Shown: positions 1 to 48,529 of the stretch, one piece after another
How positions within the stretch are numbered: position 1 is the first letter of the stretch
Layout: each line of letters starts with the position of its first letter
DNA from: Nitrospinota bacterium
Lineage (GTDB): Bacteria > UBA8248
NCBI GenBank assembly: GCA_036231405.1
Contig: JAZAHK010000023.1
Location: 1-48,529, forward strand
Reading direction: 5' to 3'
DNA length: 48,529 bases
Position numbers and translations under genes: made by a program
Notes under the pieces: model-generated
Databases searched by the model: none
The model's input: only the letters and a program-made list of their open reading frames with translations
What the model was told of the DNA's origin: nothing

Positions 1-48
1 TTTTTGTATTTATATTCTTTTTCTTTTCCTGACTTTTAGGGTGTTGTC

Positions 49-357
49 TTGACTAAATTAGACATAGTTACTCTTGTTTCGGAAGATACCGGGTTAAGTA
101 AAGTTAAGTCTGAGGAAGCAGTAGAGACAATTTTTAACGCAATTAAAAGTAGTCTAGCTAATGGAGATCCCGTAGTTCTTCGTAGATTTGGTTCTTTCGA
201 TGTTAGAGAGAAAAATGCTCGAATAGGCAGGAACCCCAAAACAGGGGAAGAAGCTGAAATAAGCGCTCGTAGTGTAGTGAGATTCAAACCTGGGAAATAT
301 TTCAAGTTGGTTCTAAATGATAAATCAAAATTAAATTCTTCTTCACGTTTCTATTAG
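49..357 (+). CDS. HU/IHF family DNA-binding protein
   Basis: N-terminal MTKxDIV and the motif FGSFDVREKNARIGRNPKTGEEAEISARSVVRFKPG; TTG start. HU versus IHF subunit not resolved. Confidence 0.93.
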   Translation: MTKLDIVTLVSEDTGLSKVKSEEAVETIFNAIKSSLANGDPVVLRRFGSFDVREKNARIGRNPKTGEEAEISARSVVRFKPGKYFKLVLNDKSKLNSSSRFY

Positions 358-359
358 TC

Positions 360-1388
360 TTAAGTGATTAACATCGCATCTCCGTAACTATAAAATCTGT
401 AATCTTCCTTAAGTGCAACCTCGTAGGCTCTTTCTATTACTTCTTTACCTGCAAAAGCGATCACTAACGACAAAAGAGTGGATCTTGGTAAATGAAAATT
501 CGTCAGCAATCCGTCTATGACCTTAAATTCATACCCTGGTGTGATGAATAGTTTACTTATCCCTCTTCCTGAATTTAGTGTTTCTCGACTTTTTAAATAA
601 GCGGATTCCAGTGCTCTAGTAACGGTAGTTCCAATCGCAATTATTCTGCCACCTTTTGAACGAGTATCCATTATTTTCATCACAGTCTCTTTAGGGATAT
701 CATATTTTTCTTCATGCATTTTGTGTTCTTTAATATTTTTACTTTTGATAGGAGTGAACGTACCAAGACCAATATCTAAAGTTACTTCTGTAATGTTTAT
801 TCTATTTTCAAGAATTTTTCTAATGAGTTTTTTCGAGAAATGAAGTCCTGCTGTTGGTGCAGCTATCGAACCAGGTTTTTTTGAGAAAACAGTTTGGTAT
901 CTTTTATAGTCAATAGACTCAGATCTTCTACCGAGGTAGGGTGGGATTGGGACTTCTCCTTCTAACTCTAACCAATTCTCAAAGTCCTTGTTCTCAGTGA
1001 AGTGGAGAATTCTTTCCTCTCCTTTGAATTCTATTATTGCCGAAAGCCCTTCTTTAAATTCAATTTTTTCATTTTCTTTTATTTTTCTGTTTGCAGATAA
1101 AAGCGCCCGAAAAGTTGTCTCAGATTCTCTGTCGTAAAGAAGGGTTTCCACTTTCGCTCCTGTTGAAAGATTCCCGTAGAATCTCCAATTATTAACTTTC
1201 GTGTTGTTGAATACTATCAAGTCATTCACGCTTAAAATATCTGGCAAGTTATTTATTTTATAGTGTTCAATTTTGGAATCTGTTTTGTTAAGAAATAGAA
1301 CTTTGGAGTCTTCTCTCTTAGTTAATGGATATTTGGCTATTCTATTTTTAGGTAGTTCGTAGTCAAAGTTATCTAAATTTAAGGACAT
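360..1388 (-). CDS. queA: S-adenosylmethionine:tRNA ribosyltransferase-isomerase
   Basis: Motifs FDYELP..IA, VFNNTKV, PIPPY, YQTVF, AAPTAGLHF, GTTVTRALES, LTNFHLPRSTL, YRFYSYGDAM. Confidence 0.97.
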   Translation of the reverse strand: MSLNLDNFDYELPKNRIAKYPLTKREDSKVLFLNKTDSKIEHYKINNLPDILSVNDLIVFNNTKVNNWRFYGNLSTGAKVETLLYDRESETTFRALLSANRKIKENEKIEFKEGLSAIIEFKGEERILHFTENKDFENWLELEGEVPIPPYLGRRSESIDYKRYQTVFSKKPGSIAAPTAGLHFSKKLIRKILENRINITEVTLDIGLGTFTPIKSKNIKEHKMHEEKYDIPKETVMKIMDTRSKGGRIIAIGTTVTRALESAYLKSRETLNSGRGISKLFITPGYEFKVIDGLLTNFHLPRSTLLSLVIAFAGKEVIERAYEVALKEDYRFYSYGDAMLIT

Positions 1389-1410
1389 TTTCGAAGTTTT
1401 CTTTTAAAGT

Positions 1411-2169
1411 TTATTTATTTTCTTTATTTGAATATTTTAAGTTTGCTTGCCTTATCATACCTCGCATGGTTCTTACTTCTTTTTTAGTTGGCTCAATACG
1501 ATTTATCATTTTTCTAAATGTCCTTGTAACTCGTTGTGGTTCATAATAAGGAACGAATCCTATGTTTGTTGATATCTCAAGTATTTGTTCTAGTAATTCC
1601 TCAATTTCTTTCCTCGACGCAATTATTTCTCCTTCTCTTTGAATATCTGGACTTTCAGGTTTGTCGAATTCGTTCGGATTAGACATGAAAATTTCCCAAA
1701 GCGTTAAGAGGACTGCCTGTGATAAATTATAAGATTCTGATTTCGGCCGTGCAGGGATTATCAAGTGTTCTTGGCATAGTTCCATTTCTTCTTTAAAAAG
1801 TCCCATGTCTTCTTGTCCAAAAACAATAGCTACTTTTTTCCCAAGAATTGATTGGTAAATTTTGTTAGCATCTTCTCTTAAAGATAAGGAAGGGGTTCTT
1901 TTTCTTCCAACCCTTCTAGAGGTGGCTATAGTATGATTACAGTCCATGATTGCATCTTTTAGGGTAGGATAGTGTAAGGCGGAACTGAGAATGTCTTGTC
2001 CCGCCATCGCCATGGAATGAGCTTTTATGTCTTTAATATCACACATCGGTGATACTACTCTTAAATGTGTAAGTCCAAAATGAGTCATCGCTCGAGCTAT
2101 AGAACCAACGTTTGAAGTTCCTTTAGGTCTCACGAGGATGATCACAAGGTTTTGTTCTTTTTTAATCAT
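1411..2169 (-). CDS. trmJ: tRNA (cytidine/uridine-2'-O)-methyltransferase, TrmJ/LasT SPOUT family
   Basis: IILVRP..NVGSIARAM..FG, VAIVFGQEDMGL..EE, SYNLSQAV and C-terminal EVRTMRG. Confidence 0.88.
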   Translation of the reverse strand: MIKKEQNLVIILVRPKGTSNVGSIARAMTHFGLTHLRVVSPMCDIKDIKAHSMAMAGQDILSSALHYPTLKDAIMDCNHTIATSRRVGRKRTPSLSLREDANKIYQSILGKKVAIVFGQEDMGLFKEEMELCQEHLIIPARPKSESYNLSQAVLLTLWEIFMSNPNEFDKPESPDIQREGEIIASRKEIEELLEQILEISTNIGFVPYYEPQRVTRTFRKMINRIEPTKKEVRTMRGMIRQANLKYSNKENK

Positions 2170-2312
2170 TTTTAAAAAATACCATGTGTTATGATAAGAA
2201 CCAACCTTAAACCCTTTTGAAAAAACTAGATTTTTTAGTTCTAGTATTTATGTTATTTTTCTTGATATTTAAATAATTTGTTCAATTTGCTTTTGTTCTG
2301 GAAGGAAATAAA

Positions 2313-2687
2313 TTGTCAGATATTTCGGAAACTTTTACTAAAGGAAATCTTCACGATCTTGTTGAATTGTTAATAGTCCCAAGTAGGTGTGGTTTTTTTT
2401 TGACGAGAAATAGAATTAGAGAAATTGGTGTCGAGATGAGTCTTAGAACTGGAATCCAGACTCGAAAAAGGATGCTTGAAAATCTTTTCAGAGAAGCTGG
2501 TTCTGAAAATAAGATTTATGAATTATTAGGGTTTCTTGATTCAGACGCAAAATTCTGGTTAGAAAGATACAGTTTTTTTACTAAAAGTTGCAGAATTTCT
2601 AAGGCAAGTTGGGAAAATTGGATTAAAGACTTACGTGAATTGAGGAAATATCTTTCTAAATCGCAAAAATGGTCTAAAGATCAATAA
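2313..2687 (+). CDS. hypothetical protein
   Basis: 124-aa ORF fills the gap; TTG start with GGAAGGA SD-like sequence upstream; no recognisable family. Confidence 0.7.
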   Translation: MSDISETFTKGNLHDLVELLIVPSRCGFFLTRNRIREIGVEMSLRTGIQTRKRMLENLFREAGSENKIYELLGFLDSDAKFWLERYSFFTKSCRISKASWENWIKDLRELRKYLSKSQKWSKDQ

Positions 2688-2721
2688 AAGATTTAAAATA
2701 AAATTTGTTAAGGAAATAATC

Positions 2722-3363
2722 TCAATTCCTTTTCGATATGTCCTCAATATATTTTCTATCTTCCAAAATAAAATCCTGAGTCCAGGTACATAATTCTTTA
2801 TAAAAGAATGTTTTGGAATCTCTTTCTATGGCTGTCAGATAAATAGGTGCCCATTTTAGTAAGTGATTGTCTAGAAATTTCGATGACAAATTCAACCATT
2901 TGTAATATTCATTTTCGTTCTCATCGGTGAGACTGTTGTGTTGATTTTTTGCCAGATGGGACATGAATTCTAATTCTACGCTAATATGGTCCATTGACAT
3001 TACACTATGAAATTTTTGCCCTACATTCTTTGCACCAGGGTTGAAGCCTGTATGTCTGAAGAAATCATTTACGTTGTCGGTTATCTTGGAATTTAAGAAA
3101 CCACTTTCATCTAATAAGACGGATTCATATGGTGGAGACGAAAGGACAAATAAATTAGTAAAATCTGTTCTTAGATTTTTAATCAAATCCTCTAAAGGAA
3201 TATCATTTTCCCTGAAAAGAAATGAGTAATTTTCATTGAGAAATTTCAATAACTTTATTTCTGGAGGGTCCAGAAGAGCGATAGACATTACCCTATACAA
3301 CTCTTCTCTTAATTTTGATTGTAGATTTAGTTCCTCAAAGGTTTCGGAACGTCTAGGCCAAAT
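2722..3363 (-). CDS. TorD/DmsD-family molybdoenzyme maturation chaperone (start uncertain: ATT at 3363 or TTG at 3300)
   Basis: PPYES, DHISVELEFM, FLDNHLLKW and FY motifs; directly downstream of the molybdoenzyme; reading frame is open upstream to an ATT 8 nt after AAGGAG. Confidence 0.85.
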   Translation of the reverse strand: MWPRRSETFEELNLQSKLREELYRVMSIALLDPPEIKLLKFLNENYSFLFRENDIPLEDLIKNLRTDFTNLFVLSSPPYESVLLDESGFLNSKITDNVNDFFRHTGFNPGAKNVGQKFHSVMSMDHISVELEFMSHLAKNQHNSLTDENENEYYKWLNLSSKFLDNHLLKWAPIYLTAIERDSKTFFYKELCTWTQDFILEDRKYIEDISKRN

Positions 3364-3368
3364 TTTTT

Positions 3369-6242
3369 CTACTCCTTTAACAAATATGCATCGGCTTGGG
3401 GTTTATTTGGCCTAAGAAACCATAGAGGCCTTCTTAATCCATTCGGTCCCGGAGCAGGCCTAGCCATTTCCAGCCATTTTTTATAGTGTGCAAAACTTTT
3501 CTCAGTGTCTACTTTTATATCACCGTAACGTTCTGAGGAGGTTGCCTTAGCCAATTTAACTTTTTGGTGCCAGCAGTGCATTCCACTAATTGGATCTGGA
3601 TTTACAGGAAAAGTTAAATTTTGATTTACTCCAATTTCTTTCCACCAAATTCTCTCAGTATCAGGGTCATCACTTTTAAATGGCTCTACGCCGTGGATTT
3701 GATTCATGGTGAACTCACCCTCTTTCTCTTCTATCTTAACTAGGGCTGAAGCAATTTTGGGTGCTCCGATATTTTCATTTAATCTCCAACGACCCAAATG
3801 GTGAGCCATCGCAACTATTCCAGGTTTTAGACCTTCTGTTACCCAGCAACGTGTTACGAAATAACCTATCTCCGTTTCTACTTTGATTAAATCGTCTGTT
3901 TTAATTCCCATGCGTAAAGCATCTTCGGTATGTATCCAAAGAGGATTATTGTGCGTGATTTCGTATAACCACTTCACTGCAGACCTAGTATGGATTAAGG
4001 TAGGCAATCTATAGTTTGGAAGCAAATCGAATTCGTTTTCACTCTTATCCATGTCTCTCCAGTAAACATGTGTTTTTTTGTAAGAAGGAATAGCGTGTTC
4101 AGGCCAGTTCCAATCAGTCATTGTATGACTATAAAATTCTAGTTTTTTTGAAGGAGTATTAAAACCAATTCTTGCTTTTCCTTCACTCATATTCCCAATA
4201 GTTTTTCCGTTGTCATTGATAGTTCCATCAAGTTCAGCAATTTCAGCACTTTCTAAATCATTTTCGGGAAGTTCCTTCATATGGACCTTATAGATATTGT
4301 CCTCAACGGTGAATGTTCCATATTTCCTCATGTATTCTAGTGGGGAGAGACCCTCTTTTTCAGAGGCTTCTGGAAGACCTGGAACTCCATTTTCAAACAT
4401 CCATTGGTAATATTCGTTGACTGTGATTTTCTCTCCATCTCTGTATGGACTCTCAAAATATTTTCTTATGCCCAAAGAACCGTCAGGGTCAATTCTCCAA
4501 GAAAGTTCAATTAAGAATTCATTTTCTTCCCATACTTCTCCAGGATTAGTATCTCTTGTAGTTTCAACGGTTTCTCCTAACTTTTCTCTTGCCACACGAA
4601 GTACAGGTTGTCTGAATCCGACCCATTTCGCTGGATGAGTTTCCTGACTTTGATTGTCGTGTCTTTCTGTTGCGACACCCATCGGTAGGATGTAGTCTGC
4701 AAACCACGCAGTTTCACTCCAAGTTGGTGTAAGGGCAACGTGACAACCGATTTTGTCTTCGTCCTTTAACATATCAACCCACATAAAACCATCTGGATTT
4801 GTCCATACAGGGTTATATACACGAGTAAAGTATGTATCAATTTTATGACCTTTATCTTTCATTAAGTGTGGCATTAAAAAACTCATTTCGAAATGAGCTA
4901 GAGGATATTCTGGTGGATAAAGTAGTTCGTTCCAGTCTTTTGGTCCAGGAGCAGGATTTGGATGGGAAGGAACAAATTTATGCCAACTTGCTAAATGTGT
5001 TCCTCCAACGGTACCTATTGCACCTGTTAAAGAAGGAATGAAATGAAGACATCTTGCAACTTGCCATCCATTGAGATTTCCCGTTGCTGCAGCTCTCCAA
5101 ACGTGAACAGACAGTCGACTTCCTGCTCTAGCTATGACTTGAGCAACTTCTGCTATTTGTTCTATAGATACACCACTTTCTTCCGATGCATATTCAAAGG
5201 TAAATTCCGCATACTCTTCTTTTAGTCTAATTATAAAGTTATCAAAAGTGATTTCATCTTGTGGGTGAACAGAACTTAAGTATTCAGCCCAGTTAAACCA
5301 TTCTTGAACAAATTTCTCATCAAACTGTCCAGTTTCTAGTAGGTAGCGAACGATGGAAAGTAGGATTGAGGGCTCAGTTCCACTGAATGCAGGGAGCCAA
5401 TAGTCTGCTTTTGCCGCAGTATTTGAAAGTCTAGGGTCAATTACTATGATCTTTGCGCCATTCATCTGAGCTTCAATTATTCGTTGAGCAGAAGGGTTGA
5501 AGTAGTGTCCAGTATCTAAATGACTACTGATCAAAAGAATTGCTTCTGCATTAGAAAAATCTGGAGATGGGCGATCTGAACCATTCCAAAGATATTGGCC
5601 AATTCTGGCAGATGAACTGCATACGTTTGTGTGACTATTGTGGCCGTCTACTCCCCAACTTGCCAATGTGCGGAACATAAATCCATCTTCACCAGGTCTT
5701 CCTACGTGGTACATGATTTCGTTTCGTCTTTCTTCTTCTATAGATTTTCTGATTCTTCCTGCAAGATCATCGAGAACTTCATCCCAGCTTACTCTTTCCC
5801 ATTCTCCTTCGCCTCGTTTGCCTACTCTTTTTAAAGGGTAAAGAATTCGATCGGGGTCATTAACTTGATTAAGGGTTACCCATCCCTTTGCACAGTTTCT
5901 TCCTCTAGAGCCAGGATGGAGCGGGTTTCCCTCTATCTTCCTAATTTTCATATCATCTTTGTCAACATATGCTAGAAGGCCGCAACCTGCTTCACAATTG
6001 AAGCAAAGAGTAGGGACAAGAGAATAGTTTCTTTGAGTTTTTTCAGGCCAAGTTCCACTTTCAAACTCAGTCCAGTTATCCCATTCTTCAGGAGGTGGAT
6101 ATGATCTTAATTTCCCATTTTTTTTAACATTATTTTTTTTGCCTGGAACTGAGGGTAATTTAGAAGATTCTAAAAGTTCAGGGTATCCTAGTGAAGATAT
6201 GTTATGAGCCCCTATTCCAGATTGTAAATGCTTTGAAACCAT
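3369..6242 (-). CDS. DMSO-reductase-superfamily molybdopterin oxidoreductase catalytic subunit (Psr/Phs-like), no Tat signal
   Basis: 4Fe-4S motif CFNCEAGC...NCAKG, DRILYPLKR, WERVSWDE, HTNVC (putative Cys ligand), IDPRLSNTAAKAD, ETAWFADYILP, C-terminal MGD-binding domain. Confidence 0.93.
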   Translation of the reverse strand: MVSKHLQSGIGAHNISSLGYPELLESSKLPSVPGKKNNVKKNGKLRSYPPPEEWDNWTEFESGTWPEKTQRNYSLVPTLCFNCEAGCGLLAYVDKDDMKIRKIEGNPLHPGSRGRNCAKGWVTLNQVNDPDRILYPLKRVGKRGEGEWERVSWDEVLDDLAGRIRKSIEEERRNEIMYHVGRPGEDGFMFRTLASWGVDGHNSHTNVCSSSARIGQYLWNGSDRPSPDFSNAEAILLISSHLDTGHYFNPSAQRIIEAQMNGAKIIVIDPRLSNTAAKADYWLPAFSGTEPSILLSIVRYLLETGQFDEKFVQEWFNWAEYLSSVHPQDEITFDNFIIRLKEEYAEFTFEYASEESGVSIEQIAEVAQVIARAGSRLSVHVWRAAATGNLNGWQVARCLHFIPSLTGAIGTVGGTHLASWHKFVPSHPNPAPGPKDWNELLYPPEYPLAHFEMSFLMPHLMKDKGHKIDTYFTRVYNPVWTNPDGFMWVDMLKDEDKIGCHVALTPTWSETAWFADYILPMGVATERHDNQSQETHPAKWVGFRQPVLRVAREKLGETVETTRDTNPGEVWEENEFLIELSWRIDPDGSLGIRKYFESPYRDGEKITVNEYYQWMFENGVPGLPEASEKEGLSPLEYMRKYGTFTVEDNIYKVHMKELPENDLESAEIAELDGTINDNGKTIGNMSEGKARIGFNTPSKKLEFYSHTMTDWNWPEHAIPSYKKTHVYWRDMDKSENEFDLLPNYRLPTLIHTRSAVKWLYEITHNNPLWIHTEDALRMGIKTDDLIKVETEIGYFVTRCWVTEGLKPGIVAMAHHLGRWRLNENIGAPKIASALVKIEEKEGEFTMNQIHGVEPFKSDDPDTERIWWKEIGVNQNLTFPVNPDPISGMHCWHQKVKLAKATSSERYGDIKVDTEKSFAHYKKWLEMARPAPGPNGLRRPLWFLRPNKPQADAYLLKE

Positions 6243-6258
6243 TTCTTCTCCTTGAAAA

Positions 6259-7779
6259 TTAAGACAACGGGATCTTCTGTCCTGCTTGGACCCATATTTT
6301 GTCCCAGTAGTAAGAGCCTAGCATAATCAGCGAACTCGCAAGTAGTAAAGTAAAATAGTTGTATCCAATCGACCAGAAAATAAACATAGGAACTCCACAT
6401 CCAGCTATGATTGCTCCATTCCAAAATTCCTTTTTGAAGGGACCATTCAGAATTAGCTCTATGGAACGCTCATGCGCAACAGAGCCATATCTGTGTAGAA
6501 GGATTGAAAACATCAATATGGAGAAATGGATGAGTGTACAAACTGTGATTGTGTTTCCAAGTATGTTAAGAACATTTTCTTTGTTAGTGATTGGAAAAAT
6601 AATCACAAAAAAAGCTAAAATTGCAGCACCTTTAAGGATCGATAGAACTCCTATATCTATTGTATTTTCACTTCCCTTCCATAGGTCTCTTGCGCTGGCT
6701 TGAGCGAAGAAGAATCCGGTGTAGATAGAAGAGAGAAATGAAACTAAGATCGTAGGCCATAGGATCGAATTCAAAAAACCATCATTACTTGTCATCGCTC
6801 CAAGTAACCAAAGTAGAATAAAAATTCCCTTTAAGGTTATGAACCAAGTTCCCCAGGTCATCCAACTATTCCAGTTTGAACGAAGTAAAATGTAGTAAAA
6901 GCGTTCTGGTTTTTTCAAATCAGTAATTAGAACATATCCGGTTACCGTTAGGAGAATTCCACTTAATACAGGCATCCAAATTGAGAAAAGACTACTTTTG
7001 TAATCTAACCACCATAAGAAAAGGCTTAGCATCAATAGTCCAGTGCTGGCTCCTTTTGTCATTAGGTATGAAATGATATTTTTGTCCCAAGGAATGTTAT
7101 GGAAAGTGTCATAAACTGTTCGGCTTTCCTGAGGATCATTTTTGAATTCCGGGACAGATTGTTTCAATTCGTCGTTCATTTCTCCTTGTTTGTATATTCC
7201 AGATTGCATAGGTTTTGTTGGATCCAGAAGTTGTTGACTTCCATTTACATAATAAATATTAGGAGAAGTATTGTACTCGGGTTTTCTTACATTGTGGGGT
7301 TCATGTGTTAGCAACTTATTGATTTTTGCATCGGGGTCTTCTAAATCTCCAAATACCCTGCATTCTGTTGGGCAAACAACGACACATGCCGGTTCCAAAT
7401 CTGCTTCAAGTCTATTAGCACAAAAATTACATTTTTCGGCGGTGCTAGTATTTGGATCTATAAAAATTTGATCATACGGGCAAGCTGCTATACATGACTT
7501 GCATCCTATGCACCACTCTGGGTCCAAATCTACAATGCCGTCATCTCTTCTGAAAAGTGCTTTTGTTGGACAGATATTTTGACAAGGAGCATCATCACAT
7601 TGATTACAAAGAACAGGCAAGAACTCTCGTCTTGTATTCGGGAATGTTCCTTTCTCTACTTCTTTCACCCAACAACGCCAGGTGCCTATTGGAATATCAT
7701 GTTCTGATTTACAAGCTATTGTACAAGCGTGACAGCCAATGCATGCTCTTAGATCAATTGCCATAGCATATTTATTCAT
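6259..7779 (-). CDS. fused 4Fe-4S electron-transfer subunit (PsrB/DmsB-like) and NrfD/PsrC-like membrane anchor
   Basis: CIGCHACTIAC, CNQCDDAPCQNICP, CIGCKSCIAACPY and KCNFC..PACVVVCP in the N-terminal ~200 aa; then PW..ISY, DLKKPERF, SWMTWG and about 8 hydrophobic helices. Confidence 0.92.
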   Translation of the reverse strand: MNKYAMAIDLRACIGCHACTIACKSEHDIPIGTWRCWVKEVEKGTFPNTRREFLPVLCNQCDDAPCQNICPTKALFRRDDGIVDLDPEWCIGCKSCIAACPYDQIFIDPNTSTAEKCNFCANRLEADLEPACVVVCPTECRVFGDLEDPDAKINKLLTHEPHNVRKPEYNTSPNIYYVNGSQQLLDPTKPMQSGIYKQGEMNDELKQSVPEFKNDPQESRTVYDTFHNIPWDKNIISYLMTKGASTGLLMLSLFLWWLDYKSSLFSIWMPVLSGILLTVTGYVLITDLKKPERFYYILLRSNWNSWMTWGTWFITLKGIFILLWLLGAMTSNDGFLNSILWPTILVSFLSSIYTGFFFAQASARDLWKGSENTIDIGVLSILKGAAILAFFVIIFPITNKENVLNILGNTITVCTLIHFSILMFSILLHRYGSVAHERSIELILNGPFKKEFWNGAIIAGCGVPMFIFWSIGYNYFTLLLASSLIMLGSYYWDKIWVQAGQKIPLS

Positions 7780-7894
7780 CTGGGACTCTCAGAATTATTT
7801 TCGCAACTTTAATGAAACTTTTTATATCATAAAGTGGAAGCGAACAAAACTCGATAAAGAGTAAACAATTAGCTGTTAAAAAAAGTTTGTTTTT

Positions 7895-9124
7895 TTATTC
7901 TATTATTCTAAGGTCTCTTTTTTGTTCAATGAGAGGTACCCACCCATTTTCTTTTACTATGACCGAGTACTCAATCTGGTATCCTCCAAATCCAAAAGTT
8001 CCTATAGGGGCTTCTATATTAATTACAGAATTTACAGGGAGTGGAATTTCTGAAGAACTTGGAAGAAATTTTTGATTATGTTTAGTTTCTTCACCTAAGA
8101 TAAAAGGAAACTCTCTTGCTTCTAGTCCAATCGTGTGACCTGCGAATGGAGCGTCGAATTCAGGAAATTTTGATTTAATCCCATCAAGCAAGGCTTGGTA
8201 TATTTGCCCTCCAGTGCACCCAGCTTTCACGACTTCTAACGATTCAAGGAAACCTTCTTTTATGGCAGACCATTCTTTCTTGATTCGATCACTTGGTTCT
8301 CCAATACAGCCACAACTTCCTGTATCAGCATTGTAGTTTTTGTAAAAAAGTCCGGCATCAAACATAAATAAGTCTCCATTTTGTAACTTCTTATCTGTGG
8401 GTGGAAAAATAAAAACACTCCTGTGCCCACTATTAAAATGGAACCAATGCCACATTCCACCAGGTAGCGCGACTGCCTGCCTCCATATTTCTGCTACTTC
8501 ATTTTCTGTTACTCCTTCTTTTATAAAATTGAAAACTTGCTGTATCGCATTTTCGTTAATAGATGCAGCTTTTCTTAAAACATCGAGTTCATCCTCAGTT
8601 TTTACAAGTCGTATCATTAAGAAAAGGCCTGATGCAGGGGAAAAACTACAATTTGGGAATTCCTTCTCTAGTGCGACAAAAAGATTTTCAGAGCATCCTT
8701 CTTCGTCTAGCGCAATATTCCCTGATGATATCCCTCTATTCCTTAACGCTTTTATCAATCCGTCTAAGAGGGTAGGATTCTCCGCACCGCTCTTATGAAA
8801 TTCTAGATATTTTTCAAATTCAACGTCATCTGGTTCATAATTTTCTTGCCCTATGTGGTACGCTTGTCCTCCATAACTATACACATTTTCAGCGTACCCC
8901 CCGTAAGCTGCATAATATGAATTGTCCGCTCTATTCATTATTAGGTCAGTTCCTGCCCCTTGGTCTTTTGTTAATAGCGCACAGCTTTTCCTCTGCCTAT
9001 ATACCCTTTGTGCCCAGCCAACATGACCTGTAAGGTAAGTCACATTCTCATGAGTTGTAGCGATGATTGCATCAAGATCATTTTCTTGCATCAAAGCCAG
9101 AGTTCTATCCTTATTATAAAGCAT
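7895..9124 (-). CDS. M24 (Xaa-Pro peptidase/creatinase-like) family protein
   Basis: LDAIIAT..ENVTYLTG, RLVKTEDE; metal ligands in FDAG, NADT, GHTIG, NIE and QIE. Confidence 0.88.
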   Translation of the reverse strand: MLYNKDRTLALMQENDLDAIIATTHENVTYLTGHVGWAQRVYRQRKSCALLTKDQGAGTDLIMNRADNSYYAAYGGYAENVYSYGGQAYHIGQENYEPDDVEFEKYLEFHKSGAENPTLLDGLIKALRNRGISSGNIALDEEGCSENLFVALEKEFPNCSFSPASGLFLMIRLVKTEDELDVLRKAASINENAIQQVFNFIKEGVTENEVAEIWRQAVALPGGMWHWFHFNSGHRSVFIFPPTDKKLQNGDLFMFDAGLFYKNYNADTGSCGCIGEPSDRIKKEWSAIKEGFLESLEVVKAGCTGGQIYQALLDGIKSKFPEFDAPFAGHTIGLEAREFPFILGEETKHNQKFLPSSSEIPLPVNSVINIEAPIGTFGFGGYQIEYSVIVKENGWVPLIEQKRDLRIIE

Positions 9125-9309
9125 GGCTGAATCTCCGTGATTTTCGTATATAAGTTATTTTTAAAAATGGAGTTCGATTCATATCATATTCAAACTATTT
9201 TATACAATGAATTCTCTTTCTTTGTTTATTTTTTAAAAAATAAAATTTTACATTTGAAATTGTTTGAAAATTACAATTAAATTTTTGGTGTTTAAATTAA
9301 AAAATTTAA

Positions 9310-9338
9310 TTGACGAGTTAGTTCTATTTCGTAATAAT
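9310..9338 (+). promoter_or_regulatory. putative sigma70 promoter of korAB
   Basis: TTGACG at 9310-9315 followed after 16-17 nt by TAATAA/AATAAT, within a very AT-rich intergenic region. Confidence 0.45.
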
Positions 9339-9407
9339 TTGCGGGTTGCTATTCTTTTTATTTGATTTTTAATTATTTTTTTGGTTTTTATTAAGGGGCA
9401 ATTCTAG

Positions 9408-11267
9408 ATGTCAGAATCGTCTCCAAGCAGTCGTTCTAGCAAGGAGTTAGTAGAACTAGAAACTGTTGCTATCCGTTTCGCAGGTGACTCCGGAGACGGT
9501 ATGCAGTTAACTGGAGATCGGTTCACAAATTCTGTTGCAATCGCCGGAAACGATCTAAGTACATTCCCCGATTTTCCCGCTGAAATTAGAGCTCCTGCTG
9601 GGACCTTGGCAGGTGTTAGTGGATTCCAAGTAAATTTTAGTAGTAAAGAGATTCATACTCCTGGGGATTCGGTAGATGTGCTTGTTGCTATGAATCCAGC
9701 TGCTTTGAAAGCAAATCTTCATGATTTGAAAAAAGGCGGTGTTATCATTGCTAATGTCGATAATTTCAATGAAAAAGATCTAGAAAAAGCGGAGTATGAT
9801 TCGAATCCTCTTGAGGACGATTCCTTGAAATCTGCATATCAACTTCACGAAGTTAAAATTACATCAATGACTCGTAAGGCCTTAGAAGACGTAGAAATAC
9901 AGTCGAATCTTTCGGATAGATGCAAGAACTTTTTCGCGCTTGGCCTTATGTTTTGGATGTATTCTCGTCCCATAGAACCTACGAAGGAATGGATTAAAGA
10001 AAAATTCGCAAAGAATGAAGAGTTTATTGTCGCAAACACTAGAGCTCTAGAAGCGGGATATTATTTCGGGGAAAATGCTGAAATTTTTGCTTCAAATTAT
10101 ATTGTGCGTGAAGCGACTTATCCTGCTGGTACATATAGAAATATTTCTGGGAATGTCGCATTGGCATATGGTTTTATTGCCGCAACACAAAAAATTGGAT
10201 TGAAATTGTTTTGGGGTGCTTATCCTATTACTCCAGCAAGTGATGTCTTACACGAACTTTCTAGACATAAAAACTTTGGTGTTTACACATTTCAGGCAGA
10301 GGACGAAATTGCAGCCGTTTCAGCCGCATTAGGTGCATCTTTTGCTGGCTCACTTGGTGTAACTTGCTCCAGTGGGCCGGGTATTGCTTTGAAAGGTGAG
10401 GGAATGGGTCTTGCGGTAATGACTGAATTACCACTTGTAGTTGTAAATATTCAAAGAGGAGGTCCAAGCACTGGTCTGCCTACCAAAACTGAGCAAGCTG
10501 ATCTTCTTCAAGTTATGTTTGGAAGAAATAGTGAGAGTCCTGTCCCTATAGTTGCTGCTAAAACTCCTTCTGACTGTTTCTGGGCCGCAATAGAAGCTTG
10601 TAGAATTGCTGTAAAGTATATGACCCCTGTTGTTCTTTTAAGCGATGGTTATTTGGGAAATGGTTCTGAACCATGGCGGTTACCAAAATCTGAAGAACTT
10701 CCCTCTCTTGATCTAAAAAAAGAATTGAGTCCATCCGATTCGTTCATGGCGTATGAAAGGGATCCAGATTTATTGAGTAGACCTTGGGCAGTTCCTGGAA
10801 AAGCTGGGTATGAACATAGGATTGGCGGTATAGAAAAACAAGATGGAACTGGAAACATTAGTTATGATCCTGACAACCATGACATGATGTGCAGGATTCG
10901 GGCAGCCAAAGTTGCGGGTATTGCAAATGACATTCCTCTTGCAGAAGTTTTTGGCGAGGATTCTGGAGATGTCCTAGTGTTGGGTTGGGGAGGCACATAT
11001 GGTTCAATTTTTGCTGCCGTAGAAATTTTACAGGCAAGGGGTGCCTCAGTTTCTCATGTGCATCTTACTCATTTGAACCCATTTCCAAAAAATTTAGGTG
11101 AAATTTTAAAAAATTTCAAAAAAGTTCTTGTTCCTGAGATTAATCTAGGCCAATTATCTAAAATGATTCGTTACGAATTTCTCGTAGAAACTACTGGGCT
11201 GAACCTTGTTAGGGGAAAACCTTTTAAAATTTCGGAATTAATTTCAAAGATAGAGGAGTTGCTCTAG
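9408..11267 (+). CDS. korA: 2-oxoacid:ferredoxin oxidoreductase alpha subunit (gamma-alpha fusion)
   Basis: IRFAGDSGDGMQLTG, PAEIRAP, YPITP, QAEDEIAA, SGPG, QRGGPSTGLPTK. Confidence 0.95.
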   Translation: MSESSPSSRSSKELVELETVAIRFAGDSGDGMQLTGDRFTNSVAIAGNDLSTFPDFPAEIRAPAGTLAGVSGFQVNFSSKEIHTPGDSVDVLVAMNPAALKANLHDLKKGGVIIANVDNFNEKDLEKAEYDSNPLEDDSLKSAYQLHEVKITSMTRKALEDVEIQSNLSDRCKNFFALGLMFWMYSRPIEPTKEWIKEKFAKNEEFIVANTRALEAGYYFGENAEIFASNYIVREATYPAGTYRNISGNVALAYGFIAATQKIGLKLFWGAYPITPASDVLHELSRHKNFGVYTFQAEDEIAAVSAALGASFAGSLGVTCSSGPGIALKGEGMGLAVMTELPLVVVNIQRGGPSTGLPTKTEQADLLQVMFGRNSESPVPIVAAKTPSDCFWAAIEACRIAVKYMTPVVLLSDGYLGNGSEPWRLPKSEELPSLDLKKELSPSDSFMAYERDPDLLSRPWAVPGKAGYEHRIGGIEKQDGTGNISYDPDNHDMMCRIRAAKVAGIANDIPLAEVFGEDSGDVLVLGWGGTYGSIFAAVEILQARGASVSHVHLTHLNPFPKNLGEILKNFKKVLVPEINLGQLSKMIRYEFLVETTGLNLVRGKPFKISELISKIEELL

Positions 11268-11268
11268 A

Positions 11269-12285
11269 TTGGAAGCAAAAGTTGAAATAAAGGAATTAGG
11301 TTTAACACGGAAAGATTTTCAGTCTAATCAAGTGGTTAGATGGTGCCCTGGTTGTGGAGATTATGCGATTTTGGCGCAGATGCAGAAACTTTTACCTGAA
11401 TTGAATATCCTCAGGGAAAATTTCGTTTTTGTAGGTGGAATAGGTTGTGCTGCAAGATTCCCTTATTACATGAACACTTATGGTTTCCATACAATTCATG
11501 GTCGCGCACCTTCATTTGCTACCGGTATGAAAGTTACTCAGCCAGATTTGTCTGTATGGGTTATTTCTGGAGACGGTGATGCTCTAAGTATAGGAGGAAA
11601 TCATCTGATTCACACTATGCGGAGGAATGTCGGTGTGAAAATTCTACTTTTTAATAATCGTATTTATGGATTAACTAAAGGACAATATTCTCCTACTTCT
11701 CTAGTGGGTTCTAGGACAAAGTCTACACCTGTCGGCTCGGTAGATTCTCCTTTACATCCCCTTACTTTAGCACTTGGCGCAGAATGTACTTTTATTGCAA
11801 GAACAGTAGATAGAGATCAAAAACATATGGGCTCTGTCTTGAAGGCTGCTGCAGAACATGAAGGTACTGCATTTGTAGAAATTTTACAAAATTGTATCGT
11901 TTTCAATGATGGTGCATGGAGTCAATATACTGAAAAAGGTGTTAAGGAAGAAAATGTTGTTTATTTGGAAGATGGTCAACCTCTTCTTTATGGCTCAAAA
12001 GAGGATAGAAAAGGTGTGGCCTTTGATGGTTATAACTGTGTGGCGGTTTCTTCAGATTCTGAAGATGTGATAGTGCACGATCAGAAGGAAGAAACAGGCG
12101 CATATGCATATATGCTTAGTAGAATGGAGACTGAAGGTGGGCCTGTTCCGCTTGGAATATTTAGGCAGATTAATAGAACTGTTTTTGAGCAAGAGGTTCA
12201 ATCCCAAGTAAAAGATGCAGAATCTAAGAAAGATCCCGATATAGACATTCTTCTAAAGAGTGGGGATGTCTGGGAACATAAGTAG
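11269..12285 (+). CDS. korB: 2-oxoacid:ferredoxin oxidoreductase beta subunit
   Basis: WCPGCGD, GIGC, HGRA, TPP motif GDGD...NN, YGLTKGQYSPT; TTG start after GAGGAG. Confidence 0.95.
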   Translation: MEAKVEIKELGLTRKDFQSNQVVRWCPGCGDYAILAQMQKLLPELNILRENFVFVGGIGCAARFPYYMNTYGFHTIHGRAPSFATGMKVTQPDLSVWVISGDGDALSIGGNHLIHTMRRNVGVKILLFNNRIYGLTKGQYSPTSLVGSRTKSTPVGSVDSPLHPLTLALGAECTFIARTVDRDQKHMGSVLKAAAEHEGTAFVEILQNCIVFNDGAWSQYTEKGVKEENVVYLEDGQPLLYGSKEDRKGVAFDGYNCVAVSSDSEDVIVHDQKEETGAYAYMLSRMETEGGPVPLGIFRQINRTVFEQEVQSQVKDAESKKDPDIDILLKSGDVWEHK

Positions 12286-12300
12286 ACGTATCCCATCATT

Positions 12301-13182
12301 TTGAAATCAAATCCACAATCACGTTCCTATACATTATTCATAGTGCATGCACATCCAGATGATGAATGTAGTTCCACGGGTGGACTTATCATGAAGTGTG
12401 TAGAAGATGGGCACCAAATTGTTCTTGTTACTTGTACAAACGGAGAAATGGGAGAGGTTAAGGATAAGAGTATCGAGTTAGAGATCAAAAACTCTACATC
12501 CCCACACGATAGATTGGGAGAAGTTCGAATCTCCGAATTGAAGAAAGCTTCAAAAATCCTAGGGATACAGAGACTGTACACACTTGGGTATAAAGATTCA
12601 GGGATGGATGGTTGGGAGAGCAACCAAGGAGGTGATGCATTCATGAATGTGGATCTTCAGGAAGTCTCGATTAAGATTGCTCGACTTATTAGGAAACATC
12701 AGCCTGATGTGATTATTACTTATAACGAAAGAGGTGGGTATGGACACCCAGATCACATTATGGTGAATAAAGTTACTACGAAGGCAATTAAATTATCTGA
12801 AGATTCTTCAATTACTATTGACAATCTAGAATCATGGGAAGTGAAGAAAATATATTATACTGCATGGGCAAGATCAAAAATGATTAAAACATGGAAATGG
12901 ATGAAATTTTTTGGAGTGAAAACTCCCTTAGACGATCCGGATTTCAGGGAAGAAAAATATGGGGTGCCTGATCATGAAATTACGACACATATAGATATAA
13001 AATCTTTTTTGAGAAGGAAATGGAAAGCTTTAGTGCAGCACAAGAGTCAAATAGTTGGAAATTTTTTTTGGTGGTTCGTACGCTTGACAGGTAGATGGTT
13101 ATACGGAGAAGAGACTTTTGTCTGTGTTAAGGGCAATTCTACGATGGAGAAAAAAGAAACTTCAATTTTTGAAGGGCTTTAA
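12301..13182 (+). CDS. PIG-L/LmbE family deacetylase (Mca/MshB-like)
   Basis: HAHPDDE, TCTNGEMG, LGYKDSGM, GGYGHPDH and K..AL..HKSQ motifs. Confidence 0.9.
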   Translation: MKSNPQSRSYTLFIVHAHPDDECSSTGGLIMKCVEDGHQIVLVTCTNGEMGEVKDKSIELEIKNSTSPHDRLGEVRISELKKASKILGIQRLYTLGYKDSGMDGWESNQGGDAFMNVDLQEVSIKIARLIRKHQPDVIITYNERGGYGHPDHIMVNKVTTKAIKLSEDSSITIDNLESWEVKKIYYTAWARSKMIKTWKWMKFFGVKTPLDDPDFREEKYGVPDHEITTHIDIKSFLRRKWKALVQHKSQIVGNFFWWFVRLTGRWLYGEETFVCVKGNSTMEKKETSIFEGL

Positions 13183-13574
13183 TTTTTTTTTGCAATTTTC
13201 TCACTGATTTCTATTATAAATCCATCGGGGTCCTCTATCATAAAAATTCTATATCCCCATGAAACATCTTTTGGGGGAAAAAGGATTTTTACATTTGTTT
13301 TTGCAATTTTTTTATATGCATTTTCAAAATTTTCAGGGACGAGAGTGATAATAATTCCTGCTCCTCTTTCATTAATCATAGGTTTTAAATTCCATTTTTC
13401 CATTTCTTCATCTTTGATAGGGGCATGAATCACAAGGTTATTTTCTCCTATCTTGTATTCTATGAAATCCTTTTCTTTTTTCTTTTCCTCGAGTTCTAAG
13501 TGATTTGTGTAGAAATTCCTAGAGTTTTCTAAATTTTTAGTAATTAAAAATATATTTGAAATAGATTTAAACAA
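13179..13574 (-). CDS. VOC/glyoxalase family protein
   Basis: NLENSRNFY...L and WGYRIFMIEDPDGFIIEI. Confidence 0.85.
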   Translation of the reverse strand: MFKSISNIFLITKNLENSRNFYTNHLELEEKKKEKDFIEYKIGENNLVIHAPIKDEEMEKWNLKPMINERGAGIIITLVPENFENAYKKIAKTNVKILFPPKDVSWGYRIFMIEDPDGFIIEISEKIAKKN

Positions 13575-13667
13575 TGGGTGTCCTTTTTAAAATTATTTAT
13601 CTCGTATATAAACGAACTTCTACTTTACTATAAAAGTGAAGTTTTTTTTACATGTGAGGAGTTAACA

Positions 13668-14558
13668 ATGTCTAAAACCATAGGTGTGATCGGTCTCGGT
13701 CTCATGGGTTCGGCCATGAGTAAAAAATTAATCGAAGCACAGTTTACAGTTCAAGGTTATGACATTGACCGTGAGAGGGTAGTTGAACTAGTGAGTAATG
13801 GCGGAAAAAGTGTTGCCTCTCCTAAGGAGGCTGCAGTTGGTGCTGATTTTATCATTACTTCTTTACTCTATAGTGAAGTCGTTCGAGAAGTTTGCCTTGG
13901 GAAAGATGGGATTTGTGAATCCGGAAACGAAGGATTAATAGTCATTGATACTTCTACGTCGAGACCAGAAGATTCTATGCAAACCGGTTCTGATATGCGA
14001 AAAGCTGGGTATGAATTTCTTGATGCTAGTTTAAGCGGAGGGAGTCCTGACGTACTTAAAAGAAATATGGTTGCGATGGTTGGTGGGGATGATGAGGCAT
14101 TTTCTAAAGCGAGAGAAGTCCTAGAAGTTTTCAGTCGATCTATTTATCACCTTGGCCCAAACGGTGCTGGGGCAAGGACTAAATTAATAGTAAATCAAGT
14201 TCTTGGATTAAATAGACTGGTTCTTGCCGAAGGATTAGTTATGGGGATGAAGGCGGAAATGAATATGGAAAGATTATTAGAAGATTTAAAAGATAGTGCG
14301 GCATATAGTAAGGCGATGGATACTCGAGGAAGAATTATGATTCAGGCCGATTATGACAAACCTCTCTCCAGAATCAAACAACACCACAAAGATGTCCGCC
14401 TTATTTTGGAACAAGGACAAAAACTTGCTTCTCCTACAATGCTAAGTCAAGTGCATCAACAGATTCTACAGGCTGCTGAGCAAAGTGGTTTAGGAGAATC
14501 GGACACGGGAGCAATCATTGAAGTGTTTCGAAAATTAGCAGGGATACCAAGTACATAG
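13668..14558 (+). CDS. NAD(P)-dependent beta-hydroxyacid dehydrogenase (3-hydroxyisobutyrate dehydrogenase family)
   Basis: IGVIGLGLMG, DTST, FLDASLSGG, catalytic KLIVN, KD..L; ATG at 13668 follows GAGGAG (the ORF-track start at 13578 is over-extended). Confidence 0.9.
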   Translation: MSKTIGVIGLGLMGSAMSKKLIEAQFTVQGYDIDRERVVELVSNGGKSVASPKEAAVGADFIITSLLYSEVVREVCLGKDGICESGNEGLIVIDTSTSRPEDSMQTGSDMRKAGYEFLDASLSGGSPDVLKRNMVAMVGGDDEAFSKAREVLEVFSRSIYHLGPNGAGARTKLIVNQVLGLNRLVLAEGLVMGMKAEMNMERLLEDLKDSAAYSKAMDTRGRIMIQADYDKPLSRIKQHHKDVRLILEQGQKLASPTMLSQVHQQILQAAEQSGLGESDTGAIIEVFRKLAGIPST

Positions 14559-14586
14559 TTGGATAAAAGGTAGGATTTGTTCTCAG

Positions 14587-16869
14587 CTATATTTTTTCGA
14601 GTTCTATTCTATAACTGTTAAACGTTGCATTTTCGTATTCGGAAAGGATGTCCCCGGTCAGTTTGTTAGCCATGCCCATTTCTTCATCTCCACCCGCAGG
14701 AATATGGACAACTCCCTGTCGAATTGACTCTGTAGTTCTAGCAACGAATTGAGTTTCGCCAAAATCGTTGAACAAACGGATCGAATCGCCATTCCTAATT
14801 TCACGTTCTTTTGCATCTTCTATGTTTACTGTCGCAACGTTGAAGTGATGTCTAAGAAGTTTTTTGGCATTGTTGAATGTGGAACTTGCCCGGAAATATG
14901 TTTTCGGGGTTATCAGTTTGAGTGGATATTTCATTTGTTCAGGCTGCATAATCTCTTGTGGTGGAGTATGCTCTGGAACAGGATGTTTTTTGTCTTCAAA
15001 ATAAATTTGGGCACGTCCATGTTTGGTTTTCAAGTCCCAAGAAACTTTTCCTTCTGGAATATCTAAGCTAATTACGCCTTTTTTTTCTAGATCTTCTATA
15101 TTTAGGTTCTTAAACCACGGGAAGCGGGAATCTTTGTTAGCAAGAGTGATTAAATTTTCTATCCATTGTTTAGAACTAGTCCAAGGGAAAAACTCTTTGA
15201 ATCCCATTTTTTCCGCAAGCCGGCAGATAAAATCGAAATCATCCATCGCTTCTCCTAGAGGATTAAGTACCCCAGGCGAGTAGAAAATCTGATGTTTTGG
15301 TTTTCTTTCTTCGATGAGATGGTAAAAAGTAGAACCGACTTCCATTCCTTCTGAAATAGTGCAACGTTCGAGCCAAGTAGTTGCAGGAAGTATTATGTCT
15401 GAGCATTTTGCTGTTGGAGTGAGGAAGATATCCGAAACAACACAGAAATCCAGAGAAAGTAATGCTTTTTTCGTTTTATTTGTATTCCCTCCCTGTCCTA
15501 CAGGATTTCCCCACATAAATAGTCCTGCATGAATTGGTCCGCCATAAGTTTCAGGTTTTAAGATTGCTTCAGCAATTTTTCCAATTGGCACGGTTCTTTT
15601 CACAGGATTGGGAATAGACCAGTTTTCCGCCATTACTCTTGATAGTCCTGTTTCTGTTGCTCTTTCAGGCTGGTAATCGTGCGTTGTCGATCCATGGTTT
15701 AGAACCCCTTCGATTCCTCCGGAAATAAGATTCAAAATGTGTAACGCTCTAACTGCATTTTCTCCTTTGAACGTTCTTTGATATGCACCGTAGTAGACTA
15801 TAATTTTCCCGTTTGTTAGTGCAGAGGCGATGTCCTTGATACTGCTAGAAGGAATGCCACATTCTTTTTCTACTGCTTCTTCTGTCCATTTTTCAGAGGA
15901 TTTTTGCAGGAGTTTGAAAGCGGTGGAGCATTTTTCTTCATTGATTGTTTTATGTGCATACAAATCAGGGTTTTTGGACCTTTCGTAATGAACTGCCTTT
16001 TTTAAATTTGTATCCCATACTAGAGGTCCACCATTATTGTCAGTAATGAATTTTCCATCCGATTCTCTAACAAGAAAAGGGGCATTTGTTCTTTTTGTAA
16101 GAAAATTCTTGTTTAGATGATTATGTTTGAGTACAAAACGTAGTACGCCAAGAGCTAATGCGGTATCGGTTGAGGGTTCAATTGGAATGTGAATATCGGC
16201 AAATCTCTCAACTGTCTTTGTCCTCATTGGGTCTACAACTATAAATTTTGTTCCTTGACGCTTTGATTCCTGAAGAGACTGCAAGAGGCCTCTGTACCCA
16301 GTTTCAATCGGATTGTTTCCCCAAAGTATTATCCAATCACATTCGTCGCTGTTTTTATTCTTTATTTGCCACTGACCAAGTACATCGTCACTTGCACCTA
16401 GAAAAGCGCTCCAGCAAAGACTTCCCCTGTTGAAAGCTTCTATTGCTCCTCCCCATAAATTTAGAAGTCTCATGATGGTGGCAGGGGCAGCGTCTCTTCC
16501 CCCTGGAAGGGTATGTTGTGAGGAATAATTGTACATTAAAATACTATTATTCCCACCTTTGTTTTTTGCATCTTCCAATCCATTTGCAATGGATGTTATG
16601 GCTTCATCCCATGAAATTCTTTCGAAATTGTTGTATCCGTTTTTTCCACTCCCTTTTTTGCCAACTCTTTTCATGGGATATAAGACTCTATCAGGGTGAT
16701 TGTATCTATCAGGTATTTGAAAACCTTTGATACAGGGTTTTATGTCCATCCTTGGATTGGCACGGAATGAAATGATTTCTTCACCCTTGGTTTTGACTTC
16801 AAAACTACACGGATAATTCCCACAGTGCGGAGCACAAGTGGTAAATGTTGATTTTTCAAGTTTGTCCAT
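14587..16869 (-). CDS. stand-alone DMSO-reductase-superfamily molybdopterin oxidoreductase, no Tat signal
   Basis: CAPHCGNYPC...PCIKG, DRVLYPMKR, FERISWDEA, GSLC, WGNNP, VDPMRT, DIFLTPTA..SDIILPATTWLE, YPLKLIT. Confidence 0.9.
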   Translation of the reverse strand: MDKLEKSTFTTCAPHCGNYPCSFEVKTKGEEIISFRANPRMDIKPCIKGFQIPDRYNHPDRVLYPMKRVGKKGSGKNGYNNFERISWDEAITSIANGLEDAKNKGGNNSILMYNYSSQHTLPGGRDAAPATIMRLLNLWGGAIEAFNRGSLCWSAFLGASDDVLGQWQIKNKNSDECDWIILWGNNPIETGYRGLLQSLQESKRQGTKFIVVDPMRTKTVERFADIHIPIEPSTDTALALGVLRFVLKHNHLNKNFLTKRTNAPFLVRESDGKFITDNNGGPLVWDTNLKKAVHYERSKNPDLYAHKTINEEKCSTAFKLLQKSSEKWTEEAVEKECGIPSSSIKDIASALTNGKIIVYYGAYQRTFKGENAVRALHILNLISGGIEGVLNHGSTTHDYQPERATETGLSRVMAENWSIPNPVKRTVPIGKIAEAILKPETYGGPIHAGLFMWGNPVGQGGNTNKTKKALLSLDFCVVSDIFLTPTAKCSDIILPATTWLERCTISEGMEVGSTFYHLIEERKPKHQIFYSPGVLNPLGEAMDDFDFICRLAEKMGFKEFFPWTSSKQWIENLITLANKDSRFPWFKNLNIEDLEKKGVISLDIPEGKVSWDLKTKHGRAQIYFEDKKHPVPEHTPPQEIMQPEQMKYPLKLITPKTYFRASSTFNNAKKLLRHHFNVATVNIEDAKEREIRNGDSIRLFNDFGETQFVARTTESIRQGVVHIPAGGDEEMGMANKLTGDILSEYENATFNSYRIELEKI

Positions 16870-16988
16870 TTTGATTCCGTTTAATATGTGGTTTTTAATT
16901 AATACTTTACAGTATCAGTGAACCATTTTATCATGTCTTGTAGGTATTTTAAAAATTTAATTTCTAACTATGCTAACGGGAGGCACAA

Positions 16989-18170
16989 ATGGTAAAGCGT
17001 GCTAAGGCAAGTTCCAGTAACGCAAAAACATCCAGAAAATCAAATAAACCACCAACATGGGATACCATTATGCCACTTCCTTCTAATCCAGAAACAGGGG
17101 AGACGGCAAACGATTATTATATTCTAGATTGCGAAGCCCACGTTATGCCTGAAGATTATAGGCGTTTTATTCAGTATTTTGAAGGTACGAAAACTTTTGA
17201 ATTTGCACACGTGATGTGTAACCACTGGTTCTGGAAGGACCATCGAACAGGGAAACAATCGGCAATACACCCAGGGATGGATTGGCATATTGATAAGATC
17301 ATCGGAGATATGGATCGTTCAGGGGTAGATCAAATTGCACTGATGAGAGAGTCTTTTATAGATACAGCAGGAGATAGCGCACCTTTCTCAACGAATCAGC
17401 ACGTGATTGATGCCATTGAAAAATATCCTGATCGAGTAATTGGAGTATCAAACGTGGGTCCATTCTCAAAAAGGAAAGAGAAAGATATATTATGGGAATT
17501 GGAATATCTTCATGATAATTATAATTTTAAGTTTACAAAATTTTATCAACCTGAAGACTGCGCTATTAATGACAGAAGATTATGGCCCATTTATGAAATG
17601 TGTCAGGATAAGGGCATAGTCGCATTTTTTCACACTGGGATAACCATTAGGATGGGACCAACTCGTTACACTCTTCCTGTTTTGTTGGATGAAGTTGCGT
17701 CGGATTTTCCTGACCTCAAAATTGTTGCTTATCATGGCGGGTTCCCATACTGGGAGGAACTTTGTACGTTGATGTGGAAGCACCCACATATCTATGTTAG
17801 TTATTCTATTCTTTTGCCTTGGTTAATGCGGGCGCCTCATCGTTTCGCTCATATGGTTGGGACGACCTTACAAATTGCTGGAGAGAATCGATTTATTTGG
17901 GGTTCCGACTGGCCCGCATCGGATCCTTATCAATCTGTGGAAGCAATTCTCAAACTCGAAATCCCTGAAGAATTGCAAGAAAAGTGGGGATATCCTGCGC
18001 TTCCAAAAGATTTAAAGAAGAACTTTTTGGGCGGTACTTTGGCAAAACTTGCAGGAATAAACGCTAGTAGGAATTTATTGAAATTTCCTGGCGAGAATAG
18101 ACCTCCTAGGGGGAAAACCGCCGAGGGTGATAAAAGCAGAAAAATTAAGAAAAACCAAAAAAAGAAGTAA
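16989..18170 (+). CDS. amidohydrolase_2 family protein
   Basis: ILDCEAH, MDRSGVD, FHTG, FPDLKIVAYHGG, WGSDWP; GGAGG SD. Confidence 0.88.
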   Translation: MVKRAKASSSNAKTSRKSNKPPTWDTIMPLPSNPETGETANDYYILDCEAHVMPEDYRRFIQYFEGTKTFEFAHVMCNHWFWKDHRTGKQSAIHPGMDWHIDKIIGDMDRSGVDQIALMRESFIDTAGDSAPFSTNQHVIDAIEKYPDRVIGVSNVGPFSKRKEKDILWELEYLHDNYNFKFTKFYQPEDCAINDRRLWPIYEMCQDKGIVAFFHTGITIRMGPTRYTLPVLLDEVASDFPDLKIVAYHGGFPYWEELCTLMWKHPHIYVSYSILLPWLMRAPHRFAHMVGTTLQIAGENRFIWGSDWPASDPYQSVEAILKLEIPEELQEKWGYPALPKDLKKNFLGGTLAKLAGINASRNLLKFPGENRPPRGKTAEGDKSRKIKKNQKKK

Positions 18171-18177
18171 AATTATT

Positions 18178-18257
18178 GTGATACTAGTGAGCAAAGTTTC
18201 GTCCTTATGTTTTTTGCTGCTGTGGGGAAGCATTAGAAAGCGAGAAACTAGTGTCAT
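18178..18257 (+). repeat. long imperfect hairpin downstream of the amidohydrolase
   Basis: GTGATACTAGT pairs with ACTAGTGTCAT; inner TTTCGT/GCGAGA and ATGTTTTTT/GGGAAGCAT stems rich in G-U pairs. Confidence 0.5.
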
Positions 18258-18371
18258 CTTTAGAGGAAAGTAAACATCTGGTTATTTTTATTTTCCTGAA
18301 ACTCAATACCTCGAATATTAGTTATCATTATAAAACATCCCTTTGAATGTTTTTCTTTGTGACATGTAATA

Positions 18372-18455
18372 GTCTCCGGCGTGGTTGTTCAATACCGCGC
18401 GGCTACAAAGAAATAAGCTGGTAAAGGAAGAGTGGTTTCTGCCCCGATGGAGCCT
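18372..18455 (+). ncRNA. candidate structured tRNA-sized ncRNA or degenerate tRNA, family unknown
   Basis: GC-rich non-coding patch with stems GCGTGGT/ACCGCGC, GGCT/AGCT, GGTA/TGCC and closing CTCC/GGAG; TTGAAT...TGTAAT promoter-like sequence immediately upstream. Confidence 0.4.
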
Positions 18456-18461
18456 AATCTT

Positions 18462-19265
18462 TTATCCTGCGAGATCTTCCCCACCATCAACTCTTATGAC
18501 GTTTCCTGTCATCCATTCTGTATTTGAAAGAGAAAAAACGGCGATCGCATTGGCGACTTTTTCTGGAGTTGTGAGTTCTCCGTAAGGATTGGCTTGTTTC
18601 GCTTTTGTAATCATATCAACATTTCCTGGAATTTTTCTCAAGGCAGGAGTGTCTGTGACCCCTGCTTGGACACTATTTGCTGTAATTTTTTTGGAAGCAA
18701 GCTCAACAGATAACTGTCGAACATGGCTCTCTAATGCTGCTTTTGCAGCTGAGACTGCGCCGTAAGTGGCCCATATTCTGTGCCCTCCAGAGCTTGTCAT
18801 TACAAAAATTCTCCCGCCCTCTAGGAAAAGATTTTTTGCGATTAAGTCTTGTGTCCAGTAGACAAGGCTATGTGCCATTACGTCCAGAGTCATATCCATT
18901 TGTTTCGGGTTGATAACATCGTTTATATTCTCAGAAATAAATGGTTTCAGTGTTCCGAACGCAAGGCTATGAAGCATAATTCGAATTTTTGTAGTTGAAC
19001 CATTTAATTTTGTCTCTATTTTTTCCATTGCTTTTGCACGGTCTTCGTGTCCCGCTGCATTAATGTTAAAAAATACAGCCTCTGAGCCAGATGCTTCGAT
19101 TTCTGATTTGATCCTTTCAACGTTTGGAAGAGTAGCTTTTCTGTCTAAGTGGATACCGAAAATATTCATTCCTTCTTTGGCAAGTTTTAAAGAAACTGCT
19201 TCTCCAAATCCGCTGCTCGCTCCAAGAATGAGCGCCCAGTGACCCTTTAACTCTGATGTAGCCAA
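18462..19265 (-). CDS. SDR, FabL-like enoyl-ACP reductase
   Basis: LGASSGFG, YGAVSAAKAALES, TDTPAL, TGNVIRVDGG; TTG at 19265 lies 7 nt after CAGGAG. Confidence 0.8.
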   Translation of the reverse strand: MATSELKGHWALILGASSGFGEAVSLKLAKEGMNIFGIHLDRKATLPNVERIKSEIEASGSEAVFFNINAAGHEDRAKAMEKIETKLNGSTTKIRIMLHSLAFGTLKPFISENINDVINPKQMDMTLDVMAHSLVYWTQDLIAKNLFLEGGRIFVMTSSGGHRIWATYGAVSAAKAALESHVRQLSVELASKKITANSVQAGVTDTPALRKIPGNVDMITKAKQANPYGELTTPEKVANAIAVFSLSNTEWMTGNVIRVDGGEDLAG

Positions 19266-19421
19266 GAATTTTCTCCTGAAAAAAATCAAATCTTTTTCAT
19301 TATAACACTAAATCTTTCCTAAATGTATTTGCTTGTCGGTAAAAGTTAATTTATCTTAATAGTGACCCCGCGTTTGTTACATTATCCAGAACGATGAAGT
19401 TTATTCTTATGAGGACTTTCA

Positions 19422-19970
19422 ATGAAAAGACCGTCTCATTCCGAGATCGAAAATGCGGTTAGTAAAAAGACCTACGATGAGCATAAAGCTGAAGGTCCGC
19501 AGGGGGTTTCTTGTGCGATTATAACTGTGAGTGATACTAGAAATGAGGAAAATGATACAAGTGGAAGATTGATTATAAATGCTTTAGTTGAGAACGGGCA
19601 TAAAGCTGATTTCTATAAGATTGTTAAAGATGAACCTGATGAAATACGCTCTGCCATTGAATCTTTTTCGAAAAGTGATTCAGTGCAGGTAATTCTCACG
19701 AATGGTGGAACTGGTATAACTAAAAGGGATACTACTTATGATGTTGTAGTTTCTATATTAGATAAAGAAATGCCAGGATTTGGAGAAATATTTCGAAATA
19801 TCAGTTTCCAGGAAATCGGCACTCCAGCGATTCTTACAAGGGCAACTGCGGGGGTTTATAAAGATACAATTATAATGACCCTTCCAGGTTCAGGGAATGC
19901 TTGTAGGACAGCGTTGGAAAAGATCATTCTTCCCGAAATTGGTCATATGGTTAGGGAAGTTTTAAGGTAG
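19422..19970 (+). CDS. moaB: molybdenum cofactor biosynthesis protein B (MoaB/MogA family)
   Basis: IITVSDTR...DTSG, IVKDE, TNGGTG..RD.T, PGFGEIFR, RATAG, LPGS. Confidence 0.92.
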   Translation: MKRPSHSEIENAVSKKTYDEHKAEGPQGVSCAIITVSDTRNEENDTSGRLIINALVENGHKADFYKIVKDEPDEIRSAIESFSKSDSVQVILTNGGTGITKRDTTYDVVVSILDKEMPGFGEIFRNISFQEIGTPAILTRATAGVYKDTIIMTLPGSGNACRTALEKIILPEIGHMVREVLR

Positions 19971-20096
19971 AAATTAGGATTTTGTAAATAACCTTTCATC
20001 TTTTATTAATGAATGTTATGTTTGTACGAGTTTTTTCCGAGAATACTATCTTCATGAATTTTATTGTTTCACTTTCAAATTAAAGGTTTTTTTACA

Positions 20097-20585
20097 ATGA
20101 ATAACGTGGCAATCTATCCAGGAACTTTTGACCCACCAACTAATGGCCATATAGATATAGTTAAGCGTTGCCTTCGTATGTTTGAGAAAGTGATTGTTGC
20201 TATTTCAGTTAATCCAGAGAAAACTCCAATGTTCAGTTTTGATGAAAGGAAACAGTTTTTTATGGACGAGTTCAAAAGTGAAGAAGGACTGAGTTTTGTT
20301 AGTTTTGATAAGGAACTCCTTGTTAGTTTTTCAAAAAAAATGGGTGCACAAGTTATAATTAGAGGATTACGTGCAGTTAGTGATTTTGATTACGAACTAC
20401 AAATGACTTTAATGAATCGAAATTTAGATGAAAGTGTTGAGACCATTTTTTTAATGCCCAGTCAACAGTACAGTTTTCTAAGTTCAAGCATAGTCAAAGA
20501 AGTAGCGTCTTTGGGTGGTGATGTGAGTTCTTTGGTTCCTTCTTCTGTTTTTAAATCTTTGAAAAATCATTTCAATATAAAATGA
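20097..20585 (+). CDS. coaD: pantetheine-phosphate adenylyltransferase
   Basis: AIYPGTFDPPTNGH, IRGLRAVSDFDYE, SSSIVKEVA; ATG at 20097. Confidence 0.97.
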   Translation: MNNVAIYPGTFDPPTNGHIDIVKRCLRMFEKVIVAISVNPEKTPMFSFDERKQFFMDEFKSEEGLSFVSFDKELLVSFSKKMGAQVIIRGLRAVSDFDYELQMTLMNRNLDESVETIFLMPSQQYSFLSSSIVKEVASLGGDVSSLVPSSVFKSLKNHFNIK

Positions 20586-20601
20586 CGTTGGAGTTTTTTA
20601 A

Positions 20602-21798
20602 ATGAAATTATCATCAAGAATGGAGAGATTGCCTCCCATTCCAACTCTTGCTATGAACACTAAGGCTGGAGAATTAAGGGCAAAAGGTGTAGATGTTATT
20701 TCATTTGCAGCAGGGGAACCTGATTTTGATACTCCCGATCATATAAAAGAGGCTGCGTCTAAAGCTCTTTTTGATGGAGAAACTAAATACACTGCAGTAA
20801 AAGGGATCCCTTCTCTAAGAGAGGAAATCTGCAATTGGATACTTGAGAATAAGGGGGTATCCTATGATCCAGAGAAGGACGTAGTTGTTACAGTTGGTGG
20901 GAAGCAGTCGGTTTTTAATGCCTTGCATTGTCTTCTTGAAGAGGGGGATGAAGTTGTTATTCCTTCTCCTATTTGGGTTGCATATGAACCAGTTGCAAAT
21001 CTTACGGGAGCTAAAGTCGTTCTCGTTCAGACCAAAGAAGAGAATGGATTTAAGGCAACGGCTGAAGATTTTAGAAAGGCTGTCACTCCAAAGACAAAAT
21101 TGGTTGTAATTAATAGTCCTTGTAATCCTACCGGATGCGTTTACACAAAAATTGAATTAGAAGAACTTGCTGAAGTTGTTTTAGACTCTAACGCTATGAT
21201 TCTTTCTGATGAGATTTACGGAAAAATTTTGTACGATGGAGAGGAACACGTTTCGATAGCTAGCCTTTCTGAAGAGATGAAGGACAAGACATTAATTCTG
21301 GATGGTTTTTCAAAAACTTATGCTATGACAGGTTGGAGAATGGGTTATACTCTCGGTCCTCCAGACATTATAAAGGCTATGGATACTTTGCAAGGACAAA
21401 GTACAAGTAATGTGACTTCGTTTGCCCAGTATGGTGGTATTGCGGCATTGAAAGGTTCTCACGATTTTCTTTATGACTGGTTGGAAAAATATGATGAAAG
21501 AAGGAAGGAAATTGTTGAAGGTCTTCGTAGTATTGATGGTATCGATGTTGTTATGCCTAAAGGTGCTTTTTACGTGTTCCCTAGTATTGACGGACTCTTT
21601 GGGTTGGAGGGCCCCGACGGGGTTCTTAGAAACTCAATGGATGTTGGTCTCTTTTTCTTAGAGCATGCTAGGTGTGCTGCTGTTCCAGGCTCTGGATTTG
21701 GAGATGATAATTTTATACGTTTTTCCTATGCAACCTCTATTGAGAATATCTTGGAAGGTATCGATAGGATTAGATCTGCCGTAAGCATGCTCAAATAA
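20602..21798 (+). CDS. aspC: aspartate aminotransferase (class I PLP enzyme)
   Basis: GEPDFDTP, GGKQ, NSPCNPTG, SDEIY, GFSKTYAMTGWRMGY, PKGAFY. Confidence 0.9.
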   Translation: MKLSSRMERLPPIPTLAMNTKAGELRAKGVDVISFAAGEPDFDTPDHIKEAASKALFDGETKYTAVKGIPSLREEICNWILENKGVSYDPEKDVVVTVGGKQSVFNALHCLLEEGDEVVIPSPIWVAYEPVANLTGAKVVLVQTKEENGFKATAEDFRKAVTPKTKLVVINSPCNPTGCVYTKIELEELAEVVLDSNAMILSDEIYGKILYDGEEHVSIASLSEEMKDKTLILDGFSKTYAMTGWRMGYTLGPPDIIKAMDTLQGQSTSNVTSFAQYGGIAALKGSHDFLYDWLEKYDERRKEIVEGLRSIDGIDVVMPKGAFYVFPSIDGLFGLEGPDGVLRNSMDVGLFFLEHARCAAVPGSGFGDDNFIRFSYATSIENILEGIDRIRSAVSMLK

Positions 21799-22010
21799 TG
21801 TATCTTTTTTCCCGTATTCTTCAATTTATTGCAATGATTGATTGTTGTTTTGCACTAATATGGGGTATGTATAACCCTACTTCTTATGGGAAGCAGTTAA
21901 TTTTTCTTGCCACTGCCGGTCTACTTTTTTATTCTGGACGAATAATACAAAATCGTATTTTGCCTGATTCGTCGGACGTATCTATCTCACAAGAAAAAAA
22001 CAAAAAATAG
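21798..22010 (+). CDS. small two-helix membrane protein
   Basis: TAATG overlap with the aminotransferase stop; two hydrophobic segments. Confidence 0.65.
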   Translation: MYLFSRILQFIAMIDCCFALIWGMYNPTSYGKQLIFLATAGLLFYSGRIIQNRILPDSSDVSISQEKNKK

Positions 22011-22020
22011 ATTTAAACCT

Positions 22021-23385
22021 ATGCAAATTATGAAGAACAAAGGGTTTTTGGATTGGATTAACAGAAGATCAATTTTCTATTTGCAAGAAAATCTTGGACC
22101 TATTGAATCAGAAATTAGAGAAAAATTTAATGTTTCTTTCTCTCAAGGAAAAATTGATCTTGAGATTTACGAGCAAGTTCTTCCTCTTTCTTTTGCTCAC
22201 TTGAGACTATTAAGTGGATTGACTTTTGACGCAGTTTTTCAAGATTTGCACCATCTAAGAAATCTCTATCATGACAATAGTCCTGAAATACAACCTGGCA
22301 CTCTTTATCTCCTCCTCACTTCATTGAGTTCTACTCCCGGCAAGTTGTCATCACTTGCATTAGGAAGAGATGCATTTTTTAGTCTTTTGACGGTAAGGCT
22401 CGCTACGCAAGACCTTAATAAAGAACAAATGAAAAATGAATTGAGAGATTTTTGGAAAATAGAAGATCCAGATGCTGTGCGTTTCTCAATCGATAGAGCT
22501 AAAAATTTTTCTATACGCCTTCAAAGATTAAATCGAGGACTAGAACCTCTTCCAGGTAACATTTATGATCCGATAGCCTCCATATTTCCCAAGTTTTCTT
22601 CTTCTGATTTTTCAGGATATACAGATAACTGTGAACACATTGATTTTGAAGAACTAGCGAAAAGAGTCCATGTACTTGATTACGTGAAGAATAATCTTCA
22701 CTCTATTAAAGAAAGGAAAAAAATTACGAGTGTTATAAACTCTTGTGATCAAATTACGAGAAGTATGGGCGGATTCTTTGATGGAGTCTTGCCATGGGAA
22801 AAGGAACTGATCACTTGGTTTCCTCCAATCTTTCATTCGATCTTGTCTTGGGCAAGTCGTCTCAGACTGCTAGACGATGGAGAAACCCCGATAGCGTATC
22901 CAGGTAGAGAACGATTACCTGATTGGATTGCTGAATTATTTAAGGATCAAATTAGACTGAATGAAGTTAGTGAGCTTTTTCGATTTTTTGTTGGAATAGA
23001 TACTTATCTTATTGTGGGAATTCACGCTAATTCTAAGTCTAAATTTACGAACGTTCGATTTCACTCTCCTCAGTTTGAAACAGACACAAAATTTATTCTT
23101 CGCCTTGTGTTTGGAGGAGAATTCGAAAGACAGATTGTTTTTGATCTTAATCAAAGAAGAGAACTTCTGTGTGCAATTAACTTATTAAAACAAAGAGACA
23201 TTCGTTTGGATATCTTTGTGCAAGATGAAGGGGGGAATCTACGCTTTGGTGTATCAAGATATTTAGAGGATTTTCAGCAGAATATTCAAGAATTGAAGAT
23301 TATAGTTTCTAGTTATGTTTTCAAAAATTTTGACGGTAATGAGGATGACATTAAGATTTCTATTCTAGAAGAACTTTCTGGGTGA
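22021..23385 (+). CDS. hypothetical protein
   Basis: 454-aa ORF in operon context; no recognisable motif. Confidence 0.8.
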   Translation: MQIMKNKGFLDWINRRSIFYLQENLGPIESEIREKFNVSFSQGKIDLEIYEQVLPLSFAHLRLLSGLTFDAVFQDLHHLRNLYHDNSPEIQPGTLYLLLTSLSSTPGKLSSLALGRDAFFSLLTVRLATQDLNKEQMKNELRDFWKIEDPDAVRFSIDRAKNFSIRLQRLNRGLEPLPGNIYDPIASIFPKFSSSDFSGYTDNCEHIDFEELAKRVHVLDYVKNNLHSIKERKKITSVINSCDQITRSMGGFFDGVLPWEKELITWFPPIFHSILSWASRLRLLDDGETPIAYPGRERLPDWIAELFKDQIRLNEVSELFRFFVGIDTYLIVGIHANSKSKFTNVRFHSPQFETDTKFILRLVFGGEFERQIVFDLNQRRELLCAINLLKQRDIRLDIFVQDEGGNLRFGVSRYLEDFQQNIQELKIIVSSYVFKNFDGNEDDIKISILEELSG

Positions 23386-23398
23386 GTTCTTGTGATTT

Positions 23399-24664
23399 TT
23401 ATTTTTTCATTTCTACCAAATGGTAGTTCTTCTTTCCTTTTCTCAGTAAAACATATTTGTCGAAGAGAAGTTTTTCCTTAGAAATTTCCGTTTTTTCTTC
23501 TGTGATTCTTTCGTTGTTAAGATATATCCCTCCGCCAGCAATGTCGTTGCGTGACATGGTTTTAGATTTAGATACGCCTGTAAGTGTTAAAATATCTGTG
23601 AGTAAAATCGGCAGCTTTCCTTCGTATAAGGTATATGGCATTTCATTAGAGACAGAAACTAAATCCTCTTCGCTTATTCCATCTATTTTGCCTGTAAAAA
23701 GCAAATCTGTAACTCTCAATGCACTTTCCGTAGCGGAGCCACCATGAACAAAAGTGGTGAGTAATCTCGCAAGTTCAAGTTGTGCTTCACGTTTTTCAGG
23801 GTTGTCCTTTTGTGCGGTAGCAATTTCCTTAATTTCTTTTTTTGCAAGAAAAGTAAAGTAAGATAAAAATTTGATGACATCTTCGTCGTTAGTTTGTATC
23901 CAGTATTGATAAAATTGGTATGCACTTGTGAGTTCAGGGTCTAGCCAAATATTCCCCTCCTCAGTTTTTCCAAATTTTCTGCCGCTGGAGGTAGTGATGA
24001 GTGGGAAGGTTATTCCCCATATGTTTTTTCCTCTCATCCTACGAACTAATTCAATTCCGGCAGTAATATTTCCCCACTGATCGGAACCCCCGATTTGCAA
24101 TTGGCATTTTTCTGTATCGAATAAATGAAGAAAATCATATGCTTGGAGGATCATGTAGGTGAATTCTGTGTATGAAATGCCTCGTTCGTTGATACGGTTC
24201 TTCACAGACTCTTTCGACATCATATATCCTATGGAGAAATTTTTCCCGATATCTCGTAGAAATTCAATCATATTCATTTTACTAAGCCAATTATTGTTAT
24301 TAAGGATTTTTGCCGAATTAGAACCGCACTTGAAATCAATGAGATTTTGTAACTGAGATTTAATTCCTGCAATATTTTTTTCTAATATTGCTTCATCAAG
24401 AAGATTTCTCTCTTCAGACTTTCCTGCGGGGTCCCCGATCATTCCTGTCCCACCCCCGATAAGAATGATAGGAGTATGTCCATATTTTTGAAATCTTGCT
24501 AGAGAAACAATCGGCATGAGGCTTCCAACGTGTAAGCTAGTTGCTGTTGGATCAAATCCACAATAGACAGGCAACGATTTTGTCGAAAGGGCACTTATCA
24601 TTTCTGGGTTGTCCGTGTAATCGTGGAGTAGTCCTCTTATTTCTAAATCTTCTACAATATTCAT
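23399..24664 (-). CDS. tyrS: tyrosine--tRNA ligase
   Basis: YCGFDPTATSLHVGS, LQAYDF, QIGGSDQWGNI, KFGKT, C-terminal S4-like domain ending RKGKK. Confidence 0.98.
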   Translation of the reverse strand: MNIVEDLEIRGLLHDYTDNPEMISALSTKSLPVYCGFDPTATSLHVGSLMPIVSLARFQKYGHTPIILIGGGTGMIGDPAGKSEERNLLDEAILEKNIAGIKSQLQNLIDFKCGSNSAKILNNNNWLSKMNMIEFLRDIGKNFSIGYMMSKESVKNRINERGISYTEFTYMILQAYDFLHLFDTEKCQLQIGGSDQWGNITAGIELVRRMRGKNIWGITFPLITTSSGRKFGKTEEGNIWLDPELTSAYQFYQYWIQTNDEDVIKFLSYFTFLAKKEIKEIATAQKDNPEKREAQLELARLLTTFVHGGSATESALRVTDLLFTGKIDGISEEDLVSVSNEMPYTLYEGKLPILLTDILTLTGVSKSKTMSRNDIAGGGIYLNNERITEEKTEISKEKLLFDKYVLLRKGKKNYHLVEMKK

Positions 24665-24779
24665 GGATACTCCTGAACTGAAAGTTTGAGGTATACTAAG
24701 AAACGATTTTTGTTCTATAAGAAAAATAGCGGCGGCCTTGTATTCTTTTTACACGTTTTTTTTGCGCGGGGAAAGTTCT

Positions 24780-25526
24780 TTGTCACTTGATTTTAATTTT
24801 GAGGGAAAAAAAATTCTTCTGACGGGAGTAACAGGGGACGTCGGAAGTGTTCTTGCAAGTTCTTTTTTGGAATATGGAGCAAAGCTTTATGGTATCGGAA
24901 AAAGTCCTGAAAAAATTAATGCGATGCAGAGTTTAGAAGGAATAGCCAAATACGTTGCAGTTGATTTCAATGAGATAGAAAAAATAAAGACGACTGCACG
25001 CAAGGGCCTAAATTGGCTAGGAGGTTGCGATATCTTCATTCACACTGCAGCCTATATGCAAGTGAATGATCCCTTGTCACTTAGCGAAAGTGACTGGAAA
25101 TACGCATTGAACATCAATTTGCTTGCGCCCTATTTTTTTATCCAAGAAGCTTTTCCGTTTTTGTGTAAGTCTTGCTCAGGTAGAATTATTCTGTTTGGAT
25201 CCGGTGCTGGAAAACACGGAGGTATAGGAACCAACCTAAGCTATGGAGCTTGTAAGGGAGGAATCCTAGCTATGGTATTCAACTTGGCCAGAGAGTTTGC
25301 AAAGACAAAAGTTACAGTAAACTGCCTGGTTCCTGGTCCGATAGATGGACGTATGATGAAACAATTTGATCAAACTACACTCAAAGCTTCTTTGTCTAGG
25401 CATCCAATGGGAAGGTTTGGATTGCCTGAAGAGATTGTTTCTGCCACTCTTTTTTTGGCAAGTGAAGAAACTGCCCATATTAATGGAGAGGCATTTGATG
25501 TGAATGGTGGATATTATACAGATTAA
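24780..25526 (+). CDS. SDR family oxidoreductase
   Basis: TGVTGDVG, YGACK, NCLVPG, HPMGRFG.PEE, INGEAFDVNGG; probable TTG start at 24780 after GGGGA. Confidence 0.88.
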   Translation: MSLDFNFEGKKILLTGVTGDVGSVLASSFLEYGAKLYGIGKSPEKINAMQSLEGIAKYVAVDFNEIEKIKTTARKGLNWLGGCDIFIHTAAYMQVNDPLSLSESDWKYALNINLLAPYFFIQEAFPFLCKSCSGRIILFGSGAGKHGGIGTNLSYGACKGGILAMVFNLAREFAKTKVTVNCLVPGPIDGRMMKQFDQTTLKASLSRHPMGRFGLPEEIVSATLFLASEETAHINGEAFDVNGGYYTD

Positions 25527-25549
25527 AGAATAAGGGGGAGAATTAGTAT

Positions 25550-25894
25550 ATGGACGAAGCCGGAAAACAAAAATATGAAGAAATGCTTTCGAAAAGAGGA
25601 TTTGTGTTTCCTTCTTTTGAACTACTTTGTGATATGGATCCAGAACTCATAGAACGTTATGAAAATCTTAAGGACTATATCATGGGGAAAGAGAGTGCGA
25701 TGCCTGAAAAGCTTCGTGAGTTATTCATATCTATTGCAATCGCAGTTCGTAATCCTTCCGCTCATAATCAAATTAAACTTCATTTGCAAAGAGCCACGAA
25801 GTTAGGAGCAACACATCAAGAATGTTTGGAAGCATTTGAGTCAATACTCGCCCCATGTGGTATGATGATACTTATTGCGGGATGTGAGGCCTGA
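25550..25894 (+). CDS. carboxymuconolactone decarboxylase/AhpD-like protein (3' end possibly frameshifted, true end 25926)
   Basis: PEKLRELFISIAIA, HLQRATKLGAT.QECLEA; GGGGAG SD. Confidence 0.85.
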   Translation: MDEAGKQKYEEMLSKRGFVFPSFELLCDMDPELIERYENLKDYIMGKESAMPEKLRELFISIAIAVRNPSAHNQIKLHLQRATKLGATHQECLEAFESILAPCGMMILIAGCEA

Positions 25895-25967
25895 AGGAAG
25901 TAATTGATGAAGAAAAAAATAGTTAAAATTTTTGTTTTCCCTTTAGCAAAAAAAGAGGAGATATCCA

Positions 25968-26306
25968 ATGGCAGTCCAAGAAATTGTGTCTCGTTTTCCT
26001 GAAATTCCTGATGACCTAAAGGAAGAGCCAGTTTTTATTGCATACGCGAATGCATTTTCAGACCAGTTACTAAGGGCGCAAAAACCTTCGAATTGTTCTG
26101 TAGACTACGATGCAACCAATCATTATTTTATGAAACTCGTTAACCCAATCGGGATATATAAAATTGGTTTAATGAAAAAAGAATTACTTCTCGCACAGTT
26201 ACAGTCCATGACTGAAGAGTTTGAAAAAGATCCTCAAACATTTCTGGCAAGTTTAATCCCAGAAAATACTCCTGACCAAGAAGTAAGAGGGCCAGGATGT
26301 GTTTAA
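25968..26306 (+). CDS. hypothetical protein
   Basis: Strong GAGGAG SD; 112 aa; ends in RGPGCV. Confidence 0.8.
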   Translation: MAVQEIVSRFPEIPDDLKEEPVFIAYANAFSDQLLRAQKPSNCSVDYDATNHYFMKLVNPIGIYKIGLMKKELLLAQLQSMTEEFEKDPQTFLASLIPENTPDQEVRGPGCV

Positions 26307-26329
26307 TAATTTTAGTTTAACGAGGTTCA

Positions 26330-27295
26330 ATGTCTAGGATAGCAGTAGTAGGGGCTGGTTCCATAGGGTGTGTATTTGGTGCCAGATTATCCTATTTTAC
26401 AAGTCATGAAATAATTTTCTGTGTGAGAACTCCATTCGATACTATAAAGGTCACCATTCCTTCAGGTGTGGATATGCGAGTGGATATGCATCCTACCAAG
26501 AGAAAAAACGAGGGAGAGAAGGTAGCAAGAAAATCTTTAAATGAAATCAATTGCTCTGTTCATTGTGTAACGGATCCAAGTGAAGTATCTCATGTCGATT
26601 GGGTTCTGCTTGCAGTAAAAGGGCATCAGGTTAAGGGTGCATCGGACTGGATGCGTGCGCTCTGTAGCACAGAAACATCAATTGCAGTTTTACAAAACGG
26701 GGTGGAGCACGTGGAAAGAGTGGCTCCTTTTTCTTTTGGGGCGAAAGTGGTTCCTGTGGTAGTGAACTGTCCTGCCGACAGATTTTCTCCGGGAGAGGTT
26801 ACACAGAATTCTCATGCTAAACTTATTGCATCCGACACAGAAGAGGGAAGATTTTTGCAGCAAATTTTTGCAGAGACAGATCTTTCTGTTGAACTTACCT
26901 CTGATTTTGCCACTGAGAGTTGGAGCAAACTTTGCGTAAATGTTGCGGCAGGTCCTGCGACTGCGATCACTTCAACTGGAAGGGGAATTGTTTCTGAACC
27001 TGCTGTTTCAAAAGTATGTTATGAATTGACAAGAGAATGTGCTGAAGTTGCAAGAGCGGAGGGGGCTCTACTTCCTCTAGATTTTGCGGAGAGGGTTATA
27101 GAACGTATTCATGGACAGCCTGCAAATGGAACAACATCCATGCTGGGAGATAAACTTGCAGGAAATCCTTTGGAGGCGGACGCGATGACAGGTGCTGTTA
27201 TACGGTTTGCGGAAAAACACGGTATTTCTGTTCCGACTACCAAAACGATTCATGCATTTTTAATGCAAATTAATCAAAAACATGATTTTGTATAA
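26330..27295 (+). CDS. panE: 2-dehydropantoate 2-reductase (ketopantoate reductase family)
   Basis: VVGAGSIG, LLAVK, LQNG, WSKLCVN, TSMLGD...E.DAMTGAV. Confidence 0.88.
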   Translation: MSRIAVVGAGSIGCVFGARLSYFTSHEIIFCVRTPFDTIKVTIPSGVDMRVDMHPTKRKNEGEKVARKSLNEINCSVHCVTDPSEVSHVDWVLLAVKGHQVKGASDWMRALCSTETSIAVLQNGVEHVERVAPFSFGAKVVPVVVNCPADRFSPGEVTQNSHAKLIASDTEEGRFLQQIFAETDLSVELTSDFATESWSKLCVNVAAGPATAITSTGRGIVSEPAVSKVCYELTRECAEVARAEGALLPLDFAERVIERIHGQPANGTTSMLGDKLAGNPLEADAMTGAVIRFAEKHGISVPTTKTIHAFLMQINQKHDFV

Positions 27296-27347
27296 TTTGC
27301 GAGGACATGACTTATTGAAATTATTATTGTTCTTATAACTAGAAGGT

Positions 27348-27701
27348 CTAATCCTCTATAGTAATATCTTTAGATTGAGCATAGTTTAAAAAATTTCCCC
27401 TGTTACTTTTGTTTTTTAGTGAAAATGGAGTTTGCCATTTTATTTTTAAAACTCTACCGTCGTGAAATTCTATTTTTTCGCATTCGCGTGGAAAAAAAAT
27501 GAAATCAAGAAATTTACCCTTGCTAATTTTTTGTATTTCACTCCATGTGGCATTGAAATGACCTCCAAAGTTCATAAAGTTACTTTTATATTTAATTCCT
27601 ACATCATTGTATGTGAGTTCTCCAGATGAACCCCAAGTAACCATAGAGAATAGCCAACGCCAAAATCCTCCAACTCTAAAGACTTGTTCTTTTTCTCCCA
27701 T
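27348..27701 (-). CDS. hypothetical protein, possibly PH/GRAM-like fold
   Basis: 117-aa ORF; pattern G.LTY...I.YKS...WSEI.KI is reminiscent of PH-like domains. Confidence 0.6.
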   Translation of the reverse strand: MGEKEQVFRVGGFWRWLFSMVTWGSSGELTYNDVGIKYKSNFMNFGGHFNATWSEIQKISKGKFLDFIFFPRECEKIEFHDGRVLKIKWQTPFSLKNKSNRGNFLNYAQSKDITIED

Positions 27702-27851
27702 AAATTTTATATCCCCAAAAATAATATGTAGTATATGTTTATATTATTGATTATTATTTCGTGTTTTTCGAGTATGTGTTTTGAAAAATACCCGGAGAAC
27801 AGACTATTGCATTTAATTTTAAATTTGGAAAAATTTTGAAAGGAAATCTCT

Positions 27852-28601
27852 ATGCGTTTAGAAAATAAAAAAGCAATTGTGACTGGAGCAGGTGGTGGCA
27901 TAGGGAGTGCAATCTGTTTCGATTTTGCAAAAGAGGGTGCTGCCGTAATATGTCTAGATATTAATGAAGAATCTGCAAATCAAACCGCTGCAAAGATAAA
28001 GGAAAATGGTGGAAAAGCAATAGCTATGGTAGCAGATGTTTCTGAAGAAAGTGCGGCGGTAGAGGCTGTGAAATTAGCAGTAGATTCTTTTGGGGGACTC
28101 AATATTCTTGTTAGTAATGCGGTTATGGATCTTGAGCATGGGCCTTTGACAGAAATTGATGCGGAAGACTGGCGACGTGTTATGGATGTGAATTTTAATA
28201 GTTCATTTCTGTTTTCAAAACATGCTATCCCCGAAATGGAAAAAGAAGGAGGGGGTAGTATCATATTAATTGCTTCGCAGCTGGGGCGAGTGGCAAGGCC
28301 TGGAAGACCTTGGTACTGCGGTGCTAAAGGAGGATTGATTAATATGGCACGCGCAATCGCTCTGGACCATGCAAAACAAGGGATACGTTGCAACACTATT
28401 TCTCCTGGCCCTATAGAAACCGGTCGATATGTCAGAAATTATGATAACGTAGAGCACGCGCGTCAAAATAATTTCACTCTATTCGATCGTTTAGGCCGTC
28501 CAGATGAAATTTCACCAGGAGCGGTGTTCCTTGCTAGTGATGAATCTTCTTTTATGACTGGTTCTGACCTTCTGATAGATGGCGGTTTTACTGCCGTATA
28601 A
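27852..28601 (+). CDS. SDR family oxidoreductase
   Basis: TGAGGGIG, SNA, YCGAKGG, GIRCNTISPG, FLASDESSFMTG..L.IDGG. Confidence 0.93.
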   Translation: MRLENKKAIVTGAGGGIGSAICFDFAKEGAAVICLDINEESANQTAAKIKENGGKAIAMVADVSEESAAVEAVKLAVDSFGGLNILVSNAVMDLEHGPLTEIDAEDWRRVMDVNFNSSFLFSKHAIPEMEKEGGGSIILIASQLGRVARPGRPWYCGAKGGLINMARAIALDHAKQGIRCNTISPGPIETGRYVRNYDNVEHARQNNFTLFDRLGRPDEISPGAVFLASDESSFMTGSDLLIDGGFTAV

Positions 28602-28625
28602 TTTACGCTTGAAAGAAGGAATGGA

Positions 28626-29006
28626 ATGAACAAAAGATTATTTTTTTCAATCGCAGCATTAAGCGGTTTTATTTCTGTTCTTGCTGGAGCTTTTGGTGCT
28701 CATGGTTTAGAGGGCAAGGTAAGTCCAAAAGAACTAGCTGCCTTTCAGACTGCTGCTGAATACCAAATGTATCATGCATTGGCCTTAGTTGCCGTGTCAT
28801 TGCTTTCGGAACGATATCCTTCCCGATCTCTGATCATTTCTGGTTGGTTTTTTGTTGTTGGAACTATTTTATTTTCAGGTTCCTTATATGTGCTGGGGGC
28901 GACTGGTTCTCGTGCCCTCGTATTTATTACCCCAATAGGGGGGACAGCATTTTTAATTGGATGGGTAGCACTTTTTTTTGCAGTTTCCAGGTTGTGGAAA
29001 AAGTAA
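28626..29006 (+). CDS. DUF423 (YgdD/YwdK-like) membrane protein
   Basis: GAFGAHGL, YQMYHALAL, LFSGSLY, ITPIGG..F..GW. Confidence 0.93.
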   Translation: MNKRLFFSIAALSGFISVLAGAFGAHGLEGKVSPKELAAFQTAAEYQMYHALALVAVSLLSERYPSRSLIISGWFFVVGTILFSGSLYVLGATGSRALVFITPIGGTAFLIGWVALFFAVSRLWKK

Positions 29007-29093
29007 AAAGACTTTTTTGATATTTCGTCTCTTATTACTCAGTGCAATTTTTTTAGGATAGGAATCTCTGATTTTTTCTGTCAGACTTAGAAT

Positions 29094-30143
29094 ATGAAAA
29101 AAATCACAGTAATTATATTTTTGTCTCTGTTTTTCTCACTTTTTCAGATAAAGTCCATTTTCGCTATAGATTTTATAGATGTACACGTTCATTTAGTCGG
29201 TGGCAGAGGGGATAATGTGGACTATGAAGGTGCCGTGGATGCTGCTCTTGAAGTAATGGACCGTATAGGAATCGAAAAAGCAATAATAATGTCTCCACCC
29301 CAAATCCCAAGCGTTGATGAGTATGATTATCCTGCTTTTATTGATGCCTTAAGTGAAAACAAGGATCGATTTATGTTTCTTGGAGGAGGGGGTTCTCTAA
29401 ATGTTCTATTGCATAAGTATAGAAATAAAAGCTCAATTACGAAGGAAATTAAACGAGATTTTCGTAAGCTGGCAGTCAAAATTTTGAAGGATGGTGCTAT
29501 TGGTTTTGGTGAAATGGCCTCGCTTCATATTTCTGCGGTATCTGGTCATCCTTATGAATTTGTTCCAGCGGATCATCCTCTTCTCAAGGTTTTAGCCGAT
29601 GTTGCTGCGAAATTTGACGTCCCAATTGATCTACACATGGACGCTGCAAACAAGGAAATACCTACTCCATTTCGCTTTAAAGATGCAGACAATCCAGACA
29701 ACTTGCCAGCAACGATTCCTGCTTTGAAAATGTTGCTAGCTCACAACTCAAAAGCGAAAATTGTCTGGGCACACGGAGGTTCAGATCCTTTGGGTTCTAT
29801 GTCTGCTTCTTTGATAAGTTCTATGATGGATAAATATCCGAATCTTTATGTAAGTTTGCGTGTAGTGGGTGGAAGAGCCCCAATGTTTAATAAAGTACTA
29901 AGCTTTGGGGCGTTAGCCCCAGATTGGAGCCAACTATTTAATCGTCATTCAAATCGTTTTGTTATTGGTTCTGACTCATTTTTTATTTCTCCAGAAATAA
30001 GAGGGGCAGGACCAGGTGCGCAATTCGGCAGACGAAATGTACAAAAACTAAGGGCAACCAAATATTTTTTGTCCCTGTTGCCATCTGATGTTGCTCTTAA
30101 GATTTCAAAAGAAAATGCAATGAGAATTTATAAAATTAAATAG
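29094..30143 (+). CDS. exported amidohydrolase family protein
   Basis: N-terminal signal peptide (MKK, hydrophobic core, IFA), then IDVHVH, GFGE, LHMD, WAHGG, IGSD. Confidence 0.85.
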   Translation: MKKITVIIFLSLFFSLFQIKSIFAIDFIDVHVHLVGGRGDNVDYEGAVDAALEVMDRIGIEKAIIMSPPQIPSVDEYDYPAFIDALSENKDRFMFLGGGGSLNVLLHKYRNKSSITKEIKRDFRKLAVKILKDGAIGFGEMASLHISAVSGHPYEFVPADHPLLKVLADVAAKFDVPIDLHMDAANKEIPTPFRFKDADNPDNLPATIPALKMLLAHNSKAKIVWAHGGSDPLGSMSASLISSMMDKYPNLYVSLRVVGGRAPMFNKVLSFGALAPDWSQLFNRHSNRFVIGSDSFFISPEIRGAGPGAQFGRRNVQKLRATKYFLSLLPSDVALKISKENAMRIYKIK

Positions 30144-30189
30144 CCGTTTTAGCGTATTTTATTCAAGAAAATTTTCATTTGCCCATTAT

Positions 30190-30774
30190 CTAATCAACCT
30201 TTCCTGCCTGAGGTGGGTCATAGTCCATAGGATTAAGACCATCTCTGCTAAGACGATCCCGGAACCATTGTTCATTTACTCTATTAGTATATGGATCCAT
30301 AGGAGCCATATCACAGAAAATTTCAATACAGTTTCCAGAGGGGTCACTGATATAGAGAGCGTGATTCTCTCCCCATAATCCATCTCCTTCTGGATGTGTG
30401 GGACTGTGAATTGCAGGACCATAGAAAATCTCGATGTCGTTTGATTCTAAATGAGACTTCCATGCTTCCAGCACATTTCTGTTTTCTACCTGAAGAGCAA
30501 AGTGATGAACTCCTACTTGCATAGAGTCAAAGGAACGTTGTTCATCAGAATTTACTTCTCCTTTTGGCCAATAGACAAGGTTCACGTCATGATGGAGTTC
30601 CGTGCACCGCATGAAACACAACCCAAATGGAAAATCCGGAATTTCTCCTGGTCTATAATTTTCTGTAATGGTAAAGCCAAGAATTTCTGTATAAAATCGG
30701 CGGGCCAGTTCAATATCATGTACCTTGATTGCTATATGCTGGAGACATACAAATTTGGGCGGGATATTTGCCAT
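30190..30774 (-). CDS. VOC family protein (extradiol-dioxygenase-like domain)
   Basis: LQHIAIKV.D...ARRFY..ILG, FMRC..LHH, VHHFAL, YISDPSGNCIE. Confidence 0.88.
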   Translation of the reverse strand: MANIPPKFVCLQHIAIKVHDIELARRFYTEILGFTITENYRPGEIPDFPFGLCFMRCTELHHDVNLVYWPKGEVNSDEQRSFDSMQVGVHHFALQVENRNVLEAWKSHLESNDIEIFYGPAIHSPTHPEGDGLWGENHALYISDPSGNCIEIFCDMAPMDPYTNRVNEQWFRDRLSRDGLNPMDYDPPQAGKVD

Positions 30775-30795
30775 TAGAGACTCCTTCTGTAGTTT

Positions 30796-31926
30796 TTATT
30801 CGATAATTGTATAGAACTCCCTTCCTGCATCACCAAGTCCCTCACAACCATTATCTGTGACGACTACGGTATCTTCCAATTTTACGTACCCAATTTCTGG
30901 GTGTCTTATATCTGTTTCTATCGAAATAATCATGCCGCTTTCTAGTTCTCTTTCTATGTCTGAACCAAATCTAGGTTGTTCATGGGAGATTAAACCCACT
31001 CCGTGGATGATGAAACTTCCATATTTACTATGACCAGACTCTTCTAGAATTTTTTCGCCCAGGTTGTAAATTGTGTTGTAACGTTCCCCCTTTCGTATGG
31101 CTAAACGAACCTCATCTTGGATGGTCAGGCAACTGGTGTATACGTCAGAAGCTTCTTTCGAAGGTTCTCCACGTACTCCCATTCTGCATACATCAGTCAA
31201 GTAATCATTTTCAGAACCCCCAGCATCCAAATGAAGAACTTCTCCTATTTCCCAATTTTTATTAGAGGGAGCACGAAGCATTTTTGTTCCTGCAGACGTG
31301 AACACCCATAGAAAGCATACTCCTCTATTGGTAAGTTCCCTTTCGACAGTCTGAGCAATTTCTATGGTAGTAGCGCCACCTTTCCCTGATTGAAATCCGA
31401 GTTCGATTGCTTCAGAGTCCGCCTCAGTGATTCTGCGCATCACTTCAATTTCTTCCTTTGTTTTCACTGCTCTTAGTTCTTCCAGAACGAAGAGGGCTTC
31501 CACAAAATTAACATCAGGAAGTTCTTTTCTCATGGTGTCTAGTGCGGTAGCTGGAAGAAAATCCTTTTCCACTGCAATAGTCCCCTTTTCAAGACCTAAT
31601 TTTTTGATGGCATTTGCGGCATTTTCTCCTGAGGCAGAGGTTACCCTTGGGCCGTTAATTATGTCTGTAAACCATAGGCTTTCTTCTGCAGCCTGACCCG
31701 CTTCGTTTTCATGTCCGATATAGAAAGTTTGGTCTTGTTTTCCTCTCGGAACTCCAACCAAAGGAGTGTACTGACTTTCACCGAATGCAGTAAATCTTTC
31801 ATGAAAGTGATAGAAATATCCTCCGGATAAATAGCGTATGTTTTGTCTTGTGCTCGCAAGAACGAGGTCGATCCCAGCGTCATCCATAAGAGTATCGAAT
31901 TTTTCTTCATTATATGGTATTTGCAT
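30796..31926 (-). CDS. M24 (Xaa-Pro peptidase-like) family protein
   Basis: NIRYLSG, RAVKTKEE; ligands in LDAG, TDVCR, HGVGLISHE, SIET and LEDT. Confidence 0.9.
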   Translation of the reverse strand: MQIPYNEEKFDTLMDDAGIDLVLASTRQNIRYLSGGYFYHFHERFTAFGESQYTPLVGVPRGKQDQTFYIGHENEAGQAAEESLWFTDIINGPRVTSASGENAANAIKKLGLEKGTIAVEKDFLPATALDTMRKELPDVNFVEALFVLEELRAVKTKEEIEVMRRITEADSEAIELGFQSGKGGATTIEIAQTVERELTNRGVCFLWVFTSAGTKMLRAPSNKNWEIGEVLHLDAGGSENDYLTDVCRMGVRGEPSKEASDVYTSCLTIQDEVRLAIRKGERYNTIYNLGEKILEESGHSKYGSFIIHGVGLISHEQPRFGSDIERELESGMIISIETDIRHPEIGYVKLEDTVVVTDNGCEGLGDAGREFYTIIE

Positions 31927-32093
31927 TGGTTCTCCACTGTTATGGTTTTAAAAGTTAACAAACGAACGTGGCTAAATCTTTTTATATTTTTATTATAAAC
32001 GTAGTTGACCTAGTAATTCATCCACTATACATTTTTTTCTTGATTCTGTGATATAGCCAATTAGACCGAAACCTGTTTTCTTGTGGAGTTTTA

Positions 32094-32777
32094 ATGAGCC
32101 GAGTAACACTTCTGATTCAATCTTCGATTGGAACCAAATTAGTAATGGCAGTCTCAGGACTTCTTCTGTTTCTTTTCGTGATTGCACATATTCTAGGAAA
32201 CCTTCTTGTTTTTCTTGGTCCAGAAGCTGCGAATGCTTATGCTCAAAGTTTAAAAGATCTTGGAGGACTTCTTTGGATTGCGAGGATTGGTCTTCTCGTC
32301 GTTTTTATTGTTCATATTGCATCTGCAGTAAGACTTTGGCGAATAAATAAGAGTGCGAGGCCTAACGATTATTCTGAGTTAGAATCTATGGCTACGTCAA
32401 TTTCAGCTAAATCTATGATTTTAAGTGGGTCTTTAGTTCTTGTATTTGTAGTCTATCATTTGTTGCATTTTACCTTACATATTACAAATCCAGAAATTGG
32501 CCATTTAGTAGATTCTCAAGGAAGGATTGACGTGTACAAAATGATTGTTATGGGTTTCTCTGATGTGAAAGTTTCAATTGTTTATATCGTTGCAATGATT
32601 CTCCTTGGATTACATTTAAATCATGGAATTTCTAGTCTTTTCCAAACACTTGGGATTGCAAACTATGCAGAGAATATCGCCTTAAAAAAAGCAGGTTCTA
32701 TTTTGGCGTTTTTAATATCGGTGGGTTTTATTTCTATACCCCTATCGGTTATTGCGGGACTTTTAAAACTCCCATAG
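32094..32777 (+). CDS. sdhC: succinate dehydrogenase/fumarate reductase cytochrome b subunit
   Basis: [14 protein letters not shown]; five TM helices; His in AHILGN, VHI, YHLLHF and LHLNHG..S.FQTLG. Confidence 0.95.
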
Positions 32778-32790
32778 AGAGGTTTGTGGA

Positions 32791-34704
32791 ATGAAAATTG
32801 ATTCGAATATACCTTCGGGTCCTTTAGAGAGTAAGTGGGATAATAGTCGTTTTGAAATGAAACTAGTTAATCCTGCTAATAAACGTAGATATAGGGTAAT
32901 TGTAGTTGGTTCTGGGCTAGCCGGAGGTGGTGCCGCAGCGACACTTGGAGAACTTGGGTACAATGTAGATTGTTTTTGTTTCCAGGACAGTCCGCGAAGA
33001 GCGCATAGTATTGCTGCACAGGGTGGTATTAATGCGGCAAAAAATTATCAAAATGATGGAGATAGTATTTATCGACTCTTCTACGATACCATTAAGGGTG
33101 GTGATTTCCGTTCTCGCGAGGCGAATGTTTACCGACTTGCGCAGGTTAGCGCAAATATTATCGATCAATGTGTTGCAATGGGTGTTCCTTTTGCTCGTGA
33201 ATATGGTGGTCAACTTGCAAACCGTTCTTTTGGTGGGGCGCAGGTTTCTCGAACTTTTTATGCAAGAGGACAAACTGGACAACAACTTCTCCTAGGTGTT
33301 TATGCTGCGCTAAGCAGGCAGATTGAAACTGGTCAGGTTCGAATGCATACTAGAACGGAGATGCAGGACCTAGTTTTGATTGATGGTAAGGCAAAGGGTA
33401 TTATTGCTAGAAATCTGGTTACTGGAGAGTTAGAAACTCACGCGGCAGATGCAGTTATACTTGCTACAGGAGGGTATGGCCCTGTTTTTTACCTTTCAAC
33501 AAACGCGATGGGCAATAATGTTAGCGCTACCATTAAGGCATATAAGAAAGGGGCTGTTTTCGCGAACCCTTGCTACACCCAAATACATCCAACTTGTGTT
33601 CCAGTTACTGGTGATCATCAATCTAAGCTCACGCTGATGTCTGAATCCTTACGAAATGATGGACGTGTCTGGGCACCGAAGACTGCAGGTGATAAACGTC
33701 ATCCAGACGAGATACCCGAAGAAGAACGTGATTATTATTTAGAGCGTTTGTATCCCAGTTTTGGCAATTTGGCTCCAAGAGATATTTCATCTAGAGCAGC
33801 TAAACGCGCATGTGATGAAGGTCGTGGTGTTGGAGATACCGGTCTCGGTGTGTATCTTGATTTTAGAGATTCAATAGAAAGATTGGGACTTGATCTCGTA
33901 AAACAGAGATACGGCAACCTTTTTGATATGTACGAGAAAATTACCGGTGAAAATGCATATAGTATTCCTATGAGGATTTATCCTGCTGTTCATTACACCA
34001 TGGGTGGTTCGTGGGTAGATTATAATTTGATGAGCAATATTCCTGGACTTTTTGTACTTGGTGAAGCAAATTTTTCTGATCATGGTGCGAATAGACTTGG
34101 CGCAAGTGCTTTAATGCAGGGGTTGGCAGATGGATATTTTGTTGCCCCGTATACTGTAAGTAATTACCTTGCAGGTGAGAAATACGGTGAAGTGACGAAC
34201 GAGAAAGATGAATTTAAAGAAGCTTTGAATAGTGTCGATTCCCAACTAGATCGGTTGCTCAATATTAAAGGTAACCGCACAGTAACTTCTTTCCATAGGG
34301 AACTCGGCCTTCTTTGCTGGGAATATTGTGGAATGTCGAGAACGAAAGAAGGGTTAGAGAAGGTTTTGAATTTGATTCCCGCTCTAAAAGAAGAGTTTTG
34401 GCAGAACGTAAATGTTCCAGGTGCTGGGAATGAAAGTAACGGAGAACTGGAAAAAGCAGTTCGAGTTGCAGATTTCCTAGATTTTGGAGAACTTATGTGC
34501 AGAGATGCCTTGAACAGAGAAGAGTCATGTGGTGGTCATTTCAGGGAAGAACACCAGACCGAAGAGGGAGAAGCCTTAAGGGATGATGAGAATTTTTCTC
34601 ATGTTTCTGCTTGGGAGTATAAAGGAGAGTCCCAAGTTCCTGAATTACACAAAGAAAATCTAGAATTTGAGTCTGTGAAACCTAGTGTAAGGAGTTATAA
34701 GTAA
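32791..34704 (+). CDS. sdhA: succinate dehydrogenase/fumarate reductase flavoprotein
   Basis: [57 protein letters not shown]. Confidence 0.97.
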
Positions 34705-35450
34705 TGAAATTGACCCTACGTGTCTGGCGTCAACAGAACAGTCAGGAAAAAGGTCATTTTGAGACGTATGAAGTTGACAATATCATGCAAGAAATGTCTT
34801 TCCTCGAAATGCTTGACGTAACGAATGAACAGTTGATTTTGGATGGGAAAAAACCAATAGCTTTTGACTATGACTGTAGAGAAGGTATCTGTGGTATGTG
34901 TTCACTCGTTATCAATGGGAAAGCTCACGGTGGCAATAAAGGGACAACTACATGCCAGTTGCATATGAGATTTTTTGAAGATGGAGATACGATTACGATT
35001 GAACCCTTTAGATCAAAAGCTTTTCCAGTCATAAAGGATCTGATTGTCGATCGTTCCTCTTTTGACCGTATTATTCAAAAAGGCGGGTATATTTCTGCAA
35101 ACTCAGGAAGTGCGCCAGATGGGAATTCTATCCTCGTGCCCAAGCAGGATTCTGATTTGGCAATGGATGCTGCTCAGTGTATTGGATGTGGTGCGTGTGT
35201 GGCATCTTGTCCCAATGGTTCAGCAATGTTGTTTGTTTCTGCTAAAGTCTCCCATCTTTCTAACCTTCCTCAGGGTCATCCCGAACGGAAAAAGCGTGTT
35301 CTTAAGATGGTGGAACAGATGGATGGTGAAGGTTTTGGGAATTGTACTAACCATGCCGAATGTGAAGCTGCGTGTCCTAAAGAAATAAGTATTAGCCATA
35401 TTGCTAAAATGAATCGTGAATTTATCAGTGCTACCCTTTCGGGCAAATAG
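34704..35450 (+). CDS. sdhB: succinate dehydrogenase/fumarate reductase iron-sulfur subunit
   Basis: [39 protein letters not shown] coupling to sdhA. Confidence 0.97.
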
Positions 35451-35476
35451 ATTTATCTAAAAACGTGAAAAATTCT

Positions 35477-36148
35477 TTAATCTAAAACAGGGGTGACACA
35501 CTCGACTCCGTTGTTTTTTGGGTTGTTTACGTATTTACTTACTTTTCTTATTTCAAAAGAATCTTCTGGTTTATTTTCTATAATTTCTTGCACTTTTTTC
35601 GGCGAATTTATTTCGAGATTTATCCATTCCAAGTATTTGATATCCGAAAAAATTATCGGCATCCTTTCATGAATTTCTTCAATAGGTCCCCTTGCTTTTG
35701 TGGTAAGAATAGCGCAGGTATGTATTTCTGTTCCTTGAGTGGATAACCATTTGTCCCATATCCCGGCAAAGAAAAAAGGACCATTATTTTCGAGTGAAAT
35801 GAAATAAGGTACTTTTTCTCCGTTTTCATTTTTCCACTCAAAAAATCCATCAGCTGGAAGAAGGCATCTCCTATACCGGAATGGTGTTCGAAAAGAAGGT
35901 TTTTCCGTGATTGTTTCTACACGCGCATTGATAAATGAAGGAAGTGCTTTATCCTCTTTTGCCCAAAATGGAATCAGACCCCATTTTAGGAGTGAAAAGA
36001 CTGGTTTTTTCTCTTCCAGACTTTGAAGAGAAGAGACATTGGTTCCAGGACAGATATTGAAATTTGGAGGAATAGCTTTACCTTCAGAAGAACCCGTCAG
36101 CTTTTCGATGCAATGTTCTGGTTCTGAAAGGGAATATCTTCCACACAT
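35477..36148 (-). CDS. SRAP (YedK/HMCES-like) abasic-site processing protein
   Basis: MCGRY N-terminus, WGLIP.W, INAR.ET, RRCL.PADGFFEW, HERMP, VNN. Confidence 0.95.
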   Translation of the reverse strand: MCGRYSLSEPEHCIEKLTGSSEGKAIPPNFNICPGTNVSSLQSLEEKKPVFSLLKWGLIPFWAKEDKALPSFINARVETITEKPSFRTPFRYRRCLLPADGFFEWKNENGEKVPYFISLENNGPFFFAGIWDKWLSTQGTEIHTCAILTTKARGPIEEIHERMPIIFSDIKYLEWINLEINSPKKVQEIIENKPEDSFEIRKVSKYVNNPKNNGVECVTPVLD

Positions 36149-36199
36149 CTTTTGTTCTTTCGGATTGAAATTTTTAAAGGAAGCAACGATTCCATTTTT

Positions 36200-37897
36200 T
36201 TATGGCAATTCTTTCTTCAGAAAATCAAAATCACACCCTTCTGGCGCCTGCAAAACATGATCAAGAAAAATTTTTCCGTATCCTCTGTCGTATTGAGGTT
36301 TTGGAGGTGTCCAATTTTTTCTTCTATTCTCAAGTTCCTTTTCGTCTACAAGTAAATCAAGTCTTCTCTTTTGAACGTCGAGTTCTATAATATCTCCGTC
36401 TTCCACTAATGCGATAGGTCCTCCTTTGGCAGCTTCCGGGGCCACATGTAAAATAGTTGTCCCACCGGCAGTGCCGCTCATGCGAGCATCGGAAATACGG
36501 ACAATATCCCTGATTCCAGTTTCTAGTAGTTTTTTTGGGATAGGTAAGAATCCTGACTCAGGGAACCCAGGAGCTCCTATTGGTCCTGAATTTTGTAAAA
36601 CAAAGACGCTATCTGCTGTTGCAGGTAAGTCTGGGTCGTCAATTCTTTTTTCCATATCTTCCTGAGATTTGAAAACTACTGCTTTCCCTTTGTGTTGTAA
36701 TTTTTCAGGATCAGCTGCAGAGACTTTCAGCACAGCGCCATCTGGTGCAAGGCTCCCATATAAAACAACGATTCCGCCTTCAGGTGAAATTGGTTTTTCT
36801 TTTTTATAAATTACATTCTGCCAGTTTTCAGGTCCTTTGATATTCTCTAAATTCTTAAAGATTGATTCTCCGGTGACGGTGAGACAATCACTATGCAAAA
36901 TAGTCTCTAATTCTTTCATTACACAAGGAATTCCTCCTGCTGCTGCAAGGTCTTCCATTAAATATTTTTCTCCGGATGGTCGAATATCTACGATAAGTGG
37001 TGTGGTTCTTGATAATTCGTCAAATAATTTCAGAGGGAGATCTATGCCAAGTCTTCCTGCAATTGCAGGTAAATGAACGACAGCATTTGTTGAACCGCCT
37101 ACTGCCATTAAAATTCTAATTGCATTTTCAAGGGATTTTCTCGTAATGATTTTTGAAGGAGTGATATCCTTTTTTATCAATTCTACAATTTGTCGACCAC
37201 TTTGTTCCGCTAACCGCAATCTTTTCGAATTTACTGCTGGTATTGCGGCCATACCCGGCAACATCATACCCATAGCTTCGGCAATCGATGCCATTGTGCA
37301 GGCAGTACCCATTACCATACATGTGCCTGCGGAAGGAAACAGTTCATCCTGAACCTCATCGAGACTGTCATCATCAAAAACTCCCGCCCTGTGTTCATTC
37401 CAAAGTCCTCTACAATCAGAACAAGCGCCTATTCTTTTGCCTTTATGATGTCCTCCAATCATTGGACCTGCGGTTACTATCATAGATGGAATATCTGCGC
37501 TTGCTGCTCCCATAAGTTGTGCAGGGACTGTTTTGTCACAACCTCCCAATAGTACTGTTCCGTCTAGTGGGAGTCCCTTTAACATTTCTTCCGTGTCCAT
37601 AGAAAGTAGATTTCGAAAGAACATGGAAGTTGGAAACATATAAATTTCTGCAAGAGAAATAGTAGGGAATTCTAAAGGAAGCCCACCAGCTTGCCACACT
37701 CCACGTTTTACAGCTTCTCCAACTTCACGCAAATGTCTATGACATGGATTAAGTTCGCTCCAGGTTTGTGCAATTCCGATTACGGGACGATCTAAGTCCT
37801 CATTAGTAAGTCCAAATCCTTTTGCATACGCTTTCCTAATGAATGCGCTAAATTTCTCGTCACCCATTCCAGTTAGGCGTTTTTTTATCCCTTGCAT
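36200..37897 (-). CDS. IlvD/Edd family dehydratase (dihydroxy-acid or sugar-acid)
   Basis: SELNPCH, GCDKT, GTCMVMGTA, GGSTN, SDARMSGT, HVAPEAA.GGP. Confidence 0.93.
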   Translation of the reverse strand: MQGIKKRLTGMGDEKFSAFIRKAYAKGFGLTNEDLDRPVIGIAQTWSELNPCHRHLREVGEAVKRGVWQAGGLPLEFPTISLAEIYMFPTSMFFRNLLSMDTEEMLKGLPLDGTVLLGGCDKTVPAQLMGAASADIPSMIVTAGPMIGGHHKGKRIGACSDCRGLWNEHRAGVFDDDSLDEVQDELFPSAGTCMVMGTACTMASIAEAMGMMLPGMAAIPAVNSKRLRLAEQSGRQIVELIKKDITPSKIITRKSLENAIRILMAVGGSTNAVVHLPAIAGRLGIDLPLKLFDELSRTTPLIVDIRPSGEKYLMEDLAAAGGIPCVMKELETILHSDCLTVTGESIFKNLENIKGPENWQNVIYKKEKPISPEGGIVVLYGSLAPDGAVLKVSAADPEKLQHKGKAVVFKSQEDMEKRIDDPDLPATADSVFVLQNSGPIGAPGFPESGFLPIPKKLLETGIRDIVRISDARMSGTAGGTTILHVAPEAAKGGPIALVEDGDIIELDVQKRRLDLLVDEKELENRRKNWTPPKPQYDRGYGKIFLDHVLQAPEGCDFDFLKKELP

Positions 37898-38000
37898 TTT
37901 TATATTCCCTTATCCCGCTTTTTTATAAATTTTATATTTGCTATCTTTTTATGCATTAGTTTTTAATTAGATTTATATTCTACCATTTTAGGGTTCCTCT

Positions 38001-38720
38001 ATGAAATTTGTTAATCGCTTTTCTTTTCAATGTCTTTTCACTCTTGCCATTTCATTTTTTTTGGCAACTTCTTTTTTAGGATGTGGTTCTGAAAGATTTG
38101 AAAATTCCAAAAAGCTATTGGCGAAAATTACACCCGAAATTCCAAGTATATCTCCTGGAGATGTTGTAGACAAAATTGCGACAAGTATTCCATTCATGCA
38201 AGATGATCCCATTATGGATGTTCCAAGAGGTAGTGTTAGTATTTCCACTAAGCCATATGGTGGGATGGTCTTTTTTAATGGTACGAATCGTGGGCGAGCG
38301 ATAAAGGGAAAGCCTGTTGTCCTTAGGGGAATTAAATTTGGTTCTCACTCACTTACTGCTCGATTTCCTGAAATGGTTTCTACAGTTTTTCACTTTAGGC
38401 TTTTGAGAAAAACAACAACTTTTGTTGTTCCTATTCATAAAAACTCTAGAAGTATGATTACTTTTCATGTTTCTCCTGCTCCAGCTGAAATTTTTGTTGG
38501 GAGCAAATTTTTAGGAAATGCTGATTCAAAGATCTCAACAAAAAAACTAGGGGTTGGTTCGCATCGTGTATGGATTAGGAAAAAAGGCTTTCTATCATTT
38601 CGATTTGAAATCGAAGTGAATCCCATTTTACATCATTTTTATTTTGTGGAAATGATAAAAAATTTAGATGATAATAAGGGGTCAGGAACTTTTACGAATA
38701 AAATTTTCAAGATTTTTTGA
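38001..38720 (+). CDS. PEGA-domain lipoprotein
   Basis: Lipobox-like FLGC after a hydrophobic stretch; two PEGA-like repeats (ISTKPYGGMVFFNG; VSPAPAEIFVG..G.H.V.I.KKG). Confidence 0.65.
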   Translation: MKFVNRFSFQCLFTLAISFFLATSFLGCGSERFENSKKLLAKITPEIPSISPGDVVDKIATSIPFMQDDPIMDVPRGSVSISTKPYGGMVFFNGTNRGRAIKGKPVVLRGIKFGSHSLTARFPEMVSTVFHFRLLRKTTTFVVPIHKNSRSMITFHVSPAPAEIFVGSKFLGNADSKISTKKLGVGSHRVWIRKKGFLSFRFEIEVNPILHHFYFVEMIKNLDDNKGSGTFTNKIFKIF

Positions 38721-38761
38721 TATGAGTTAAAAGTTCATTTTAAATTTTTAAAGGGGTATGA

Positions 38762-39844
38762 GTGTCTACAGAATTTATTTGGGCATTATGTTCACATCGT
38801 GCAGGGGATGGAAGTCAGGTGAATCAAAAAGTTCCTGATAGACCTGCTACTCTGGATTATCTTTCTGAAGTGACTATTGCTGCCGAAGAGTCTGGTTTTG
38901 CTAATATACTTGTTCCTTGCGGGACGCATTGTATTGATGCCTGGAATGTTGCATCTGCGGTTGCAACCAAAACAAAGAAAATTAAATTTTTAGTTGCCTT
39001 CCGACCTGGTATTACTGGTCCGGTGTATGCAGCACAACAAGCGAACAGTCTAGATTATCTTACTAACGGGAGGTGTACCCTTAATATTGTCACAGGAAGT
39101 ACACCAGTAGATCAGAAAAGATACGGGGATCCTCTTCCTCACGAAGACAGATATAAAAGAACAGAAGAATTTCTTGAAATTGTGACCAGCCTTTGGAAAA
39201 ATAAAGATCCTTTAGATTACGATGGAAATTTCTTTTCGATTGAGAACTGCAGTATTTTCCCAGATAGGAAAACGATTCCAAATCCCCCTATCTATCTCGC
39301 AGGAAGTTCTGACCCAGGAAAAAGAGTTGCCGCACGTTTTTCGGATGTACATATGATGTATGCAGCAGAGCCTAAGACTCTATCCAAGGATATAGAAGAG
39401 GTGACGGAACTTTCGAAAGAATATGAAAGGAGTTCTCCCATTGAATTTGGAATTCGTCATTTAGTATGTGTTAGAGAAACAAAAGAAGAAGCAAGACGAG
39501 CGGCAGAGGCTTTGATAGACAAAAGTGAATTGAAGAATACAGGATTTTGGTTCGATATGAAAAACAACACTGAGTCTGTTGGTCAAAAAAGAATAAATGA
39601 AATGGGATCCAGAGATAATCTTTGGCTGACTGAGACCATGTGGATGGGAGTTAACAGAGTAAGAGGTGGTGCAGGAACAATGTTTGTCGGAACCCCTGAA
39701 ATGGTAGCTAGTACAATTCGTGAATATTATGACATTGGAATTCGTCATTTTATAATGAATGGCTGGCCTCATAAGGAAGAGGCTGAAATCTTCGGCAGAG
39801 AAGTTTTGCCCCTTTTGAAAGATATGGCCCCTGTTGTTCTTTAG
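38762..39844 (+). CDS. LLM-class flavin-dependent monooxygenase (SsuD-like)
   Basis: AAEESGF..ILVP.G..C.DAW, FLVAFRPG, GR..LNIVTG, PPIYLAGSS, VGTPE.VA, GWPH.EEA; GTG start. Confidence 0.9.
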   Translation: MSTEFIWALCSHRAGDGSQVNQKVPDRPATLDYLSEVTIAAEESGFANILVPCGTHCIDAWNVASAVATKTKKIKFLVAFRPGITGPVYAAQQANSLDYLTNGRCTLNIVTGSTPVDQKRYGDPLPHEDRYKRTEEFLEIVTSLWKNKDPLDYDGNFFSIENCSIFPDRKTIPNPPIYLAGSSDPGKRVAARFSDVHMMYAAEPKTLSKDIEEVTELSKEYERSSPIEFGIRHLVCVRETKEEARRAAEALIDKSELKNTGFWFDMKNNTESVGQKRINEMGSRDNLWLTETMWMGVNRVRGGAGTMFVGTPEMVASTIREYYDIGIRHFIMNGWPHKEEAEIFGREVLPLLKDMAPVVL

Positions 39845-39862
39845 TTATTTTTTGGAAAAAAT

Positions 39863-40414
39863 ATGACTGAAAAAAGTAAGCCTATTATTCTCGGAATAAG
39901 TGGAAGTCTACGTAAAGATGCAAATACAGATAAATTGATGCAGTATATTTCTAGTCAGTTTGAAGGAAGAGATGTTACCTTTGAGTGGGTACATCCAAAA
40001 GATTTTAAACTAACTCTTCCCGGTATTGAAAATGATTCGGATGATCCTGAACATTTTCGAGAAAAAGTTTTATCCTGCAATGGAATTTTATTTGTTACGC
40101 CGGAATATCACGGTAGTCTCAGTAGTAGTCTTAAAATGCTTATAGATAATTTAGGTTATCCTTCGACACTGGAAGGCAAGAATGTCTCTTTGTTTGGGGT
40201 AGCTATGGGACCAAGTGCCGATAATGCAATTCGTCATTTAAAAGAGATTTTGGCTGTTGTGAATGCTAATGTTTTGCCTATAGAAACATCGATTGGAAGC
40301 ATCCATAAAGTTTTTGATGGAGATAATGTTAATCTGGAAAAAGAACTACAGGATTCGATTAATGATTCGATTTCTGAGTTGATCACTATATGTTCTAATC
40401 AGAATTCAAGCTAA
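39863..40414 (+). CDS. NAD(P)H-dependent FMN reductase (SsuE-like)
   Basis: GISGSLR..ANT and TPEYHGSLSSSLK..ID. Confidence 0.9.
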   Translation: MTEKSKPIILGISGSLRKDANTDKLMQYISSQFEGRDVTFEWVHPKDFKLTLPGIENDSDDPEHFREKVLSCNGILFVTPEYHGSLSSSLKMLIDNLGYPSTLEGKNVSLFGVAMGPSADNAIRHLKEILAVVNANVLPIETSIGSIHKVFDGDNVNLEKELQDSINDSISELITICSNQNSS

Positions 40415-40423
40415 AATCTTTCC

Positions 40424-41194
40424 ATGAGTGAAGAAAAATACCCTTTTATTCAAGTAAAAAATAAAAAACAGATTGCGTACCGTAGACTCGAGGGACGTTC
40501 TCCTGGGGTGATGTTTTTAGGAGGATTTCGTTCTGATATGGAGGGGACGAAAGCTTGCTCTTTAGAATTACACTGTAAGGCGGTGGGAAGAAGTTTTTTG
40601 AAGTTTGATTATACGGGGCATGGTTCGTCTTCTGGTAACTTTAATGATGGGACTATAGGGAGTTGGACTGATGATGCCATAGCAGTTTTAGATGAAGTTT
40701 CAACTGGTCCTCAAGTTTTAGTAGGTTCAAGTATGGGGGGATGGATATCGATATTATGTGCTTTAGCCAGACCGAAAAAGATTTGCGGTATTGTTGGAGT
40801 GGCATCAGCTCCAGACTTTACGGAAGAGTTGATTTGGAATCAATTTTCTGAAGAACAACGTAAGGAAATACAGGTAGAGGGTAGTTTGAACTTAAATACA
40901 GAATATTCTGAAGATCCCCATGTCATTACCAGAGATTTGATAGAGGAGGGGAGAAACCATCTGGTTTTAGGGAGTGATATCCCTCTTCGTTGTCCTCTTC
41001 GTCTTATCCATGGAATACAAGATTTTGACGTTCCATGGAATTTTTCGGAAAAATTACTGAATTCCTTTTCGGGTGAAAATGTGAATCTAACTCTGATCAA
41101 GGAGGGAGATCATAGGCTATCAAGGCCACAGGACATAAAACTACTGATTGATACAGTAGAAACTTTATGTATTGAAATAGAAGAACCTATCTAG
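40424..41194 (+). CDS. alpha/beta hydrolase
   Basis: GGFRSDMEGTKA, FDYTGHG, nucleophile GSSMGG, HG.QD.DVP, GDHRLS. Confidence 0.92.
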   Translation: MSEEKYPFIQVKNKKQIAYRRLEGRSPGVMFLGGFRSDMEGTKACSLELHCKAVGRSFLKFDYTGHGSSSGNFNDGTIGSWTDDAIAVLDEVSTGPQVLVGSSMGGWISILCALARPKKICGIVGVASAPDFTEELIWNQFSEEQRKEIQVEGSLNLNTEYSEDPHVITRDLIEEGRNHLVLGSDIPLRCPLRLIHGIQDFDVPWNFSEKLLNSFSGENVNLTLIKEGDHRLSRPQDIKLLIDTVETLCIEIEEPI

Positions 41195-41209
41195 TATCTA
41201 TTACAAATT

Positions 41210-41572
41210 CTATTTCACTAGTAGTAGCTTGAAGCCCACACCGATACACAGAATTGCTACTGTTCTTTTGATTAGATGTGGGGATACAACACTTAATACG
41301 TACGCTCCTACATATCCCCCAAAAATGCCACCCGCTGCCATCCATAATAGATATTGCCAGACGATATATCCCCTTTTAAGGTTTTCAAAAGAAGCCATTG
41401 CATTTACAAATAAGGCAGCAAAAACTGAAAGAGCAATCGCTTGTTTCGGATTTAGAAATGGTAGGGAAAGGAGGATAGGTACGTTGATGATTCCCCACCC
41501 AATTCCGGTAGCCGAATTAATTGCACCTATGATAACGCCTATTGCTAAAAGAAAAAAACCATACGGATCCAC
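41210..41572 (-). CDS. half-size TauE/SafE (TSUP) family membrane protein
   Basis: GAINSATGIGWG..NVP.L, P.QAIA.S, G.FGGYVGA; GTG start 6 nt after GGAGG. Confidence 0.8.
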   Translation of the reverse strand: MDPYGFFLLAIGVIIGAINSATGIGWGIINVPILLSLPFLNPKQAIALSVFAALFVNAMASFENLKRGYIVWQYLLWMAAGGIFGGYVGAYVLSVVSPHLIKRTVAILCIGVGFKLLLVK

Positions 41573-41709
41573 ACATTACCTCCAATCTTTGATAATTAAA
41601 AAAACATACATTGAAAAATAGCATGGATTATGTGTTAGAGAGAAGAAGAATGGAGATTTATAGGAAGTATCATAGTTTGATATTAGAAGAAAAGAGAGGC
41701 ACTAAAATA

Positions 41710-41784
<75 letters not shown>

Positions 41785-41793
41785 ATGTTTTTT

Positions 41794-41868
41794 ATTCTAA
41801 CAGGTTCCAAATTTAAATCAAAGATTCAAACAGTAGAACTTATATTAATGAAAGGTTTTCTTTGTCAA
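41794..41868 (-). promoter_or_regulatory. tandem sigma70-like promoters for tRNA-Asn
   Basis: Distal TTGACA (41868-41863) with TAATAT/TATAAG 15-18 nt downstream; proximal TTGATT-N16-TAGAAT with extended -10 TG (41821-41794). Confidence 0.55.
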
Positions 41869-41983
41869 GGCGTGTGATTTTTTTGCTCTCATTAAATTTA
41901 TTAGTCTTTTGTTGTTTTTTTGTGTTCAATTCATTTATGGTTTATGTTCATGGAAAACATTTAATCAATTTAGTGTGGTTGGG

Positions 41984-43099
41984 ATGGCAATGAGTCGAGG
42001 ACGATCGGTTGGTTTGGCGATAGTGGGATGCGGTAAAATTGGTAGAATACGTGCTGAATTCGCAAGGAAAAATGCAGCAATTGAATGGATAGGTCTTTGT
42101 GATATTGACAGGAAAATTGGTGAAAAATTAACCGAGGATATACAGGCAGATTTCTTTACTCAGGACTATAGGGAACTATTGTCGAGAAGTGAAGTGGACG
42201 CTGTTGTGGTTTCTACGTTTGCAAGTGAACGCATAGGTCCCGTTCTTGCTGCAATTGAACGAGGGCATTCCCTTTTTATTGAGAAACAATTAGCGACGAG
42301 TCCTGAAGAATCGGAAAAATTGGTACATGCGATAGAAGATGCGAATATCGACGCGGTTTTGGGTTATTCTCAGCGGTTTCGAAGAAGGTTTATGGAAACA
42401 AAAAATAGAATTGCAAGTGGTCAACTAGGTGATGTGACTTCTGTAGTAGTGAGAGCTTTTTTAAATAGTTTTAATCCCAGAGTGAATTCTTTGAAATCCG
42501 AATTTCCTCATCGTCTGACTCCTATGGTCATTTCAGGGACACATTCTATGGATTTATGTCAATGGTTTTTATCTGAAAAGAAGCCTGTGGAGGTATATGC
42601 AAAGTCTGTTGTTGGAGAACTGGCAGAATTTGGCACGAAAGATTCTACATTTTCTATTATCACATATGATGATGGAAGTATGTTGAGCATGTCGGTTAGT
42701 TGGTCCCTGGCAACCGTTTGGCCTGGGGAGGTGTACACTATGGATATAGGAATTGTTGGAACGGAAGGGGTCCTGACCATTGATGATTCACACAGAGATA
42801 TTGTTTTGGCTACTGAAAAACCACATCCTACCCATAGACCGGGGGAAGGGAAGAATGTGAGTTTTCTGGGTAGTTATCCACCTGGAGATTATGTCTTTGA
42901 TCAACTATGGGGACCTATGCGTGAGGAGACTAAATCTTGGCACGACCGAATTTGTTTGGGAGAAGAAACTCCACATACTACTGCTTCTGAGGGTCATGAA
43001 AATCTAATGATATGTCTGGCGATGGATCTTTCTGCAAAGATTGAAGAGCCAGTGAAATTTCCCGTGCCTTTGGAAGAGTTTAGCCGGCACCTGAACTAA
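41984..43099 (+). CDS. Gfo/Idh/MocA family oxidoreductase
   Basis: IVGCGKIG, VDAVVVS, FIEKQ (usually EKP), GYSQRF, GTH..D, GTEG; start at 41984 or 41990. Confidence 0.9.
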   Translation: MAMSRGRSVGLAIVGCGKIGRIRAEFARKNAAIEWIGLCDIDRKIGEKLTEDIQADFFTQDYRELLSRSEVDAVVVSTFASERIGPVLAAIERGHSLFIEKQLATSPEESEKLVHAIEDANIDAVLGYSQRFRRRFMETKNRIASGQLGDVTSVVVRAFLNSFNPRVNSLKSEFPHRLTPMVISGTHSMDLCQWFLSEKKPVEVYAKSVVGELAEFGTKDSTFSIITYDDGSMLSMSVSWSLATVWPGEVYTMDIGIVGTEGVLTIDDSHRDIVLATEKPHPTHRPGEGKNVSFLGSYPPGDYVFDQLWGPMREETKSWHDRICLGEETPHTTASEGHENLMICLAMDLSAKIEEPVKFPVPLEEFSRHLN

Positions 43100-43114
43100 T
43101 CTGATTTTATATTC

Positions 43115-43378
43115 CTAAGTTTTTCTTGATATTTTGAGAACAAGAAGTCCAATAATTGGAAATGCAAGAAGTAATGATCCAAAAAATAAGATTCCAAACC
43201 ACAACAGAATTCCGAATTTGAATCTAGTCATGTAAGAAAATGGGCCGCTTAGCAGAAATCCGCCGAGAACAGCAAAAACTATATTAAATAAAATTGACCA
43301 CAACACCAAGTGCCCAATCAATCTACGGTTTTTTGATTTTTCAACTGGCAGTTTGAATGTATTGTCATTATTTTCCAT
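43115..43378 (-). CDS. small two-helix membrane protein
   Basis: ATG at 43378 (the longer ORF overlaps the cupin gene); two hydrophobic helices. Confidence 0.65.
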   Translation of the reverse strand: MENNDNTFKLPVEKSKNRRLIGHLVLWSILFNIVFAVLGGFLLSGPFSYMTRFKFGILLWFGILFFGSLLLAFPIIGLLVLKISRKT

Positions 43379-43446
43379 ACTCTTAATGTAAGAGAAAACT
43401 ATGAAAGAATCAATTTTTCTATTTATTTTATATTGGAGGAGACTAG

Positions 43447-43794
43447 ATGGAGTCATATCATTGGGATGAAATTGTTTCACACGACAAGGGAGATAGGATA
43501 CAGAGTGTGATTGCAGGAGAAAGAATAACTGTTTTACGGCAAAGGATACGTGCTGGAGAAAAAATTTATAATCCGCATGCACATCATCAAGAGCAGATTA
43601 GTATAGTGCTCGAAGGAAAAGCAAAATTCTTTTTTGGGGATAAAGAAGTTGTATTGTCTAGGGGAGGTGTTGTCGTTTTTCCACCCGATAAGGAGCATGC
43701 TACGGAAAATGTAGGAAGTGGAGATCTTGTTATAGAAGAAATATTTTCCCCAGGGAATGAAATACTAAACGAGATTGCAGCTACTCCTGATTAG
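43447..43794 (+). CDS. cupin domain protein
   Basis: PHAH.QEQ..IVLEG and G.VV.FPP...H motifs; GGAGGAG SD. Confidence 0.92.
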   Translation: MESYHWDEIVSHDKGDRIQSVIAGERITVLRQRIRAGEKIYNPHAHHQEQISIVLEGKAKFFFGDKEVVLSRGGVVVFPPDKEHATENVGSGDLVIEEIFSPGNEILNEIAATPD

Positions 43795-44617
43795 TTTTTT
43801 TTGTTTTTGCTATAAAATTTTTCCAGATTTCCCAATATAGCCTTCCTCCGACACTGAATGTGTCGTTGTGGTTTGCTCCTTTTATTTCAAAAAACTGTTT
43901 TGGTTCAGAAGCTAGGCGAAATAGATTTTTCCCTTGTTGAATTGGAACTATTGTATCTTGGTTGCCATGTAGTATTAGTAGTGGAATTTGAACTGAACTG
44001 ATGACCCCTCTTGTGTCGTATCTTTGTTTGATCATCCATTTGAGTGGGAGAAAAGGAAAAATTTTCTTTCCCATTTCGATCGTATTTTCAAATGGTGATT
44101 CCAGAATCAAAGCTTGTGCAGATTTTTTTTCTGTAGATAATTTGGCTGCTATTGCAGCACCTAAAGATCTTCCGAATAGAACGATACGATTTTCAGGAAT
44201 CCTTTTTGAAAGCCAAGCATATGCTCCTACTATGTCTGAATACAAACCTTTTTCACTAGGGACTCCTTCACTTAACCCGTAACCTCGGTAATCAAAAATA
44301 AAAACTCCCACATCCAAATATTTCTGCATAAGTAAAATATTTTCTATCCGATGTGAAATATTTCCAGCATTGCCATGGGACCAAAGTATTACAGAATTAT
44401 CCATACTTTGGGGCGGAAAGTACCATCCGTGTAATTTTGTGTTGTCGAATGAAGAAAATCTCACTTCTTTAAATTTAAAATTTAACTCTTCAGGATTAGA
44501 GTTTATAGACTGAGAAGGATGGTATAAGAAGAAATTCTCAATTCTATTAAAGAAACTTATCATCAAGATTCCTAGAAAGATGAGGATGCAAAAACTTAGG
44601 GATATAATTTTACGCAA
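43781..44617 (-). CDS. alpha/beta hydrolase with N-terminal membrane anchor (ABHD13/Bem46-like)
   Basis: HGNAGN, FDYRGYG.SEG.PSE.GLY, GRSLG, HG.QD.IVP, GANHND. Confidence 0.92.
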   Translation of the reverse strand: MRKIISLSFCILIFLGILMISFFNRIENFFLYHPSQSINSNPEELNFKFKEVRFSSFDNTKLHGWYFPPQSMDNSVILWSHGNAGNISHRIENILLMQKYLDVGVFIFDYRGYGLSEGVPSEKGLYSDIVGAYAWLSKRIPENRIVLFGRSLGAAIAAKLSTEKKSAQALILESPFENTIEMGKKIFPFLPLKWMIKQRYDTRGVISSVQIPLLILHGNQDTIVPIQQGKNLFRLASEPKQFFEIKGANHNDTFSVGGRLYWEIWKNFIAKTKKTNQE

Positions 44618-44629
44618 TCTTGTTAGTCT

Positions 44630-45058
44630 TTAATTATCTTGGAAGATTTCTACATGCAATTTTTTTATGCATAAGTCTTGAATTGTTACTATCCCTTCTT
44701 TAACAAGGATATCTCTGCTAGTTGGGTCATAAATACCCTCTTGCATCCAAAAATATTTAGGTATGTATTTCATTTTTAGAGTCTCCCTTGTTAATCGTGG
44801 AATTTCATTCTTTCTTCTGAAAATGTTTATCATGTCAACTTCTTCTTCTATTTTTAGAAGAGAGTCATATGCCTTTATACCTAAGGATTCATCGATATTA
44901 GGATTCACGGGAATAATTTTGAAATTATTTTTTTGTAGGAACTCTGCAATTTTATAACTCGTTCTGTGTTCTTTGTTAGATAGACCAACGATAGCGATGG
45001 AATTAGTCTGTTCCAGTATGCGAGAAATAGTTTCTTTGTCAGGATTTGTGTCTATCAT
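44630..45058 (-). CDS. CoA-binding protein (YccU-like)
   Basis: IAIVGLS...RTS, IIPVNP, VDMINIFR, WMQEG, DLC; ATG at 45058 after AGGA. Confidence 0.92.
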   Translation of the reverse strand: MIDTNPDKETISRILEQTNSIAIVGLSNKEHRTSYKIAEFLQKNNFKIIPVNPNIDESLGIKAYDSLLKIEEEVDMINIFRRKNEIPRLTRETLKMKYIPKYFWMQEGIYDPTSRDILVKEGIVTIQDLCIKKLHVEIFQDN

Positions 45059-45208
45059 TTTTGTAGTCCTATAATTTTTACAATGACAAGTAATAATTTT
45101 CGTTTGTGTTACAATTTTTGTAGTGATGTAAAAGAATTTTACATCCATTAATTATGAAACTAAAGCATTATAAAGAAAAACCAGAATTTCAAATTGAGGA
45201 TATGAAAA

Positions 45209-45892
45209 ATGCATAAAATGAAGACAATCCAAATTTTTCACGAGTATCACTGACCATGGGCTTATCTTGCCGCGGCGCGGTTAGATCATGTCTGGGAAGA
45301 GTTCGAAGGTTCTGCTCATCTTAATTGGAGAGCTTTTCCTTTAGAAATAATTAATAAAAGACCTGCCCCAAGACATATAGTCGATCAGGAATGGCCATTG
45401 GTAGCAGTTCAAGAACCACTTGCTCCTTGCGCTGCATGGCCACATGAAGAATATGTGCGGACGACTTTACTAGCATATGAAGCATATAAATGTGCTTTTC
45501 TTCAATCTCCAGCTAAATCGAGAGAATTTGATTTGAAATTAAGGCGTGCTTTCTTTTATGAAGGGAGAAGAATAGATGAAAATGATGTGCTTTGCGAAAT
45601 TGCTTCTGAGTCTAATTTGGACGCAGATAAAGTTCGAAATGATCTAGAGTTAAGGCGTTTTCAAAATGCTGTAATTGAAGACTATGATGATTCTATGAAT
45701 CTTAGAGATGAGAAACAGATTCCGATGACGAGTCCTACTTTAATTTTCCCAAATGGAAATATCGTTCATAACCCATATGCATCTGAGAAAAAGATTGAAA
45801 ACGGAAAATTGATTGAAGTTCATGCTCCAACTGCATATGGCGAAGATGTTTATGGAGGTTTTAGAAAAATTTTGAGGGATGGTTTACTTTAG
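45209..45892 (+). CDS. DsbA/FrnE-like thioredoxin-fold protein with in-frame TGA (probable selenocysteine, UxxA motif)
   Basis: GAGGA SD, ATG at 45209, MHKMKTIQIFHEYH-TGA(45251-45253)-PWAYLAAARL...WRAFPLE, continuous with ORF 45398..45892, which carries RRAFF and cis-Pro SPT. Confidence 0.85.
45254..45290 (+). promoter_or_regulatory. putative bacterial SECIS element
   Basis: CATG..ATCT-T-GCCGC-[GGC]-GCGGT-T-AGAT-CATG hairpin; G-initiated apical loop 20 nt after the UGA. Confidence 0.7.
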
Positions 45893-45925
45893 TAATCACA
45901 AATTTTCGCATGATAGGATCAATTG

Positions 45926-46744
45926 ATGCAATTTAGAAAATTGGGGCGGACTGATTTTTTAGTAAGTGAGATAGGATTGGGGACGTACAAGAATCTTGAT
46001 GTTGAAACCACTGAAGGACAATTACATTGTAATGCACTAGTAAAGGAAGCAGTGAAATACGGAGTAAATTTTTTTGATACTGCCCCTATGTACGGAAACT
46101 CTGAAAAAGTTCTAGGAAATGCAATGTATCCTATTGAAAATAAATGCTTTTATGCAAGTAAAGTACTTGAGTCAAATCCTAGAAATGCGTTTGAAAGTAT
46201 AGAACGAACCTTGATTAGATTACAGGTCGATACGATAGATCTTATGCAAATTCATAATATGTCTTCATGGAGAGAGGTTACTCCAGTACTGGAAGAGTTC
46301 AGGAAAGAAGGGAAAATACGTTTTATTGGAGTTACTGATTACCGTGTTTCAAATTATCCAGAAGTTTTAACGGCTCTTAAAACCGGAGTGTTTGATACGG
46401 TACAAATTCCTTATTATTTGGGGGAGAAAACCTGTAAAGATTTTTTATTCCCGGTTGTTAGAGATTTGAATATTGGAGTAATTGTGATGACTCCAATTTC
46501 TCCAATTTTTGCAAGAGGAAGCTTGACTAATAAACTCTCTACAAAGGATATTAGTTTTTTGAAAGCATTTGGTATCAACACTCCTGGTCAGGCACTTTTG
46601 AAATATCTTCTGTCAGATCCAGATATTTCCACAATTATTCCCGCTACGAGTAAAATTAAAAGAATTAGCGAAAATGTTTTGCCTTCTGACGAAATTTTTT
46701 TAGATGCTGAGTCAATAGAAAGACTTGAGTCTCTGTTGGAATAA
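45926..46744 (+). CDS. aldo/keto reductase
   Basis: FRKLGRT...VSEIGLGT, FFDTAPMYG.SE, IDLMQIHN, GKIRFIGV. Confidence 0.93.
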   Translation: MQFRKLGRTDFLVSEIGLGTYKNLDVETTEGQLHCNALVKEAVKYGVNFFDTAPMYGNSEKVLGNAMYPIENKCFYASKVLESNPRNAFESIERTLIRLQVDTIDLMQIHNMSSWREVTPVLEEFRKEGKIRFIGVTDYRVSNYPEVLTALKTGVFDTVQIPYYLGEKTCKDFLFPVVRDLNIGVIVMTPISPIFARGSLTNKLSTKDISFLKAFGINTPGQALLKYLLSDPDISTIIPATSKIKRISENVLPSDEIFLDAESIERLESLLE

Positions 46745-46867
46745 TTTCAACTAAATAGTAATTAGTAGAAAATAGTTTTTGTGTCGTTTGACTTTAAGAC
46801 CAGAAACAATTCAAATAATTATATTATTGGAAAATTTTAATAGTTCATTATTTTATATGAGGTGCAT

Positions 46868-48052
46868 ATGCAGTATCCATTTACAGATGAACAAAAAGCT
46901 CTAGCTGATCTTACAAAAGATTTTATGGAACGTGAGGTATTGCCAGTAGCAGCTGAAATGGACAGGTATCCTGATCCTAAAGATTGCTACCCTGCAGAAC
47001 TCATCAATAAGGCGTCAAAGATTGGTTTGAGGACGTTGGCTGTACCGGAAGAGTATGGTGGTTCGGGTACTGATCTGCTGACGAGAACTCTTGTTTTATG
47101 GACAGGCGCTCAAATAGAAATTGGTGTTATTAAGTGTATGAGTCAATGTTGGAAAGTTTCTTCAACTCTATTCAAATGCGGAACCAAAAAGCAACTTGAA
47201 AAATGGGGAAAAATGTTTGTGGAAGACGATGACTGCGTAGGTTCCATTCTCCAAACAGAACCTGACTATGGTTCGGATAACATTTTACGTCAACCAGACC
47301 CTAAGATAGGATTGAAAACATCTGCTGTTCAGGATGGAGATTATTGGGTTATTAACGGGGCAAAACGCTTTACCTCTTTGACTTCTTGGGCGAAGATTTT
47401 GCTCGTTTGTGCTAGAACCAATCCTGATGTAGCTGTGCATGAAGGTAGCACATATTTTTTGGTGAATGGGGAGCAAGATGGTGTTTCTTATGGAAGAGTT
47501 CACGATAAAATGGGATATAGATTATACCCAAATGCTGAAAGTTTTTTCGATAATGTACGGGTTCATAAAGACGATATCCTAGGCGAGGTGAATGAAGGGT
47601 ACCAAATTTTCTCTTCTTTCTTTAGAGGAAGTGCAGAATTAATTGCCTGTAATAGTGGGGTTTGTAGAGGTATTTATGATTATTGTTATCAACATGCAAA
47701 AGAAAGAATCCAAGGTGGTAAGCCAATTATAGAACATCCAACTGTACAAACCATGTTATCCGAAATGTTGATGAATATAGAAGTAGCCGAGCAGTTCATG
47801 TGGAGAATATGTTGGGGTGTTGACGAAGATGAGAGTTTTAATCCACGATATACAAGACATGGAAAAGTTTTTATTGATCAGGTTGCACTTAAAACAATAG
47901 CACTAGCAACAGATATCCTTGGTGGTATTGGGATAATGAAAGAGACGCCTACAGAGAAGATGTTCCGGGATCTCTTAACTTTCCTTCATGGAGATGGAAC
48001 GGATTCTCTGACACTTCTGAGAATTGCTCAAACTTTGGAAAATCCTGCATAG
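46868..48052 (+). CDS. acyl-CoA dehydrogenase family protein with divergent active site
   Basis: VPEEYGGSG, TEPDYGSD, INGAKRF, KMGYR, RIQGGKPI, LGGIG; HGDGT replaces the usual YEGT. Confidence 0.9.
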   Translation: MQYPFTDEQKALADLTKDFMEREVLPVAAEMDRYPDPKDCYPAELINKASKIGLRTLAVPEEYGGSGTDLLTRTLVLWTGAQIEIGVIKCMSQCWKVSSTLFKCGTKKQLEKWGKMFVEDDDCVGSILQTEPDYGSDNILRQPDPKIGLKTSAVQDGDYWVINGAKRFTSLTSWAKILLVCARTNPDVAVHEGSTYFLVNGEQDGVSYGRVHDKMGYRLYPNAESFFDNVRVHKDDILGEVNEGYQIFSSFFRGSAELIACNSGVCRGIYDYCYQHAKERIQGGKPIIEHPTVQTMLSEMLMNIEVAEQFMWRICWGVDEDESFNPRYTRHGKVFIDQVALKTIALATDILGGIGIMKETPTEKMFRDLLTFLHGDGTDSLTLLRIAQTLENPA

Positions 48053-48085
48053 TTCACTATTGAGTCATTAATCTCTGGAGAAAAA

Positions 48086-48529
48086 ATGGATTTGATGCTC
48101 GATGGGAAAGTAGTGCTCATTTCAGGTGCAAGTAGAGGCATAGGTGCGTCTATAGCAAAAAATCTTTTGTCTGAAGGGTGTAATGTCATTATTGGGGGAA
48201 GAGATTCAGAGAAACTTTCCAATACTTGTAAAGATTTAGAATCGGATGTTCAAGAAGGACGTAAAATCATTTCCTTTCAAGGTGATTTGACTGAAAAAGG
48301 TATCCCTGAAAAATTTATCTCATTTGCGTTAGAGAATTTTAAAAGTCTGGATATTTTGATCAACAATGTGGGTGGTAGTATTTCTGGGGGGATAGAAGAG
48401 ACCACGGATAAAAATTGGGAAGATGCATTTCACTTAAATCTTTATCAGGCGGTAAAGTGTTCGCGTCTTGCAGTTTCTGAAATGAGAAGAGGGAATGGTG
48501 GATCGATTCTGAATGTTGCTTCTATTTAT
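48086..48529 (+). CDS. SDR family oxidoreductase (partial, runs off the window)
   Basis: GGAG SD; manual translation gives MDLMLDGKVVLISGASRGIG...LDILINNVGG...GSILNVAS; absent from the ORF track because it has no stop in the window. Confidence 0.92.
   Translation, partial: MDLMLDGKVVLISGASRGIGASIAKNLLSEGCNVIIGGRDSEKLSNTCKDLESDVQEGRKIISFQGDLTEKGIPEKFISFALENFKSLDILINNVGGSISGGIEETTDKNWEDAFHLNLYQAVKCSRLAVSEMRRGNGGSILNVASIY

Follow-up and report, generated by a model that had tools for sequence, protein, structure and literature searches.

Organization of the locus

The DNA analysed here (hereafter, the window) is a stretch of 48,529 nucleotides from contig JAZAHK010000023.1 of a Nitrospinota bacterium. 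Positions 45209 to 45892 of its forward strand most likely make up a single gene, which annotation cuts at an internal TGA and whose product would be a cytoplasmic selenoprotein of 227 residues with a DsbA fold of the FrnE branch. Starting at ATG 45209, the frame reads MHKMKTIQIFHEYH, then TGA (45251..45253), then PWAYLAAARLDHVWEEFEGSAHLNWRAFPLE, and stays open to a TAG stop at 45890-45892. The first-pass annotation, made from the sequence alone, had proposed this read-through frame and its start, and both were borne out: the translation yields 227 residues with a single internal TGA at 45251, and a Shine-Dalgarno-like GAGGA (45196..45200) lies 8 nt 5' of the ATG. In the 5' direction the reading frame can extend no further than an in-frame TGA at 45203..45205, two codons ahead of the ATG; when TGA is translated as U, an ORF that starts at TTG 45194 contains two TGAs. 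Gene calling under translation table 11 gives a shortened ORF (45398..45892, forward strand, TTG start, 164 aa), which, as had also been noticed, is the C-terminal part only.

The neighbouring genes were assigned by Pfam and compared with those of 37 related loci that form a clade with the window (see below). A divergently transcribed gene for a CoA_binding_2 (PF13380) protein occupies 44630..45148 on the reverse strand, and 31 of the 37 clade loci have a homologue upstream, versus none of 42 loci from a sister clade. An alpha/beta hydrolase gene of the Hydrolase_4 family (43781..44617, reverse strand) is present in 35/37 clade loci, and a small cupin gene (43447..43794, forward strand) in 31/37. 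On the other side, 30 nt 3' of the selenoprotein stop, an aldo/keto reductase gene (45923..46744, forward strand) is probably co-transcribed with the selenoprotein gene. It is found downstream in 29/37 clade loci, in some of them with an intervening AAA_14/DUF4143 gene.

Fold of the read-through protein

The read-through protein matched two Pfam families above their gathering scores: PF01323 (DSBA), over residues 6-160 and thus across the TGA (E 3.9e-10), and PF13743 (E 6.5e-11). No NCBIfam family was matched at E<=1. AlphaFold2 predicted a complete DsbA fold (pLDDT 94.1, pTM 0.91) in which strand beta-1 starts at residue 5 and helix alpha-1 spans residues 16-32. As beta-1 begins so early in the model, a signal peptide would not fit in front of it, and the protein is predicted to be cytoplasmic. 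The best PDB matches were FrnE structures 5CO3 and 5CNW (Foldseek E 5e-9, TM 0.63), the top five PDB matches were all FrnE, and a profile match to FrnE was also obtained (E 6.2e-12).

The TGA had been placed by the first-pass annotation at the attacking cysteine of the FrnE motif, and profile alignment sets it exactly there, on the DIACPWCY segment of Deinococcus radiodurans FrnE, where it is aligned to Cys22. Model and alignment together show the predicted Sec15 capping the N-terminus of helix alpha-1 where the C-P-W-C motif of FrnE has its nucleophilic cysteine. Pro176 (codon CCT, 45734..45736), invariant in 78/78 sequences, precedes the third beta strand (residues 177-179 in the model) and occupies the cis-Pro position of thioredoxin folds.

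Conservation of the TGA codon

The codon column was examined in 80 sequences, comprising 79 loci that retained the N-terminus plus the window. The window's own clade has 38 members (37 relatives and the window), and aligned counts are often given over 37. At codon 15, 61 of the 80 sequences have TGA and 19 have TGC or TGT, while TAA and TAG are absent (0/80). When the rest of the motif is considered, the set is divided into TGA followed by PWA (38 sequences), TGA followed by PWC (23), TGC/TGT followed by PWC (16) and TGC/TGT followed by PW[S/T] (3). Alignment of homologues shows Cys or TGA at residue 15 with conservation on both flanks, the pattern that the first-pass annotation had named as support for its proposal.

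All 38 members of the window's clade, which come from Nitrospinota, Tectomicrobia and other MAGs, carry FHEYH-TGA-PWAY. The residues F-H-E-Y-H before the TGA are invariant (37/37), while their codons shift synonymously (TTT in 28 and TTC in 9; CAC in 22 and CAT in 15). In distant homologues, H-C-P-W-A-Y appears as the cysteine counterpart of the exact motif.

Translation of TGA as U lengthened several genes of the window in the ORF list; the four longer N-terminal extensions added in this way to Pfam-supported genes were translated, and the others were judged from the list. Candidates for a second selenoprotein at 31968-32777, 16750-16926 (reverse strand), 27735-28000 and 24663-24900 were rejected as chance-like and without a conserved Sec site. 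None of selA, selB, selD and tRNA-Sec genes was found within the 48.5-kb window, nor any tRNA-Sec gene in the flanks of the 38 clade loci.

A SECIS-like hairpin downstream of the TGA

An RNAalifold consensus of the 38 clade sequences detected a hairpin core at 45268..45282 (forward strand), with a 6-bp stem (45268-45273 paired with 45277-45282) and a GGC loop (45274-45276) whose first G lies 23 nt after the U of the UGA. According to PMC1088965, a bacterial SECIS is a stem-loop that directly follows the UGA and has a G in its small apical loop, and the 6-bp stem with its GGC loop 3' of the TGA agrees with this description. The larger hairpin initially reported, ATCT-T-GCCGC-GGC-GCGGT-T-AGAT extended by CATG/CATG (45255..45290), is indeed present and is the minimum-free-energy fold of 45251-45292 (-11.7 kcal/mol). 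Of this structure, the 6-bp GC core is conserved, whereas the outer ATCT/AGAT and CATG/CATG stems occur in the nearest relatives only: among 34 distinct clade sequences, just 8 to 16 keep these lineage-specific pairs.

The conservation of the core is extreme at the nucleotide level. Twelve bases 3' of the TGA, GCCGCGGCGCGG, are invariant in 37 of 38 clade sequences; the sole substitution, in locus L037, falls within the loop, and the core is retained in clade loci spanning 34-71% GC. Codons +6 to +9 are GCC (37/37), GCG (37/37), GCG (36/37) and CGG (37/37), while four-fold codons elsewhere in the gene have entropies of 0.7-1.9 bits and CGG is used at other Arg sites of the gene in only 3-4 of 37 sequences. 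These codons are rare in the window, which has 38% GC: GCC and GCG make up 12.9% and 15.0% of Ala codons and CGG 3.9% of Arg codons, and the product of the core codon usages is about 1e-4.

By folding energy, the hairpin of the window's sequence is no more stable than expected by chance, as no length tried was significant against dinucleotide shuffles. Shuffles folded as well in 82/200 cases for 60 nt (z -0.13), 65/200 for 42 nt (z -0.33), 12/200 for 23 nt (z -1.74) and 11/200 for 15 nt (z -1.60). Two-sided changes were found in 0 of the 6 RNAalifold pairs within the UPWA clade, and for a 10-pair structure the values observed in this clade were reached by 500/500 shuffles. Covariation within the clade is absent because the core never varies, and in the absence of compensatory changes the case for structure in this clade rests on invariance. 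In the sister clade with U-P-W-C, a hairpin is found at equal distance from the TGA; compensatory changes occur in 3/12 pairs, and pairing in its apical stem amounts to 98.5%, which 1/500 shuffles attained. The sequences of the two elements differ (GCCGC-GGC-GCGGC in the UPWA clade, GGC-CGUGC-GCC with a bulged U in the sister clade). An Rfam scan of the whole window at the gathering threshold detected only a tRNA-Asn, and a permissive scan of 45150-45400 (E<=10) returned three chance matches and no SECIS family.

Altogether, it is the comparative pattern (TGA in 38/38 clade members plus the invariant 12-base core) and not the hairpin of a single sequence that goes beyond chance. These data support the view that the core is under constraint as RNA, at the distance from the UGA that a SECIS would have, and it is quite likely to be the SECIS itself. 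Invariance of the core could, in principle, reflect another constraint acting on the nucleotide sequence.

Relatives of the gene

The 37 related loci of the UPWA clade are recorded as Nitrospinota (14), Tectomicrobia (2) and other MAGs (21), and the closest relatives of the window are recorded as Nitrospinaceae. The sister clade, with U-P-W-C or C-P-W-C motifs, is made of Chloroflexota and Gemmatimonadota sequences that are 33-37% identical. In a quick tree with SH-aLRT support only, the UPWA clade was monophyletic (15/15 rows, support 100, stem length 0.58) and branched from a polytomy that also gave rise to the CxxC/UxxC sister clade, to a Cxx[AGST] clade of 38 rows and to a CP[Y/H]A clade. 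On the side of the tree where the window stands, 47 of 83 rows have Cxx[A/G/S/T] forms. Cys-form CPWA, CPYA and CPWS homologues are common, with 43 CPWA and 10 CPYA motifs among 148 library representatives; a CxxA site as such is no rarity among DsbA-like homologues.

The first-pass annotation had anticipated that gene callers would truncate this protein. This prediction proved correct in public databases: in all 61 predicted proteins with more than 55% identity, the first residue lies beyond the active site, and they are recorded as truncated "hypothetical" proteins or DsbA fragments. Among these 61 proteins, no Cys-form orthologue was found inside the clade.

Active-site and clade-specific residues

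At position 18 the codon GCT (45260..45262, forward strand) encodes Ala in place of the resolving cysteine of the CxxC motif. Ala is found at this position in 37/37 aligned clade members, versus Cys in 38/41 members of the sister clade. Because the partner cysteine is Ala, the motif becomes U-P-W-A, and its presence in 38/38 clade members upholds the earlier reading of a UxxA site without a resolving cysteine.

A second trait is Cys74 (codon TGC, 45428..45430, forward strand), which is invariant in the clade (37/37), while the sister clade has Phe (41/41). In library homologues, position 74 is W, F or Y in 39/47 Cxx[AGST] rows, and in the 20 CxxC rows it is F in 15 and Cys in one. The opposite distribution is seen for two C-terminal cysteines: Cys209 is present in 4/37 clade sequences versus 41/41 in the sister clade, and Cys214 in 0/37 versus 41/41. 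Besides Cys74, the residues His11, His14 and Pro78 are specific to the clade and invariant (37/37), and His79 is found in 36/37. As judged from these alignments, the clade has lost both the resolving cysteine and the C-terminal CxxxxC of FrnE and has gained an invariant Cys74, which could be a remote resolving residue.

Alternative explanations

The comparative sequence data make it very probable that the gene is genuinely decoded with selenocysteine. Were the locus a nonsense pseudogene or a gene for a shorter protein, translation would stop at TGA 45251 and the product, if any, would start at TTG 45398 ("MAAARLD" in the relatives). Table-11 calling and the 61 public predictions agree with that possibility, and an ATG is found at residue 20 in 19/37 relatives. 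However, residue 20 is Leu (CTT, CTG, CTA or TTA) in 18/37 sequences, the window included, so there is no conserved restart codon; a product begun at residue 20 or 64 would, in addition, be deprived of the active site and of strand beta-1. Purifying selection acts, in the frame of the gene, on the 14 codons that precede the TGA; all 61 stops are TGA, with no TAA or TAG among them; and two loci that do look damaged are different, as they show a frameshift (L039) or an extra stop (L064). We therefore regard loss of function or a shortened product as highly improbable. A sequencing or assembly error that turned TGT or TGC into TGA would require a single base only, yet the same error would have to be repeated in 37/37 independently assembled clade relatives and in 23 loci of the sister clade, which leaves it a negligible chance.

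Read-through of the TGA with another amino acid also deserves consideration, either because near-cognate tRNAs insert Trp or Cys where UGA-C is leaky or because the codon was reassigned across the lineage. UGA followed by C is a leaky context in E. coli, and C follows the TGA in 61/61 sequences, since the next codon is a CCN proline codon. TGA is also rare as a stop in the window, where it terminates 4 of 41 Pfam-supported ORFs. Against this explanation, the 41 ORFs are full length without any internal TGA (0/41), and TGA therefore does not serve generally as a sense codon; the TGA column is that of the family's catalytic cysteine, a hallmark of Sec; and a strictly conserved hairpin lies at SECIS distance. 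Furthermore, Table 2 of BSepDB (PMC13326102) reports 54 selenoprotein genes for FO_M_Nitrospinota_01, a genome that carries an orthologue (locus L007). Insertion of an amino acid other than Sec is, in consequence, very unlikely. A different kind of alternative accepts the selenoprotein and makes Sec15 a ligand or binding residue, perhaps for a metal or metalloid together with His11, His14, His79 and Cys74. The conservation of these clade-specific residues and of Pro78, and the loss of both the resolving cysteine and CxxxxC, are compatible with such a role, and Sec is given as a metal ligand in some families in a review section (PMC13188914). Nevertheless, thiol-disulfide enzymes have this same fold, this Pro-Trp pair and the proline that Pro176 represents, the histidines are mostly absent from Cys-form CPWA relatives, and the conserved neighbourhood contains no metal-handling gene. 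A ligand role thus appears unlikely, and a redox enzyme that uses Sec as its sole nucleophile is the probable one.

With these alternatives weighed, we hold with considerable confidence that the locus is a genuine selenoprotein gene whose product has a FrnE-like DsbA fold and a U-P-W-A active site.

Comparison with known DsbA-like proteins

DsbA-like selenoproteins are already known as a class, with a "form 1" that belongs to COG2761/PF01323, and this published type resembles the protein described here in its fold, in the TGA at the first motif position and in the SECIS hairpin directly downstream. The motif listed for them in Table 3 of Zhang, Fomenko & Gladyshev 2005 (PMC1088965) is UxxC only, and the table of a 2026 review (PMC13188914) gives UxxC and DxxUP. 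The sister clade, with U-P-W-C and C-P-W-C, fits the UxxC type as described in those tables. The window's clade shares its DSBA Pfam domain but differs in several traits: the motif is U-P-W-A in 38/38 members, the C-terminal CxxxxC is missing, Cys74 is an additional invariant cysteine, and the SECIS sequence is another. Moreover, Cys homologues exist for the published type, while no Cys-form orthologue of the window's clade was found among the 61 predictions above 55% identity. A full-text literature search for "UxxA" together with "selenoprotein" found no paper. The suspicion raised in the first-pass annotation that a UxxA subfamily might be undescribed is thus in keeping with the motifs in these sources, and U-P-W-A would be a new motif within the known DsbA-like selenoproteins.

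The best structural and profile match is FrnE of D. radiodurans (DR_0659; 5CNW, 5CO3, 5XWH), a cytoplasmic disulfide reductase. The protein encoded in the window has the DsbA fold with a helical insertion of the FrnE subfamily, FrnE is its closest solved structure, both proteins are cytoplasmic (by prediction in our case), and the active-site contexts are comparable (DIACPWCY and EYHUPWAY). Identity in structural alignments is, however, 16-19%, and of the CP(W/F)C active site only P-W and the position are kept, with Sec for the nucleophilic cysteine and Ala for the second one. In the account given in PMC8945050, the CP(W/F)C active site of FrnE is regenerated with the help of a C-terminal CxxxxC, which many but not all FrnE proteins have; this second motif is absent here.

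A monothiol layout, with cysteine followed by alanine, is found in DR_2335 of D. radiodurans (7DK9; 7DKA is the C24S mutant), which has the same fold. The profile match (E 5.9e-9) aligns its DFLCPYAW segment, which contains C-P-Y-A, and U-P-W-A likewise combines one nucleophile with P-[W/Y]-A and lacks a second active-site cysteine. The single-cysteine CP[W/Y]A proteins differ in that they have Cys instead of Sec, mostly carry an aromatic residue at position 74 and are at most 35% identical to the window protein. According to the review text (PMC8945050), there are no experimental data for DR_2335-type proteins. More distant structural matches (E 1e-7 to 5e-6, 10-18% identity) include kappa-class GST, HCCA isomerase and Pseudomonas aeruginosa DsbM, all of them enzymes of the same fold with one nucleophile or with assistance of an external thiol. 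PDB titles among the glutathione-dependent DsbA-fold matches name complexes with GSH or S-hexylglutathione.

Discussion

The observations above permit a tentative scheme for the synthesis and the activity of the protein. From the comparative data, UGA codon 15 would be read as selenocysteine, and the recoding signal would be the hairpin within the coding sequence, 5'-(U/G)GCCGC-GGC-GCGG(C/U)U-3', acting as a SelB-binding SECIS element. The enzyme would be unable to cycle through a classical intramolecular bond of the CxxC type. Instead, Sec15 may attack a disulfide, a mixed disulfide or an oxidant to form a selenenylsulfide or a selenenic acid. Two ways of resolving this intermediate can be envisaged. 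One would employ the clade-specific invariant Cys74, and the other an external thiol, which a partner protein or a low-molecular-weight compound would supply in the manner known from monothiol enzymes with a thioredoxin fold. The glutathione-dependent DsbA-fold enzymes provide a working model for the latter, and a monoselenol that works with an external thiol is plausible. We consider the chances of Cys74 and of an external thiol as the resolver roughly even.

A more speculative proposal, which we find possible but rather doubtful, is that the U-P-W-A clade is a distinct enzyme family with an obligate dependence on selenium, spread over Nitrospinota from the sea and the subsurface and over allied lineages. 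Its members would have a Sec15-Cys74 selenenylsulfide switch, or a Sec/His site involving His11, His14 and His79, in place of the CxxC/CxxxxC relay. They would act with the CoA-binding protein, the alpha/beta hydrolase, the cupin and the aldo/keto reductase on a mixed disulfide of a protein or of a small molecule, perhaps one connected with CoA or another low-molecular-weight thiol. If selenium were indispensable in such a family, the absence of Cys-form orthologues among the predictions would be explained.

Whatever its partners, a Sec enzyme with neither a resolving cysteine in its motif nor a Cys-form orthologue offers a clean natural test of what Sec can do and Cys cannot. There is also an annotation gap: because the predictions are truncated (61/61) and no NCBIfam model exists for the family, an enzyme conserved over 37 clade loci appears in databases without its active site. 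A core of 12 bases that stays fixed while the gene around it evolves fast makes a simple comparative signature, which could reveal bacterial SECIS elements missed by energy-based tests. Nitrospinota are the main nitrite oxidisers of the sea, and a dedicated selenoenzyme would add one more trace-element dependency to this marine nitrite-oxidising guild.

Reading frame and active-site codon

The gene at 45209..45892 on the forward strand is very probably a selenoprotein gene hidden by annotation. A Shine-Dalgarno-like GAGGA (45196-45200, forward strand), read again from the sequence, lies 8 nt upstream of the ATG at 45209, as the first-pass annotation had said, and an in-frame TGA two codons 5' of this ATG (45203-45205, forward strand) closes the frame. 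When the TGA at 45251-45253 (residue 15) is translated as U, the product reads MHKMKTIQIFHEYH-U-PWAYLAAARLDHVWEEFEGSAHLNWRAFPLE... and extends over 227 residues to a TAG at 45890-45892, which bears out the frame originally proposed. Under table 11, the ORF list holds nothing for this gene except an ORF starting with TTG (45398..45892, 164 aa), which is indeed the C-terminal part only. TGA is the rarest stop among the 41 Pfam-supported ORFs of the window (TAA 22, TAG 15, TGA 4; 38% GC) and is internal to none of them; hence, it is not a general sense codon in the window.

The early claim that gene callers truncate such genes was confirmed when 5.8 billion predicted proteins were searched. Among 94 matches, all 61 with >55% identity begin downstream of the active site, most of them with MAAARLD. 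Homologous loci were also sought in contigs, and the best 80 of 130 confirmed loci were analyzed; one of them (L035) lacks the N-terminus and was excluded from the codon count, which covers the other 79 and the window. TGA followed by PWA was found in 38 sequences, hereafter the UPWA clade (Nitrospinota 14, Tectomicrobia 2, other MAGs 21, plus the window). The remaining sequences have TGA followed by PWC (23, mostly Chloroflexota), TGC/TGT followed by PWC (16, from Chloroflexota, Gemmatimonadota and Thermomicrobiota) or TGC/TGT followed by PWS/T (3, Chloroflexota). Neither TAA nor TAG occupies the active-site codon in any of the 80 sequences. The alignment of homologues, suggested earlier as a check, thus yields TGA or TGC/TGT at residue 15 throughout, with conservation on both flanks. 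Directly before the TGA, F-H-E-Y-H is identical in 37/37 UPWA sequences while its codons vary synonymously, indicating that selection acts on the protein in this frame both before and after the TGA.

Two loci show damage that may reflect pseudogenes or assembly errors. In the UPWA locus L039:6028-6700 the reading frame changes from 0 to 2 some 73 codons past the TGA. The UPWC locus L064:3048-3434 is interrupted by an additional in-frame stop at a codon that specifies Arg in relatives, and the MAG of L064 contains another copy (L073) that is intact.

A conserved hairpin downstream of the TGA

The minimum free energy fold of 45251-45292 (-11.7 kcal/mol) is the hairpin described in the first-pass annotation, including its CAUG/CAUG extension. 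For the window alone, it does not fold better than dinucleotide shuffles, with z scores of -0.13 (60 nt), -0.33 (42 nt), -1.74 (23 nt) and -1.60 (15 nt). Rfam contained no family matching the hairpin, either with the whole window or with the local region.

Comparison across the clade points to a conserved core. Codons +6 to +9 after the TGA are GCC (37/37), GCG (37/37), GCG (36/37) and CGG (37/37) in loci that range from 34% to 71% GC; codon entropy at the other four-fold-degenerate codons of the gene is 0.7-1.9 bits, and CGG is a minority codon at its other Arg sites (3-4/37). All three codons are rare in the 38%-GC window (GCC 12.9%, GCG 15.0%, CGG 3.9% usage). RNAalifold analysis of the 38 sequences yielded a 6-bp stem with a GGC loop (columns 18-23/27-32, window 45268-45273/45277-45282, forward strand). 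The sole core substitution, in L037:6043-6102, is a G to T change at the second loop position (Ala22 to Ser) that leaves the stem intact. Counted from the U of UGA, the first loop G comes 23 nt later, a spacing within the range of bacterial SECIS models and close to that of the E. coli fdhF element. The Sargasso Sea selenoproteome study describes bacterial SECIS elements as stem-loops that directly follow the UGA and have a small, G-containing apical loop (PMC1088965), a description that the predicted hairpin fits.

Within the clade, none of the 6 RNAalifold pairs shows compensatory changes, and the closing pair alternates between G-C and G-U by change on one side only. The 10-pair structure initially drawn is no better than chance (500/500 shuffles reach the observed values), and its outer pairs are held in just 8, 12 and 16 of 34 distinct clade sequences. 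The element therefore does not include the ATCT/AGAT and CATG/CATG stems, which characterize the window and its close relatives; what stands of the original hairpin is the GC core with its loop-initial G, 12 bases of which are unchanged in 37 of 38 sequences. At the corresponding distance from the TGA, UPWC members of the sister clade (UPWC/CPWC relatives) likewise have a hairpin, in which the loop is CGUGC, a U is bulged and 3/12 pairs show compensatory changes. Pairing in its apical 3-bp stem amounts to 98.5%, a level that 1/500 shuffles attained. Altogether, the putative SECIS core and the Sec/Cys column pass comparative tests, and we consider it likely that the hairpin core is a SECIS element.

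Fold and active site

In the read-through protein, Pfam detects PF01323 (DSBA) at residues 6-160, across the TGA, and PF13743 (Thioredoxin_5) at residues 79-184; NCBIfam gave no match. An AlphaFold2 model built on a 78-sequence alignment (mean pLDDT 94.1, pTM 0.91) shows a strand at 5-11 followed by a helix at 16-32, so that residue 15 caps helix alpha-1. As the fold starts at residue 5, leaving no room for a signal peptide, the modelled protein is presumably cytoplasmic. FrnE of D. radiodurans supplies the top five PDB structural matches (5CO3, E 5e-9, TM 0.63); next come a putative HCCA isomerase, DsbM, a kappa-class GST, YjbH and DR2335. Profile search also retrieved FrnE (E 6.2e-12) and aligned the TGA with Cys22 of DIACPWCY, the attacking position to which it had been assigned at first pass.

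Residues were counted in the 78-sequence alignment (37 UPWA and 41 sister sequences, from the best 80 of 130 loci). Position 18 is Ala in 37/37 UPWA members and Cys in 38/41 sister sequences, in agreement with the initial description of a UxxA site that lacks the resolving Cys. The sister-clade cysteines at 209 and 214 (41/41 each), found in 4/37 and 0/37 UPWA members, form a FrnE-like CxxxxC. Excerpts of a Deinococcus review propose that the C-terminal CxxxxC of FrnE regenerates the active site and report an observed Cys244-Cys22 disulfide (PMC8945050). Position 74 is Cys in 37/37 UPWA members and Phe in 41/41 sister sequences; among distant representatives it is W/F/Y in 39/47 with Cxx[AGST], and F in 15/20 and Cys in 1/20 with CxxC. 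Cys129 is found in 33/37 UPWA and 2/41 sister sequences. The UPWA clade has thus lost both known FrnE-type resolving devices and gained one new invariant Cys. Other UPWA-specific (near-)invariant residues include H11, H14, P78, H79, R121, D123, R166 and D167, and an M-T-S insertion specific to the clade precedes the invariant Pro176.

Genomic context

Four protein neighbours, identified by Pfam, recur among the UPWA loci and are each found in 0/42 sister loci, within the best 80 of 130 loci: a cupin (31/37; 43447..43794, forward strand, in the window), an alpha/beta hydrolase (35/37; 43781..44617, reverse), a divergent upstream CoA_binding_2 protein (31/37; 44630..45148, reverse) and a downstream aldo/keto reductase (29/37; 45923..46744, forward). 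In the window the latter starts 30 nt past the selenoprotein stop codon, and close relatives of the window likewise have nothing between the two genes. In L003:6947-8233, another UPWA locus, an AAA_14 + DUF4143 ATPase gene separates them, and about half of the UPWA loci are judged by the same spacing to carry this insertion. The neighbours would fit small-molecule or thiol-cofactor chemistry, and none of them fixes a substrate.

Farther out, the tRNA-Asn (GTT) at 41710-41784 (reverse strand), a few kb upstream of the selenoprotein gene, is also present in 13/38 clade loci, so that synteny reaches past the four protein neighbours. A 120-aa TauE/SafE-family ORF nearby (41210-41572, reverse) matches profile positions 1-109 of 237 and could be a truncated or split gene; the other strand carries an overlapping 130-aa ORF.

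Elsewhere in the window, three genes at 2722-7779 (reverse) encode a NarJ-like chaperone (Nitrate_red_del), a 957-aa molybdopterin oxidoreductase with an Fe4S4 domain and a fused 4Fe-4S dicluster + NrfD membrane subunit; the cluster resembles that of a Psr/Ttr/ACIII-type complex. Another molybdopterin oxidoreductase (760 aa) is encoded at 14587-16869. Genes for a two-subunit 2-oxoacid:ferredoxin oxidoreductase (9408-12285) and a succinate dehydrogenase/fumarate reductase set (membrane subunit, flavoprotein and Fe-S subunit; 32094-35450) are consistent with reductive TCA metabolism, which has been reported in Nitrospina.

Selenium use and published families

No Sec machinery is encoded in the window or in the flanks of the UPWA loci, and reading of the TGA = U ORF list and of N-terminal extensions revealed no second selenoprotein gene in the window. 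A 114-aa CMD/AhpD-like protein (25550-25894), whose family has selenoprotein members elsewhere, has no internal TGA; its TGA is the stop codon, with 2 sense codons beyond. Indirect support for selenium use in the clade comes from the genome of a relative: FO_M_Nitrospinota_01, which contains the homologous locus L007, is listed with 54 selenoprotein genes in Table 2 of BSepDB (PMC13326102). The BSepDB pipeline, which relies on tblastn of Sec/TGA pairs (PMC13326102), would probably pick up UPWA genes.

The first-pass suggestion that the UxxA type may be undescribed agrees with the literature families examined, which in the excerpts available give UxxC or DxxUP only. These are the 'DsbA-like protein' of the Sargasso Sea study (COG2761, nine sequences, UxxC; PMC1088965) and, in the table of a 2026 review, DsbA-like form 1 (PF01323, UxxC) and form 2 (DxxUP) (PMC13188914). 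'UxxA' does not occur in the text of that review (PMC13188914), nor together with 'selenoprotein' in literature full text; 'Nitrospin' with 'selenoprotein' gave nothing beyond BSepDB, and no bacterial FrnE selenoprotein is apparent from the titles and abstract openings of the matches listed for 'FrnE' with 'selenocysteine'. The UPWA protein lacks both UxxC/CxxC and CxxxxC, features by which the published families are defined, and is therefore classed here as a new type of DsbA-like selenoprotein outside 'form 1'.

Relationship to Cys-containing relatives

When the read-through protein was scored against 1.84 billion representatives, 283 matches were obtained (E<=0.001). Motifs among 148 listed representatives, counted by regular expression with a few spurious matches included, were CPWA (43), CPWC (22), CPYA (10) and CPWS (7); among them is H-C-P-W-A-Y, identical to the window's motif but for Cys in place of Sec. 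A quick maximum-likelihood tree of 102 rows (15/37 UPWA, 20/41 sister and 67 representatives of 190-270 aa with a motif; SH-aLRT support only, midpoint root) recovers UPWA as a single group with support of 100 and a long stem (0.58). Joined to it in one polytomy are the UPWC/CPWC clade, a 38-row all-Cxx[AGST] clade and a small CP[Y/H]A clade, and the deepest branch under this rooting separates them from classical CPWC FrnE-like proteins. DR2335, whose structure has been solved (7DK9) and which shows DFLCPYAW in the alignment, is a Cys form of CxxA; the UPWA clade is a Sec form. The DR2335 type is described in excerpts of the Deinococcus review as lacking functional data (PMC8945050).

From its sequence, the UPWA protein is predicted to work like a monothiol (monoselenol) FrnE-type oxidoreductase. 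Cys74 and an external thiol are candidate resolvers of the Sec intermediate, with roughly even chances. As the monothiol CxxA site is common in Cys form, the peculiarity of the UPWA clade is the Sec form together with Cys74.
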